Below are positions 1-64,000 of a stretch of DNA of 64,000 nucleotides, one piece after another. The notes beneath the pieces are model-generated. The model was not told the DNA's origin, ran no database searches, and worked only from the letters and a program-made list of their open reading frames with translations. Numbering within the stretch: position 1 is the first letter of the stretch; every line of letters starts with the position of its first letter. Source of the stretch: Mytilus trossulus (lineage: Eukaryota); NCBI RefSeq assembly GCF_036588685.1, contig NC_086374.1, positions 2,480,001 through 2,544,000 on the forward strand, given 5' to 3'. The translations under genes and the position numbers were made by a program.

Positions 1-1239
1 AATCGTTATCGTGACCAAGTCCTTCCTACACACGCTAGACAAGTTTTACGGTTGTACATCTCCGTAAAGAGCTAAATTAGCGGTGTATCTACCAACACTT
101 ACCGTTCGTCGATTGAATTAAACTTTGCATAAAAAAGATGTAGTATGATTGCCAATGAGAAAAATCTCCACAAGACCCCCAGGAACAAAATAGTCAATAT
201 GCATGTTTCTGACGAGATCAAATGACACAGAAATTAACAGCCATTGGTCACCGTACGGTCTTCAAAAATGTACATCACATCATATTCCAACTATTAATAA
301 TCGCAATGCTCTTGAATCAATTAAATACTATTTTGAATGTATAAAAATAGTGGTAATAATAAGATAAACCTACATAGTTTCCATCATTTCACAGAAACAT
401 CTTACAAGTCTTATAAATGAATAATAATCTTGTTTGTCTAGTTGAAAATCTATACCGTTTCTGCTACTTTTGACCTTTAAAGGAAATATGTTAATGAAAA
501 GTAAATGTACATTACAAACTTACGTGAAGTCCTTCTACTTCCACTAAATTTCGAAATTCACATTTTTACCCAAAATGTATCAATCAAGTCAAATCATAAT
601 ACACATAGCTAGTATACAAACATGACCACATAATTGAACGTACATAACTGTCACTTTTTATAGTTTAAATTCATTTTTGTCTATTTATACTTTTCATTTA
701 ATCCATTATTATCAAAACCCTTTAAATGCCTTTAACAAATACACATATATAGATAGGTGAACAAAAACTAGAAAAGGTTTTATTTGTATGTGTTATTGTT
801 AAATTTAAATGTTAAATCGAGCGAGTCGGGCTATATTCAAACATGTTTAATTATTTTCATGGCCATGGGCACTAGTTTTCGAAAAAGTCATAGGTTAGGA
901 CAATCTTTTGGTTTTCTTTAATAGGATTATCATATGGCAAGTCCAAGACTGTAAATCAAATCTCTCCTAAGATCGCTGTACATTAGATGCTATTATGACC
1001 ATCATAAAATGAACTGTATTTAATTGGTAAAGAATAATTAAAGCTTATGATAATTTTCATTTCAATTTCATACATTTTATTTCAAGTTTTTAATAATTGG
1101 GCACTAATTCTTTACACGACAAGACTAAAATCTGCAACTTATTTGAAGTCTTCATTGAGAAAGGTAAATATGCTAGATATACTTACTTAAGAATGAAGAG
1201 ATAAGTGAAGCTGTTAATTTTCTCTTTGCTAATATGTAT

Positions 1240-1870
1240 GTTTGTTTCGTTAACAAAGATTATCGACAGGTTGTATGCATTCCTATGGGCACTAATTGCA
1301 TCCCCTTTAATACTAGTAGCAGACTTGTATTTGTACTGTTATGAATCACAATTTATGACCAAACTCAGTAGAGCCCGTCTTAATTGCATTTAATTGATAA
1401 ATTCAACAACACATTACGTTAACTTATCTTGATGATATATTTTCGTTAAATAATCCAGAATTTTCTGAATATGCTGCCGAAATTTACCCAAAGGAACCAA
1501 CTTTAAAGAAATCAAATGTAAACCGTATTAAATGTCCTTTCTTAGATTTATATATTTCAGTTTTAAAAGGCAAACTCCACACTAAAATTTACGACAAAAG
1601 GGACGATTTTATAGATATAAATATTTGGTTTTGAAGTTTGGTTGTACCTGTAAAAAACTTATTTTCAAACGGGATATAACATCCTCATTTTTACAGAGAT
1701 GTTGTTTACCGTGCCCAAAAAAAACGATTCTGGTAAAGTGATCGATTCTTTAAATAAACTTATTTTAAAGGGTACCAATTCAACACAGTAATGAGATCAT
1801 TGAATATTGTGTTATTGGTATTAATATTGATTTTGTTATTAGTAAAATTACAAGCAAACTAAATTTAATT
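1240..1870 (+). pseudogene. Degraded Penelope-like retroelement reverse transcriptase fragment
   Basis: Frameshifted pieces IPMGTNC...ADLYLYCYESQFM...YLDDIFSLNNPEFSEYAAEIYPKE...CPFLDLYI...TKIYDKRDDF. Confidence 0.8.
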
Positions 1871-2239
1871 GTTATATACAATGTACATATACACATTCAT
1901 GGATATACAATATTTCGATATCTGTATCTTGATATTGCACAAGGTCGTGTTTTTTCTCTGACTGTTCGTGACTCTTTGAGGTTCGTGACGTCTTTACGCT
2001 AAATCCATTGGATGTTGAATGTGTACTGATTGATAATTAAGTCTTCGATACATGATTTTTTTTCCTTGTTGTTAGTGGCTTTGAAATAGCTGTCAGTAAC
2101 TGTGAGTACTCTCAGATCTGTATTTTGTGTCTTTTTGTTGTTGGGAATTACAAATACCACGACTGTCCCGGTAAGAAGGAGGATTGGGATCCCGCGAACA
2201 TGTTAAACCCCCGCAACTGAAAAGAGAAGGGCATTGTAG

Positions 2240-2340
2240 TTACGACATAAGGAACATATCCAATATCATCTGTGAAACGATTATTCCATGACGGTCAACC
2301 AACTCGTGATGGCGTCCGTAAAATTTACGAAGGGACGAAT
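2240..2340 (-). mobile_element. Penelope-like element C-terminal fragment
   Basis: Minus strand reads SLRKFYGRHHELVDRHGIIVSQMILDMFLMS*. Confidence 0.6.
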
Positions 2341-5300
2341 ATGGTCACTCGAATACTCACTGGGGAGTATTTTACATGTGAAATAAAATATACATAATAT
2401 TTGTCATTTTCCAAGCAAGGTCTAATGAATCAGACAAGGTTCACCTGGCCCCGAACTTATTGCATGAATCAGTGATCAAGGGCCTTGGTCATTGATCTAT
2501 GAAAGCCTTGATCACTGATCCATGAAATAAAGTCGAGGTCAGGGATTTAGATCTTTGATGCAAAGTCAGCGTCTCGGCATCCACATCTGATTCACACCAC
2601 ATCTTGAGAAGGTAGTCAAGATTTGATTGATTATAGACAATATGTTAGTAATATAATGAAATTTCATTTACTATTTGGTCGACAACGACCAAAAAAATAA
2701 GTTATTTTAAAAGGACACTTATTTGGGTATCTAGATAGGTCAATGGACGATTAAGGTGTTTACTTTCTTTTTGGTCTTTTGCAAAAACAATTTCAACATG
2801 ACAATCAGTGTCCATAGACATGCTTAATTCTTATGTATTTATTCGAATTTTTACCAAAGACCTCAGGGCTTGAACTTCTGCAGAAACGGTATTTTAGTCT
2901 TTCTTTCCCTATCTTTCATGTGTTGTCTAGCATAATTTTTTTCAGAGTGATAAATCATTAAAATTTTAAAGTTATGTCTCTTTTTTTCAGATCGAGGTTC
3001 ACAATTTTCGTAGAATTATGGTGTGATTATGTTAGGTCACTTGTGATAACAATGCCAACCGGAACTTCCACGTTATAGTTTAGGATAGAAAGACTTTGAG
3101 GTGACAATTAATGCTTAAATTCTTTAACAAGCGTCTGTGATTGTAATAGATGTCTGAGACGGGAGTTTCATTAAAATATGAAGGTATCTTTAATTTTACT
3201 GTTTTATGATGGGGATGATGCATTACTTAACGGTGTTTAGACCTTTTTGCAACCTACTAACACAAAATAACTCACTAAAAGACATCCATTTGTTAATACC
3301 AGTCTGTAATATGCAATACAAAACAAGCGTATGTGCTGATTAGAACAAAGATATTTGAAATTGCCTGTTCAAAATGAAAATTGAAACAGAAAGCACACGC
3401 TGAAATTTCTTGCCTACTTTAATGTACATGATTGAGATTATGTTGATAATCTTTAACATCAAGTTTAACTGAAAATATCAGTAACTGAAAACTTAACATT
3501 ATCAATACTTTATTTAAATTAGGTCATTGTCAGAAAAATCAATCTAGAAAGAAATGTACGCCTTATTATCGTTCTGTACACCAAAAATAGTTGGCTATTT
3601 GCTAATGGCATCTTAAGAGATTTTAAAAGAGGACCTAACTACTAAAACGTTACATCTGGCCTTGCGAACATTAAACTTTCGAGCACGATTTGTGTACTCA
3701 GACTCAAGAATCAACCAATCAAAAACTGGATTTTGTGTTTCGAGCACTTATTCTGTACTCTGAGTACTGGGTTTAGTTTTATGACCGAGAGGCCTGAGCA
3801 TGACATTGTCCAATGAATCGCGAAAATTTTTAAAAAAAAGTAACGGACTCCGGGTAAAATTCAAAACGTTCATTTCCTAATCAAATGGCAAAATCAAAAT
3901 CTAAAACATACCAAACTAATGGATAACAACTGCCCGTTTATTATGAATTGGTACAGGCATTTTCTAAAGTATAAATTGGTGGATTTAACCAGATTTGAAA
4001 GCTATCTAAACCTTGTAAGACAGTCGTATGACATATGATATTGACAGCATTGTGGGAACAAAACATTCACAATAGGTAAAAATATCAAAACTAGTGGTAC
4101 AGCAGTCAACATTGCGTTAATATTATCTTAATCACTATAAAACACACTTGTATGTAAATTCAGAAAAACAAAAAGACACACAGTAAAAGCACATAATCAA
4201 AAACGAAAAACTAGGATAAAACAATATACCAGGATGTATACGTTCTGAGACACGTCAAATAAATGTTACCAAAATATACTAAATAGTAAAAGTAATAATT
4301 TACAAAGACAAATATAAGATCGCTTTAACACGGAAATAAGATAATAAACAACGTCAGTACCTTTAATCTGTACTTCAAGACCATCATTCGAATATTATTT
4401 GTGAAGTTGATATGGAATAATTCTTAAAGTATTTGAGAAACAGACCAAATCAATAACTTTTTCAAGTACTATATAGTAACAGCTAAACCAAGAAAACGAG
4501 GTCAAGCTAGGATAGATGGAATCATTGTAACATAAGGCATCTGTATACTAGGCATGAAGTGTCTATGCACTCTGGTTTTCTATCCGCTAAATTATAAAGT
4601 TTAATGCAAAAAAGGTCGTGCCACCACAATTAAAATGTATTTCCTGTGTGTCGTATTCTGAATAAAGGCAACAGTAGTATATACCGCTTTTCGAAATTCA
4701 TAAATCGATAGAGAAAAAAACAAATCCGGGTTACAATCTAAAATTAAGGGAAACGTACCAAATTTAAGAGAACTACGACACAACAGAAACACAACATCAA
4801 AATGTAACACACACAGAAACGAACTATAATGTAACAATGGCCATTTTCCTGACTTGGTACATGTACAGGGTATTTTATGAAAAAATGGTGGGTTTTACCT
4901 GGTTTTGTGGCATGCCAAACCCCCCGCTTTAATGGCAATGTTATTTATAACATTTAAATGACAACATTACACGTCAATGCTACAATTAATGAATTGGAGA
5001 AAATATAGGACAGAGAAACAAAAGAATAATAGCCATCAAAGGTACCAGGTTAAAAAATTTATACGCCCGACGTGCGTTACGTCCACACACAACTATGCTC
5101 AGATGAAAAAAGTTTGAAAGCCAAAACAAGTATAAAGTTGAAGTTCACCGAGGACCAAAAGTTTTTTGTGCAGGTGCGGCAAAATCAGTACGAGAGGACA
5201 GTCTAAAATACTGTCATTCTATATGTGCCTGTCCCAAGACAGAAGTCTCTAACTTATTGGTTGTCATCTATTGCTATTTCTCATATTTGTTTTCCGTTTA

Positions 5301-5462
5301 TTGTTCTATAGTTTGTTCTTTTGTTGTACCTTTGCATCATTGTCCCATGTTCGGGGGAGTGTTAGGCACCTTAAAAATAATGTAAACCCTGACACATTTG
5401 TTTGCACTTGTTCTAAGTCAGGAACCTGTTGCTTAGTAATTTTCGTTTGTTTATGTGGTTCA

Positions 5463-6312
5463 TGAGTATATTTACAACCACTGGGTCGATGCCACTGCGG
5501 CTGGGGTTTTAATTACCCCGAGGGTATCACCAGCCCAGTAGGCAGCACTTCTGTGCTGACATAAATTATCATTGATATGGTCATAATTATAATTCTGAAA
5601 TACTAAGGCTTTTCTACCTCAGGAATAGATTACCGTAGCTTTATTTGGCAAAACTTTTAGGAAGATTGATCCTCAATGCTCTTCAGCTTCGTACTTTATT
5701 TGGCCTTTTTATTTTTATTTTTTATTCAAGCGTCACTGATGATCCAGTCTTTTGTAGACGAAGAGTGTCTGGCATAAATACAAAATATAATCCTGGTATC
5801 TATGATGAGTTTATTTACAACCACTGAGTCGATGTCACTGCTGGTGGAGTTCCCCGGGGTTTCACCAGCCCAGTAATCAGCAATTTTGTGCCGACATGAA
5901 TTATCATTGATATGGTCAAATTATTAATTAACTGTTGACAATACTTTTTGATTTTTAATTACTAAGGTTTTTCTACCTTTAAGAATAGGTTACCTTAGCT
6001 GTATTTGGCAAAACTTGTAGGAATATTGGTCCTCAATGCTCTTCAACTTCGTACTTTATTTGGCTTTTTTATTTTTTTTGGATTAAAGCATCACTGATGA
6101 TGAAGTCTTTTGTAGACAAAACGTGCATCTAGCGTAAATACAAATTCAATCCAGTAGCCCTTTTCACAAAAAATCTTTTAAAAGAGTAAAATGTATCGTA
6201 AGTCTAACAATATTCCTTCAAATAATTCTGTTCAACTAAATATTTTTATCGTAAGATTAATTTTACACTTAAGATTTTTTGTGACAAGGGCTACTGGTAC
6301 CTATGATAAGTT
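5463..6312. repeat. Two tandem ~343-bp copies of a dispersed repeat
   Basis: tgagt(a/t)tatttacaaccactg(g/a)gtcgatg at 5463 and 5806, similar throughout. Confidence 0.8.
6155..6293. mobile_element. Short TIR MITE
   Basis: TAGCCCTTTTCACAAAAAATCTT ... AAGATTTTTTGTGACAAGGGCTA, interrupting the second copy of a ~343-bp repeat at a CC(A/T)GG site. Confidence 0.55.
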
Positions 6313-7877
6313 TATCTTGTTATTATTCATTAGTGTTTCCTTTTCTTATATAGATTAGACTGTTGGTCTGCCTGTTTGAATTGTTTTACTCTCCTAGTCA
6401 TTTTGGGACCATGTTAATATAGCTTGCTGTTTGGTATGAGCCGCTCGCTGTTGAAGGCCATACTTTGACCTATAATGGTTAACTTTATACACATTGTGAT
6501 AATAATGGAGAGTGTCTCTTTTGCACTCATACCACATCTCCTTATATCTTATAAGTTGTATGCATAACCCAAATGTAAGCTTACAAATCCTTATAACATT
6601 TTTATTAGAATACAAATTTCAGTCATTAAAACATGACCAAGAATTAAGGCAAAACCTCAGATTGTGTTTGAATCTAAATAGAAATGACTGCCAATGCAAA
6701 ACTGCCACTTATCAGTAGTCTATGGTACTTTCTTCGTTATAAGCACTTTCAATACAAATGCTAAATATGTGCCCAATAAGAAATATATTCTGATGTCACA
6801 AAAGCATATAACAATCATAAAAGAAATTTGTTATGGATATATTGTTGTCTGTTTTTGCAACTTTTACCATGTTTATAAAACAATGCAGCCAATTTTTTCT
6901 AAGCCTAATTTATCTAATGATTTCCTCCTGCACTATAAGCATTTTTATTTAATGCCTTCTTCGCTATTCCATTGTATTCTTGGTAAGATGGAAGGCATCT
7001 TTCAAATTCCCTAATAACTAATCCAGTAGCATTCCAAAATTCAGCCCTTCTTCTCCGTTGACCTACATTTTTTTAACTGTGAAATGATTCTTGTCCTGAA
7101 TTTGCATTAACCATTTGACATTGGCACTCAGTAAGCCAACATTTAACAACCCATTGATTATAATTATGACAAAATTAAAAGAGCCATTTATATAACTAAT
7201 CTTGCATGTTAATAAATGAAAGAAAATCATAAAAGCGAAGTTTTAATTTTTAAACATGATTTTTTTCTCTATAGGTTTAAATGTGACATAGTAACAATAG
7301 AAAATAAACATATATGTCTATAAGTATATACACACAACTCTCTCACACATAAAATGCATAAGTTATCACAGTGATTGCTTTAATTAAAACTGGACAATAA
7401 ATAGTAAGATAATCATTGATAACATGGGAATAAAAACAATGTCAGATACATGAGAATTCATTGAAGCTTTATTTATCATATTCCCCAGTTTAGTAACTAA
7501 AGCACTAATACATAATAACTTCAACCTAAAACAAAATGACTGTACTTGTACATTATAAGTTTCTTGACCTTTGTTTAAATGTTTAGAATGTTGTTTTTTT
7601 TTAGAATAAGATGCATCCGTCTCTTCATTTCATCCATCTTTGATTTATACAAATTTTTATTTGTGTATAAAATCTGATAGTCAATAGTACAAAACATGAT
7701 CTATTAATACATGTGTTCCCTTTTTAAAAACATTTAATGTATGAAATATTGTTAATCTGAACAAGACAACACTTGCTTCCATTTTAACAAATGACCAGAA
7801 GTGTTTTATAAAAGCCATTTATAAATAAAATGGCTACATTAATAACATGTCAATGAATTGTTCACAGTATTATTTTT

Positions 7878-10800
7878 CTACCATACAAATCCAAGCCTCT
7901 TTTTGGATGGAGCTTTTCCATAAATGTTATCCTTGGTCTCCTCTGTGGAATCTCTCTGATAATGAGGCATCTGTCTTCCAGTTTTATCTGACACCATGTA
8001 GCTTGGTCTTATTCCTCCTTTGCCCTCAAACTTAGGACCAACCCCTCCCCCTGCTCCAGTTTGAGCAGCCTTCCTCAGGGGGTACACATTACGACCACCT
8101 TTTTCACAATGGTCAATAACTTTGGTAGCATATTCCTGGAATTGTTCTTCTTCCATAGCTATTAATTCAAGGTTGGCTCTATCTAAGGCTAACTCTTTCT
8201 GTTTCTTACTTATTTCTTTACCTTTTCTATCATTCTGGAAAAAAGATGGAAATGTGAAAATAAGATGAAGAAAATACCAGAACACTAAGCAACCTTTGTA
8301 ATAAGTATCCATGCTTTTTTTTTTTTTAAATAACATACAAATATTATGAACAATGTTTGTCTGTAAATATTTACTGTAAGCCAAATTTTATACAATTTCC
8401 AAAACCTCTGTGTTTGTGTGAATTATTGAAAAAAATTGAGGGGTGAAATAAAAATTTACCTGATCAACTGAGATGATACATATAATTTACTGTTTTTGAA
8501 CTTGACAAAAATCATACACAAGATTTGAGAATTCTTGTAACTTGAAAAAAAAGTAACTATAAAGTACTGGCAAAACTCATATTCAGTTCTCATAAAACTT
8601 AACTTGTCAATAAAACCTAACACATATATTAGAGGATGTAAACATACCGTCTGGTCAAAGTGGAAATTTTTCAGGGTTTCATTATCTTCCCTTTTCCTGA
8701 CACGTTTTTCTTCCTCATTTCTCCTGAAGATCTCATCAGCAGCTTGTCTGATTCTAATCGTTTCTAATTCTTGTCTTCTTAGTTCTTTTTTCCTGTCTTC
8801 TGCCTCTTTGAGCTTAAAATAGAGAAAAATTATATCTCATCAAAATACTTCTAGACACAACTGGTAATATGCTTTCTTTTCAACACATGCTTAGATAGGT
8901 CATGATAGATCAATCAGACAGCCATCTTCCATATAAATTGCTTTTATTAATATAAATTTGGTTTCATATTTTTAAAGTTCATTATTTTGTTGTGCTGCTA
9001 CAACCCTGTCAAAGGTTAGGAGAATGTTTAGTGCTGACAAACAAGTTCAACTTGGTCACATTGTTTTTGTACCTGTCCAAGAGGATAGTAATGCCCTTAA
9101 CCCTCAGTCGTCAAACGGTAAATTTACGCTACTGTTAGCGTCAAATTGGTTAGAATTTTAACGTGATTCATCAAAATATACTTATTGTGATTCGTCAGTG
9201 GTCTGAAATCATTATCGTTACCATTATTTGGGAAAAAATTTAACTTGATTCATCAAAATCAGTCAATTTTTTTATTGTCTAAAAGAAAGTGTACATTTAA
9301 TCGTCATGCATCAAAAGTTACCATTAACATCATTTCGCAAGGTTTTTTTCCATTATTCATCATGAAGATAACCCCATTACTACCCTCGTCCATGTCAAGC
9401 AGATTTTAATGTTTGTTTTACATTTTTATTATAACTGGCATTTTATACCTTACTCTACAGTTTGAGTTTTATCTCATTATTGAAGGATGTAATCTGACCT
9501 ATAATAACTAACATCTACATCATTTGGTTGTCTCACTGGCAATATTATTAAAAGGCTTTTTTATTATTAAAATAATTTGTGAATGAATCAATGATCACCT
9601 TTTTGTTAATACTATTTCTTAAAACCCATTATCTTGTTCCTTAATTTTAAGAATTATTAATAATATTAAGGAATTGTACAATCCATGATTTAGCCAAAAA
9701 AGTAACACTTGCAGAACTGTGTAAAATTCAGGGGAGATAACAATTGCAGAGCTGTGTTAAATTCAGGGGGAGATAATTAAACTTTATCTTTCTGTAAATC
9801 AACAAGCTTTTGAATTATTTTGTTAAACATATAAAGTACAAGAAAAGATAACAAAATTTCAATTTTTTAAAATTCTTAAATTAAATGCACTAAATACTTT
9901 TAAATTTAAAGTCAACAAAGAATTGGTCTAACCATTTTGATAATAATTGCACAAAGAAAGAAATCTATGTATTTTCTTCTTTCTAAAAAAATAAAAAATA
10001 GTCTTCTCACCTACATTCTTATATCAAATTTAATATGTTTATAACATTGAAATAATCATCATACATGGATTTTAGTGGCTGTATAGTAATACCAAATATG
10101 AAATAAAGAGAAAAAAACAAATTAGTCAGTGACCAGATATGGATTATGTTTGGTAATATCTGATCTTATTTGAGCTAAATACAATGCACAAGACATTAAT
10201 GGCCAGATACAGATTTTCTGGCTTCCTCATCTTGGTTGATATTTTCCTTCCCATATCATCATTGCTAGGATCAATTACCTGTACATGTCTATGATCAGCT
10301 GACTCCTTCATGGCTTTTCTCATCTTAAATTCTTTTTCAGCTTCTTCTTTTTCTCTCTTCTCCTCAGCTTCTTGAACAGCTTTATGTATCCTATCATCTT
10401 CATCACTGACTTTCTGTGTCATTTGAGCAGCAAGTTTTGTTCTAATTCTGTCCAGATTCTTCTGTTTTTCACTAAAGTTAAATATAATTGATTAAAATAA
10501 CTGTGAATTGTAGGAACATTGCCATAATTTATAAAAGTTCATTTAATTGAATGATATAAGACATCTTTCATTCACTACTTCTATTTATTTGTGATTTTGT
10601 AATGCTTTTATAAATCTACAAAGTATGTCATCCTTATCAATAATTTCAATAAAATTTACATCCTTTCATGTACATCACTATTTAAAATTAGGCATTCAAA
10701 CATTTTACTTTTACATAAATTTTGTTATGTTTATGTTCTAAAAACAATCAGCATCAGCTATTTATTGTGTTCAGTAATATTGAGAGCAATCTAAGGTTGA

Positions 10801-13800
10801 AGATAAATTAAAAAAAAGTACTTTGTCATATTGATATATCTAATAGCCCCCAAAAAACAAACAATGAAAAGTTGAAATAAAGAAGACTTTCATATATCCT
10901 ATTCAGATAGAAAGAACATTAAGTTTATTTAAAAGTTACATTTATTATAACTATTGTTTGTGGCATTTCATTCAAAGCTTTCATGATTGTCAAGATTGAC
11001 ATAAAAGGACATCAGAAAACAAACATTTGCTGTTGTTGAATTTACTTTGATAAAAAAATACCTACTTATGAATTTCCAGTTCTTTTTCAGCTCTTAGTTT
11101 CATCATTTTTCTCTTTGCAGCAGCAAATATTCTACACTCTTCATCTTCATCCTATTAAAAAAAACAAATGATTTATCTCCCTTTATTAAAATAGCACATC
11201 AACATTATAGGGTACTTAAAAAACATTCAGAAGCTTTCTAGTTCTAAGCAAAATAGTTAATATAAAGACAGTAGAGTCGCTAGACCAATGAAAGTGTGAC
11301 AAGGGGATCTACATTTCCTTTACGCAACAATGCACAAAAATCATAAAAGTAGAAGGAAAAATTGATCAGTTCTTCTGATAAAAAAAATAACTAAGTAAAA
11401 TTTGAAGTACATCATATGCATTTAAAAATAAATGTACACATATTTTATAATTGAAATAAATGTCTACTTAACTGTTTTCATCCAATTGTATTGGTTGATT
11501 TCTTGTGAAGATTCTTGTACAAATTAAATATCATTTTTCACTTGATGGTACAGCTAGACATTGAGATACATGTACAGCATTTGTGCATTAATAGGATAGC
11601 TTACTGTACAGCATGACAAAGTATATTAATTTAGAGTGAAGCTAATCTTACCTCTTCTTGTTGTTTCTGCATGTTTCTAATGGAGTCTCTGTCTCGGATC
11701 TGTTTCACGTTATCCACCTTTAATTGTTGTTTTTCATCTTTTTTGATATTTTCTAATCTTTCTTTCTCTTGATGATATTGAATTCCTAATTTCTGCAGTT
11801 CTTCTCCTTCTTTCCTGTCTTCTCTCCTTTCTACGTCTCTGGCTTTTAGGTGTTCATGAACTCTAAATATACACAATTAACACTCTTGCATTAACAAAGA
11901 AAACAAAAAGAAAGTAAAAAACTATTTTTCACTTTCTTTCAGATTTTTCTTTTTTTTTAAACAGATATAAACTAGTAACTTTGTATTGTTAAAAGTTAGA
12001 TGCACAACAAGTAAACTAGCTAGTATAGACTAAGTTCCACCATCTTCAGACATAAAAATACATGTACAATGTAGCAGAAAAACAATTTTTAAAACAGGGA
12101 TGCAAAAAGAATTCCTAGTGGTTTTTAAGTTATTTTTACACCCAATTTGACAATATAATAAAGAGAATACATCTAATTTCTAATGATTAAAATCAAGCTT
12201 TATCAGGAGAGACAACTCAGTCATATTATTAATTCATAAGGAATGATATGACAGTTATTTTTACTGGTCTTTTAAATTGATCTGTCTTGTTGGCTTGCTT
12301 TTGCGTTGTTGCATATATTTTTTAACATACATAGAAATAAGGTTTCATTTCAAATACACTAATTCAGCCTCATGTAATTATCAATACTTCAAATTAGTAG
12401 TTTAATATAAGAATGATGTAATAACATCTGAGACAGCCTATTATCATACTATACTTACTGTGCTACTTGGAATTGTCTTGTATTCTGTGCTGAGATTATT
12501 CTTTCCATGGCTTTAGCCTGGTCATCCTTTATTGACTGTTCATATTCTCGTCTCTCTAGCTCCAGGTACTCATTATCTTTTCCTATATTGGCCTTATCTT
12601 TTAATCTTTTAAGTTCAATCTGTGCTTCTCTTTCTTTGAGGACTTCAGTTAATTGTAATGCACTCTGTCAACAAATTTTTTTTTTTTTTTTAAAGAATGG
12701 GTTTGACAATTTTAAAGCACAAATATATTCAATTTTATGATACCATCCAAAAATGTGAACACCCTGAAATGACTATAGCAACTGACCTTTAATTTAACTT
12801 TATGAGTTCTTACAATTGAGTTTCTTTTTTTCTTGACCTTGGCTTTATATCAATTTTCAGCAACTGTTGAACCAATTTGAATAATACCAAAGTTAAAAAC
12901 AGAGTTGCTTGTCAAATGAAATACTCATTAAAAAATTAACATAATTTATTTGTATATCAAATATTCAACCCTATTAGTAATTGATAAACATTTTTCCGTT
13001 TAATATGGTCTTTCCGCATGTATAAAGAAAAGTCAACCTTACAATAAAAAAATAAAGATATATCAGAAAAAGAAATCTCAGTTGACTAAGTACTGCCAGA
13101 TACATAGAACAGCTATACACAATTTTACAGATCCCATCATGATTTTGATTTTTGAAATAAAAATAGAAAATGTGCTTTGTTACCAAGTTATATATACTTT
13201 TAGGTGAGAACAACCTATATATAATATGGAACATTTTAAAATGTGATGTTAAATTCTTGAATACCGAGAGAACTTACATGGAACTGTTTAACTCTGTCTG
13301 TTTGATAATACTGCTGTGTTTTAGCTTTCTCTATGGCCTCCCTTCTCTGCTGGGCCTGGTATTGGGCCTCTTCAAGGTCAACTAATTTCTTCTCTTCTTC
13401 CTCTTTTTGTTCACGAATGGTTCTTGCTTCTAACTTCCTCTGTCTTTGACCCTGTTAAGAGAACAATTTATCATTATTCTATGTAACAAACCCTATTTTA
13501 AGTGAGGTAAAAAAATCAATACAAATTATTTCTGCAAACACAATGTTTTTTTATTAAAGAAGCCTTTTTTCGTTCTTTCTTTTCTTTATCTGAATAAATT
13601 TCTATGACAGGAGATTATTTGTGTTGTAAAAAATCTTTAAAAGAAAACATGCAAGAGGATAGGCAGCATTTTAAAATATGGTAATGTAAGTAGGCTTAAG
13701 AAGAGGACACAAAATGAAGTCATGTTTTGTTATCAGGTCAGTAACATGGCCATGACAACCAAACGCAATACTCACTATGATTGTATTTCCCCAGGTATCA

Positions 13801-15954
13801 ACCATTTCCTTTGATTTCTTTTTCTTCTCATCAATTTCAGCTTGCTTCCTCCTTACTCTATCTTCATCTATTTGTTTTCTGTGGAGCTGTGACTGGATTC
13901 TTTCCCAGTCCCCTTTAGACAGGACTGTCACCTGACGTAGATCTACACCTTCCCCCATTCTTATTCCAGGTTGTTCTGTTGGCATTTCTGGAGTGGCTAC
14001 ATTAAAAAAAATTATATTGAATTTTGAACACTTTCAATCTAAGATTAGTTTGTTATAATTTTTGTGGAATATTATAAACTTTGTCTTTAAAGTACATAAA
14101 TAATAAAAATATATGAAATAAAATAAAGAGGCAATTATTTATTCCAACAACTGTTTTTTTTTAATTGACACCAAGATGATGCATATTATAAATATATGTA
14201 ATGTTGGTTGATTTTTGTTTATCACAATAAATTATATCAGGATTATAAATTATAATCAACAACTTGTAATGGCATTATTGATGATCATGAGTGAAGAATG
14301 AAGTCAACTATGATATTCAGAAAATAAAGCGACCTTATTAACCTTTTCTGTATTAACAATATACTATGCATGTAGCTGAATTGTCTCCAAATGAACCAAG
14401 ATCAGTCTCCTGATTACCCTTCTGACACCATGAACAATCACTTTTTTAAATAATAAAATTGTGATACAAAATTTTTGTGGAACTTATTTGGTTTTAAGAA
14501 ATGGTAGATAACTTTATATACTACATGTACTTCTAGTCATGAAGTAATATCTTTATGTCACTACATATATGTATGTTCTATGATGTGTTTCCCAATTACC
14601 TCAGAGAAGACAGTGCAGTGCAGTTCATTCATAAAATTGAATTAGCATGTACATTGTAAATGTGTGAAAGGTGAACTCTCTCCTTCTCATGTATACCGCA
14701 GAACAGAAACAAGATCATGTTGATGGAGGCATGTTGTTGAGGCATAGAATTAAAGGATTTTTTGCAAATTTGTATATATCTGATTGCCAAGAGTAACAAC
14801 GGCTTCACATTAAATCTTTTGTCTGACAAGAAATGGGTTTGGACATGAGATAAGGGTCATGAGTGACTGTTTCAACAAGGTTAATGTCATAGTCATGATT
14901 GATAGTTTGATAATTATGTTCAGGTTCATCTAAAGCTTTGAAAATATCTGGGTGTCACACTATGTGCACACCACAAAATGTAATTTTGAGTGCAGAAAAA
15001 CTGATGCATCTTGGAAAGTTTTAAGGCCTGGTTTGACATTAGATATATATACATTCATACTCCTTATCAATGTGATGTCACATCATTGATATCACTTTAT
15101 CAGTCTTGGTAGCAAAAGCTTTAGCCTCTATTAAACATATTCTAAAGTGTTATAAGCCTAATTTATCTATATTCCATCATGTCACATGTAAAACGACAAC
15201 TGATTGAGTTATACAATGAAATTTTTTCCCCTGTTGAAGTACTTTACCGATGAATATATTTTCTATGTCCTGGTCATCGAGAGACCTGTGGTAACCTGCA
15301 TAATGTATAATTAAGTTATATGATATATGTCTTTTTCAAAACACCTTATCGCTATTTGTCCACCATTAATGGGCATCACACAGGTTCTGGTAATTTTTTT
15401 ATGTCATAAAAGTTAATACAAAATATCTGACGGCTGAATGGAAAAGTGAATGTTGTATGACCTCAAAAGTTCAAGGGGCACAGATTCTCGGGTCAGCAGG
15501 GATTAGCTACAAGGTGTATATCACCCACCCTGATCTTTGTATTGCTATATGTGAACTAGATCAAAATACAACTTTCGTATCATAATGTTATCATATGATA
15601 TGCTGCATCATTTTGGAATAGGATGCCGATGGAGAAGAAGCGGCAGACATATATATTAATCTCTATTTATCAAGGTATGCTCTAAAACTTTTCAAGTCAA
15701 ACAGAATTAGTTGTTATCAGGATGAAATTTGTGGTGTAAGTAAATATGGCCATAAAGGCATTTTTTATAAAGGTTTGTCATGATGAACCTTACTGATGAT
15801 CAAGCTAAGCCATTCAAGGATTACATTACCCAAAAAGGACAAATTATTTATATTTGAAAATAACAAAAATTCTGCAATGTTATGAGTCAATTTTCATAAA
15901 ACCCTCACCTCTATTTTGGCCTTTTCTGCGACCGTGCATTACACTTGCTGCCAT
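7878..15954 (-). CDS. CFAP210: Cilia- and flagella-associated protein 210 (CCDC173), coiled-coil, 9 coding exons, 552 aa
   Basis: Exons (minus): 15954-15909, 13996-13776, 13451-13278, 12664-12459, 11862-11652, 11151-11066, 10471-10279, 8812-8648, 8234-7878. All introns are GT-AG with matching phases, total 1659 nt. Starts MAASVMHGRRKG, includes WGNTIIGQRQRKL, QYYQTDRVKQFHSAL and EVLKEREAQIELK, and ends KKRLGFVW, matching CCDC173 as I recall it. Confidence 0.88.
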
Positions 15955-16130
15955 TGTAAAAAAAATAATAATAGATCACCGCTCCAGAATGACGTTGTTA
16001 GGGAAAACAGCCATGTAACTAAATAGATAGACGTCACATCCACTTCCTGTAGGAAAAGACCTTGACCTCAAACAAAAACATTTAAACTTCCGGAGTATCT
16101 AGAAAGATTTGTAACTTAGGTATAAACAGA
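15955..16130. promoter_or_regulatory. Probable CFAP210 promoter, possibly bidirectional with the PHOSPHO2-like gene
   Basis: Directly upstream of the CFAP210 ATG: TGACGT (15990), imperfect RFX X-box-like GTTGTTAGGGAAAAC (15994), GACGTCAC (16030), ETS cores CACTTCCTGT (16041) and ACTTCCGG (16086). Confidence 0.45.
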
Positions 16131-16457
16131 TAAGTCAGATAAATAATCGACATACACACTAGGCAATTCATAAGACATAATGTCAGGGGAACAAGTACAA
16201 TCAGCACCGACATAAGAAGTCAAATCGGCACTTGGTTAAATCGGCACCTACTGTAGTCAAATCGGTACCAATCAAAAGTCAGTTCGGCACGCAATAAATA
16301 TTTTTATACAATAGTCAATACATTGAATACACATACAGTACCATACAGGAGCACCCAACATGTTAGGAGTTCAATATTTCTGGTCTAACTCTGCTTTAAT
16401 TATTTTTAACTATGTCCTCATTCAAATGCATTGATTGTCCAAAAAAAGGGGGGTTCC

Positions 16458-16493
<36 letters not shown>

Positions 16494-18834
16494 CAACCCT
16501 CCTCCTGGATCCGCCACTGGGATTCATACTTTTTCCTGATTCACTGTGTCATCATGGTCATGTGTGTATACAGTATAAATATTTGTCTGCGGAGTTCAAA
16601 AAAGTGTGGTGTTATAGACTCTCCTTTTATGTTCTATGTAGATATTGTCTGCCATTACTGGACATCACACAGGTTTCTTAAAATTTTGACTTCATAATAC
16701 AAAATATCTAACCCCACAACGGAAAAGTTATTGTTGTATGACGTCAATTGTTCAAGCGGAACATATTCTCGTGTCAACCTGTAATAGCAATAAGGTGTAT
16801 TTAACCAGGTGCCAATTTGACTAGAACCCCTAGTGTTCTATATAAAATAATTCTGGAATGATCTACAATGTATAATTTAAACCTCTGTAGTATTCCAGAA
16901 GGGGTGCGTCTAAACACTGCTAAGGAGTCCTTAGTGCACTAAGGACTTATAACATGCCACTAAGGACTAGATGGAGTGCTGTTAAATGTAATTTCTTTTC
17001 ATATTATGGTAGAGAATGATATTTAATGCATAAATTTCAATTTTTGTAGAAAAATAATCATAGATAAATAAGATATTCAACATTATTTAGACACGTGCCC
17101 GTATTTCTTTGATGTGTCGAAAATCAATGAACCGTTTGACACGTGTCAAATTACATAACTGATTACACAGGAATCATGCTTTTTGTTGTGTTTAATGGAC
17201 AAGATTGGTAAAGTTGGATACCAATAAATGAATTGTTGAAATACTGTTAATGGTTTTTTTCAGAATGAAGAAGTATTTTTTCTCAAGTGCATTTCGTAAT
17301 TATTTTTTGTAAATAATAAATTTTACTACATGCAACCACCCTTATGCGTTTGCTATGGTACTTTTTCAAAATGTTATCTTTTTTTTTAAATTTACATATG
17401 TCAGAAGACGTTTGAGCAATGTAGTTGAGGCCCAAAAAAATTCCATCTGATGAAAAATATTTACTACATGTAACCAAACTTATTTAATGCAAGCTACCAG
17501 TAAACAGACGGATTTAGACCGAGATTATTTTTTTGCGTATGCTATGCATGGTTCATTTTCAAAATTTATTATCATATGAAGACAAGTTTGGTTCATTTTC
17601 AAAATTTATTATCATATGAAGAACACGTTTGAGCAATATATTTCTGGACAAAAACGAATTCAATATGATAATGATTTTTTTCTACATGCAACCAATAATA
17701 TAAAAAAAAAATTGTAAGGGTTCCGCGGAACCCAGTGTCTCGCCTACTTTTGCTGTAAATCACAGGCTCAACAAAAATGAGGAAAAAAAATCAATAAAAA
17801 TATTCCACTTGATACTATCTTATGATTGTAAGAACCTTCCGTCCAAGTTTGGTAAAAATCTAGGATAGTTAATGAATCTAATAAATGTTTCAAAAACTTT
17901 AACCACAGAGTGAATATTTGTGGACGCCGCCGCCGACGACGGAAAGTAGGATCGCTTAGTCTCGCTTTTTCGACTTAAGTCGAAGGCTCAACAAAAAGAT
18001 GTGGTAGGGTTGACGATGAGACAACTATTCACAAGAGACAAAATAACACAGAAATTAATAACCATAAGTTACCCTACGGCCTTCAACAGTGAGTTAAGCA
18101 CATACGAGATAAGCACATACCACATAGTCGTTATTTCATAAATTATTTCATACAATATGTTAAACAAATAATTTTGTAATAAAAAAGGGCAATAAAAAAG
18201 AATACAAAATGGATTCCCTTCTCACTAACAAGATCATATTAAAGAAAAATGAATTAAAGAAATAGTATTTGAAAATATTTCTGTTGGTCTTAGCTTTTTT
18301 TAATTCTCACATCATGTGGTTAAGGCATATTTTCAAGGCATTTGTACAAAGCTTTCTCCTTTTCAGTCAACATTATATCATTAACTCTAAATTAACAAAT
18401 GCAGGAAATTATTCGTTAATAATGTACTAAACACTGTGGAACATTTTGAAAAACATTTACCTCTTTCAAATATATTTTTGAAATAAAACCTAATCTGAAT
18501 AAAATTCGTTAAATGATTATTTTAAACTTCTTTTACTTTAAAAAAAGTCAAACAATTTCAAATAAATAAGTACCGTATGAAGCCTTTGTAAACTGATATC
18601 AAACTGGTTGGAAACTAGTGGTTTTGATAAACCCCAAGGACGCCTCATGATTGTTTTCAATTCAATGGTTATTCCTACTTAGTAGGTATAATGCAGTAAT
18701 AGAAAGTGGAAAAATAAATATCATGATTTATAGGGTTTTTTTTCGGAATTTTCTCATGTTTTAGTGAAGCCATTTGTATATACATGCATTTTTGTCCAAT
18801 CTGATTAAAATATTGATCTCTGATTACGTTATAC

Positions 18835-18870
18835 CAGAGACATATAATACAATTGTATTATATGTCTCTG
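18835..18870. mobile_element. 36-bp perfect palindromic micro-insertion, 7-bp TSD
   Basis: CAGAGACATATAATACAATTGTATTATATGTCTCTG; left TSD GTTATAC, right copy GTTA|TAC split by the Helitron. Confidence 0.7.
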
Positions 18871-18874
18871 GTTA

Positions 18875-20294
18875 TCTATAATACTAAAATTACGAGGTCC
18901 AATTTGTCAGCTGTCATCACGTAAAAACGACGAATCAAAGAATTCAACTTTATATATAACTGATATAGTACAAAGGTGTATATTGAAAATTACACCATTC
19001 CAGGCCCTTTCGTTTTCCACGTAATTAATATTGCCAATAATTAAGAAGTTCCGGGTCGAGTCCGATACCTATACCGATACCAATAGTATATTCACCTGAT
19101 ATCGATTACCTTATCTGTACGTTCCGCATCTGACAGGTGCACCAACAAACGGTGTATTCAGGATTATTATGCTATATAGTATTACACTGGTCATAATCAC
19201 AGGGTTGACACTACTTAATTGTCAAATTGTTACCTATTGTAGTATTTTGATCAGTTAGACTTTCTAAGGTAACAATAAGAATACTAAAAATCTGGACTAA
19301 AAATAAGGCGTATATACATTGGTACAGTTTTCAATTTGTTAACAAACATGACGTAAAACAGCGAATCAAAGAATTCAACTTTATTTATAACTAATATCAG
19401 TCAGAGCTCAGACATAAATAAGTCTGAATCTGCTTTTGACTCATAAAGGTCTAAATTTGTAGGTTTTAGGATTTGTCTCCCTTTAATGTAAGACAAAATA
19501 CGACTTGAATAAGTCCAATATTGTTAAACAAGAAATAATTGACCAGAATCAAAAAGTTGCAAATATCGACTCCTACAAGTCAATGAGTGATCAAAATTGG
19601 TTAACTTCAAGACCCATGCATATTTATAAGGAGGTCATGCATCTAAATCAAATAATGACAACATTGAAAGCCAATGCTTTGTCTTCTAAGGAAAAATATG
19701 AATGAGAGTCTAAAAAATCGGAGATAATGTTAATTAACCTTACAATGCAACCACCTGGAATCACACTTAATGAGGTAAAACATCTGTGTTTAATAAGGAT
19801 GTTCAATTAGATAATTAAATATAGATAGCTCAAGTCCTTGTGAACTCTCATACAGGTTTTTGCTGTCATAGGTGGTGTAGTTTGGCCACAAAGTAACATT
19901 AAGTTTTTTCACCAACATAAATGGACCTAAACAAGTCTGTCATTTTCTGACTTAGATAAGTCTAAAATTGAAACTACATTTTGATAATATATACATGTTT
20001 CGACTTATTTAAGTCAAAAACAAAAATGGACTTGTTCATGTCCGAGCTCTGACTGAATATAGGACAATGCTGTTGTTTAAAAAATACTCCATTCCAGGAC
20101 CTTTTGTTTTCCAAATAATTAATATATATTACCAATAATTGATAAGTTCCAGTTCGACGGGTTCAAACAGAAAGATTTGAAAGCAGAGAAAACTGTGTAT
20201 ACATCTTATAATCGGCATGACTTTATCAAAGACAATACTTTAGTTATATTCTTTAATTTAGTCACAGACCCGCGATATCACGGGTGTGTTCTAG
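18875..20294 (+). mobile_element. Non-autonomous Helitron
   Basis: 5' TC at 18875, 3' hairpin ACCCGCGATATCACGGGT (20268-20285) then CTAG (20291-20294); inserted between A and T with no TSD. Confidence 0.8.
19398..20055. mobile_element. TIR MITE nested in the Helitron, 27-bp TIR, 5-bp TSD AATAT
   Basis: CAGTCAGAGCTCAGACATAAATAAGTC versus GACTTGTTCATGTCCGAGCTCTGACTG; AATAT at 19393-19397 and 20056-20060. Confidence 0.8.
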
Positions 20295-21267
20295 TACTAT
20301 ATATTATTTGGCACGTGTCAATCGGTTCATTGATTTTCGGTATATCAAAAAAAAATGGGCACGTGTCTAGAAACTGTTGAATATCTTTTTTATTTATGAT
20401 TATTTTTCTATAAAATTTGAAATTTATGCATTAAATATCAATCTCTAACATAATATGTAAAAATAACATGTATGACAGTAGTCCTTCTAGTCCTTAGTGG
20501 CATTGTATAGTCCTTAGCAGTGTTTAGACGTACTGTTCCAGAAGTATCCCTTCTTCAGTTTTCAAGGAGTTATCTTTTTTTACAGTGTTCTACAATGTAG
20601 CTATAGAAGTTTCTGTGACAACTATATATATAAGCTATATATGCAGACACTGAAATTAGTCTTATCAAACAGAAATTAATACATTTGCATTCTCAGAAGT
20701 TCTCTTGGAGTTGTTGGATTGACATTGGAATCTTTCATTAACCACATGCATTATGAACTTATTGGACATATTATGTTACATTTAAGTCATAAGAAATGAA
20801 ATTGTTAAAAAGAAAAGACATGAACATGATGAAAGACAAGGGATTCAGACATATATTTTAACAGTTAAGTTGACATTTTAATTTGAATCATACTTCTAGT
20901 AAAATTGTATAATACATTATGTTCTTATTTCAAACAAGCATAGCATATTTATGTGCTTAACTTTGTATGACTCTACCCCTCATTTCTTTTTTAACAGACT
21001 CATATTGTTACATGTACATATATTAATATGACAAGACTATTTCTAATACTAACAAGCAGGTGACCATTTCCATTTATTCATCATAATTAACAATTAAATA
21101 GATCTCTATAAATGTCTTTTCATCAAACAATAATGTCCTAAACACTGCTGCTATAACACTTCACCATATCAAATATATATAGTAAACATTACAAATCCGT
21201 ACTAAAAGTTAAAATACACATTCACTGCACATATATTTAAAATTATTAATTTAATTTACTTTTTCAG

Positions 21268-22784
21268 ATGGAAAGTTCAAGAAAAATGTTGCTTGCAATT
21301 GACTTCGATCATACCCTTATAGATGAAAACAGTGATTTATGGGTGAAGAGATTAGCACCAGATGGGAAACTCCCTGATCACATTGAGGCTCTGTATAGTT
21401 CTACAGGATGGACAGAGTACATGGGATCTATTTTTCAATATTTATATGAAATTGGTATGTTCTTATATGATTTATATGGTAAACATAATTAATGCCAGTT
21501 ATATATACACACATTTATTCCATCTCCATCAAGTGAGAATCAGTGCAGACTTTAAATGTAGAAATGTACTTATTGAAAGCTCTGTAGCTACAGATCTATA
21601 ATACAGTTTCTCTGCACTAGGCCAAAGGATGGCATGGTGGTTATCTAGAAGAACCAATCATGAGCAGTGCCTTATCATAAAAAAAAATGCCCTGTCCTCC
21701 ACTGGCACCCTGCCCCTTTTGATTTCCAGCTGGAGCACTGCAATGATAATAATGTTCCTATATGTATTTATTTAATCACATATAAATCAGAATTGTTTCC
21801 ATGAATATATTATAGATAAGTATTTTTCTATTTGGTACTATGTATACTTGGGCATGTCATTTATAATGGTCCCTTAAACTTTGTACATTTGTACCTCTTG
21901 CGTTCTAGTCACCTTACAATAAATATATCAACCCCTCTGCCTCATACAAGAAGATGACATGCTAGGTTTGTGCATCTGATAATAGTACAACATGTGTAGC
22001 ATAACAGTGAACAGTGGTGTAAAGTGTCAGTTTCTCAAAATATGGCCTCTGTACCGGATTATGATACTCTCATAGTACATACATTTGTAACTTGTCATAA
22101 GGCTTGCTATAAATGTAAAACATTTATGCATATATAAAAAATTATATAATGTCTTTACCTTTGGTTTACCCATGAAGTGATTTAGTGGTTACTCTTTTGA
22201 TTTATTTATTTTCAGGGACAAAAGAAGAGGACATAAGAAAGTGTATGGAAGAAATTCCGTTAACAGAAGGCATGGCAGACTTATTAAAGTACTGTAACGA
22301 CAAAAGTTATGAAATAATAATAATATCTGATTCTAACTCAGTTTTCATAGATATGATTCTAGAGCATACACAATTACAAAAAATGGTTACAAAAGTATTC
22401 ACAAATCCTGCTCATTTTGATGATACTGGATGTCTAAAAATAGAATATTATCACCATCAAGACTGGTGTGACTTGAGTACCATAAATCTATGTAAAGGGA
22501 ATATTTTACAAAGTTATTTAGAAAAGCGAGGAGAAGAAGGAATTAACTTTGATTATATATTCTACATAGGAGATGGAACTAATGATTTCTGTCCAGCTTT
22601 AACATTAAAGGAAACAGATTATGTGTGTCCAAGAATTAATTTCAGATTATGGAAGAAAATTCAAAAACTGAAGAATCCAGAATCCTCAGAATCTACAAAG
22701 GAAGAATTACCTCAACTGCATGCTCAAATACTGAACTGGAGTAGTGGATTAGACATACTTGAACAAATTAAACAACTTGAGTAA
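21268..22784 (+). CDS. PHOSPHO2: PHOSPHO1/PHOSPHO2-family HAD phosphatase (pyridoxal phosphate phosphatase-like), 2 coding exons, 251 aa
   Basis: Exons 21268-21454 and 22216-22784 (phase-1 intron). HAD motifs DFDHT, IISDSN, LCKG, YIGDGTNDFCP. The ATG directly follows an acceptor (ttttcag|ATG), so a non-coding first exon probably lies upstream. Confidence 0.88.
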
Positions 22785-24785
22785 TTCAATTCTGTCATGT
22801 TGCAATTCCACAGCCAGTTATCTAATAAAAAATTAACATCCTGTTATTCAGTATTTTACAAATATAAACAACTTATGTAATGGAAGGAAAAGACCAGATT
22901 TTAAGTTGATATGAAATAAAAATGTAGTATGATTGATAATGAGATCAAATAATACATAATTAACTAAATGGTATACTTATTTGTAGAATGAAAAAGTACT
23001 GCAGTAGCGGATCCAGAACTTTTCCTAAGGGGGCCTGTTGACTGACCTAAAAGGGGGGGGGGGGGGGGGTCCAGTCATGCTTCAATGATTCCCTTTATAA
23101 TACTGTATGCAATAGGTCTTCTATATTTGGTGTATGGAATGATTATAAGGTGTAAATTTCTAGCTGGCAGGTGTGATCTGACCTTGACCTCATTTTCATG
23201 GTTCAGTGGTAAAGGTTAATTTTTAGAGTTTTGGTCTTTTTTTCTACTACTATATGCAATAGGTCAACTATACTTGGTGTATGGAAATATTTTATGATCC
23301 ATATGAGTCAGGCAAGTTTTATTTGACCCTGACCTAATTTTCAGGGTTCATTACTGAGTGTTAAGTTTTTGTGTTTTGGTCTAGGTTTCCTAAATTATAA
23401 GCAATGTGTCAACTATATTTGTTGTAAGGAAGAATTGTTAGCTGTACATGTGTGTCTGGCATGGTTCATCTGACCTTGACCTCATTTTCTTGGTTCATTG
23501 GTCAATGTTTAGTTTTCTTGGTTAATGTTTAGTTTATGTGACAGTTGTAATAAAGCTTTATATTTAGGACTATCAACATAATATTAATAATTTAGTATTA
23601 GTATTGTTATTTTTATGTTTTTTTAAAAATACATGTAAAAGGCAATAATGCCCTAAAAAAATGTTAAAAAAATGATCTAACTCCAATAACGAGTAGACTG
23701 AAGATTTGCACCAGGATGGCTTATTTGTAGACCTTGTCTCTGATAATTTGTGCCTTTGAAAGTTTTATTTATCTATCATAGTTTCAAAGTAATATGGAAA
23801 ATGCAAAAACATGGGAAAAATTGTAATGAAAGGGCAATAACTTCAATAAGAAATAGACTATGATCAGTTTTATACCCGCAAAAATATTTGTGGTTGTATA
23901 TTGGTATCTGGTCGTCGTTGTCCAAAGACATTTGTAAATTCTCCAGACAATATAAACTTTAGTAAATGTAAATAGAAATCTAGACTGATTTTGGGGATTA
24001 TGGACCAACAGTAAATAAATGAGGGGTAAAATTCCTTGTTAATCGATCATAATTAAAAACAATTCCATATTATATGTTTGGTTAAACTTCACAACACTGC
24101 TTTTAAAAATGTATAAAGAAATGTTGTATTGTCTATAGCTGTCAATCTATTCTAAAAAATGCTGATAAAGGAAAAGAAAATGTGAAACTTTTTTCCTAAA
24201 ATTTCTTCAAATAAATAGTTGCAAATAAGGGGGGTCATTTTTTTAAGGGGGAGTGCAATTCACAAAAGCATAGTGTATTGTACAAAAGCAAATTAATGAA
24301 TATAAATTTTTATACTATAACCAATTTTTAGTTCTTTGACTACAGTAATTCAGTGTCAGAAACTTATAATGTGTCAAATATTTAATTACAATCCAAATTC
24401 AGACCTGTATCAAGCGCGAATATTGTGCCGATTTCCCCCCGTATTGTTCAGGGTTGGACCTCTGCGGTCGTATCCAGCTGCGCTCAGCGAAACAATTCAT
24501 TGCCATTTAAAGTTTCTATCAATTGTTAAAGATACTAGTAATAGGGAAAAAAGGGAAATAGAACTTCCTTTAAGCACAAGAACTACAATAATAAGTTGAC
24601 TTACTATTTCAACAATGTTGTTTTATTGTTTTCTATCTCGTCTTGATCATCATTGTTTTACCATATTTTCAAAGGCAAAATCGGATAAGTGGGGATGAAC
24701 GGCGGGTGTAACTGTTCGGACAGCTTCCTAACAGTGTCTGTTCATAAAAATGTACACGCGTGACGAATTAAGTTATGTTGTTTCC

Positions 24786-25760
24786 CAGTGGAGGAGCCAG
24801 AGGGGGCGTAGAGGGCGTATGCCCCCCTCCTTTTTGCTCTTTTTTTGGGGGGGGGGGGGGGGGGGTAAAATGAAAAATCAGACTAGACAGTCCTTTACTT
24901 ATAAAGATATTTTTCGCTGGAATTTACTGATTGTCAAAGTCACGTGATTCGCTATGGTGGAGTTGATCATTCAGTGCGTCCAAAAAACGTCGCTTAGTCA
25001 TTTTGAAATTCAAATTACAGTAACACATTGCTTAGGCTGATAATCATATGATAATCATGACACCTTCAAAGCGACACAGGATTTAGCAAGAACGTATTGA
25101 CTTCTATTGACTTCTATTTCACTAGTCCAGCAAACGAAAAGACTCTCTATAGACTAGTACTATTACACTCTCATGAAGTTCCACGGGAAGATTATTTACC
25201 TACGAAAACATGTTTAACCCCAAACGCTCCAGCCTATTTCAAAATAACATAGCTGAATAATGATCCCTTTTCAGTATAAGCTCTAGACTTATTTAAAGTA
25301 TAAGTTACGAACCATTTAATTTGAGGAGACAGTCTGGGATATTTGAGAGAGAAACATATCAACCAAACATTTGGATAAAAATTGCTTGTTTGTCTTTTTT
25401 AACTGGTGTCGGTCGCATTGTAAATTTCATTGAATAGCCCGGAGTATATCTTGTTTACAACAAGAAATATGCGAGGTTATGCAGTCCCGCATAAAATTTA
25501 TCAGTACATATATAGGTTTAGATCCATACTATCATTTTATGATAGACAATTAATAGAGAAAACATCGAAAATGTCCAACCTTTACACTTTACAACAACTA
25601 CATTATATACATGCCCCACGCCAGGAACCGTTAAAAAAGTGCATATTACACTAATTTTATGTTTTTATACCCAAAAAGGTCCCAAAATGTGTTTGCCCCG
25701 CTCCGCTCGGCGATCTTTAAAAACTTTGCTCCCTTTCTAAAAATCCTTGATCCGCCCCTG
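24786..25760. mobile_element. Non-autonomous TIR element (CAGTGG...CCCCTG) with 5-bp TSD TTTCC
   Basis: Imperfect GC-rich terminal repeats; TTTCC at 24781-24785 and 25761-25765. Similar ggatccgcc ends occur at ~16410-16520, ~23003 and ~26424-26568. Confidence 0.55.
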
Positions 25761-26689
25761 TTTCCTGTGACTTAATGAAGTTCAAGTTCAACTTTCACAA
25801 CTTTAGCTGTTCTTGTTGTGTTCACAGTGGCGTAGCTATGCCGTTTTTAAGTGTACGCCCGAACCTCGGCAAGGGGTCTGAGTGGCCCAATCGGGTCCAT
25901 GCCATAGCACATGTTGGTAGTGATTTCGAGGGACGAAGCCCTCTGAAGCTTGTGAGTTATCAAGAATGAGATGCCATTTCTTTCATTAAAAACACATCAA
26001 TGGATCCATGGGGTAAAGCACTCAACAAGACCCCTTTTTATGTGCAAATTTCGTTAATGGACATGAAATAATAAATTTTGGTAGACTTTCAAATGTGTTA
26101 TGAAAATTCGTAAAGGGAACCCTGGGTCTTGTCTGGGAATGGTTCCCGCAAAAAAAAATTCCATTTATCAGTCCATTACAGGATTAAAAAAAAAAGATTT
26201 TCTTTAGATTTATTTGTTGATCTTCTTTTACCAAAGTTTCATGAAAAACTCTTAAGGTTTACAAATTGATCATATAAAAAAAATTAATACCAGACCGTCT
26301 GTTAATTGCGAAAAGATAAGTCCGTCAACTTAAAAATGAAAACAAAATTGTTTTGAAATTTTGCTTCAGGCATTTATCATAAAAAAAGCTTCCGCAAAAG
26401 TTTCATAAAATTCAAAAACTACAGGCGCAAGTCCAGCCATTTTAAAAAGGGGGTTCCCATCCCAGGAAAAAAGGGGGGGGGGCAACTATATGTCTGCATT
26501 CAAATGCATTGATCGTAAAAAAAGGGACTGTTCCAAACCCTAGAACCCTCCCCTTGGATCCGCTATTGAACTAAAACCCCGGACTGTATCTATATATAAG
26601 AAAAAGTTAAGTAATGTCCGAATGTTGGTATATACATATAAAAATATACCGTTTCGATCCCTAACATCACTAAAGAGACATTTATTGTC

Positions 26690-27060
26690 GAAATCCGGAT
26701 CTGGTGTACTAAAAAATATTGACACCGTATGTTTGTGACATAACATCGTGGCCACGAGTTAATTTGTTTTCTGTTTAGTATTAAAATTATATTAAGATCC
26801 ATTTTGTTACATCTTGTGATCATTTTTTTTTGGCAATCGCCAATGGCAGTCAGCAGGGTTAAAGAACATCAGTTGTTCGACCTGTTAGTCAAATGCTTTT
26901 CGTTTAAATATACTTTTTCACTTTTTTGGTCTTTTGGAAAATGTTGTTTGTGCTGTTTTTAGACCCTTCTACAACAAAATTTGTTTTACTTGCACACGTA
27001 TAAAAATTGCGGTTTTTATCCAACGCAATCATAGGTTTGAACGTAGTTTTTAATTTAGAC
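26690..27060. repeat. Dispersed repeat with an inverted copy at ~53322-53699
   Basis: aatccggatctggtgtactaaaaaatattgacac...tttaatttagac matches the reverse complement of 53322-53699. Confidence 0.8.
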
Positions 27061-27162
27061 TCGTTTATATATATAATATATATCATGTACTCTAGTACGC
27101 CGCTAGATTAAAACTGACAAGGAAACGTATAGCACACGGCCACCAAAAGCTTTATTTTTGTG

Positions 27163-27621
27163 AAGCCCAGGTGGGCGTGCGGTCTAGCGGGACGGCTGCA
27201 GTCCCGCTAGACCGCACGACCACCTGGGCTTACGTATAATATACGTGTTCGACTTAAAGCAATACATAGCTATATATATATTATATACAACTCAATCTAA
27301 TTGAAATGTTGATCTCTGATTACGTTATACTGCATATACGCAGTATATCAGAGATCAACATTTCAATTAGATTGTATACAACTCGTCTAAACATCAACCC
27401 AACAATATTAGATCTGTAAATTTGCATTTGCTTTCGCAGATTTTTGTTCTTCCCTCGCCGGCGATTTGTTGTCACGATATCTCAGTAGCATGGGTTCGAA
27501 TCCCGGCGAGGGAAGAACAAAAATCTGCGAAAGCAAATTTATAGATCTAACATTGCTGGGTTGATGTTTAGACGAGTTGTATATAATATATATATAGCTA
27601 TGTATTGCTTTAAGTCGAACA
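27163..27621. mobile_element. Rearranged (fold-back) copy of the tRNA-derived SINE
   Basis: Head hairpin 27163-27231; long inverted arms ~27247-27460 and ~27503-27621 around the B-box segment. Confidence 0.7.
27293..27374. mobile_element. 82-bp hairpin MITE with 9-bp TSD
   Basis: CAATCTAATTGAAATGTTGATCTCTGAT ... ATCAGAGATCAACATTTCAATTAGATTG; TATACAACT on both sides. A related left arm is at 18797-18834. Confidence 0.75.
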
Positions 27622-29445
27622 TTTCGTGTTGCTCAGTCTTTAGTTTTCTATGTTGTGTCTTGTGTACTATTAATACTTATTTGTCTATTTGTCTTCAGTT
27701 TCATTTTTAGCCATGGCGTTGTCAGTTTACTAGTATTTTGAATCTATGCGTTTGGCTGTCCTTCTGGTATCTTTCGCCCCTCTTTTTTTAACACAATATT
27801 TTTAATCATTCTTTATTGATTGCTTTTCTGTTACACCTTGTCCCATTAGATTTGTATATGAGTCTCTGATGACACCAAAATGGGTTTTGTGGATCTGAAA
27901 TTAAGATGCTCTAGAATTTAGAATTAATACTATAACTTAAAGTCGGAAAAGCATTATTTTTAAAAGGAACAAAATAAGCGAAACATATTGATAGGACTAA
28001 GGTTATGGAGCTCCTTTTCGGGATATCATAGGCATCATACTGTTCTCAAAGCGAAAAAAAAAGAAGAAATATATAATCAGGCTGAATGTTGACATTCTTT
28101 TCCTTTTGATAACTGCAAACGCCTAATTCAGACGTTTAAACCAATCTCTACCTAAGGGGTTAAATTGAAAGTTACATGTATCAGGGGCTTTTTATACCAA
28201 CAGTTTATGTATATTTTGATCAAATTGGACCTATAACTGGTTGCTTAAAGCGAATTATTATTTCACTATAGTATGTCATACGAGTCATTACTGATTTATC
28301 TTAAACAAAAATAATCATTTTGTATATGTTCTCTGTAACATTTTAATTGACACATGATGATGAAAGCTTAGACTTCTATAGATACTATAACACAGTATAT
28401 CATGAGTAGACTCTACTGAAAGTCAGGTTAATAAAATTAAGAATGGAAAAATTTAATGGGGAATATGCCAAAGAGACAACAACCCGACCATAGAGCAGAC
28501 AACAACAGAAGGTCACCAACACTGAAGTATTCAATGCAACGAGACTGAATTCCCGCACCAGTAGGCGTCCTTCAGTTGACCCCTAAACAAATATATATAT
28601 ATATTAGTTCAGTGATAATGGACGCCATACTAAACTCCAAATTGTACATATTAAAGAAACTAAAATTAAAAAACATACACGGTTAACAAAGGCCAGAGGT
28701 TCTTGACTTGGGACAGCTATGCGCAAAATTGCGGCGGGAACATGTTTAAGTTTGTTTTAACTCAATACATATTATCTTACAGTACAAAACTTATATTTCA
28801 CTGTAATTTCACGTAGTGCAATTTTTTTATTATTATTGTCGCACATTTGATTCACATTTTAACTTTTTAAGACAGATTCCTCAGTTCATATTTATTTATA
28901 ACATGTAACCCGGCCGGCTTCACCAACATGATTTATGATGATGCTTTCAGAGCGCCCTGTGATGAATCGCTTGCCATAACATTGTGAAACTAGGAATATG
29001 GTTGTCCTTGATTTAATTTTAATATTCAGTTGAAAAAAAACGCTTTTGGTCGGTTAGGGAAATTTTCCATCATGCTCATTTAGGGTTGACCTACTTTCAA
29101 GGAAAACTCCCAAAATATTCCGGATGACAGCAGAAGAAAGTTCCGATGACATTCACAACGGTGTACACCTAAATAATGTTTATATAAGTATTTATATCCG
29201 CTTACATTAATCCATTCAACTGACTCTTTATAGTTATAACTATTCTGACTAGACTAAGTGGTTCACATTTTAGAATTAACTTATATTGCAGTCCGCAGTA
29301 CATAATTGCATAAACAATTTGATTATTTTAAAAGTCGGAACTTTTACGCCAACAGGTGCTTGCACGAAGTTGACTGTAGACCGTTTTGTACTGCTGACTG
29401 CTACAGAAACATCGATTACTGTAACGTGTTTGAAAGACAAGAACA

Positions 29446-32400
29446 ATGTCCTTTCAGTTGCAATCAGTTTTAATCACAGATGAAATTGACACTCAGTGTG
29501 TCGAAATTTTACAGAAGAATGGAATTCAAGTGGTGAAAAATACAAAGCTAACGAAAGAACAACTTTTGACAGAAATTCCAGTAAGTATCAAGTTCAGCCT
29601 TCAGGTGCTTATGACTTTTATGCATGCATCAACTATGTGTCAAGTTTAAATGCTGACGCTTTGGGTTCTCTAAACCAGTGAGTTATAATTTTTGCTGCCT
29701 TTTGCAGAATTTTACAAAAATAGTGAGGTTGAAATTAAAAATATGTCTGATGATGTTAGGGATATATGTCATTATACTCATATGCATATGTACAGGATAC
29801 TAGATAGGTTAAGTGTAACCAGTTATAACCAGTTTTCATGGCACTGTGTCTATGTACATGCATGTAGTCGGAGACATATTATTATATGTCTCTGATGTAG
29901 TCTACTACTTCATTTGTGCCCAGATGTAACCAGTTTTCATGGCATGTCTTTGCCTGTCATTGTTATAAAACTAGTATCCATGGCCAGAAAGAAGAATTCC
30001 CATGTTTTTACTGTCTATATCGTTGGTTATTGGATGATCTTTTTAATCAAGTATTAAAAAAACACAAAATATTATATAAAAATTTCTTTTTTAGTCACTA
30101 AAATCATGAGTGTTATACCTAGACCTGGTTTATATAATACAAACAAACAAAAAAAACTATATTGTATCCAAAGCAGATCCTTTTAAAATTGTTAGATTTT
30201 AATCTGGTTACCAATAGTCTGTGTCCTGTCTAGTAGTAGTATATTTGTTAAAATGTACAAATTATTTATTAATGATTAAAAGTAATATGTCTCATTCCAG
30301 TACACTAATCCTATAAACTGTTTACATCTTATGACTATTAAATCTGCCTTTTTACTTACAATGTAGAGGAGGATTAAATGTGGTCATTTTGAATTATTAA
30401 ACATGTTAAAGATGGATTATGATGATGTAATTACAGAATAGTACATGTATCTGTTGTCATCAGTGATGTTCCGCATTCTTCATGGAATTTCTCGTTGCAT
30501 TGAAGACCTGTTGGTGACTTTCTGCTGTTGTTTTTTCTATGGTCGGGTTGTCTCTTTGACACATTCCCCATTTCCATTCTCAATTTTATTCATCAAGTTA
30601 CCTCTCCTTTTTCTCTTCCAAAACCCATTAATTCATTGTAATTATTTATACTTTAGGATTGATATTTTTTTGGGCCCTTTATAGCTTGCTGTTCTGTGTG
30701 AGCCAAGGCTCTGTGTTGGGAACATGTCTTTGATATTAAGTGTTGTCAGCTTTAGATTTCTATCGTATTATCACTTTTTTTTTGTTAATAACAAAGATTT
30801 TATTTAAACATTTTGGTCAAATACTATGAAAATTCATTTCTGATTGAGTTCAGCTGAATATGTTTTTTTATTAAATATTTATAGAAATATGATGGACTGG
30901 TAGTTAGATCTGCTACCAAGGTAACAGCAGATGTCATCAATGCTGGAACCAACCTGAAGATAATTGGTCGTGCTGGTACAGGGGTCGATAACATCGACTG
31001 TGATGCTGCCACAAAACGAGGAATTATTGTGATGAAGTAAGAATACTTTGTATATATAGATCTATGTACATCATTGTTTTATTAAGCAGTTATGTATTTG
31101 TTTTAAATTTCAGCTCATTCACAACCAAAAAAATTACTTCTTACTATGTTAAAAGCAATTCTAGATCCACAATTACTCTTGTTTTTCATCTTTCCCAAAA
31201 TAGCTTCTTCACTGCTGATTGTGGTCATTTGAAACACTTAATCAAAGATGACACTACAATCTATATAATGCATATTTTAACAATAATTCTGATCTTTTTG
31301 TACTCTGAACAAAATTTCATACACCTTGTTATTGTTGTAACAAACACTTTAACCTACATAAAAGTTTTAACATATTTTACATGCACAGTATGTTTTATAA
31401 TAAGAGGAAACTAAAGGAAGCCACAGATCATTGTTGAATAATGACTTCATGAAAAAAATGAGTAACATAACTTCTTATGTATGTTAACAATTTCCATGTT
31501 CCATTTCAGTACACCAGGTGGAAACACTCTTAGTGCTGCTGAACATACTTGTACATTGATATGTGCTTTATCAAGGTAAATACTGCTGATTCTGACATCA
31601 CTCAACAACTTCTGTTCACCAAACACTTGCATAATTTTATACTTTTAAGATAATCCACCTTTTTTTTGGTGGTGGTGGTGGTGGTGGGGGGGGGGGTATC
31701 ATCAGTGGCTCACAGTTTCACTTGTTTTGTCCTGGAACACATACTAGTTTATAAAGCAATTTTAAAAGCAATTTTAAAAGAGAATTGAAAAGATTGTGCA
31801 ATGGTAAAAAAAAGTTATATGTCATCTTCAACGAAAATGTGCAGAATAAGATGCTATTTCCTCTTAGTATACAAAAAAAACATGCTGAGGTTTTACTAAC
31901 CAAGTATCCTAAAACTTGACTCTAAAAACGTAAGACCATATTATAACAGATAGTCTGAGTTATTGAAAAGTGGTGGTCCTACGATTTTGTCCACCAAAAT
32001 TTGCAAAGAACTGGCACAGTTTTAGTATTTTGCAACAGAAATATTTCCCTCGAAGACCACCAGGGGAAAAAGGTTTCAAGAACTGTCGATAGTTTATTTT
32101 TGTATTTAGATAATGTTAAATTCCATTGTGTTTTTTATTGATTTAGCTCTATCTATAACAATATGTTGTACCGATAAATGAAATATTTAAATTTTAAACA
32201 TGTTAAATGTAAATATTTCAGACATATTCATCGAGGTGATAGAGCTATGAAAGAGGAAAAATGGAGTGAAAGAAAAGTTCTGATGGGTAATGAGCTTTAT
32301 GGAAAAACCCTGGCTATTATAGGTTTAGGAAGAATTGGTAAAGAAGTGGCTCTAAGGATGCAGTCATTTGGAATGACAGTAAGTAACAATACTGCGTATA

Positions 32401-35400
32401 ATTGTATAGATCAAGTGAAATCATATCTGTACAATATATACACAGGCTTCACATCTAAATGCTGTCCATTTTAGGCTTACCAAGAATTAACATTAAGAAT
32501 TAAGATTTAAAATTTCAAGCAAAGAGTGATGGCATTTGCTACATGTGTAAAAGTGTTTTCCCAAGAATTCTCAAGGCATCAGAATACACACAAAATTATT
32601 TCATAAACTTGCTTTTTTATATTTTTTTCCATTTGACACTTTAAAATGACACATTTTATTTGATGTTTCTTGGGGAAATGTTGATTAAATAAATAATGTG
32701 ACCATTGTGGACTAAAGAAAGATTTTAAGATTTGTGGATGCAGTCATTTTTATTGCCTGCCAAGTAAATTGTGGAAGGCAAGACACAGGTGTTGCTTTTC
32801 TGGCACATCAAAAAATATAAAAAAAAAGATTTGGTATGATTGCCAATGAGACAACTGTCCACAAGACACCAAAATGACACAGACATTAACAACTATAGGT
32901 CACGGTACGGCCCTCAACAATGGGCAAAGCCCATACCACATTTGTTTGAAGACTATGAAGTCTTTAAAAAATTAAATGAACATCTTACTGCCATAATTTT
33001 TTTTATCACAAACTTTGATTTTCCGTTTCTACTTTCAGACCATTGGTTATGATCCTATCATCCCAGCTGAGGTTAGTGCAGAGTTTAACACAGAATGGAT
33101 GCCACTGGAGAAGATTTGGCCACTAGCTGATTATATTACAGTCCACACACCACTCATTCCACAGACCAGAAGTAAGTTGATGTGGTCGAGGATATATGTA
33201 GGTCTACTTTCTCTAATACTAGAAGTCAACTGACATCTTGGGATGTAAACAAATGAGTGCTTTTCCTCAAATATAAAGTCAAACCAACTGTTAAGATTTC
33301 CTTTTATTTTCCAAAGCTTTTTGTTTGGAATATACCTGTTGAAGAATATTATAGAAATGTATGCTCAATTTAAATTGTATCATTTTGAAATTATTCACAA
33401 TTTTAAAGCTAGAACCTCATATAACATAGAACGGTTCTTAATAATCCTGATATTTAAATGTTTCAATATACACGATAGAGTTGACAAGACAGTATTTATC
33501 AAAATAAGCCAAGTATTGAGAAAAATATCCCCAAAAAAGACCAAAGGATTAAGAATTTACTATTTGGTTTTCACTAATACCGTAACTAAGTACTCATTCA
33601 TTAAGATAGAAATATGTTGTGTCTATTTTTGTATTGACAAATGACCCACTATTCTGCATTTGTAATGAAAGGTTATTGTTATTTGTCTTTACAGATTTAA
33701 TAAATGACCAAGTATTCTCAGTGTGTAAGAAAGGTTATTGTTATTTGTCTTTACAGATTTAATAAATGACCAAGTATTCTCAGTGTGTAAGAAAGGTTAT
33801 TGTTATTTGTCTTTACAGATTTAATAAATGACCAAGTATTCTCAGTGTGTAAGAAAGGTTATTGTTTATTTGTCTTTACAGATTTAATAAATGACCAAGT
33901 ATTCTCAGTGTGTAAGAAAGGTTATTGTTATTTGTCTTTACAGATTTGATAAATGACCAAGTATTCTCAGTGTGTAAGAAAGGTTATTGTTATTTGTCTT
34001 TACAGATTTGATAAATGACCAAGTATTCTCAGTGTGTAAGAAAGGTTATTGTTTATTTGTCTTTACAGATTTGATAAATGACCAAGTATTCTCAGTGTGT
34101 AAGAAAGGTTATTGTTATTTGTCTTTACAGATTTAATAAATGACCAAGTATTCTCAGTGTGTAAGAAAGGTTATTGTTTATTTGTCTTTACAGATTTGAT
34201 AAATGACCAAGTATTCTCAGTGTGTAAGAAAGGTTATTGTTTATTTGTCTTTACAGATTTAATAAATGACCAAGTATTCTCAGTGTGTAAGAAAGGTTAT
34301 TGTTTATTTGTCTTTACAGATTTAATAAATGACCAAGTATTCTCAGTGTGTAAGAAAGGTTATTGTTATTTGTCTTTACAGATTTGATAAATGACCAAGT
34401 ATTCTCAGTGTGTAAGAAAGGTTATTGTTTATTTGTCTTTACAGATTTGATAAATGACCAAGTATTCTCAGTGTGTAAGAAAGGTTATTGTTTATTTGTC
34501 TTTACAGATTTAATAAATGACCAAGTATTCTCAGTGTGTAAGAAAGGTTATTGTTTATTTGTCTTTACAGATTTAATAAATGACCAAGTATTCTCAGTGT
34601 GTAAGAAAGGTTATTGTTATTTGTCTTTACAGATTTGATAAATGACCAAGTATTCTCAGTGTGTAAGAAAGGTTATTGTTATTTGTCTTTACAGATTTGA
34701 TAAATGACCAAGTATTCTCAGTGTGTAAGAAAGGTTATTGTTATTTGTCTTTACAGATTTGATAAATGACCAAGTATTCTCAGTGTGTAAGAAAGGTTAT
34801 TGTTATTTGTCTTTACAGATTTGATAAATGACCAAGTATTCTCAGTGTGTAAGAAAGGTTATTGTTATTTGTCTTTACAGATTTGATAAATGACCAAGTA
34901 TTCTCAGTGTGTAAGAAAGGTTATTGTTTATTTGTCTTTACAGATTTAATAAATGACCAAGTATTCTCAGTGTGTAAGAAAGGTTATTGTTTATTTGTCT
35001 TTACAGATTTGATAAATGACCAAGTATTCTCAGTGTGTAAGAAAGGTTATTGTTATTTGTCTTTACAGATTTGATAAATGACCAAGTATTCTCAGTGTGT
35101 AAGAAAGGTTATTGTTATTTGTCTTTACAGATTTGATAAATGACCAAGTATTCTCAGTGTGTAAGAAAGGTTATTGTTATTTGTCTTTACAGATTTGATA
35201 AATGACCAAGTATTCTCAGTGTGTAAGAAAGGTTATTGTTTATTTGTCTTTACAGATTTAATAAATGACCAAGTATTCTCAGTGTGTAAGAAAGGTTATT
35301 GTTTATTTGTCTTTACAGATTTGATAAATGACCAAGTATTCTCAGTGTGTAAGAAAGGTTATTGTTTATTTGTCTTTACAGATTTAATAAATGACCAAGT

Positions 35401-38400
35401 ATTCTCAGTGTGTAAGAAAGGTTATTGTTTATTTGTCTTTACAGATTTAATAAATGACCAAGTATTCTCAGTGTGTAAGAAAGGTTATTGTTTATTTGTC
35501 TTTACAGATTTAATAAATGACCAAGTATTCTCAGTGTGTAAGAAAGGTTATTGTTTATTTGTCTTTACAGATTTAATAAATGACCAAGTATTCTCAGTGT
35601 GTAAGAAAGGTTATTGTTTATTTGTCTTTACAGATTTGATAAATGACCAAGTATTCTCAGTGTGTAAGAAAGGTTATTGTTATTTGTCTTTACAGATTTG
35701 ATAAATGACCAAGTATTCTCAGTGTGTAAGAAAGGTGTTAAAGTGGTTAATGTAGCGAGAGGTGGCATCATAGAAGAGGCGGCCATCAAGAGAGCTATAG
35801 AATCAGGTCAATGTGGAGGAGCAGGTCTAGATGTCTTTGAAAGTGAGCCACCTAAAGATTTCACCTTAGCAAAGATGCCACAAGTATTAGCCACTCCACA
35901 TTTAGGAGCAAGTACCACTGAAGCACAGAAACGGGTGGCTGTTGAGATTGCAGAACAATTTGTTGATGTGGTGCGAGGAAAAAGTTTATTTGGTGCTGTA
36001 AGTTGATGGTTAAAATAAGTTTCTGCAGAATTACATTTGGTTTTGCAAATAAAAAAAAAAGATCTCATTTGGACTGCTTATACTCTTCAGGTCATCCAAA
36101 CATTTCCTTTTAAATTTTCTGACATAACAGATCTTTTCATTTGTTGAATATCTACTTTTAACAAAGTTACACAATGTAAATAATTATCTATAATTATCCA
36201 AAACATTTTTAGCTTTAGATATTGGTAGGTTTAATGTTTACACAAACACTATCAAATACATTTGTACAACTATAATTGCCATTTAAACTGTTAGTATGCT
36301 ATATCTAGCTGTTTAGAAAATGAGTTTGAAAACAGTCTTCAAGAACAAATAGAAAGATGGAAAGTGATTTGAAATAAGGGTGATGATGTTTGAGTTTTCA
36401 ATATTATTGTATTATGTTGCAGATAAATGCTCATGCTATGACAAATGCATTGAGTCCAGAATCTCGACCATGGGTAGTACTTGGTAGGAAGTTGGGACAA
36501 GTGGCAGCAGGTTTAAACCCAGGAAACGTAGAAAATATGCAAGTCACAACTTATGGTATGAAAATCTTTTATGTACATGCACAGCTAAATAAACTCCTCT
36601 TACAACATTTAATTTATATATTTATCTCCCTTTATAACAGTAGATTTATAAAATTATCTCCCTTTATAACAGTAGATTTATAAAATTATCTCCCTTTATA
36701 ACAGTAGATTTATAAAATTATCTCCCTTTATAACAGTAGATTTATATAATTATCTCCATTTATAACAGTAGATTTATAGAGGTATTGAGAATAAGTTATA
36801 ATTTTACATGAATATAGACATACTAGAACATAAACTAGTCATGCTTGTAGTTTCCTTTTCTCACCACAGCTTTTGAATTTATCATTATTTTTTATGCCCC
36901 CCAACAATAGTAGATTGGCATTATGTTTTCTAGTCTGTTCGTCCATCCTTTTGTGAGTCTGTCCGGCTTCAGGTTAAAGTTTTTAGTCAAGGTAGTATTT
37001 GACAACCCTTTGATATGATCTTTCTAATTTAAATGCCAAATTGATTTTGACCCCAATTCACGGTCCACTGAACATAGAAAATGATAATGTTGAGGTCTTA
37101 TCAACTTAAAACTTAGTACACATGTTCCCTATGATATGATCTTTCTTATTTGGCATTATTTTTTACAGCAATTTCAAGGTCAACTGAACATAGAAAATGA
37201 TAGTGCAAATGAGGCATCAGAGTGCTATGGACACATTCTTGTTTAGGCTAATATATTAAATCTCCTGTCAAAAGAGATTGATAAATCTTAAATATATATC
37301 TTCATAAAGATAAAGAAGTGTGGTATAATTGCCATTGAGCATCAGAATTCAAATAAAGTGGGTGTTAGCAATTATAGTCATCTTTAAAAAGGCCTTTACA
37401 TGAAAAATGTAAAACAAATCAAACGAGGAAACAAAGGTCTTATTGATAACAAAACAATTTAATATGAAAAACTTTTGACAGACATGAACCAATGACAACC
37501 TCAGAACTACACTGACTCACCTGACTTGGGATAGGCACAACAGGAATGTGGAAGCTTTAAACATGATTGTTAGTGCTCAATCCTGGCTTGTTTTTAATTA
37601 AAATATTTGGGAGTAAAATAAGAGGCATATCATCTCAGAAAAGTATTTAAATTGTGAAATCAATTTCAGTTTTATTAGTATATTTGTAATAAGTATGGAT
37701 AATTGGATATTGAAATTAATAAAACATTACCTGTAATTGTGCAGCATTGGTGACATTTTTTATGAGTGTTATTTTTTTCTAGGACCATCATTGAAACAAG
37801 CTGGGTCCTACTTGAGTGCAGCTATACTCTCAGGATTACTACAGAACTCTCCTGCATTAGGAGGAGGGGATAGTCCTACTCTTAATCTAGTCAATTCTCC
37901 TGCCTTGGCAAAACAAATGGGATTAAATGTTAGTGCATTTTTATAATACCACTATTTGTTAAAAAGTGAGATAATGGCATTTTGTGAAATCTGTTTACAA
38001 TCAGCATTTACCTTCAAGTTTGTCATTTTTGTTGTCTGCACCTATTTTATTAAACCCTAGCAATGCTTTATGAACTAGATGTACAAATTTAGTTTGAGTA
38101 GAATATACAATTAAGCAGGATTTGTAATTCAACTAATGTGATACCATGTGCTCTGTATTTTTAAACATATTTCTGAAGGAATGGCAATTATTTGAGTGAT
38201 CGGGCAAACTTGAACTATTTGACAAAAACAAATAAATTTAGAAATATTTTTTTCCTTGACTCAATTTTCATGAAATTTTCTGTTATCATTGTTGAGTAAC
38301 CAGGAGGAATATAAGAGCATTGTCCGGGCAATTATTGGAAAACTCTTTGAAGATATATTTTTGAATTAAGATATGTTTGTTTCTTGAAACGAAATGAAGG

Positions 38401-39487
38401 TCAAGTTAAATTTTTCAGATTTTGTCTTCCATTATTGTTAAAATTTGTAATCTATTATTCAGGTAAAGAACACCCATGAAGAAGCAGCTCCATCGCCATA
38501 TACCAATGTAGTGTCAGTGATATTCAACAATGGATTCCGTCTGTCAGGAACAACTTCTGGTGGTAATGCCCTTCTCATTGAAGTCCAAGGTCAACAGTTC
38601 TCTGTACCTGCCTCACTAGTTGATGTAGCTTTACTCTTCAAAGGAACTGGTAACCCTCAGTTACTACCAACTGTAGCAGGTTAGTATAACTCTCAATGAA
38701 CAACAGAAAGGAGAGTTCAATTTGTACAAGTAAACAAAGAATTTTAGAATGCGTCTTAGTTACTGGTTCTAATTAAATCAAGCTCACTGTACCTACTCTG
38801 GTGATGTAACAATCTTGGTAAAATTACCTGTTGTATTTTATAATAGATATCATACAGTAATTATCAATAGCAGACATGAAAAATACCTCTTGTGAAGTTC
38901 TCAATGTACATATGTGAAAAAAATTGATGAGGTCACCATACATAAGAAGGATTATAAAATTCCTTATCGCTATTTTAACAAATTTTTCCTTGATTTTACT
39001 GACTGATAAAAAAGTTTCTCAGTCAGTAGAGTGATATGAAAAATTAATGCTAGAAACTTAGGGTGCACATGCAGTTGTCAATGAAATTAACAACATCGTC
39101 ATAGATAAAATAGCAATAAACAGATTATCATTGGTCATCTCAATGCCACTGCTTTTCTCACTTTCACTGTACCGCCTCAAGCAAGAAAATCAATTTCTTT
39201 AGATTACCAATCATAATCTATCAAAACTTGAAATAGTCAATATTCAATATAGGATATAAAAAAGACAACTTATTTGACATTATATATATGGAACCTGAAT
39301 GACATATATGAAATATTTCTTTTTAGGAGCTTTGGCTAGTGCTGGAATGTGTGTATCAAGTTTGACAGTTTCCATTGAAAATGATGGACAGAAATGGGGT
39401 GTAGCCACTTTTGCCACACCTCCAACAGAAAAATGTCTGGAAGTTCTGAAGACAATTGTAAATGCTGCAGTCCTTGTAACACTATGA
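29446..39487 (+). CDS. PHGDH: D-3-phosphoglycerate dehydrogenase, 10 exons, 533 aa
   Basis: Exons 29446-29580, 30885-31036, 31510-31575, 32222-32378, 33039-33171, 35696-35997, 36423-36555, 37783-37928, 38463-38679, 39327-39487 (1602 nt). Motifs [87 protein letters not shown]. Confidence 0.95.
29869..29894. mobile_element. 26-bp near-palindromic micro-insertion (same family), 7-bp TSD, PHGDH intron 1
   Basis: CGGAGACATATTATTATATGTCTCTG flanked by ATGTAGT at 29862-29868 and 29895-29901. Confidence 0.7.
33661..35736 (+). repeat. Tandem array of 62/63-bp units spanning the PHGDH intron 5/exon 6 junction (33 acceptor copies)
   Basis: Unit ttattgtt(t)atttgtctttacag|ATTT(A/G)ATAAATGACCAAGTATTCTCAGTGTGTAAGAAAGg. 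First AG ends at 33694 and last at 35695; 2001 bp fits only 15x62 + 17x63. Confidence 0.97.
36623..36778. repeat. 32-bp minisatellite, ~5 copies, PHGDH intron 7
   Basis: tatctccctttataacagtagatttataaaat at 36623, 36655, 36687, 36719, 36751. Confidence 0.9.
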
Positions 39488-42027
39488 GAACAATATGTAG
39501 TTTATTTTAGTTATTTGTAAGAACCATGGATTGGTCTTAAGATTTATCCAAGTCTAAATGAAAGGAAAATTCAGGTTATTGGTTATTATTTACTTTTGAG
39601 ACAATTATAAAAAGTATGAAAATAGGGCAATTAATCACACACACACACATATATTATTAGTGCATGTTTTGTTATTATATTAGTTATTAAAGATATAAGT
39701 GTTATGTTCGATCTCAATACTCATGATATTGAAATTTGTTTTTGTTTGTTTTCATTTTTTCCTATATTTGCAGTATCCTTATACTTGACAAATAATTATT
39801 AGGGCTAACTTTTGTTTGTGTAAGAATCCATTTTTCAGAAATCAAGATTTTTGTAATTTTTAAGATATTAAAATGTTAATTGTTAATATGGTTTTGTTTC
39901 ATATATTATTTTTTATAAATCGTTTTGATTTTCATAAGCATCCCCTCATAAGGAAAGACCCTTAACAGTTTGATGTATGAGTCATATTTTCAAAAACCTA
40001 AGCCAAAATATTGTGATTGTCTGATTATGTCTTCCAATCATTGAATAATCAACCAATAATGTAGTAGTATAGTCATTACAAATAGGTAAATAACCGAACA
40101 ATCTGTTGAGAAATAAATACTAAGTTAAGTAAGATGCCAGAACAAGCATTCTTATGAATTATTACTTTTTTGTATGAAAACAAATGCCATTAAAATTTAA
40201 AGTGGCTTAACTTTAGCATTTTAGAGACTTAATACAAAATTGGTTACATTTAATAAAAGAAATGTTTGAATGATTACTATTTTGTTAACATTGTGATAAT
40301 TTGGTTACATTGTAATGATTTGGTAAAATTGTAATAATTTGGTTACATTGTTAATTAAGTTTGATAACATTGTGATATACTTTTAAATGTAGTTTGCTGT
40401 AAGTTTTGAAAACTTTTGATTCCTCTAAAACATTTCACATTGCATTGAGGTTTATATATTGTTCATCTAAATACAATTACCTCATTATTCAGACTTATGA
40501 CAAATATAAGCTGCAACAGCTGTGAAGATTGGTTGTGTATTTTCATTAGAATCATTATTATTTTTAAAATCTAAGGACCAATTTATTAATCTTAGGATTT
40601 ATTATGAAAATTCAATCATTAAATAAAAATAATTGTATATTAATAGTTCATAGTATATGTTATTTGGTAAAGAATTGTAGAGCCACATTCTGTTTTTGTT
40701 AGCAGTATTGAAGCTTGAAGGTGTTGGTATGTAAGGTCATTTGATCAGTATTAAAGCATTAAGGTGTGGGTTGAAAGGTCACATATCCAGTGTACTTAAT
40801 ATTATCATTTATTTCTGTTTGAATCTCACAAGTTATGCATACTCAAGATATATTTTTACATTGATGTTTTAATTCCATGAAGCATTAATTTCATTGAGGA
40901 TTATGAAAACAGTTGTAAGATTATCATTTTTGTCCTCAAATTATTTTTTCTTTACACTAAATATGTACCATTAATTTTCAGCAAGTAAATCAAAACTGTT
41001 TTGTGTTAGAGTAGTGTACCTATCCTGGATTTCTGTAATCTGTATTGAGAAATTGGAAAACACTTTTAGGCAGTATATACAAATTAAAAAAATCTTAGTG
41101 GCAGTTAAAAAAAAATCATATAAAGCCTATAGAGGAAATCACCAGGAATTAAACATTTAGATAAAATTAAATAAATATACATTTTGCCTAGTTTGGATTG
41201 GAGACTTTTATTTTTATTTACCAAGTTTTTTACGAATCTGCTTCCCCAGTGTGTTGGTTTATATTTAGGTGCAATTGTTCCCTACTTTTTTTATATTTTG
41301 TTATTTTGTGAGAAAATGAAGAAAGTTGAGCAATTTTTCTTATCTAGTCTTTTAATTTCTATAGTGATTTGTTTGTAAACTGTATACATTATGATCTTCA
41401 ATAAAACATTAATAAGAACAGTTTATTAATACAGCCACTACCAAAAGAGGACATGAGGCTTAAGGGCTGATATTAAAACACTTTAATTTAGGGTTACCTA
41501 ATTGCTAACCAACTATAGTTGTTGGGTTTGATAAAGACAGATAATTACCACATATTGATTTGTACTGTTTAATCTCATAATAGTTTACATTATTAAAGCT
41601 GTTACACAAATTCGAATGTAAAATTGAAAATAAATATTTTATGTATGGCTGTGTTCACTTGTGTCTATATTTTGTAATTTCAAAAACTTTTGTTTTCATT
41701 ATGGCCATTCTTCTTGATGTCTCTTTTTAAGCAATAAACACCGGGCTGAATATTTGAACCATCATTTGTTATGCTATTGATTAGGAAGATAATATATAAA
41801 CAAAGGGGAATGCTATGTGTAATCAATGAAACCGCAAGCCAATGCAAAAAAAAACCCAAACCAACAAAATACAGGTGGTCTAAGAGATGAACATAAAAAC
41901 TACAGACTTGAATACTGATATTTGCTGCTTCTCTGCTTAGTATGTGGCAGAAAGTGTTCAGAATCAGACTGTTTCCTGCAGACCTTGTGAACTAGCACTT
42001 CAGAAATATGGCTCAGTGTTTATGTAG

Positions 42028-43493
42028 CATGTTCTTGTCTTAAATGTGCTTTTAGTTAGACACTGGACATTGACAAACCATACATCAACACAAATAAATA
42101 AGTCTTATAATATCCGTACATGTACTTGTCTTAAATTTGCATTTAGTTAGACACTGGACATTGACAAATCATACATCAACACACATAAATAAGTCTTATA
42201 ATATCAGTACATGTTCTTGTCTTAAATGTGCTTTTAGTTAGACACTGGACATTGACAAACCATACATCAACACAAATAAATAAGTCTTATAATATCCGTA
42301 CATGTACTTGTCTTAAATGTGCTTTTAGTTAGACACTGGACATTGACAAACCATACATCAACACACATAAATAAGTCTTATAATATCAGTACATGTTCTT
42401 GTCTTAAATGTGCTTTTAGTTAGACACTGGACATTGACAAATCATACATCAACACACATAAATAAGTCTTATAATATCCATACATGTAGTTGTCTTAAAT
42501 GTGCTTTTAGTTAGACACTGGACATTGACAAATCATACATCAACACACATAAATAAGTCTTATAATATCCGTACATGTACTTGTCTTAAATGTGCTTTTA
42601 GTTAGACACTGGACATTGACAAACCATACATCAACACACATAAATAAGTCTTATAATATCAGTACATGTTCTTGTCTTAAATGTGCTTTTAGTTAGACAC
42701 TGGACATTGACAAACCATACATCAACACAAATAAATAAGTCTTATAATATCCGTACATGTACTTGTCTTAAATGTGCTTTTAGTTAGACACTGGACATTG
42801 ACAAACCATACATCAACACAAATAAATAAGTCTTATAATATCAGTACATGTTCTTGTCTTAAATGTGCTTTTAGTTAGACACTGGACATTGACAAATCAT
42901 ACATCAACACACATAAATAAGTCTTATAATATCAGTACATGTTCTTGTCTTAAATGTGCTTTTAGTTAGACACTGGACATTGACAAATCATACATCAACA
43001 CAAATAAATAAGTCTTATAATATCCGTACATGTACTTGTCTTAAATGTGCTTTTAGTTAGACACTGGACATTGACAAACCATACATCAACACACATAAAT
43101 AAGTCTTATAATATCAGTACATGTTCTTGTCTTAAATGTGCATTTAGTTAGACACTGGACATTGACAAATCATACATCAACACACATAAATAAGTCTTAT
43201 AATATCAGTACATGTTCTTGTCTTAAATGTGCTTTTAGTTAGACACTGGACATTGACAAACCATACATCAACACAAATAAATAAGTCTTATAATATCCGT
43301 ACATGTACTTGTCTTAAATGTGCATTTAGTTAGACACTGGACATTGACAAATCATACATCAACACAAATAAATAAGTCTTATAATATCAGTACATGTTCT
43401 TGTCTTAAATGTGCTTTTAGTTAGACACTGGACATTGACAAACCATACATCAACACAAATAAATAAGTCTTATAATATCTGTACATGTACTTG
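42028..43493. repeat. 91-bp tandem satellite, 16 copies
   Basis: catgt(t/a)cttg recurs at 42028, 42119, 42210 ... 43484 (exactly 16x91). Confidence 0.95.
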
Positions 43494-43780
43494 CTTTCAG
43501 TACTTATTTTCCACCAATGACAGGGTAAACAAATATTAAATAATTGAAGCCTATTATCTGGAAAAATATTTTAGACAAAAAGTAGAACACTGACAAAGGC
43601 CAACAATACAACTTGAAACAAGATCCATAAAACATTAAATTTGACTGAATCTATGAGTTTAGTCCTTTTTATAAATGACAATTTGTAACTTGTAGCATTT
43701 CTTCCAATTATTTTAGAAATATTATAGATAGGACAGAAACTAAAGCAATTAACAAACACTATAACAATACATGTGCTACC

Positions 43781-46700
43781 AGTCACATTTGGACTTGATC
43801 TGTGATTGGTGATAATAAGCATTGTGTTTTATAAGTTGGAGTCACATTTGAACTTGATATGTGGTTGGTGATAATAAGCATTGTGTTGTATAAGTTGCAG
43901 TCTCAATTGCACTTGATCTGTGGGTTTGGTGATAATAAGCATTGTGTTTTATAAGTTACAGTCACATTTCCACTTGATCTGTGTTTGGTGATAATAAGCA
44001 TTGTGTTTTATAAGTTACAGTCACAGTTGGACTTGATCTGTGATTGGTGATAATAAGCATTGTGTTGTATAAGTTGCAGTCTCAATTGCACTTGATCTGT
44101 GTTTGGTGATAATAAACATTGTGTTTTATAAGTTGCAGTCACATTTCCACTTGATCTGTGTTTGGTGATAATAAGCATTGTGTTTTATAAGTTACAGTCA
44201 CATTTGGACTTGATCTGTGATTGGTGATAATAAGCATTGTGTTTTATAAGTTACAGTCACATTTGGACTTGATCTGTGTTTGTTGATAATAAGCATTGTG
44301 TTTTATAAGTTGCAGTCACATTTGGACTTGATCTGTGATTGGTGATAATAAGCATTGTGTTCTATAAGTTACAGTCACATTTGCACTTGATCTGTGATTG
44401 GTGATAATAAACATTTTGTTTTATAAGTTGCAGTCACATTTCCACTTGATCTGTGTTTGGTGATAATAAGCATTGTGTTTTATAAGTTGCAGTCACATTT
44501 GGACTTGATCTGTGTTTGGTGATAATAAGCTTTGTGTTTTATAAGTTGCAGTCACATTTGGACTTGATCTGTGATTGGTGATCATAAGCATTGTGTTTTA
44601 TAAGTTACAGTCACATTTGCACTTGATCTGTGTTTGATGATAATAAGCATTGTGTTTTATAAGTTGCAGTCACATTTGGACTTGATCTGTGATTGGTGAT
44701 CATAAGCATTGTGTTTTATAAGTTACAGTCACATTTTCACTTGATCTGTGTTTGGTGATAATAAGCATTGTGTTTTATAAGTTGAAGCCACATTTCCACT
44801 TGATCTGTGTTTGGTGATAATAAGCTTTGTGTTTTATAAGTTGCAGTCACATTTGGACTTGATCTGTGATTGGTGATCATAAGCATTGTGTTTTATAAGT
44901 TACAGTCACATTTGCACTTGATCTGTGTTTGATGATAATAAGCATTGTGTTTTATAAGTTGCAGTCACATTTGGACTTGATCTGTGATTGGTGATCATAA
45001 GCATTGTGTTTTATAAGTTACAGTCACATTTTCACTTGATCTGTGTTTGGTGATAATAAGCATTGTGTTTTATAAGTTGAAGCCACATTTCCACTTGATC
45101 TGTGTTTGGTGATAATAAGCATTGTGTTTTATAAGTTGCAGTCACATTTGGACTTGATCTGTGATTGGTGATAAAAAGCATTGTGTTTTATAAGTTACAG
45201 TCACATTTGCACTTGATCTGTATTTGTTGATAATAAGCATTGTGTTTTATAAGTTACAGTCACATTTGCACTTGATCTGTGTTTGGTGATAATAAGCATT
45301 GTGTTTTATAAGTTACAGTCACATTTGCACTTGATCTGTATTTGGTGATAATAAAACATTGTGTTTTATAAGTTGGAGTCACATTTGCACTAGATCTGTG
45401 TTTGGTGATTATAAGCATTGTGTTTTATAAGTTGCAGTCACATTTCCACTTGATCTGTGATTGGTGATAATAAACATTGTGTTTTATAAGTTGCAGTCAC
45501 ATTTGGACTTGATCTGTGTTTGGTGATAATAAGCATTGTGTTTTATAAGTTGCTGTCACATTTGGACTTGATCTGTGTTTGGTGATAATAAGCATTGTGT
45601 TTTATAAGTTGAAGCCACATTTCCACTTGATCTGTGTTTGGTGATAATAAGCATTGTGTTTTATAAGTTGCAGTCACATTTGGACTTGATCTGTGATTGG
45701 TGATAATAAGCATTGTGTTTTATAAGTTACAGTCACATTTGGACTTGATCTGTGTTTGGTGATAATAAGCATTGTGTTTTATAAGTTGCAGTCACATTTG
45801 GACTTGATCTGTGATTGGTGATAATAAGCATTGTGTTCTATAAGTTACAGTCACATTTGGACTTGATCTGTGTTTGGTGATAATAAGCATTGTGTTTTAT
45901 AAGTTGCAGTCACATTTGGACTTGATCTGTGATTGGTGATAATAAGCATTGTGTTCTATAAGTTACAGTCACATTTGCACTTGATCTGTGATTGGTGATA
46001 ATAAACATTGTGTTTAATAAGTTGCAGTCACATTTCCACTTGATCTGTGTTTGGTGATAATAAGCATTGTGTTTTATAAGTTGCAGTCACATTTGGACTT
46101 GATCTGTGTTTGGTGATAATAAGCATTGTGTTTTATAAGTTGCAGTCACATTTGGACTTGATCTGTGATTGGTGATCACAAGCATTGTGTTTTATAAGTT
46201 ACAGTCACATTTGCACTTGATCTGTGTTTGGTGATAATAAGCTTTGTGTTTTATAAGTTGCAGTCACATTTGGACTTGATCTGTGATTGGTGATCATAAG
46301 CATTGTGTTTTATAAGTTACAGTCACATTTGCACTTGATCTGTGTTTGATGATAATAAGCATTGTGTTTTATAAGTTGCAGTCACATTTGGACTTGATCT
46401 GTGATTGGTGATCATAAGCATTGTGTTTTATAAGTTACAGTCACATTTTCACTTGATCTGTGTTTGGTGATAATAAGCATTGTGTTTTATAAGTTGCAGT
46501 CACATTTGCACTTGATCTGTGATTGGTGATAATAAGCATTGTGTTTTATAAGTTCCAGTCACATTTGGACTTGATCTGTGTTTGGTGATAATAAGCATTG
46601 TGTTTTATAAGTTACAGTCACAATTGAACTTGATATGTGTTTGGTGATAATAAGCATTGTGTTTTATAAGTTCCTGTCACATTTGCACTTGATCTGTGTT

Positions 46701-48266
46701 TGGTGATAATAAGCATTGTGTTTTATAAGTTGAAGCCACATTTGCACTTGATCTGTATTTGGTGATAATAAGCATTGTGTTTTATAAGTTGCAGTCACAT
46801 TTGCACTTGATCTGTGATTGGTGATAATAAACATTGTGTTTTATAAGTTGCAGTCACAATTGCACTTGATCTGTGTTTGGTGATAATAAGCATTGTGTTT
46901 TATAAGTTGCAGTCACATTTGAACTTGACCTGTGTTTGGTGATAATAAGCATTGTGTTTTATAAGTTGTAGTCACAATTGCACTTGATCTGTGTTTGGTG
47001 ATAATAAGCATTGTCTTTTATAAGTTGCAGTCTCATTTGCACTTGATCTGTGTTCGGTGATAATAAGCTTTGTGTTTTATAAGTTGCAGTCACATTTAAA
47101 CTTGATCTGTGTTCGGTGATAATAAGCTTTGTGTTTTATAAGTTGCAGTCACATTTGCGCTAGATCTGTGTTTGGTGATAATAAGCTTTATGTTTTATAA
47201 GTTGCAATCTCATTTGCACTAGATCTGTGTTTGGTGATAATAAGCTTTGTGTTTTATAAGTTGCAGTCTCATTTGCACTAGATCTGTGTTTGGTGATAAT
47301 AAGCTTTGTGTTTTATAAGTTGTAGTCACATTTGCACTAGATCTGTGTTTGGTGATAATAAGCATTGTGTATTATAAGTTGCTATCTCATTTGCACTAGA
47401 TCTGTGTTTGGTGATAATAAGCATTGTGTTTTATAAGTTGCAGTCTCATTTGCACTTGATCTGTGTTTGGTGATAATAAGCATTGTGTTTTATAAGTTAC
47501 AGCCACATTTGAACTTGATCTGTGTTTGGTGAAAATAAGCATTGTGTTTTATAAGTTGCAGTCATATTTGAACTTGATCTGTGTTTGGTGATAATAAGCA
47601 TTGTGTTTTATAATTTGCAGTCACATTTGAACTTGATCTGTGTTTGATGATAATAAGCATTGTGTTTTATAAGTTGCAGTCACATTTGCACTAGATCTGT
47701 GTTTGGTGATTATAAGCATTGTGTTTTATAAGTTGCAGTCACATTTCCACTTGATCTATGATTGGTGATAATAAGCATTGTGTTTTATAAGTTGTAGTCA
47801 CATTTGAACTTGATCTGTGTTTGGTGATAATAAACATTGTGTTTTATAAGTTGGAGTCACATTTGCACTAGATCTGTGTTTGGTGATTATAAGCATTGTG
47901 TTTTATAAGTTGCAGTCACATTTCCACTTGATCTATGATTGGTGATAATAAGCATTGTGTTTTATAAGTTGCAGTCACATTTGCACTTGATCTGTGTTTG
48001 GTGATAATAAGCATTGTGTTTTATAAGTTGCTGTCACATTTGGACTTGATCTGTGTTTGGTGATAATAAGCATTGTGTTTTATAAGTTGCAATCTCATTT
48101 GCACTAGATCTGTGTTTGGTGATAATAAGCATTGTGTTTTATAAGTTGCAATCTCATTTGCACTAGATCTGTGTTTGGTGATAATAAGCATTGTGTTTTA
48201 TAAGTTGCTATCTCATTTGCACTAGATCTGTGTTTGGTGATAATGAGCATTGTGTTTTATAAGTTG
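43781..48266. repeat. 59-bp tandem satellite, ~76 copies
   Basis: Unit agtcacatttggacttgatctgtgtttggtgataataagcattgtgttttataagttgc; period 59 (43781, 43840 ...). Confidence 0.95.
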
Positions 48267-51200
48267 AATAATAATATTAGGTAGATACAAAGTAAAGTAA
48301 GAGTGCCAAAACAGCAAGTTCACAAATTTCTGAAATTTGTAAAGGGACATTACTCATGAACTTTGTAAGTGCCACTCAAACTCCAACTAGATTTGTGTTT
48401 GGTAGTTATGAGCATTGTGTATTAGTTTCAAAACATTTGGTTGAGGCAAAGAAAAGTTTTGAGAACTGAAACACATTTTTGGATGAACACCAATACAGAG
48501 CCATGCCCATTCTGACAAGATGGCATAAAAATATGTCCTTGACCCTGTCGGCCAACCTACATGGCAGTCAATAGAATATAGAGGTTATGTGTTTGTCATG
48601 TATTTACTTCGAAAAACACTTGATCTACTTTACTATTCATAAATCAAAAGTGCATGACAACTTCTCATTTGAGTTGTTGCCCTTTTATGGCCAATTTGAC
48701 AAAGCTATCAGATTTCAGGAAATATTGCATATAAATAATGCTATTAAAATTAAAATGTGAGTTTTTAATTTTGTTGAATCTATCCCATCAAATTTCTGAA
48801 TCTTTAGTATTCAACTTATTACCAATGCGTTTGTTTCACATAATTCTATTACTGCATTTCAAGTGCTATGCCCAGTGAATTAAATAAACAAAAAAAGTTA
48901 AGTGAGAATCTAATTTTACTGCATGAAAATATACACATGAATAAGAAATAACAATTTGTAATAAAATAGATATGACAAAAATAATAACATGATCACAGTT
49001 TCCTCATAATAAACAATAATAAGTCCACAAAATATATACCCATCATAATATCTAACATTGTTAAACATGTTCTGGAATTAGAAACACTATATAGTATTAA
49101 ATATTACATGATGGGCGTATTGAATTGATAGATGCAAAGTAATGAAAAAATATTTTTTTAATTTACATTTCAGACTTGTAACAAATGGTTAGAATTGATA
49201 ACATATAACAATTCATCTGTTTGACAGTAATGTAATGAGACATTTGCTTTACTTTTATTATGCTCCCAATACAATATTCAGGAGCAAATAACAATTTGCT
49301 TTGTTCAATAGTTCCTCCCTCCATGCATCTAGAACAATGGTTTTCAATTTTAATCAGCTAATGATTTTGGAGTCAATATTTTAAGGTCACTGTTAGTAAG
49401 TATATAAAAAAATGAAAAATGGTTTCCCATGCTTGTTGGGATGACATTTATATAGATGAAAGATTTAGGGAAGGGGAAGACACTTATTGATCTTTCGAAC
49501 AAGAGGTCACAGGTCAAGATCACTGTTACTTGAATAGATTTTAGTTTTGATTTCCTGATACTATCTCTCTATAAATTATTAAACATAAACACAGGTATTT
49601 ATTCGAGCGACTCCAGGACATATTTATTTGTCCCTCCAACCATAGGATTGTTGACTTTTTGAAATAAATAATATTTTTTTATCTGTGTTCAGTTTGGGAA
49701 GCTTTAGTTGGCAGTGCCAGCTTTTTATTTGTTTAGGCTACTTAGCTTTGATTTATCCATCATACCTGGAATTAACATTAGATAAGCAATAGGAAGAAAA
49801 ACATTGCCCAAGGTGAGCTATATAGAAATTATTATGTACAGGACAGATCTATATGATTTGGACTGTGACATTCAGTAGTCAATAAAAGTGGACCAAAACA
49901 TTACAGTAGTCAATAAAAATATCAATCCATATGAGATTTCTTTACATAACATGGTTTCTATCATCTCATCATGGTCCTTTTTACCTACATAATTGTAAAT
50001 CATTAGCACAGTACACTCCTCTTCTGATAGAACATTCCTATATGAGCGGGACTAAATGTATAAAGATCCTTTAAATTCTTACATATAGAGCACTATTATT
50101 TATACATTTTTTTTAACAAAGCTATAAAAATTGAACCATAATAAGAATGATTTAAAACATGCATTTTAATTCAGCTTATGCATATTTTTAAAACAGTTGA
50201 ATTGTTCTTAATTATTGTGAAACTAACATTTATAAACTTACAAAACAATTTCCCAATTTATACATGTTTAAGAATGATAATATCCCTCACTGAAGCATTA
50301 TTGAAACATACACATATTATTATATACAGCAAGTAGTTTACACTTTTCCACTGAAGCTGAAGTGAATGACCATTTTATATATAGTGAAATTAATTCTACA
50401 AACAAACAAAAAAATGTCATGCAAATTTACCAATGATAACAGACTAAAATAAATGAAGTGTGGTTCTAGCAAATCATTTAATTAATATTTTTTTTTAATT
50501 CAGAGGGCATAACTTTTTTTTCTCAGACAAATGATGGCACATCAATATTGATTCCTTTAAGAATGCATTTATTCATTCTATTATCTTCCTAAAGGCCAAA
50601 ATTGTTGATGTTAATCTACAAAAGGCTAAATTTTCAAATTTTTCAGAGTATAAATCTTACACATTCATATAAAGATTGTATGGATAAACAATTTTAACAA
50701 AAATCTATATAAATGTTGAAATAATGATACATGACAAAACATTTGTGACACAAAAATAATTTAACAACTATCACTGGTTTAAATGGAGAGAACAACCATA
50801 TATTATCCATGATCAAAATATAGAGAAATAAATGATTGTTTTTGCTCAATGTCCAGTGACAAACATTTCATACAAAGTTTGGACGATACTTTTCAAGTTT
50901 TTGTACATTGGATAAAGAAAATCTTTTAATAATTTTAGATATAATTTATCCTTTAAGCAATCACTTTGCTAACAGAATTTCAACCTTTTTTCTGTGTTAT
51001 TCATTTAGGATATGAAAAACTTTAGAATAAGCATTAAACTGAGTACAAATTTAGGCAGATTTGTTACTGACTTCCAGAAAGGTTTATTGCCAAGACTATA
51101 AATTTCATACACTGTAGCACACATAACAACTTTAATAATAAAAACATGAATTCATAATTTTCACTTGTTATAAACTTATTTTGGAAAGAAACATCAGATT

Positions 51201-52010
51201 ATTTATTATTTGTCCTGAAACAAATAAGCTGTCATACGTGCAAAACACATTTTTAAATGGCAGATTACATAGAAAATACATTTTAAGTTCCCGATATATA
51301 TTTCTAATGTGTATATCTTTTTTAAGATAGAGACTATTATTTATGTTCACTGTTTCTTCCATTAAAATAATATCATTTTTAGTATTATTTTACATCAATA
51401 AATATATCTACATAGACAATGGTGTAAATATGATGGTGACAGCAATCCAACAACACCATGTTGATATATTGTTTATTACATGCTCAGCATTGACTATAAC
51501 AGACTAGCATGTCTGTAAAAATTTAGTTTCATAGAAATCTCTATTAGAAACATATTTCATAAAATAATGAAATAATATCATAAGAATAAAACATATGATT
51601 TTCATACTTCTGAGACCATAATGAAATACCAGTCATTAAAAAATTCTCCAGAAAGTTTTCTCTTCACTAAATTATGTTGTACATAGCTTTTTCTGATAGT
51701 TAGAATTCTGTCAACAAAATAAAACAACAATTGTCCAGCATTATCACAAAGACAGACTCCATTAAGATTTGTATAAACACAAATGTAATAATAAAAACAT
51801 TCATTACCTCAAAGTTCATATAACACATAATTTAACTTGGATGTGTACCAGTTTTGTATACAGATATTTGAGACAAAAAAATAAAACATTTGCATGTCTG
51901 TGACCTTTGACCTGAGATATGGTATATATTCGTCATTCAGATAGATATCCTAGAATCAGATATCGTCAAAGTTTTCAATTGCACTTTTGCCCTCTTTCAA
52001 CGTTGGTAGG

Positions 52011-55000
52011 CTATTTCTTGTGATCTTCTTTGTAATTGTTGACGACATCTTCATAAGTAGGAGGGACTGTTTTGTTGTAACCATATACATCAGTAGGGGG
52101 CGGGGTTCTGTAATACTCTGCTTCTGTAATATCATCTCTATATCTTTCACCCTATAAAACACAATATAATTAGTATTAATAAAAGCATCATTTTTTATTT
52201 ATATTATTTTGTAGTATCTTTAATATTGGATAAAATTGCTAATTCAAGTGAGCATGGAATGATTATGGTCAGTTTGTAGTAATGATTCTGCTGACATAAG
52301 TGATGCCCAAAATCTTTATGGAAATGCCAAAATCGGGTGAAATACCTTTGCAAATATTTTCAGTGCATCACTAATATTCACCATGAAATATCCCCTACTT
52401 AAGTGTTCTGTCGATAGAGGAAGTAAATCCATGGTACTGAATGCCTTTCTCCCAATTTGTTTCTAATAAATGAAACTCCACGATTGTAGTTTGAATCAAC
52501 TCTACAAACTGGAATAATGAAACAGGAGTATATTTAAGCTATAAATAGTCACAATTGAGTTACATGTATGTCTTAGACTATTACAGGATTTCTAATGATA
52601 ACTGTATAATTATTTCAAATAGAATTTAATATGATTTCTGTTTGATACTGTTTTAAAAATGTCTCACATGTGCTTCTCAGGAGTGGACCATACATAGTGT
52701 TACGAATCATTTTATATCCAATTGAGGGTTGTATGATTTTAGATTCGCAATGACTAACATGTGCTAAATGAATGACTTTTTGACAATGAATTATTATAGA
52801 TAAGCATCTTAGACGCATATATGCCTCTTAATGAGAACCCTGGAATATAGGTTGGGTTTAACTTACATGTGTCAAAAATCTCTGTTTATTCAACAATTGA
52901 CTGTACATGTATATAGGTTGAGTGTGACTTACATTTGCCAGGGATGGCTGTTTGCTTGACAATGGACTGTATATAGGTTGAGAAGTACCAATAAAGATTC
53001 GACTGTCTCTGTATCTTGTCTTCCATAAACATAAACACATGGACAGCAGTACAAGGAAGAAAATTATACCACACCTACAATGATAAATATATAGACATTG
53101 ATAATAGACATTGATAACAAAACCGGCATGACAAGAGTAGTTTATCATGTCTATAGCATGTTTTTAAAGAGCCCAGGTGGTCGTGTGGTCTAGCCGGACG
53201 GCTGCAGTGCAGGCGATTTGGTGTCACGATATCACAGTAGCATGGGTTCGAATTCCGGCGAGGGAAGAACCAAAAATTTGTGAAAGCAAATTTACAGATC
53301 TAACATTGTTGGATTGATGTTTAGTCTAAATTGAAAACTACGTTCAAACCTATGATTGCATTGGATAAAAACTGCAATTTTTATACGTGTGCATATGATG
53401 TAAAACAAATTTCGTTGTAGAAGGCTCTAAAAACAGCACAAACAACATTTTCCAAAAGACCAAAAAAGTGAAAAAGTATATTTAAACCTAACGCATTTGA
53501 CTAACAGGTCGAACAACTGATGTTCTTTAACCCTGTTGACTGCCATTGGCGATTGCCAATTTAAATTGATCACAAGATGAAACAAAATGGATCTTAATAT
53601 AAATTTAATACTAAACTAATTTTTTTTTTAACTTGTGGCCACGATGTTATGCCACAAACATACAGTGTCAATATTTTTTTAGTACACCAGATCCGGATTA
53701 TATATACTGTAAATTCAGAAATTAATGCGAGGTTTTTATTATTGCGAAAAATGCGACTGAGTTGTAAACGCAATAATTTAAACTTGCATTTTGAAATTTT
53801 TTATATGAATTTAACAGGATTTTTTTCAAAATCGTAAAAATTAAAATCGCATTTAAGCCTAAAATCGCAATAAAAAATGCACGCAATAATTTCTGAATTT
53901 ACAGTAGATATATAGACACATGTCTTACCAGAAATACCACAGTTCCCAATTCCAAACTGTTTTATGCATATATTGTCTTACCAGAAGAGCCACAGTTCCC
54001 ACACTGTACATGACACACAGCACACACTGTCTTACCAGAAATACTATAATTCCGAAACTGTTTATGACATGCCGTATAAAATGACTAACCAGAAATACAA
54101 CAGTTTTCAAACTGACTGTATATGACACACAGCATATATTGTCCTAATAGAAATACCACAGTTCACAAACTGTAAATGACACACATCACATAATGTCTCT
54201 CCAGAAATACCACAGTTCCCAAACTGTATATGACACTCAGAATTATGAATATATTGTCTTACCAGAAATACCACAGTTCCTAGAGTATATGACACACAGC
54301 ACACACTGTCATGACTGTCTTACTAGAAATACCACAATTCCCAATTTGTTTATGACATACAGCACAAAATATCTTACCAGAAATACCACAGTTCTCAAAC
54401 TGTATATGCCACACAGCACAACATGACTTACCAGAAATGCCACAGTTCCCAAACTGTATTATATATGACACACAGCACAACATGACTTACCAGAAATACC
54501 ACAGTTCCCAAACTGTATATGACACACAGCATATATTATCTCCACAACAATACTCATTCTCCAAACATCTTTCACTGTCACAGTAATAGCCTTCTACCTG
54601 TAATGTTTTATTTTGAATTACTATAACATGTACATGTATAACAGATATCAGAACTTGTGTACCAAGAGAACACACAACAAGACTATTAATTATTAACTGC
54701 CAAACCATCTTAGGGTGAAACATTAATATTTGATTTTTGTTCTCTTTTACATGTATCTGAATCCAAATCAGTACAAAACAACGAATGTGTCCAAAGTACA
54801 CGGATGCGCCACTCGCACTATCCTTTTCCATGGACCATGAAATTGGGTAATAATCTAATTTGGCATTAAAATTGGAAAGATTATACTATAGGGAACATAT
54901 GTACTAAGTTTCAAGTTGATTGGACTTCAATTTCATCAAAAACTACCAGGACCAAAAACTTTAACCTGAACAGAAGCACAGACGAACGGATGGACGAACG

Positions 55001-56228
55001 GAGCCACAGACCAGAAAACATAATGCCCCTTTACTCATAAAAACCATGTATGTTGCTAGTTTATGGCTTCAATGGCAATGATGATTAAAATAATCAACTA
55101 ATTTTGCCAAATCATTTTTCCAAAAATTAAGGTTACAATAATGAATATAAAAAATAGGACCTCTGACAAATCATGACAAGTTTATTTTGACTAGTCACAG
55201 AAAAATTTAAACCAATTTGATGCTAATGGTAGACTAAAACCGCTGTATGACACCTGAAAACAAAAGGCGTCCTTCCTCATAACTACATGAACTAAGAATG
55301 AAAAATCCTGTGTGCAATTACTTCGTTATAAGGTTAACACTAAACAGGTTAACTACTGATCCCTACAGATCAATAGGAGATCAGCACCTGGGATTCGTAG
55401 GGGGTCAGTATCAAACTATTATACTAACAGGACTGGAAACCATTACACCAATCAGTGTAATAATATCAAACTATTATACTAAAAGGACTGGAAACCATTA
55501 CACCAATCAGTGTATTAGTCTACATCACAGTCATTTATAGAACTAGACTTCAACTGTGCTATTTATCCTTGCTATATTGTTTTGACAGTGACAGGATGCT
55601 GTGTTAGTATAATAGTCCCAGCTATAAACGTATTTACACTTTTGGTATTTAGCTGTATTTTGCCTCCGAATGACCCTATATCACCTCCGAAGTCAAGCAA
55701 CAATCACTTTTTAGTTGTGATGTCATATGTTTTGAATTATGAAGTCAAAGTTTACGGGAACCTGTGTGATGTTATGTAATGGCGGACAAATTTGCATACA
55801 AGTGTAAATACGTTTATTATATATCACTTCTAGATTTTGTCACTTTTGCATTTTTTGATAGTTTGCCAAGATTTTTTTATAAATTTATCAAAAATTATTT
55901 TGCTATAATGTATTTATATCTTTCATTTCTTTCATTAGATATGAAACTATTTACAAACATATGAACGACTGAGTAATAACTTCTTATTTCACGATAAATA
56001 TTATAGCAGAATCAGGCGATCGATCAGCTGTTCTTTGTTCCACGTATTCCATGAAAATTCCATTTGCAAGAGCATAGATTCAAATTATTCGCTTTTAACT
56101 AAAGAAATATGAAAAAAGAAGTTTTATTTTATTTGTTTTCACAAATCAGTTAACACTTTCGTTAAACAACTTACCAAATCTGTTAAAAAATGTGCAAAGA
56201 AAAAACAAAACATCAGATCCGACGCCAT
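52011..56228 (-). CDS. WBP1/WBP1L/VOPP1-family small type I membrane protein, 4 exons, 147 aa
   Basis: Exons (minus): 56228-56175 ([18 protein letters not shown], signal-peptide-like, least certain exon), 54597-54491 ([36 protein letters not shown]), 53074-52933 ([19 protein letters not shown]...), 52151-52011 (...TPPPTDVY...VPPTYEDVV...stop). The Cys-rich ectodomain, ELWYFW motif, TM segment and PPxY motif are WBP1-family hallmarks. Phases 0, 2, 0 are consistent. Confidence 0.8.
53170..53325 (+). mobile_element. tRNA-derived SINE
   Basis: A box TGGTCGTGTGG and B box GGTTCGAATTCC followed by a non-tRNA tail; a second, rearranged copy is at 27163-27621. Confidence 0.7.
53707..53904. mobile_element. 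Tc1/mariner-type MITE with TA TSD
   Basis: TA|CTGTAAATTCAGAAATTAATGCG ... CGCAATAATTTCTGAATTTACAG|TA. Confidence 0.75.
53920..54535 (-). repeat. Degenerate ~53-60-bp tandem array of WBP1-like exon 2 end plus 5' splice site (~11 copies)
   Basis: Plus-strand cttaccagaaataccacagttccc-like cores near 53924, 53977, 54031, 54085, 54143, 54197, 54258, 54319, 54373, 54427 and 54486. Confidence 0.9.
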
Positions 56229-56310
56229 TTTTTCTCCTGACCTTTGACATTGAAAACATTTCGGGGTGCCATCTGCCGGAAAAAAAGTTTTATGGCGGGA
56301 GTTCCAAATA
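56220..56310 (-). promoter_or_regulatory. Probable promoter/5' region of the WBP1-like gene
   Basis: AAAATGGCG (YY1-like/Kozak) around the ATG, CCGGAA (ETS) at ~56276 and TGGCGGGA (E2F-like) at ~56293; locally CpG-richer than the flanks. Confidence 0.35.
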
Positions 56311-56819
56311 TAAAACAGCATTGTCTCCCATTTCCTCACACATTTTAATGAATTCTTTCATAATATGATTCATAATATTTCTGTCTTCTATATTCATTTC
56401 GAATTATACTCATCAATTTGATTTTAATTTTTGATGGGGCGCTAGGTTGAAATTTAAAAAAAAAGCAGACAGGACAGGTACTACTTTGGAATCAGTAATT
56501 AACCCTTATAAAGTACAGGAAGAAAGTTTCTGCTTCTCCCAGATAATGGCCACAATCAACGAACTGATTATACTGCCATGGTTTGGTGCGTATATTAGAC
56601 CACCCCTAAGGCTATTGCCATGATATCATGGATGGTTCTCTTTATAAAAAAAAATGCTGGCAAACCCTGAAAAATGCCAGGCCGGAATTACCCTAGGTAT
56701 AAATTACTGTTGTCAGGTATAAAAACGCACACTTAAAATATGATCCTCAACCGCTAAATTGATCATTCAACATATTTAACTCAAATCAACCGTTGTAATA
56801 CAGCCAGTATTGGTATCAT

Positions 56820-57500
56820 CCATTTACTAAATTTTATCATCGGTACATAAGAACAGCATTCGTAAATATAGCTCAACATGCAGACTTCTTATACGTTCAG
56901 GGGACTTCAGGTATTTCACATCCGATATTTTATGGAAATAATATTTATAAAGCACAAAAATGTCAGCATTCACCTCAGGAGCTAACAAAACCTTTAAATA
57001 GACTTATTAAGAAGGGATATAGTTACGATACTGTTGTCAGGTTTTTAAAGATTGCATATTTTGGCGTTAATATTGATTCACTTTAAATATAGGATCTTTG
57101 CATCGGAACTAAACACATTTATTTAAAAACCAGTTGTTGGCATGACACGGGTTATGTTCTTCTCATATATGTTATGATGGTATGATACTAAACCCCTCAC
57201 GGGAAGAATTGTGCCTGATATTCATATGATGAAGACATAATCTTTCAATCAGTTTAATTGAAGTCTGGAGCTGGCATGTCAGTTAAATGCTAGTAGTCTG
57301 ATGTTATTTATGTATTATTGTCATTTTGTTTATTTTCTTCGGTTACATCTTTGGTTACATCTTCTGAATCGGACTTATCTTGAACTGAATTTTGATGTGC
57401 GTATTGTTAAGCGTTTACTTTTCTGCATTTTCTAGAGGTATAGGGGGAAGGTTGAGATATCATAAACATGTTTAACACCGCCGCATTTTTGCGCACGTCC
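56820..57500 (+). mobile_element. Penelope-like element 3' fragment
   Basis: GISHPIFYGNNIYKAQKCQHSPQELTKPLNRLIKKGYSYDTVVRFLKIAYFGVNIDSL, similar to 1665-1850. Confidence 0.55.
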
Positions 57501-57739
57501 CAATTCAGGAACTATTCAAACGAGAAAACTAACAGCCTTATTTATATAAAAAAATAATTAAAAAAAATTAAATTTTGCATCTGCTACTCGCATATAAATA
57601 TTGTGTGCTACTATGTGCTGATTTTTGACATTTGTCTTCATATATATTTTGCATGTGGTATCTATGTCTTAATACATGTGTGTGCTGTCTGTCTGTATGT
57701 GTGTGTTGTATATCTGATGTTATTACATTTATGTTTTAT

Positions 57740-58150
57740 AAAAAAAGAAGATGTGGTATGATTGCCAATGAGACAACTCTCCACAAGAGACCAAAATGAC
57801 ACAGAAATTAACAACTATAGGTCACCGTACGGCCTTCAACAATGAGTAAAGCCCATACCACATAGTCAGCTAAAGACCCCGAAATGACAATGTCAAACAA
57901 TTCAAACGAGATAACTAACGGCCTTATTTATATACTTACATAAAATGAACGAAAAACAAATATGTAACGCATAAAAAACGACAACCACTGAATTACAAGT
58001 TCATGGCTTGAGACAGGCACATACATACAGAATCTGTCGGGGTTAAACATGTCAGCGGTATCCCAACCCGTTGTATAACAGTACAACATAAGAACGAACT
58101 ATAAAAATCAGTCGAAAAAGGCTTAACTCATCAGATGGATACAAATACAA
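57740..58150 (+). repeat. Abundant dispersed repeat (agatgtggtatgattgccaatgagacaac...)
   Basis: Further copies at ~131-270, ~6420-6545 (-), ~17995-18130, ~32820-32940, ~37310-37570. Confidence 0.75.
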
Positions 58151-58284
58151 TTGGAATGTATTGTTTATTAATATTATGTAGTTGGTTAAAAAGGTCATGT
58201 TCCTTGTTGTAATGTATATATGCAACCCGACTTCAAATAAAGATTGTCAATTTTTTGTAAAAATAAATCATGATAAACTATATA

Positions 58285-58495
58285 AAAAAGGCAGGACAGA
58301 GATTACAACTAAGAAAAAGGCAGGACAGAGATTACAACTAAGAAAAAGGCAGGACAGAGATTGCAACTAAGAAAAAAGCAGGACAGATATTGCAACTAAG
58401 AAAAGGCAGTACAGAGATTGCAACTAAGAAAAAGGCAGGACAGAGTTTGCAACTAAGAAAAATACCAGGACAGAGATTACAACTAAGAAAAAGGC
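58285..58495. repeat. ~29-bp minisatellite running into an assembly gap
   Basis: aaaaaggcaggacagagattacaactaag, about 7 copies. Confidence 0.9.
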
Positions 58496-58654
58496 NNNNN
58501 NNNNNNNNNNNNNNNNNNNNNNNNNNNNNNNNNNNNNNNNNNNNNNNNNNNNNNNNNNNNNNNNNNNNNNNNNNNNNNNNNNNNNNNNNNNNNNNNNNNN
58601 NNNNNNNNNNNNNNNNNNNNNNNNNNNNNNNNNNNNNNNNNNNNNNNNNNNNNN
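58496..58654. other. Assembly gap (N run)
   Basis: 159 consecutive N. Confidence 1.
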
Positions 58655-59148
58655 AATATTTAGATATTTAGTTCCTCTTCATTTCTTATCTAAGCAGTTG
58701 TAATTGTAAACGAATTTATCGCATTTCACAAAATATTCTTCACAAAATATTCTTTTATGGAAAGTACAACCTTTTTCACTTTATAATTGTAATATTGGTA
58801 AGGGGATGGACCAAACTGTATTTTCGAATGAATTTTACAAAGGAAATTAGACTTCAGTTTTCTATAACGAATCAAACCGTTTTGCTTCCACGTGAAAAAA
58901 ACCCAACATCATTTATTATCTGAGAGAATAGTTGAATGTCTAATACTAGTAATAACTTTTAATCTGTAGACGAACCGCAGACAGAAAAAGATCATTTCTA
59001 TATTTGATTAAATTTCAAATGTGGATTATTAACGAATTTGGAGATAAGTGACTTTTATTCTAATTTTTACTAGCTGTCATTTGCAATGGAAGGTAAAATT
59101 AGTACTTGTTAGTTTTATATGTTAGTTTTGTAACAACACATACCATTA

Positions 59149-59442
59149 TTTTTATGCCCCACCTAAGATAGTAGAGGGGCATTATGTTGTCTGGTCTGTG
59201 GGTCCGTTCGTCTGTCCGTCCGTTCGTTCATCCGCCCGTTTGTTCGTCCGTTCGTTTGTTCGTCCGTTCGTTTGTTCGTTCGTTCGTTCGTTCGTTCGGT
59301 CGTCCGTCCCGCTTCAGGTCAAAGTTTTTGGTTCAGGTAGTTTTTGATAGAGTTGAAGTCCAATCAACTTGAAACTTAGTACATATGCTCCTTATGATAT
59401 GATATTTCTAATTAGAATTTTTACCCCAATTTCACGGTCCAC
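59149..59442 (+). mobile_element. Helentron/DINE-1-like non-autonomous element with (TCGT)n microsatellite
   Basis: ttttatgcccc...ggggcatta hairpin, then a GTCY/TCGT microsatellite and a conserved core. Related copies at 36890-37243 (+) and 54770-55030 (-). A different family of similar design is at ~17710-17995 (-). Confidence 0.6.
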
Positions 59443-62144
59443 TTTCTTTCTTTAAATAATAACGACGTATCTAAAGGGTGCTATTTGCATGTCTATAAAC
59501 GTTTACATGCATATGAGCAGTGGTAAGAAAGAAACCAATTTAAATATCTAAAGTTTCTTAAAACAAGAATGTGTCCCCAGTACACGGATGCCCCACTCGC
59601 ATTTTTATGTTTTAGAAGTATTTCTGAACAATCACAAAAACACTTGGCTCTGTATAACCTCGCGATAGAAAGGATACGGCATAAAGGCTGGTAATTATGC
59701 TTTTTGTATAGGCAGCATTAGTTGACCGATGTTCAAGCTTCATAAATAGAAACAAATTAAGGTAAAAAAAAACAAAAAAAACTGGGGATCGCATAATCTC
59801 CAAAAAGATGCAAAACCGATGGCGCCGGTCGGCATAAGCCTCTTCTGCTATTCATGCAACATCAGTAATGCGAATCCACCTTCACTCAAACTATCGTAAT
59901 TATATTTATGATCATTTATGGCTGAATAGACACAATCGGCTAATTTTCCAATCAGTCGACTGTTATGGTATCTAAAGCTCTAAGACCGCTAACACATATG
60001 TGAATGGTTGATATCATATAAAACATGTATAACATTTGTATTTCCATATTAACAGCCAATAAAAAGTAGGAAATGTTGTAGAATTTGTAGGTCTTTAAAT
60101 GCACAAAATGTACGAAGAAAGTGAAAACTATGATGTTCATTTTGCGCCTAAAATTGTAATTTCAAGATTTTTTAAACATTGGTTCAAAATACCTTTTGAT
60201 ATCAAGTCGATCATGTATAGCTAAAACATAAAATATGAAGTTGCATATAATTTTTGGTTTGGAATAAATTTTGAGAAGCTTTCAAATGTCAAAACCAAAT
60301 TCATTTGGGGGATTTGAAATGTCCTTTGATACACTTGTTGGGGAAATAAGGTGTCTTCGGTTTTACCTTTCTGTAATTGTATTACTAATAGGTTATGTCT
60401 TTATCTCAAATCACTAGCGACATACCAGTTTTCTAAATTTTGAATACAATAAAATATCGAATGATTTCAAATATCTTTAGCATGTCAAGTACATGAATTA
60501 AATTAACAACTTGCACTGAAATCATCGTTGGAAATTTCCGTCCTCTATGAAGAGAATAATTGTAAAAATATTAGTCCCTAATTTACTTCCTTTGATCAAA
60601 AGGCTATTTACTGAAAACATTCATTTCACAGTCATTTTCTAAGTGATATTCTATTTCAATCTGAATCTATGTAACAATAAAACATTGATTGTAAAACTCA
60701 TTCCGTGTTTCAGATCTGTTTTATAAGTAAGGGGATGGACCAAAGTGTCTTTGGCAAACTTCGATACACGAATGAAATAAAGCATTCTAATTTCATGTTA
60801 ATAAAAAAATGTTTGTAATGACTGTTTTCAACTTTTTTATTCGTGTTTTATTGATACGTGGATTTCCGACTTTGAAGACTTGTGTTACCTGAAATGGGGT
60901 GTGTCATGCAAAGTGGAAACAAATTTATCAATCAAAGTGTTTGTATTCACTGGTTAATTATGACCTTTTTATGTTTTATCATATGCAATTCATTTTTATA
61001 AAATTTAGTATCATTACTTAAAAAATTGTATTTATATGGTAAATAAATAAAGAAATACTATAAGTTTCTAAAGAAAAAATATGTTCAAAGTGCACCGAAT
61101 TAAACACTCCAAGCATCAACTTTTGATAGCATACTGACGTTCGACGAGACTACCTTTAAGTTAGAGTGATTTATAGGATGACTATATAATCGTATATTGA
61201 TGCCAGTTGATGTGTAATAATTGTCTTTTAAGACCGTATTAAAGCCCAAAATCCTATTATCATGCGGGACAAAAAGCAGCATTAAAAATTCAATGCAAGT
61301 TGTCAGAAGAAAGAAAACGAAACTTATCACATCTACAACGTATTCATGGTATATAGATAATAAATGAAATATACAAATGTTTTATGTATTACGGCTGTCA
61401 AAAGAACATATATCGGAGATTTATTTCCTACGCTTCATCTATTCTGACTTTTCAATAGACCAGGCGAAGGGCTACGCTTTTTGTTAAGTTTTGTTATCCA
61501 AAATTGACATGAATATTAGGTACTTAAGGGGCAAATCATCTTCAAATCATCTACAAAATCTGATCTTTCGCGAAAATATTTTAACATAAGAATACATTTC
61601 AAATTTTGAAATGGAAATATAAAGAAAAAACTGCACTAAAATGCAAATAATGTAACACAGATTTAGAATTCCTAAATGGTCACAAGGAATGAGATATTTA
61701 TATATATTATATATACCAATATATACCATATAAAGCTTAAGACTCTACTGCAAGATAAAGGGGCTTTGAAAATAAACTCATCAGGCATAACACATTATAG
61801 AAGTTAACCTGCGTACATCACAAACGTAACTAATCTCTGAAATCAACAAAATTCATTTAATTCAAGCTGGTTTCTTCAAAAGAAGAAGGGTTTATAAAGG
61901 ATCTATATTTATAAACATTTGTTGTCGTAATAACAGCGAATGAAGTTAACAAATTTAGATTCGATATCAGTTATTCCATACACACACACGTTTACAATTT
62001 TAATTAACTTTCAAATTTAAATGGTGGAAAAACATATTAAGTGGTAAAGAAATGCTAGTATGCAATGTTAAGGTTTAATTTATCTTTTTCTACATGAACA
62101 GAACGTTTGGATAAGGTATATTTGGAAGAGGAAAAAATCTCAGC

Positions 62145-62789
62145 ATGGAAGACCATATCCAACAATGTGAGACTCAGTCGGATGCATTGAATCAAAAGAG
62201 AAAAGTTAGACTTTTACATTCGGCGCCTTGTAACCATAAGGGAAACAGAAAACGCGAGACTAGATCAAATAGCATTATTAACAGAGATCCGAGAGTTGAC
62301 AGATATCTGAGATCATACACCCCTACTGTAGCGCCGACGCTGAAAGAAACTAGAAAAGAAACCGCCCATAGCAGACCCCACAGTGTTATGTCGGGCAAAA
62401 CTTCATCATCCGATGTTTGGTCGTCAAACAATGATTCCGTTTCTCTGTATATCAGTAAACCTGGATTGGCTAAACTTACAACTGTTCCAAATCATTACGG
62501 ACTTTCTAGATCACTGACATGCAATTCAAAAGATTGTTGTCATTGGGGAAGTACTACAGTGACAGAACAACTGAGAGAAAAATATCATCAGAGAAAACTG
62601 AAGAAAAGAGATCAACCAGGATCAGAACGACAGAGATCCAAAGGCGGAGTTTTCACACCTCTGGAAGACGAGAAGGAGACAAAACAGATTGAAGTACCGG
62701 GGCAGGTGAATATACGTATAGAAAAACATTTAAGTTTAGAACATATTCCTGAATTCTTAAATCCTCATCCTATATACACAAAAACTTGA
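62145..62789 (+). CDS. Uncharacterised 214-aa S/R/K-rich ORF (single or terminal coding exon)
   Basis: 645-nt non-repetitive ORF, more GC-rich than its flanks. Acceptor-like sites lie upstream (aacag at ~62101, ctcag at 62143). No recognisable domain. Confidence 0.5.
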   Translation: MEDHIQQCETQSDALNQKRKVRLLHSAPCNHKGNRKRETRSNSIINRDPRVDRYLRSYTPTVAPTLKETRKETAHSRPHSVMSGKTSSSDVWSSNNDSVSLYISKPGLAKLTTVPNHYGLSRSLTCNSKDCCHWGSTTVTEQLREKYHQRKLKKRDQPGSERQRSKGGVFTPLEDEKETKQIEVPGQVNIRIEKHLSLEHIPEFLNPHPIYTKT

Positions 62790-64000
62790 TACGCAAAAAA
62801 ATAACTAGAGATACACAATTCGAGACGAACATAAGACGTTTGATATATATCATCGAGACAGCAGCCCAACGGCGAAAGTAACATAATTATATCTTATGAG
62901 CAACATATTTATACAGCTTTCAAACATTGACAGGTTTCAAGATGAAAATCGCACAGATTCTGAAGAAATAATAAATGAATACATACATACAGGTTTTTTT
63001 CTGCCCTTTTTGTCGGGTTGTAGTCTCTTTGACACATTCCCCATTTCCATTCTCAATTTCACAGACGTAAAAGCGCTGCTCATTCACGATAGGTGAAGTT
63101 AATCTAAAAAATTATATTTTTAGGCTATAAAAAGTTACATTTTTAGGCTTTAAAAAAACGTTATATTTTTACGTTATATTTTTAGGCTATAAAACGTTTC
63201 CGAACGGCTGTGATTGTAGTTAAACTTGTAATAAGATGGTTTGAGGCGATTACAGAAAACAGCTATACAAAGACACCACGAACGGCAGCAGAACACCAAT
63301 ATTATACTTTATATACAAGTTTGGAGGCTCAAAAACTAGCATTTAACAAGAACTTGTTTGTTCGTGAACAAGTAAGTTGTTGCTTACATTAAATTAGAAT
63401 TTCTCGTAAATTATCAAACAAACAGTAATACTCCCAAGCTTCAACCCTGCCTCTTACCCGGTACAGTGGATACCAGTACATTATAAGAACACACAGATCG
63501 ATACAAAGCATAAAAAAAAACCTTAACAAAAACACAAAATACCTAGGGGTATAGAGTTTATTGTCTTTTAGACTACTATTTCATTTTTTGCCATTGCGTT
63601 GTCAGTTTATTTTTGACTAATAATAATGAATGCCCTCTTTGCATTGGTAATCTTTAAGAACAAGTTTCATTTAAGGGATAAGTTTACCCGGATCTTCTCA
63701 TAAGTTAAGGACTCAATAAACAACATCGCCGTCCTTTACAATTTCCGTTTTTTAAGGGGGGGTAGGGACAAACCAATTTTCTTCTATTAAAAATCAATAA
63801 AGTTGAAATCAACAAATATAAGACAAGATCACCGTTAACCAGATCAAACCTTTTTATGTTCATTTGATAACACAGTCCTACCTACCGTAAACATTATTAT
63901 CGTCTATAAGATTTCACTATTTAACAGGCATAACCGTGTATTTTCCCGCTACCATTTATGTATGGGTTAAGCTTCTACTTTTACTACATGAATGCAACTA

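Follow-up and report, generated by a model that had tools for sequence, protein, structure and literature searches.

Tandem repeats straddle three exon-intron borders in two neighbouring genes of the mussel Mytilus trossulus

The stretch of Mytilus trossulus DNA analysed here, which we call the window, has a length of 64,000 nucleotides and includes two neighbouring genes with tandem repeats across their coding splice junctions. The first gene, PHGDH, lies on the plus strand and is modelled with ten exons (29446-39487) encoding 533 residues with the Pfam domains 2-Hacid_dh, 2-Hacid_dh_C and PGDH_inter. Its spliced product is identical to the M. trossulus RefSeq protein XP_063421099.1 at 533 of 533 residues and shares 529, 526 and 523 identical residues with the models of M. 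edulis, M. galloprovincialis and M. californianus, respectively. The second gene is VOPP1-like. Its four exons on the minus strand (56228-52011) encode a protein of 147 residues, which matches the M. trossulus VOPP1-like model throughout (147/147) and contains the Pfam domain WBP-1. The relevant features are the following:

33039..33171, plus strand: PHGDH exon 5, whose donor faces 33 acceptor copies and must join one of them
33633..33694, plus strand: diverged edge copy on the intron side (copy 0), ending in decoy acceptor 1
33695..35695, plus strand: 32 tandem units of 62/63 bp, each with about 40 nt of the exon 6 start and 22-24 nt of the intron end including its AG
35696..35997, plus strand: authentic exon 6 of PHGDH (NAD-binding domain), preceded by acceptor 33
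52011..52151, minus strand: last coding exon of the VOPP1/WBP1-like gene
52845..52932, minus strand: 66-bp duplicate of the end of exon 3 and its donor, with a second donor after 52867
52933..53074, minus strand: VOPP1-like exon 3; both putative RNA runs use its authentic donor, after 52933
53921..54490, minus strand: ten diverged copies, 53-61 bp long, of the end of exon 2 and its donor
54491..54597, minus strand: VOPP1-like exon 2, with its authentic donor after 54491
56175..56228, minus strand: first coding exon of the VOPP1-like gene

All three tandem repeats reported in a preliminary description of this DNA are present, and its count of one acceptor (PHGDH exon 6) and two donors (VOPP1-like exons 2 and 3) is correct. 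The repeats also differ in their level of divergence as described, with 98%, 75% and 71% matches within the arrays, while the start of the first has to be moved from 33661 to 33634. As such, the three arrays are far beyond chance.

The PHGDH array (33634-35736, period 63, 33.6 copies, 98% matches) presents the acceptor of exon 6 thirty-three times, with AG ends running from 33694 to 35695 and the dinucleotide kept in 33 of 33 copies. Its 32 units fall into four variants (10, 10, 7 and 5 units), which differ by one G/A site and one T. At the former an A is found in 15 of the 33 copies, and thus a silent A replaces the G of the real exon in 15 of the 32 decoys. While the inner units are homogenised to the point of two variable sites, the unit at the edge has diverged: copy 0 and copy 1 are alike at 42 of 62 bases in an ungapped comparison, and the final 28 bases of copy 0 are identical to those that precede the authentic acceptor. 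This pattern suggests a single old duplication that may have been followed by a recent expansion. As a result of the units intron 5 measures 2524 bp; without them it would be 523 bp long.

Used alone, each of the 32 upstream acceptors leads to a premature stop, and the frame is open from acceptor 33 only. Since the 62 bases in front of this authentic acceptor form a unit like the others, it is distinguished solely by the exon that lies downstream. We also considered selection for the frame-breaking unit of 62 nt beside the real exon and dropped the idea, as the edge copy has the same form, which for this reason is probably the ancestral one. A search of metagenome contigs with an exact 20-base pattern from exon 6 gave 0 matches, and no orthologous PHGDH intron was obtained.

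At exon 3 of the VOPP1-like gene, a repeat at 52845-52971 (period 66, 1.9 copies, 75% matches) provides one extra donor 66 bp downstream of the first, in frame and with its GT kept (1/1). Its use would add 22 amino acids to the protein free of any stop. On a donor matrix made from the window's own 20 donors, a small set in which one donor is placed 4 nt off and scores 2.7, the second site reaches 10.6 and the first 10.3. The ends of the 66-bp unit are marked by a 10-base repeat with three occurrences.

The array at exon 2 (53921-54535, period 54, 11 copies, 71% matches) contains ten extra copies, whose exon-derived part of about 42 nt is alike at 25-40 of 42 positions. The GT is retained in 8 of the 10 extra donors, and reading through beyond the first donor meets an immediate stop. 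The preliminary description held that one intact productive splice path remains in each case. This is so for the PHGDH array and for the array at exon 2; exon 3 has two open paths, the one through the second donor being stop-free. The survival of an intact path does not in itself speak for filtering, since the copy on the exon side stays whole whenever a junction is copied head to tail.

Can the use of these sites be followed? Four contig runs, out of 24 listed, were compared over 51500-56400, with the distinction between RNA and DNA being the guess of the tool. The two putative RNA runs, X6 and X8, stem from two studies and both contain canonical joints at 52150-52932 and 53072-54489, whose CT..AC ends correspond to the first donors. 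At the latter joint the short side of X8 measures 96 nt, which exceeds the duplicated 42 nt so that the copies can be told apart, whereas the 31 nt of X6 do not distinguish them. No joint at a decoy site was found among the 15 joints listed, beside a further 334 outside the listing, for these contigs, from which rare forms drop out; low-level use of decoys may therefore remain compatible with the data. All four runs share three differences from the window and thus represent other haplotypes or species. Normal splicing is kept at both VOPP1 donor events in these putative RNA contigs from other animals. The DNA contigs of X1 and X2, which carry two organism labels, traverse the 66-bp duplicate and extend over parts of the 54-bp array, within which contigs break. 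As they carry both VOPP1 repeats, the repeats are not confined to this assembly.

Protein comparisons point in the same direction. The insert of 22 amino acids is absent from all six VOPP1-like proteins compared (6/6), five of which have the normal join of exons 2 and 3. In PHGDH the normal join of exons 5 and 6 is found in all nine aligned members of a cluster of ten, whose source animals may lack the array; in animals that carry it, the last acceptor would probably be the one used. The new isoforms anticipated in the preliminary description appear neither in the VOPP1-like and PHGDH proteins compared nor among the joints listed.

Its anticipation of gene-model errors, on the other hand, is borne out by VDI02154.1 (P0001), a draft protein model from M. 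galloprovincialis. Its N-terminus corresponds to the 54-bp array read in a different frame, and the WBP-1 hit is lost. Since the N-terminus derives from the array, the array must be present in M. galloprovincialis as well. In two further draft protein models from this species, VDI02156.1 and VDI02155.1, a part of PHGDH exon 9 recurs on both sides of a segment matching intron 9. They imply a putative duplication that would span the exon 9 donor with a length of about 357 bp and may be an assembly fault; the window does not contain it.

Repeats of this kind have been described in amphioxus, where the original paper on the Adh3 gene is reportedly that of Canestro et al. from 2002. PMC3087553 reports amphioxus globin and Adh3 genes in which intron-exon borders are duplicated in tandem, and names these duplications mirages: both borders are hit, splicing is apparently normal, edge units lie outside homogenisation, and a model of intron gain is proposed. 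A further amphioxus gene, PGBD5, is added by PMC3902484; it carries two repeats of this type, and its gene model was misled in predicted exon 5. The mussel repeats are likewise head-to-tail tandems with a unit that spans an authentic border and with many copies that retain AG or GT. Further common features with the amphioxus cases (Adh3, BflGb6/BflGb9, troponin C and PGBD5) are the involvement of 5' and 3' borders, the loss of AG or GT in some copies, edge units that escape homogenisation, misled gene models, and the occurrence of more than one repeat per gene (PGBD5; VOPP1-like here). What differs is the host, here a bivalve, and the size of the PHGDH array, which has 33 copies compared to 3-6 in BflGb6 and 2-7 in PGBD5.

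A second precedent is a 37-bp VNTR in intron 7 of the human F7 gene, for which PMC1557585 reports 5-9 identical donors. The most upstream one alone is used, even where downstream donors are in frame. The border between exon and intron lies within the first unit, and the donors compete, which is the arrangement of the two VOPP1 donor events as well. In contrast, mutation experiments were done on F7, whose copies are identical, while the VOPP1 copies are diverged and known from sequence. F7 is moreover a donor case; in the PHGDH array it is the last of the acceptors that has to be chosen. To call this source of decoy sites under-described, as the preliminary description did, was an overstatement, given that the class has been named (PMC3087553, PMC3902484) and experimentally dissected in human F7 (PMC1557585). 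The literature searched, which took in few subscription journals and not the supplements of the two amphioxus papers, held no report of mirages in molluscs and no genome-wide test for an enrichment of repeats at borders. As far as these searches reach, the repeats described here extend mirages to molluscs.

Are three junctions more than one would expect to be covered? Forty-two coding junctions are annotated in four genes of the window; untranslated exons are omitted, and the expected number of overlaps is therefore understated. A nearby copy is found at three of the 42 junctions (30-39 of 40 bases alike), the remaining 39 reaching 18-24 of 40. Altogether the window contains 20 local duplication events, 3 at junctions, 17 at no annotated junction and 0 wholly coding. 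The same 21 kb that hold the three repeats also contain larger arrays that touch no annotated junction (91 bp x16 and 59 bp x76), as well as two further ones away from junctions (32 bp x5 and 38 bp x2.4). These off-junction arrays had been omitted from the preliminary description.

Base-level overlap was rejected as a measure of enrichment, as a handful of very large arrays accounts for most of it: at thresholds of 26-30 of 40 bases, a nearby copy exists at 15-17% of all positions vs 7% (3/42) of the junctions. Events were counted instead. For the null, seeds of the observed lengths were placed randomly with margins of 12, 8 and 2 nt, large arrays being collapsed and wholly coding placements excluded. 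With all 20 events, 0.63-0.95 overlaps are expected vs 3 observed (P(>=3) 0.022-0.066). The 12 strict head-to-tail arrays give an expectation of 0.35-0.54 (P 0.004-0.014) and the 9 gene-body events one of 0.75-1.2 (P 0.031-0.107). The observed 3 thus exceed the expected 0.35-1.2 under every null, and P is below 0.05 in six of nine settings, in a window that was chosen, out of very many, for its pattern. Junctions are covered in mild excess, with P from 0.004 to 0.11 before allowing for the choice of the window, and a bias towards them, one of the two alternatives in the preliminary description, is unproven.

We consider it probable that ordinary short duplications happened to cover these borders and persist as a tolerated by-product, since the exon-adjacent copy remains the one that is spliced. 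Part of this explanation is that the cluster of three events reflects a repeat-rich genome together with the choice of the window. The course of events can be sketched from the anatomy, the intact exon-side copies, the stops on the decoy paths and the observed use of the authentic VOPP1 donors; the steps beyond this are our reconstruction or follow what is generally known of minisatellites and splicing. The first copy would have come from slippage or mis-repair between short repeats on either side, and such repeats are found at all three events (7 bp at PHGDH, 10 bp at exon 3 and about 5 bp at exon 2 of the VOPP1-like gene). The geometry would then place the new copy in the intron and leave the one on the exon side whole, so that it is tolerated, while a copy within a coding exon would be purged. 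Unequal exchange could expand and homogenise some of the arrays, with edge copies such as PHGDH copy 0 left behind. Exon definition, or a scanning for the first donor as in human F7, would select the authentic site. Transcripts that leak would mostly be cleared by nonsense-mediated decay, given that almost every decoy path ends in an early stop. This agrees with one alternative of the preliminary description, amplification filtered by selection, which fits the 20 local duplications, the absence of wholly coding ones and the short repeats at the array ends. Taken as a whole, the interpretation given in that description is partly supported.

Several observations count against a mere by-product. 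The three junction events exceed every expectation given above, all three units are exon-heavy, with an intron share of about 0.2-0.35, and the fourth junction duplication implied by the M. galloprovincialis drafts at PHGDH exon 9 is what a junction bias would also predict. Duplications might be born preferentially at exon-intron borders, through a break or slippage coupled to transcription or splicing or through the step in composition at the border, and mirages would then form a mutational class of their own, common in mussels. The junctions covered by three of nine gene-body events and by three of twelve strict arrays, above the expectations given, speak for such an origin, as does the possible case in the sister species. 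Yet P lies at 0.06-0.11 in three settings, the window was selected for exactly this kind of pattern and its junction set leaves out untranslated exons, 39 of 42 junctions are free of copies, and the two largest arrays stand away from annotated junctions. We regard a border bias as unlikely, although it retains a real chance of being right.

That the copies are in use strikes us as quite improbable. They could serve a VOPP1 isoform with 22 additional amino acids, in-frame micro-exons of 30 or 39 nt in PHGDH, or an intermediate of intron gain in that gene. The second donor of exon 3 is indeed in frame and scores like the first, and both micro-exon options preserve the frame; the extended VOPP1 form, however, is missing from the six proteins and from the joints listed, and the donors within the PHGDH unit score 1.8 and 4.7 vs 7.0-12.1 for 19 genuine donors. 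Intron gain would proceed from the first acceptor to a donor at unit position 39 and on to an acceptor at the matching position of the real exon, yielding an identical protein. In line with the model of Rogers described in PMC3087553, the PHGDH unit ends in an AG/GT proto-splice site by which the reading frame is restored. The would-be acceptor, however, has no pyrimidine tract and a score of -5.7, below all 22 genuine ones (-0.1 to 16.6, leave-one-out), which makes this route unlikely at PHGDH.

Finally, an origin of the PHGDH array, or of its length, in faulty assembly can be set aside as very improbable: its units are 98% alike, one of the two sites at which they vary lies in a run of T and changes it by a single base, and the array is known from this one assembly, but the G/A and T variants form four unit types in mosaic order beside a diverged edge copy, and both VOPP1 repeats were found in independent DNA contigs.

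Border repeats are a hazard for annotation, as a public mussel model was built from an array and lost its family hit. The PHGDH array, moreover, is a natural test of acceptor choice, in which the silent tag of 15 of the 32 decoys would be readable in RNA. A junction bias, should it be shown genome-wide, would amount to a new mutational rule that bears on intron gain, something beyond the reach of a single window. We would give only a small chance to the furthest-reaching picture, in which duplications in mussels, and perhaps in other marine invertebrates, are born preferentially at borders as a genome-wide class that seeds decoy splice sites, with the PHGDH array and its silent tag offering a direct read-out of how the spliceosome passes over 32 almost identical acceptors, and possibly showing an intron in the course of being gained.

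The stretch from the 3' end of PHGDH to that of the VOPP1-like gene contains two large arrays, with units of 91 bp and 59 bp, neither of them at an annotated junction. A single diverged copy of the 59-mer lies apart at ~48385-48435 and may mark a parent element. These and the remaining features of the window are as follows.

Further genes, open frames and repeats
7878-13996, minus: coiled-coil protein gene; eight coding exons that join into an open frame
21268-22784, plus: two-exon HAD-type phosphatase gene
36612-36778: 32-bp array near PHGDH exon 7, five copies, 97%
38549-38905, plus: PHGDH exon 9 to intron 9, counterpart of a stretch whose duplication is implied by two M. galloprovincialis draft models
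42028-43493: 91-bp array, 16 copies, 96%
43780-48266: 59-bp array, 76 copies, 92%
53140-53900, 54780-55100, 55600-55930: very high-copy dispersed repeats in VOPP1-like introns
58285-58654: 29-bp array reaching an assembly gap of N; because it enters the gap, it may be longer than these coordinates show
62115-62789, plus: 224-codon open frame

We take the coiled-coil gene, whose first exon was looked for and not found, to be CFAP210-like; the phosphatase gene is presumably PHOSPHO1/2-like, and a degenerate 145-bp array follows it (23102-23516).

The dispersed repeats reach summed depths of ~50,000 to 1.7 million among contigs aligned to 51500-56400 (run X1, classed as DNA by the tool's guess), and one immediately adjoins the start of the 54-bp array at the VOPP1-like exon 2 donor.

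Within PHGDH, the 32-bp array starts ~57 bases past the exon 7 donor and does not cover it. Two draft M. galloprovincialis protein models (P0026 and P0030; accessions VDI02156.1 and VDI02155.1) imply a ~357 bp duplication across the exon 9 donor, which is absent from the M. trossulus window. This duplication is possibly a fourth mirage (a tandem repeat whose unit spans an exon-intron border), here in PHGDH, or possibly an assembly fault.

What the first reader, a model, noticed from the sequence alone, without database searches (positions are those of the whole stretch)
33661..35736. PHGDH intron contains 33 tandem copies of its own splice acceptor plus exon start
Seen: each 62/63-bp unit is polypyrimidine tract + CAG + the first 39 nt of exon 6 ([12 protein letters not shown]). 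Only the last acceptor (35695) leads into the rest of the exon. The last interval is a 62-bp unit, so read-through from any of the 32 upstream near-identical acceptors shifts frame and stops (YCYLSLQI*). Each unit also carries two potential donors, AAAG|GTTATT (39-nt exon) and CAGTGT|GTAAGA (30-nt exon), and both would be frame-preserving phase 1-1 micro-exons. Seen: microhomology tgtaatgaaaggt (33661, intron) versus tgtaagaaaggt (exon) marks the likely slippage seed. Inference: an otherwise intact metabolic gene must skip 32 decoys by exon definition, or the array tunes productive mRNA via NMD, adds micro-exon copies or supports recursive splicing.
Basis: partly seen in the sequence, partly recalled or inferred. 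Interest (0 to 1): 0.9.

Follow-up and report, generated by a model that had tools for sequence, protein, structure and literature searches.

The report
Splice-acceptor minisatellite in mollusc PHGDH intron
An intron of a mollusc serine-synthesis gene (PHGDH) holds 32 near-identical tandem copies of its own 3' splice site plus exon start, yet assembled transcripts from three RNA datasets join only to the last, genuine copy, so it is an unusually large case of a known oddity ("mirage" minisatellite), not a demonstrated regulatory device.

Summary
There are 33 acceptors CTTTACAG|ATTT at 33695...35696: 32 full 62/63-bp units plus the genuine exon 6 start. The units are identical except for an A/G site and a T indel, and all 32 upstream acceptors run into a stop codon. 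The unit occurs only at this locus in the 1.3-Gb genome, and PHGDH is single-copy.

Contigs from three RNA runs, each from a different study, join the end of exon 5 (33171) directly to 35696, continue to 35997 and splice to 36423. No RNA contig carries decoy-only letters. All 14 differences in a diverged transcript are synonymous, so the gene is under purifying selection.

DNA contigs from another individual hold the unit as a collapsed 62-bp cycle at about 4x single-copy depth. This shows the array exists outside the assembly and hints that its length varies.

Such junction-spanning minisatellites are already described: amphioxus "mirages" (Adh3, globins, PGBD5) and the human F7, IFI6 and CBS donor VNTRs. 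This is therefore a new member of a known kind.

First-stage notes of this scan list many similar arrays elsewhere in this genome. I read two in this window; the notes for other pieces are unchecked.

NMD tuning or rare decoy use is not excluded, because only contigs were available, not raw reads.

The parts
33039..33171 (+). PHGDH exon 5 (start approximate), ending in donor GAA|GTAAGT
   Evidence: tblastn of PHGDH homologues. Its last 30 nt (33142-33171, unique in the window) stand directly in front of 35696 in the RNA contigs.
33172..33633 (+). Unique 5' part of intron 5
   Evidence: Read directly. No significant similarity to the unit upstream of 33634.
33634..33673 (+). Decayed copy of the exon 6 start (edge unit E0): 33 of 40 positions match, with 3 indels
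Evidence: Local alignment and BLAST at 87% over 33634-33694.
33674..35695 (+). Homogeneous array: a perfect T-rich tract plus CAG (33674-33694), then 32 full units (41 nt of exon-like start plus 21/22 nt of tract and CAG). These provide 32 decoy acceptors at 33695...35634
   Evidence: The unit is found nowhere else in the own genome. No Rfam family matches.
35696..35736 (+). First 41 nt of the real exon 6, which is the 3' edge copy of the repeat
   Evidence: Identical to the exon-like part of the G-type units. It encodes (N)[13 protein letters not shown], which aligns to human PHGDH residues 215-228.
35696..35997 (+). PHGDH exon 6 (302 nt), from the used acceptor at 35695|35696 to the donor GCT|GTAAGT
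   Evidence: RNA contigs of X24, X20 and X6 fit from 35696 to 35997 and join to 36423. Match to PHGDH structures at E 4.6e-35.
36423..36555 (+). PHGDH exon 7, used as a positive control for splicing in the RNA runs
   Evidence: Joint 35997 to 36423 with GT..AG ends in three RNA runs. Sequence read.

Best explanation
This is a 'mirage' minisatellite: a tandem array that grew from a 62-bp segment straddling the intron 5/exon 6 boundary of the only PHGDH gene of a mollusc. The working exon is its 3' edge copy. A first duplication is old, because its exon-like part has decayed (33634-33673). The 32 inner units are young or homogenised by unequal exchange (inferred). Because the exon's first 41 nt are themselves the last repeat, exchange can add or remove units without touching the coding sequence, so the array can drift in length (inferred). 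Each unit carries a compact, complete 3' splice site. The last upstream AG lies 23 nt before the acceptor AG, so the branch point must be one of the A's at -20 or -14, followed by a T-rich tract and CAG (inferred from the sequence). Decoys 2-32 are identical to the true site from at least -62 to +41. The choice of the last site must therefore be set by what lies beyond +41: the 261-nt exon body and its strong donor at 35997|35998, that is, exon definition (inferred). The stable mRNA joins exon 5 to the last acceptor only (shown at contig level). The array is most likely a neutral or nearly neutral intronic VNTR.
For: Anatomy. The unit is restricted to this locus and PHGDH is single-copy. In three RNA runs from three studies, one contig each has the exon 5 end (33142-33171) directly before 35696, fits through to 35997 and joins 36423, and no RNA contig lies on 35634-35695. 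PHGDH homologues align across the exon 5/exon 6 joint without an insertion. All 14 differences between the window and the diverged X24/X20 transcript are synonymous third-position changes, so the gene is functional. An independent DNA run (X2) has a 92-nt contig at 35645-35736, exactly one 62-word cycle at word length 31, with depth 28.9 against 7.07 for the flanking contig. The edge unit is decayed while the inner units are uniform, as described for mirages, which likewise do not disturb splicing (PMC3087553, PMC3902484). Human F7 IVS7 uses only the authentic copy among identical sites (PMC1557585). Two further junction-spanning arrays lie in the same window, and many are noted elsewhere in this genome (unchecked).
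Against: Only Logan contigs were available. They drop rare variants and cannot give levels, and transcripts with premature stops would be removed by NMD, so sizeable decoy use before decay is not excluded. Simple exon definition should discriminate only weakly between the true acceptor (302-nt exon) and decoys 32 and 31 (364 and 427 nt). The copy number of 32 in the reference individual was not verified with reads. The roughly 4x depth in X2 is a contig word depth, which the tool warns is not a copy number.
Confidence: 0.75

Rival explanations
1. Splicing sink or NMD tuner. A meaningful fraction of pre-mRNAs splice from exon 5 to one of the 32 decoys, acquire a premature stop and are degraded, so array length sets the productive PHGDH mRNA level (a VNTR expression QTL).
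For: All 32 decoys are identical to the real site from -62 to +41, and each leads to a stop. The first decoy is transcribed about 2 kb before the real site. Exon definition alone should not exclude decoys 31 and 32. There is a hint of copy-number variation between individuals.
Against: No RNA contig in three runs holds the decoy-only letters 35675-35695 or the AAAGGT-TATTG junction. Described mirages and F7 pseudo-sites are silent (PMC3087553, PMC1557585). Junction arrays seem to occur in many unrelated genes of this genome, which fits a mutational process better than a gene-specific regulator.
Confidence: 0.12
2. The array exists, but the assembly misstates it: the number of units (32) or the 62/63 and A/G pattern is partly an assembly or polishing artefact.
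For: The T indel lies in a short T run. The only independent DNA seen (X2) shows a pure 62-bp cycle with A at unit position 5, at about 4x depth rather than 32x. The 5-unit block repeat (units 17-21 = 22-26) is no more than shuffles give (888 of 5000).
Against: X2 is another individual, and minisatellites vary in length. The array is only 2.1 kb, which long reads span easily. Four unit types interspersed without periodicity are typical of real arrays.
Confidence: 0.15
3. Micro-exon birth, intron gain or sliding, or recursive splicing. Decoy exon-starts are used as 30- or 39-nt in-frame micro-exons, or the first 39 nt are supplied by a decoy and a new intron ends at AAAG|GTG inside exon 6, or the intron is removed stepwise.
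For: Every unit has TGT|GTAAGA at +30 and AAG|GTTATT at +39, and both lengths are multiples of 3. A decoy 39-mer joined at 35735 would give an mRNA identical to the normal one. The mirage model of intron gain has been proposed (PMC3087553).
Against: RNA contigs show no inserted copies and no backward joints. The intron within a unit would be only 23-33 nt. The AG at 35733-35734 is preceded by purine-rich sequence with no pyrimidine tract. CAG|ATTTGA does not recreate a 5' splice site, so zero-length recursive splicing is impossible. AAG|GTTATT is a poor donor compared with the gene's own GTAAGT donors.
Confidence: 0.03

Closest known systems
[quoted passage not shown] Sources: Canestro et al. 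2002 as cited in PMC3087553; PMC3902484
   Same: The tandem units span an exon-intron boundary, and the authentic exon is the edge copy. BflGb6 duplicates the 3' end of an intron plus the 5' part of the exon, exactly as here. Regular splicing is kept. Inner units evolve in concert while the edge unit is excluded from homogenisation. Length differs between haplotypes.
   Different: The host is a mollusc, not a cephalochordate. There are 32 near-perfect units of 62/63 bp, against 3-6 units of 150-160 bp at 81-100% identity in BflGb6. Somatic instability was not examined here.
Human F7 IVS7 37-bp VNTR and related donor-side junction minisatellites (IFI6/6-16, CBS IVS13, LMNB2, PDGF); PMC1557585
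   Same: A minisatellite whose edge unit contains the splice junction, giving several to 25 pseudo-sites identical in sequence. In F7, LMNB2 and PDGF only the authentic site next to the exon is used. The arrays are polymorphic in length.
   Different: Those arrays reiterate 5' splice sites downstream of the exon. This one reiterates the 3' splice site upstream, so the used site is the last one transcribed, not the first. A 5'-to-3' scanning rule that picks the first site cannot explain it. In IFI6 and CBS the nearest pseudo-sites are used; no such use is seen here at contig level.
Intron gain by tandem duplication of an AGGT proto-splice site (Rogers 1989, cited in PMC3087553)
   Same: The duplication junction lies at AAAG|GT, and each copy has AG and GT signals.
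   Different: The duplicated segment includes a pre-existing intron end. No new intron position is created, and the mRNA uses the old junction.

Membership tests
Mirage / splice-junction-spanning minisatellite | Head-to-tail array of minisatellite-size units (about 10-160 bp) | tested here: met
   Period 62/63 bp, 33.6 copies, 98% matches
Mirage / splice-junction-spanning minisatellite | The unit spans an exon-intron boundary, and the working exon/splice site is the edge copy of the array | tested here: met
   Each unit is 41 nt of the exon 6 start plus the 21/22-nt intron end. The exon identity comes from PHGDH homology and the used junction is at 35696
Mirage / splice-junction-spanning minisatellite | Regular splicing is kept: the authentic site is used and no aberrant mRNA dominates | tested here: met
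   Three RNA runs give exon 5 | 35696...35997 | 36423 and no contig on decoy-only letters. This is contig level only, so minor forms are not excluded
Mirage / splice-junction-spanning minisatellite | Concerted evolution of inner units, with the boundary unit excluded | tested here: met
   The 32 units differ at 2 sites only. The edge copy at 33634-33673 matches at 33 of 40 positions with 3 indels
Mirage / splice-junction-spanning minisatellite | Length polymorphism between haplotypes or individuals | tested here: inconclusive
   The collapsed unit contig of X2 has depth 28.9 against 7.07 for the flank, against 32 units in the assembly. Contig depth is not a copy number
VNTR supplying alternative splice sites that are actually used (IFI6 6-16, CBS type) | [quoted passage not shown] | tested here: not met
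   No such contig in X24, X20 or X6. Rare forms could be missed
Recursive splice site | A 3' splice site immediately followed by a regenerated 5' splice site (AG|GTRAGT) | tested here: not met
   The sequence is CAG|ATTTGA/ATTTAA in all 33 copies
Intron gain by tandem duplication (Rogers model) | A duplication within an exon creates a new intron at a new position that restores the mRNA | tested here: not met
   The unit includes the old intron end. Homologues align without a gap across the old junction, and the mRNA uses 33171|35696
NMD-coupled unproductive splicing | An alternative site gives a premature stop AND is used at a regulated level | tested here: inconclusive
   Premature stops from all 32 decoys are shown. 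Use was not seen in contigs. Raw reads and NMD inhibition were not available

The most novel reading that the evidence does not exclude
Two readings remain open. (a) Array length, apparently anywhere from a few units to 32, diverts a length-dependent share of PHGDH pre-mRNA into decoy splicing and NMD, so the minisatellite acts as a natural expression dial for serine synthesis. (b) More broadly, this mollusc genome makes splice-junction-anchored minisatellites at a rate above chance through a junction-linked mutational mechanism. That would give dozens of natural experiments in which up to hundreds of identical 3' or 5' splice sites compete and the one next to the exon body is used.
Probability: 0.12. 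Interest if true: 0.7.

Novelty: new member of a known kind. Interest (0 to 1): 0.4.

Why it matters
It is a clean natural test of 3' splice-site choice. Thirty-three acceptors are identical from at least -62 to +41, and the stable mRNA uses the last. Selection must therefore be dictated by the exon body and downstream donor, not by the site itself or by first-come order. That is the mirror image of the human F7 donor case. The phenomenon was described mainly in amphioxus. Finding it in a mollusc, apparently in many genes, suggests that junction-spanning minisatellites are a wider feature of minisatellite-rich invertebrate genomes. It is also a warning for gene prediction: gene finders could pick the wrong one of 33 identical acceptors. 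For PHGDH itself nothing abnormal is shown.

Tried and rejected
- **Dispersed satellite or transposon origin:** rejected. The 125-bp double unit hits only this locus in the 1.3-Gb genome.
- **A second PHGDH copy or haplotig that would free this gene from constraint:** rejected. The next best exon 6 matches are 32-39% identical, so they are other dehydrogenases.
- **Structured RNA in the array:** no Rfam match.
- **Higher-order repeat structure as proof of block duplications:** units 17-21 equal units 22-26, but 888 of 5000 shuffles do as well, so this is not used as evidence.
- **Microhomology seed:** replaced by the decayed edge copy.
- **Laying reads on the whole array:** The exon 5 junction was read from the loose ends.
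- **Raw reads:** none were on offer. All 24 runs are Logan contigs.
- **Spliced gene model:** Exons were searched one at a time by reference.
- **Literature on molluscs or bivalves with junction minisatellites:** no hit in the library. The original Canestro 2002 paper is not held and is cited through PMC3087553.
Full report
**1. Observation**

Tandem Repeats Finder reports one array at 33634-35736 with period 63, 33.6 copies and 98% matches. An exact scan finds 33 occurrences of CTTTACAG|ATTT, with the exon-like part starting at 33695, 33757 ... 35634, 35696. Thirty-two are full units: 15 of 62 bp and 17 of 63 bp. The 33rd is the real start of exon 6.

The 32 units are identical except for two two-state sites: A or G at unit position 5, and one T more or less in TTGTT(T)ATTT. 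All four combinations occur (A2 5, A3 10, G2 10, G3 7).

Each unit consists of 41 nt identical to the exon start followed by 21/22 nt of T-rich tract ending in CAG.

Reading from exon 5 (phase 1) into any of the 32 upstream acceptors ends in ...[11 protein letters not shown]. The 63-bp units keep the frame, the 62-bp units shift it into ATT TGA/TAA, and the last unit is 62 bp. The donor-like sites TGT|GTAAGA (+30) and AAG|GTTATT (+39) are present in every unit.

**2. The gene**

tblastn with full-length homologues places PHGDH exons at about 29446-29580, 30880-31034, 31505-31576, 32220-32375, 33039-33171 and 35696-35997, with later exons further on. The homologues run across the exon 5/exon 6 joint without an insertion.

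Exon 6 matches human PHGDH residues 215-313 at E 4.6e-35. The best library relatives are PHGDH of a sea cucumber, fishes and a crab, at 62-69% identity.

Within the own genome (1.3 Gb, 541 contigs), exon 6 has no second copy; the next hits are 32-39% identical. The repeat unit occurs only at this locus. Run labels show the organism is a mollusc.

**3. RNA evidence**

I therefore laid only 35634-36600, which covers one unit, exon 6, intron 6 and exon 7, and read the upstream junction from the loose ends. All runs on offer are Logan contigs, so levels and rare forms cannot be seen.

In X24 (PacBio cDNA), X20 (RNA-seq) and X6, which belong to three studies, one contig each starts to fit exactly at 35696. 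It is preceded by TCCACACACCACTCATTCCACAGACCAGAA, which is window 33142-33171, the unique end of exon 5. Each contig continues to 35997 and joins 36423 with GT..AG ends.

No RNA contig lies on 35634-35695. There are no inserted repeat copies and no backward joints.

The stable mRNA therefore joins exon 5 to the last acceptor.

The X24/X20 transcript differs from the window at 14 sites in exons 6-7. All are synonymous third-position changes, so the gene is under purifying selection. One of these differences is A for G at 35700, the same A/G state that varies among the units.

**4. Independent DNA**

Run X2, a different individual under another organism label, is under 1% diverged in the flank. 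It gives two contigs:

- A 92-nt contig at 35645-35736, depth 28.9.
- A 950-nt contig that begins at 35707, depth 7.07.

With 31-letter words, 92 nt is exactly one closed cycle of a 62-bp period (62 + 30). The flank contig starts at the first word that contains the exon-specific G at 35737.

This is what a collapsed tandem array looks like. It proves that the duplication junction (exon-like part followed by the T-rich tract) exists outside the assembly.

The depth ratio of about 4 hints at far fewer units in that individual. The tool warns that contig depth is not a copy number, so this is a lead only. The number 32 and the 62/63 pattern in the reference individual remain unverified.

**5. History**

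Upstream of the first perfect unit, 33634-33673 aligns to the exon-like part with 33 of 40 matches and 3 indels. The following tract, 33674-33694, is perfect. The alignment score is 83 against a maximum of 29 in 500 shuffles, and BLAST gives 87% identity.

I infer an old first duplication, followed by later expansion and homogenisation by unequal exchange that cannot reach the outer edge. The same pattern is described for amphioxus mirages (PMC3087553).

A 5-unit block repeat (units 17-21 = 22-26) is not more than chance.

Because the exon's first 41 nt are the last repeat, unequal exchange changes the unit number without altering the coding sequence.

**6. Mechanism**

Within a unit, the last AG before the acceptor AG is 23 nt upstream. 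The branch point must therefore be one of the A's at -20 or -14, and each unit carries a complete compact 3' splice site (inferred).

Decoys 2-32 equal the real site from at least -62 to +41. Only the sequence beyond +41, namely the 261-nt exon body and the GCT|GTAAGT donor, can mark the last site. This points to exon definition (inferred, not tested).

Weak points of this account:

- Decoys 32 and 31 would give exons of 364 and 427 nt, which are not obviously too long.
- From my own knowledge, in-vitro work with duplicated sites (Reed and Maniatis 1986; Fu et al. 1992) tends to favour the site proximal to the partner site.

Some decoy use followed by NMD therefore remains possible.

**7. Comparison with known cases**

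Junction-spanning minisatellites are described.

- **Amphioxus 'mirages':** in Adh3, TnC, PGBD5 and the globins. They include BflGb6, which has 3-6 units of 150-160 bp made of the intron 3' end plus the exon 5' part, with normal splicing, length differences between haplotypes and edge-unit divergence (PMC3087553, PMC3902484).
- **Human donor-side cases:** F7 IVS7, LMNB2 and PDGF use only the authentic site. IFI6 and CBS also use the nearest pseudo-sites (PMC1557585).

The present array meets the tested mirage criteria. It differs in host (mollusc), in side (acceptor, the rarer case) and in size and perfection (32 units).

No paper on such arrays in bivalves or molluscs turned up.

**8. Context in this genome**

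Two more junction-spanning repeats lie in the same window:

- About 11 degenerate copies of an exon end plus GTAAG donor at 53921-54535, minus strand.
- A 66-bp duplication with two donors at 52845-52971.

First-stage notes of this scan list at least two dozen further splice-junction arrays on other pieces of this genome, some with 85-208 copies. I could not check these.

This favours a genome-wide mutational process in a minisatellite-rich genome over a PHGDH-specific device. Arrays cover roughly 15% of this window.

**9. Verdict**

Noticed in passing
window 53921-54535 (minus strand): About 11 degenerate tandem copies (54-bp period, roughly 71-75% alike) of the end of a Cys-rich exon (...[14 protein letters not shown]) plus its GTAAG donor. 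This is a donor-side counterpart of the PHGDH array. The first copy adjoins the exon body.
   Followed up: partly
window 52845-52971 (minus strand): A 66-bp unit at 1.9 copies that duplicates CAACCTATATACA...ATGTAAGT, giving two donor-like sites in tandem in the same gene.
   Followed up: partly
window 42028-43493 and 43780-48266: Two large minisatellites just downstream of PHGDH: 91 bp x 16 at 96% matches, and 59 bp x 76 at 92%. The second has strong GC and AT skew. Their relation to genes was not examined.
   Followed up: no
window 36612-36778: A 32-bp x 5.2 repeat in the intron after PHGDH exon 7. The DNA contig of run X2 stops fitting at 36598 and runs on unlike, so this repeat probably differs between individuals.
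   Followed up: no
window 35700: The A/G state that varies among repeat units is also a synonymous difference (TTG/TTA Leu) in the real exon between the window (G) and the transcripts of runs X24/X20 (A). The collapsed repeat contig of DNA run X2 also reads A. This suggests exchange between exon and array, or an old polymorphism captured by the array.
   Followed up: partly
window 58285-58654: A 29-bp x 7.3 repeat (58285-58495) runs directly into the N stretch at 58496-58654. The N stretch was left as it is.
   Followed up: no
same genome, other pieces (first-stage notes): At least two dozen first-reader notes describe tandem arrays built from a gene's own splice junction, some with 85-208 copies. 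If confirmed, this is a genome-wide class in this mollusc.
   Followed up: no

Follow-up and report, generated by a model that had tools for sequence, protein, structure and literature searches.

In intron 2 of a VOPP1/WBP1-like gene of the mussel Mytilus trossulus, the end of the preceding exon and its 5' splice site are repeated many times into the intron, which raises the question of whether the spare donors divert transcripts and whether selection has purged or retained them. The locus was examined within a window of 64,000 nucleotides (contig NC_086374.1, 2,480,001 to 2,544,000), the whole stretch of DNA that was analysed, and all positions are given in window numbering. The four exons of the host gene (Table 1) translate letter for letter to P0007, a 147-aa M. 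trossulus protein (XP_063421100.1, 'WW domain binding protein VOPP1-like'), and tblastn of P0007 against the coding part of exon 1 gave 100% identity. As these exons reproduce P0007 exactly, the predicted exon-3 acceptor at 53074 is confirmed. A Pfam scan was made on the cluster representative P0002, in whose 90% cluster P0007 sits, and matched WBP-1 (PF11669) at 33.7 bits against a cut-off of 28.1; no family was returned for the exon-2 peptide alone or for a further predicted protein, P0001. In proteins of the WBP1/VOPP1 family, a Cys-rich stretch is followed by one transmembrane helix, and the tail contains a PPxY motif. The host protein has the same layout, with a Cys-rich N-terminal part, one hydrophobic helix at residues 53-71 (its strongest hydrophobic stretch, with a hydropathy peak of 2.47) and a PPxY-type tail containing PPTY. 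No notable difference from the family was found in this protein, which is unaltered by an array that lies in intron 2.

The structure of the array was determined using TRF, a sequence probe and unit alignment. TRF reported a tandem repeat at 53921-54535 (period 54, 11.0 copies, 71% matches, score 474), and alignment of the units resolved 11 head-to-tail copies of a 54-nt unit on the minus strand. Each unit consists of the last 51 nt of exon 2 followed by GTA, the AG of every GTAAG being supplied by the beginning of the following unit, and unit 1 (54541-54488) crosses the authentic donor. A 21-nt exon-end probe gave 10 matches at no more than 3 mismatches, all within the array, as compared to 0 in 100 shuffles; the eleventh copy (donor 54035) was recovered with a looser pattern. 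The original prediction had placed about 11 copies of an exon end plus 5' splice site at 53920-54535. All three methods bear this out, including the repetition of exon end and donor together, but the unit had been described as about 45 nt plus GTAAG, a composition that is corrected here. Successive donors are spaced by 59, 54, 54, 61, 61, 54, 58, 54, 54 and 53 nt.

Table 1. Features of the host gene, the boundary array and its flank, in window positions.
Feature	Position	Strand	Basis
Exon 1, coding part, residues 1-18, hydrophobic N-terminus	56175-56228	-	tblastn, translation
Exon 2 (107 nt), encoding the Cys-rich part as far as the WYFW motif; its final 51 nt serve as repeat copy 1, the functional one	54491-54597	-	translation, alignment
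Authentic 5' splice site of intron 2 (donor 54490), CTG/GTAAGT; read-through in-frame TAA at 54489-54487	54485-54490	-	sequence; X8 and X19 exon contigs
Whole minisatellite, 11 units of 54 nt with a 5-nt terminal repeat at its end (53925-53921)	53921-54541	-	TRF, unit alignment
Copy 2, 59 nt with a 5-nt insertion, decoy donor 54431	54429-54487	-	unit alignment
Copies 3-5 (54, 54, 61 nt), decoy donors 54377, 54323, 54262, GT intact	54260-54428	-	unit alignment
Copies 6-7 (61, 54 nt), donors 54201 and 54147, GT lost	54145-54259	-	unit alignment
Copies 8-11 (58, 54, 54, 53 nt), decoy donors 54089, 54035, 53981, 53928, GT intact	53926-54144	-	unit alignment
MITE-like interspersed repeat, 39-nt inverted ends, just beyond the array and separate from it	53699-53912		87% complementary arms; very high summed contig depth
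Exon 3 (142 nt), encoding the greater part of the transmembrane helix	52933-53074	-	tblastn, translation
Exon 4, coding part, PPxY-bearing tail and stop	52011-52151	-	tblastn, translation

Most of the ten decoy donors are intact. TTCTG/GTAAG is exact in six, GTAAG is present in seven and GT in eight, in agreement with the prediction that most copies keep the motif while at least two have lost the GT; exactly two have done so, 54201 now reading GA and 54147 reading TT. The decoy of copy 2 (54431) has the same 9-mer as the authentic donor. Decoys differ from one another by 19.5% on average (star expectation, 22.3%) and from the exon copy by 12.1%. The units form an almost star-like tree in which internal branches make up 16% of the length and pairs such as copies 2 and 3 have moderate support. 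Changes were most frequent in the first 11 columns after each donor (26/108), many of these variants being shared (11 distinct letters). Masking of the donors by RNA structure was unsupported, the fold of the array having a z-score of -0.10 with 10 of 20 shuffles folding equally well, and no Rfam family was matched at gathering scores over 52000-56400.

Selection on the decoys was assessed from the distribution of changes within the units. The GT letters were changed at 2/20 positions as compared to 55/440 in non-donor columns, and the number of copies with a changed GT was 2 against 2.3 expected (P(<=2) = 0.57). Similarly, the letters of GTAAG were changed at 5/50 positions and those just upstream at 17/190 (Fisher p 0.79). 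Changes were distributed over the three codon positions as 16/166, 22/168 and 23/166 (chi-square p 0.50), indicating that there is no coding constraint on the decoys. The GT-decay test has low power, as it flags only cases of at least 6/10 copies hit (p 0.014), even 0/10 would give p 0.07, and the copies share history and are non-independent. Within the reach of this weak test, the decoy donors show no sign of purging, retention or coding constraint: decay of the decoy GT, and of the donor motifs as a whole, was neither faster nor slower than that of the other unit positions, so that the idea of a distinct rate found no support. A coding role for the decoys was rejected on the same codon-position data, and only decoy 5 is in frame, with a TAA ahead of it.

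The consequences of decoy use follow from the letters at the authentic junction. Read-through of donor 1 gives TGG TAA, and any downstream donor retains this TAA, so that the protein would end at residue 54, at the start of the helix; as the strongest hydrophobic stretch lies there, such a product would lack the membrane anchor. A stop upstream of exon junctions makes an mRNA a substrate for nonsense-mediated decay (NMD) by the usual junction rule. The stop of a decoy-donor mRNA precedes two exon junctions and such an mRNA is therefore a predicted NMD target. Both parts of the original prediction that concern these products hold: donor 1 alone gives the protein, and downstream donors are predicted to truncate it before the transmembrane helix and to expose the transcript to NMD.

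Donor use was examined using Logan contigs, as opposed to raw reads, and contigs of 4 of the 24 listed runs were aligned to the window: X2 (DNA), X8 (RNA by guess), X19 (RNA, with a different organism label and from a different study) and X14 (a more distant organism). A single contig depth was reported over exons 2, 3 and 4 in both X8 (14.1) and X19 (12). In the bin 54352-54498, both runs had 10.0 bases of exon contig, which is the value for donor 1, while donor 2 would give 69; the exon contig thus stops at 54489, i.e. at donor 1 plus two letters common to exon 3. The adjacent bin, 54205-54351, was empty in X8 and X19, an empty bin meaning 'not seen' at a depth of 12-14. The main mRNA accordingly uses donor 1 in both RNA-type runs, where the joint of exons 2 and 3 was derived from depth arithmetic, the joint listing being dominated by interspersed repeats, and minor use of other donors is possible. 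Contigs at this depth drop rare forms and NMD would deplete leaks, leaving the main form alone visible. The exon contig of X8 covered approximately 96 bases of the bin containing the exon-2 acceptor as compared to 100 in X19; a second AG lies 4 nt inside this acceptor (54593-54597, minus strand), and either this AG or the contig end could explain the difference.

Protein records agree with the use of donor 1, as five of seven Mytilus-like records show the donor-1 join and three of these are RefSeq-backed. Among proteins of 30-79 aa sharing words with residues 1-54 there was no candidate for the truncated product, in a weak search given that short ORFs often go uncalled. Decoy use was not seen in the contigs of the two RNA-type runs at depth 12-14, one contig end at donor 11 being a possible hint of it. 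This contig, record 29 of X8 (53927-54198, depth 4.3), starts after an AG and has its other end precisely at the GT of the final decoy (53928). The chance of a contig end at such a position is about 2.8%, calculated post hoc. The whole of this record, 281 letters, aligns to the intron without running into exon 3, and the other intron pieces of X8 have depths of 3.6-6.6; record 29 could be a hint of leakage, a cryptic exon or intron background. The proposal that decoys divert transcripts was thus not supported by X8 and X19, as far as low-depth contigs show.

The array was also sought in other individuals and species. In DNA contigs of another individual, X2, that cover 53905-54230 and 54207-54438, there are 4 changes and no gaps in 558 nt. 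Beyond 53905, the final 35 letters of the X2 array contig are unaligned, and the MITE-like insertion may therefore be polymorphic. The more distant X14 covers 54006-54225 (copies 6-10) at 10.5% substitutions as compared to 9.4% in its intron-1 piece, an array divergence that is about half of the decoy-decoy distance if, as assumed, it is placed on the same copies. The X14 array piece has 21 gaps and that of X8 has 9 extra letters. An interspersed repeat in intron 1 (54783-55050) is seemingly absent in X14, in which one contig joins 54512-54712 to 55052-55337.

Two predicted proteins from other assemblies, both in single-member clusters of unnamed or hypothetical proteins, translate array units. 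P0023 (VDI02154.1, M. galloprovincialis assembly) contains copies 2 and 3 as exact 18-codon units, and the 5-nt insertion in copy 2 of the window is therefore likely to be recent. P0001 (CAG2193148.1, M. edulis assembly) suggests, as a predicted protein only, at least three extra units 3' of a unit resembling copy 10. One of the two lacks the transmembrane helix and has a frame shift, and the other lacks the N-terminus and the Cys-rich part; both are most likely gene-prediction artefacts caused by the array. Copy number and indels seem to differ between assemblies. Judged from these sequences, the array predates the split of these Mytilus lineages and varies in detail. At the same intron position in two more distant animals, L001 and L003, no tandem array was found; a third sequence, L002, stops 47 nt past the donor and is not informative on the array. 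An additional intron seems to divide the exon-2 region behind the YYCD motif in L001 (535-594 and 1350-1433) and L002 (2406-2435 and 2778-2861). Of 93 pattern matches in a scan of metagenomes, 3 came from relatives (79-81% identity) and none was Mytilus-like.

A second splice-boundary array is present in the window, in a PHGDH-like gene (PF02826 matches) at 33634-35736 on the plus strand, where approximately 33 copies of a 63-nt unit hold an acceptor and the exon head. Each unit also contains GTAAG 30 nt after the AG and is a possible mini-exon. These units are 99.2% identical, with 4 distinct among 31, and the decoys are, as predicted, far more diverged. The greater divergence agrees with the further suggestion that the VOPP1/WBP1-like array is probably the older of the two, and its presence in relatives marks it as old. 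The occurrence of both arrays in adjacent genes may reflect a high rate of such events in Mytilus.

A possible origin is indicated by the ends of the array. Following the last donor there is a 5-mer (53925-53921) that is the same as the start of the exon unit (54541-54537) in all but one letter, 54538. The window exon reads AGATA at this point, but all four aligned runs read the other letter at 54538 and P0023 implies likewise, and on these sequences a perfect 5-nt microhomology flanks the unit. The first duplication probably arose by slippage or repair between this 5-nt repeat in the exon and at intron +4 to +8. A short burst of amplification would have followed, after which turnover largely stopped and point changes and small indels gathered in the copies, with perhaps a few later duplications, while purifying selection would have held the exon copy only. 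The spliceosome would take the most upstream donor, as it does in human F7 experiments, and any leak to a decoy would carry the TAA and be cleared by NMD at low cost. The array is most likely a neutral, decaying exon-boundary minisatellite, with spare donors kept silent by upstream-first choice and leaks cleared by NMD. The anatomy, GT loss at the background rate, absence of codon bias, occurrence in relatives and the stop of the exon contigs at donor 1 are the observations behind this reading.

Three other explanations were weighed against this one. Mis-assembly or collapse of a repeat in the window's assembly would be a natural concern, as repeat arrays are prone to it and an N gap is present in the window (58496-58654); however, the copies are too far apart on average, the predicted proteins of two other assemblies translate array units and the independent X2 contigs, with no gaps, refute an artefact, so that its probability is close to nil. 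A leaky but unselected array, in which the nearest decoy (54431) or the last (53928) is used in a few percent of transcripts that are removed by NMD without any regulatory role, is rather unlikely. Such leakage would be favoured by the shared 9-mer of donors 1 and 2, by the GT kept in most decoys, and by the position of 53928, the decoy closest to the acceptor, on whose GT record 29 ends. There are also precedents in two reports: low-level retention of one VNTR unit in ABCA7, raised by cycloheximide (PMC5954066), and use of two pseudo-sites in IFI6 and CBS (PMC1557585). Against leakage, 54488-54352 has no contig depth beyond the exon contig and the following bin is empty in both RNA-type runs, and record 29, without exon-3 overhang and at a depth like that of other X8 intron pieces, points to pre-mRNA or DNA background.

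The third explanation is a selected regulatory device that tunes gene dosage through unproductive splicing, either as a poison donor or as a poison cassette exon closed by the final decoy, or that yields a short, secreted peptide rich in Cys. In its favour, the array has persisted in several Mytilus lineages, the ends of record 29 coincide with AG and GT, and 5 of 105 internal acceptor-donor pairs form in-frame stop-free mini-exons, four of them ending at 53928. Selection of this kind is nevertheless highly improbable, given that donor positions decay at the background rate without codon bias, that array divergence in X14 equals that of ordinary intron, that copy number and indels seem to vary between assemblies, that the homologous intron of L001 and L003 has no array and that the weak search found no truncated protein. 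The candidate cassette exon runs from the AG before 54198 to the GT at 53928 (270 nt) and has a stop in its first codon. Pyrimidine counts are non-discriminating, the range before the array AGs (6-11 of 17) overlapping that before approximate real acceptors (7-15), several plus-strand calibration sites being one base off. A bolder form, in which 53928 is live and closes a poison cassette exon built from copies 7-11 for NMD-coupled dosage control, and in which Mytilus often makes such arrays as a source of new exons and introns, would be surprising.

The neutral, decaying minisatellite has counterparts in other animals, including the lancelet 'mirage' minisatellites reportedly described by Ebner et al. 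in 2010. These are tandem copies of a 5' or 3' exon-intron boundary in Adh3 and the globins BflGb6 and BflGb9; the splice signal is retained in many units, though not in all, the BflGb6 units are 81-100% identical and regular splicing is reported to be undisturbed (PMC3087553). The Adh3 mirage is reported to be somatically unstable. The mussel and lancelet arrays are alike as invertebrate boundary duplications, and the window holds both boundary kinds in adjacent genes. They differ in that the host is a bivalve and the mussel copies are more diverged and apparently largely frozen (no gaps against X2).

A close human comparison is the 37-bp minisatellite of F7 intron 7, in which the first unit spans the exon-intron boundary and, of 5-9 identical donors, the first alone is used (Borensztajn et al. 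2006, PMC1557585). The F7 pseudo-sites become active once the upstream site has been mutated. Further cases given there are IFI6 (6-16), CBS intron 13, LMNB2 and PDGF intron 4, the nearest pseudo-sites being used to some degree in human IFI6 and CBS, as in ABCA7. The F7 and mussel arrays both have a first unit over the boundary, a donor repeated down the intron and the most upstream donor in use. The F7 unit has 4 exon and 33 intron nt, its pseudo-sites are identical and an allele carries 5-9 copies, whereas the mussel unit has 51 exon and 3 intron nt, with copies approximately 20% apart, 2/10 donors dead and an in-frame stop after the first donor. In ABCA7 intron 18, a 25-bp VNTR begins at the donor, and splicing from the donor of the next unit introduces a premature stop that makes the transcript an NMD target (De Roeck et al. 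2018, PMC5954066). This VNTR is long and highly length-variable and acts mainly by causing the following exon to be skipped. The originally predicted scenario, use of a repeat donor with a stop and NMD, thus occurs in ABCA7; decoy use was measured there, in contrast to the mussel array, which is known from sequence and low-depth contigs.

The array has the features of the known class of exon-intron-boundary minisatellites, i.e. a head-to-tail array, a terminal unit over the authentic boundary and a signal repeated in many units, and it adds a bivalve case to that class. No Mytilus or bivalve report of such arrays was found among the literature matches listed, their absence being unproven. As an old, star-like array with its ancestral unit in the exon, it provides a natural control for the purging of spare donors beside a real one. 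Spare donors that are neither purged nor kept fit 'first donor wins' with cheap leaks in a mollusc. The array is also an annotation trap, two public Mytilus gene models having read its units as protein, one without the transmembrane helix. Were leakage or a poison exon to prove real, this would be an instance of a neutral repeat giving rise to splice regulation.

Tandem arrays are very abundant in the window. Further minisatellites were detected at 42028-43493 (91 nt), 43780-48266 (59 nt), 36612-36778 (32 nt), 58285-58495 (29 nt) and 55409-55514 (55 nt), and none of these five was seen to overlap exons of the two genes examined. An exon of a putative phosphatase of the PHOSPHO1/2 type lies at 22176-22784 on the plus strand (PF06888, E 3e-57).
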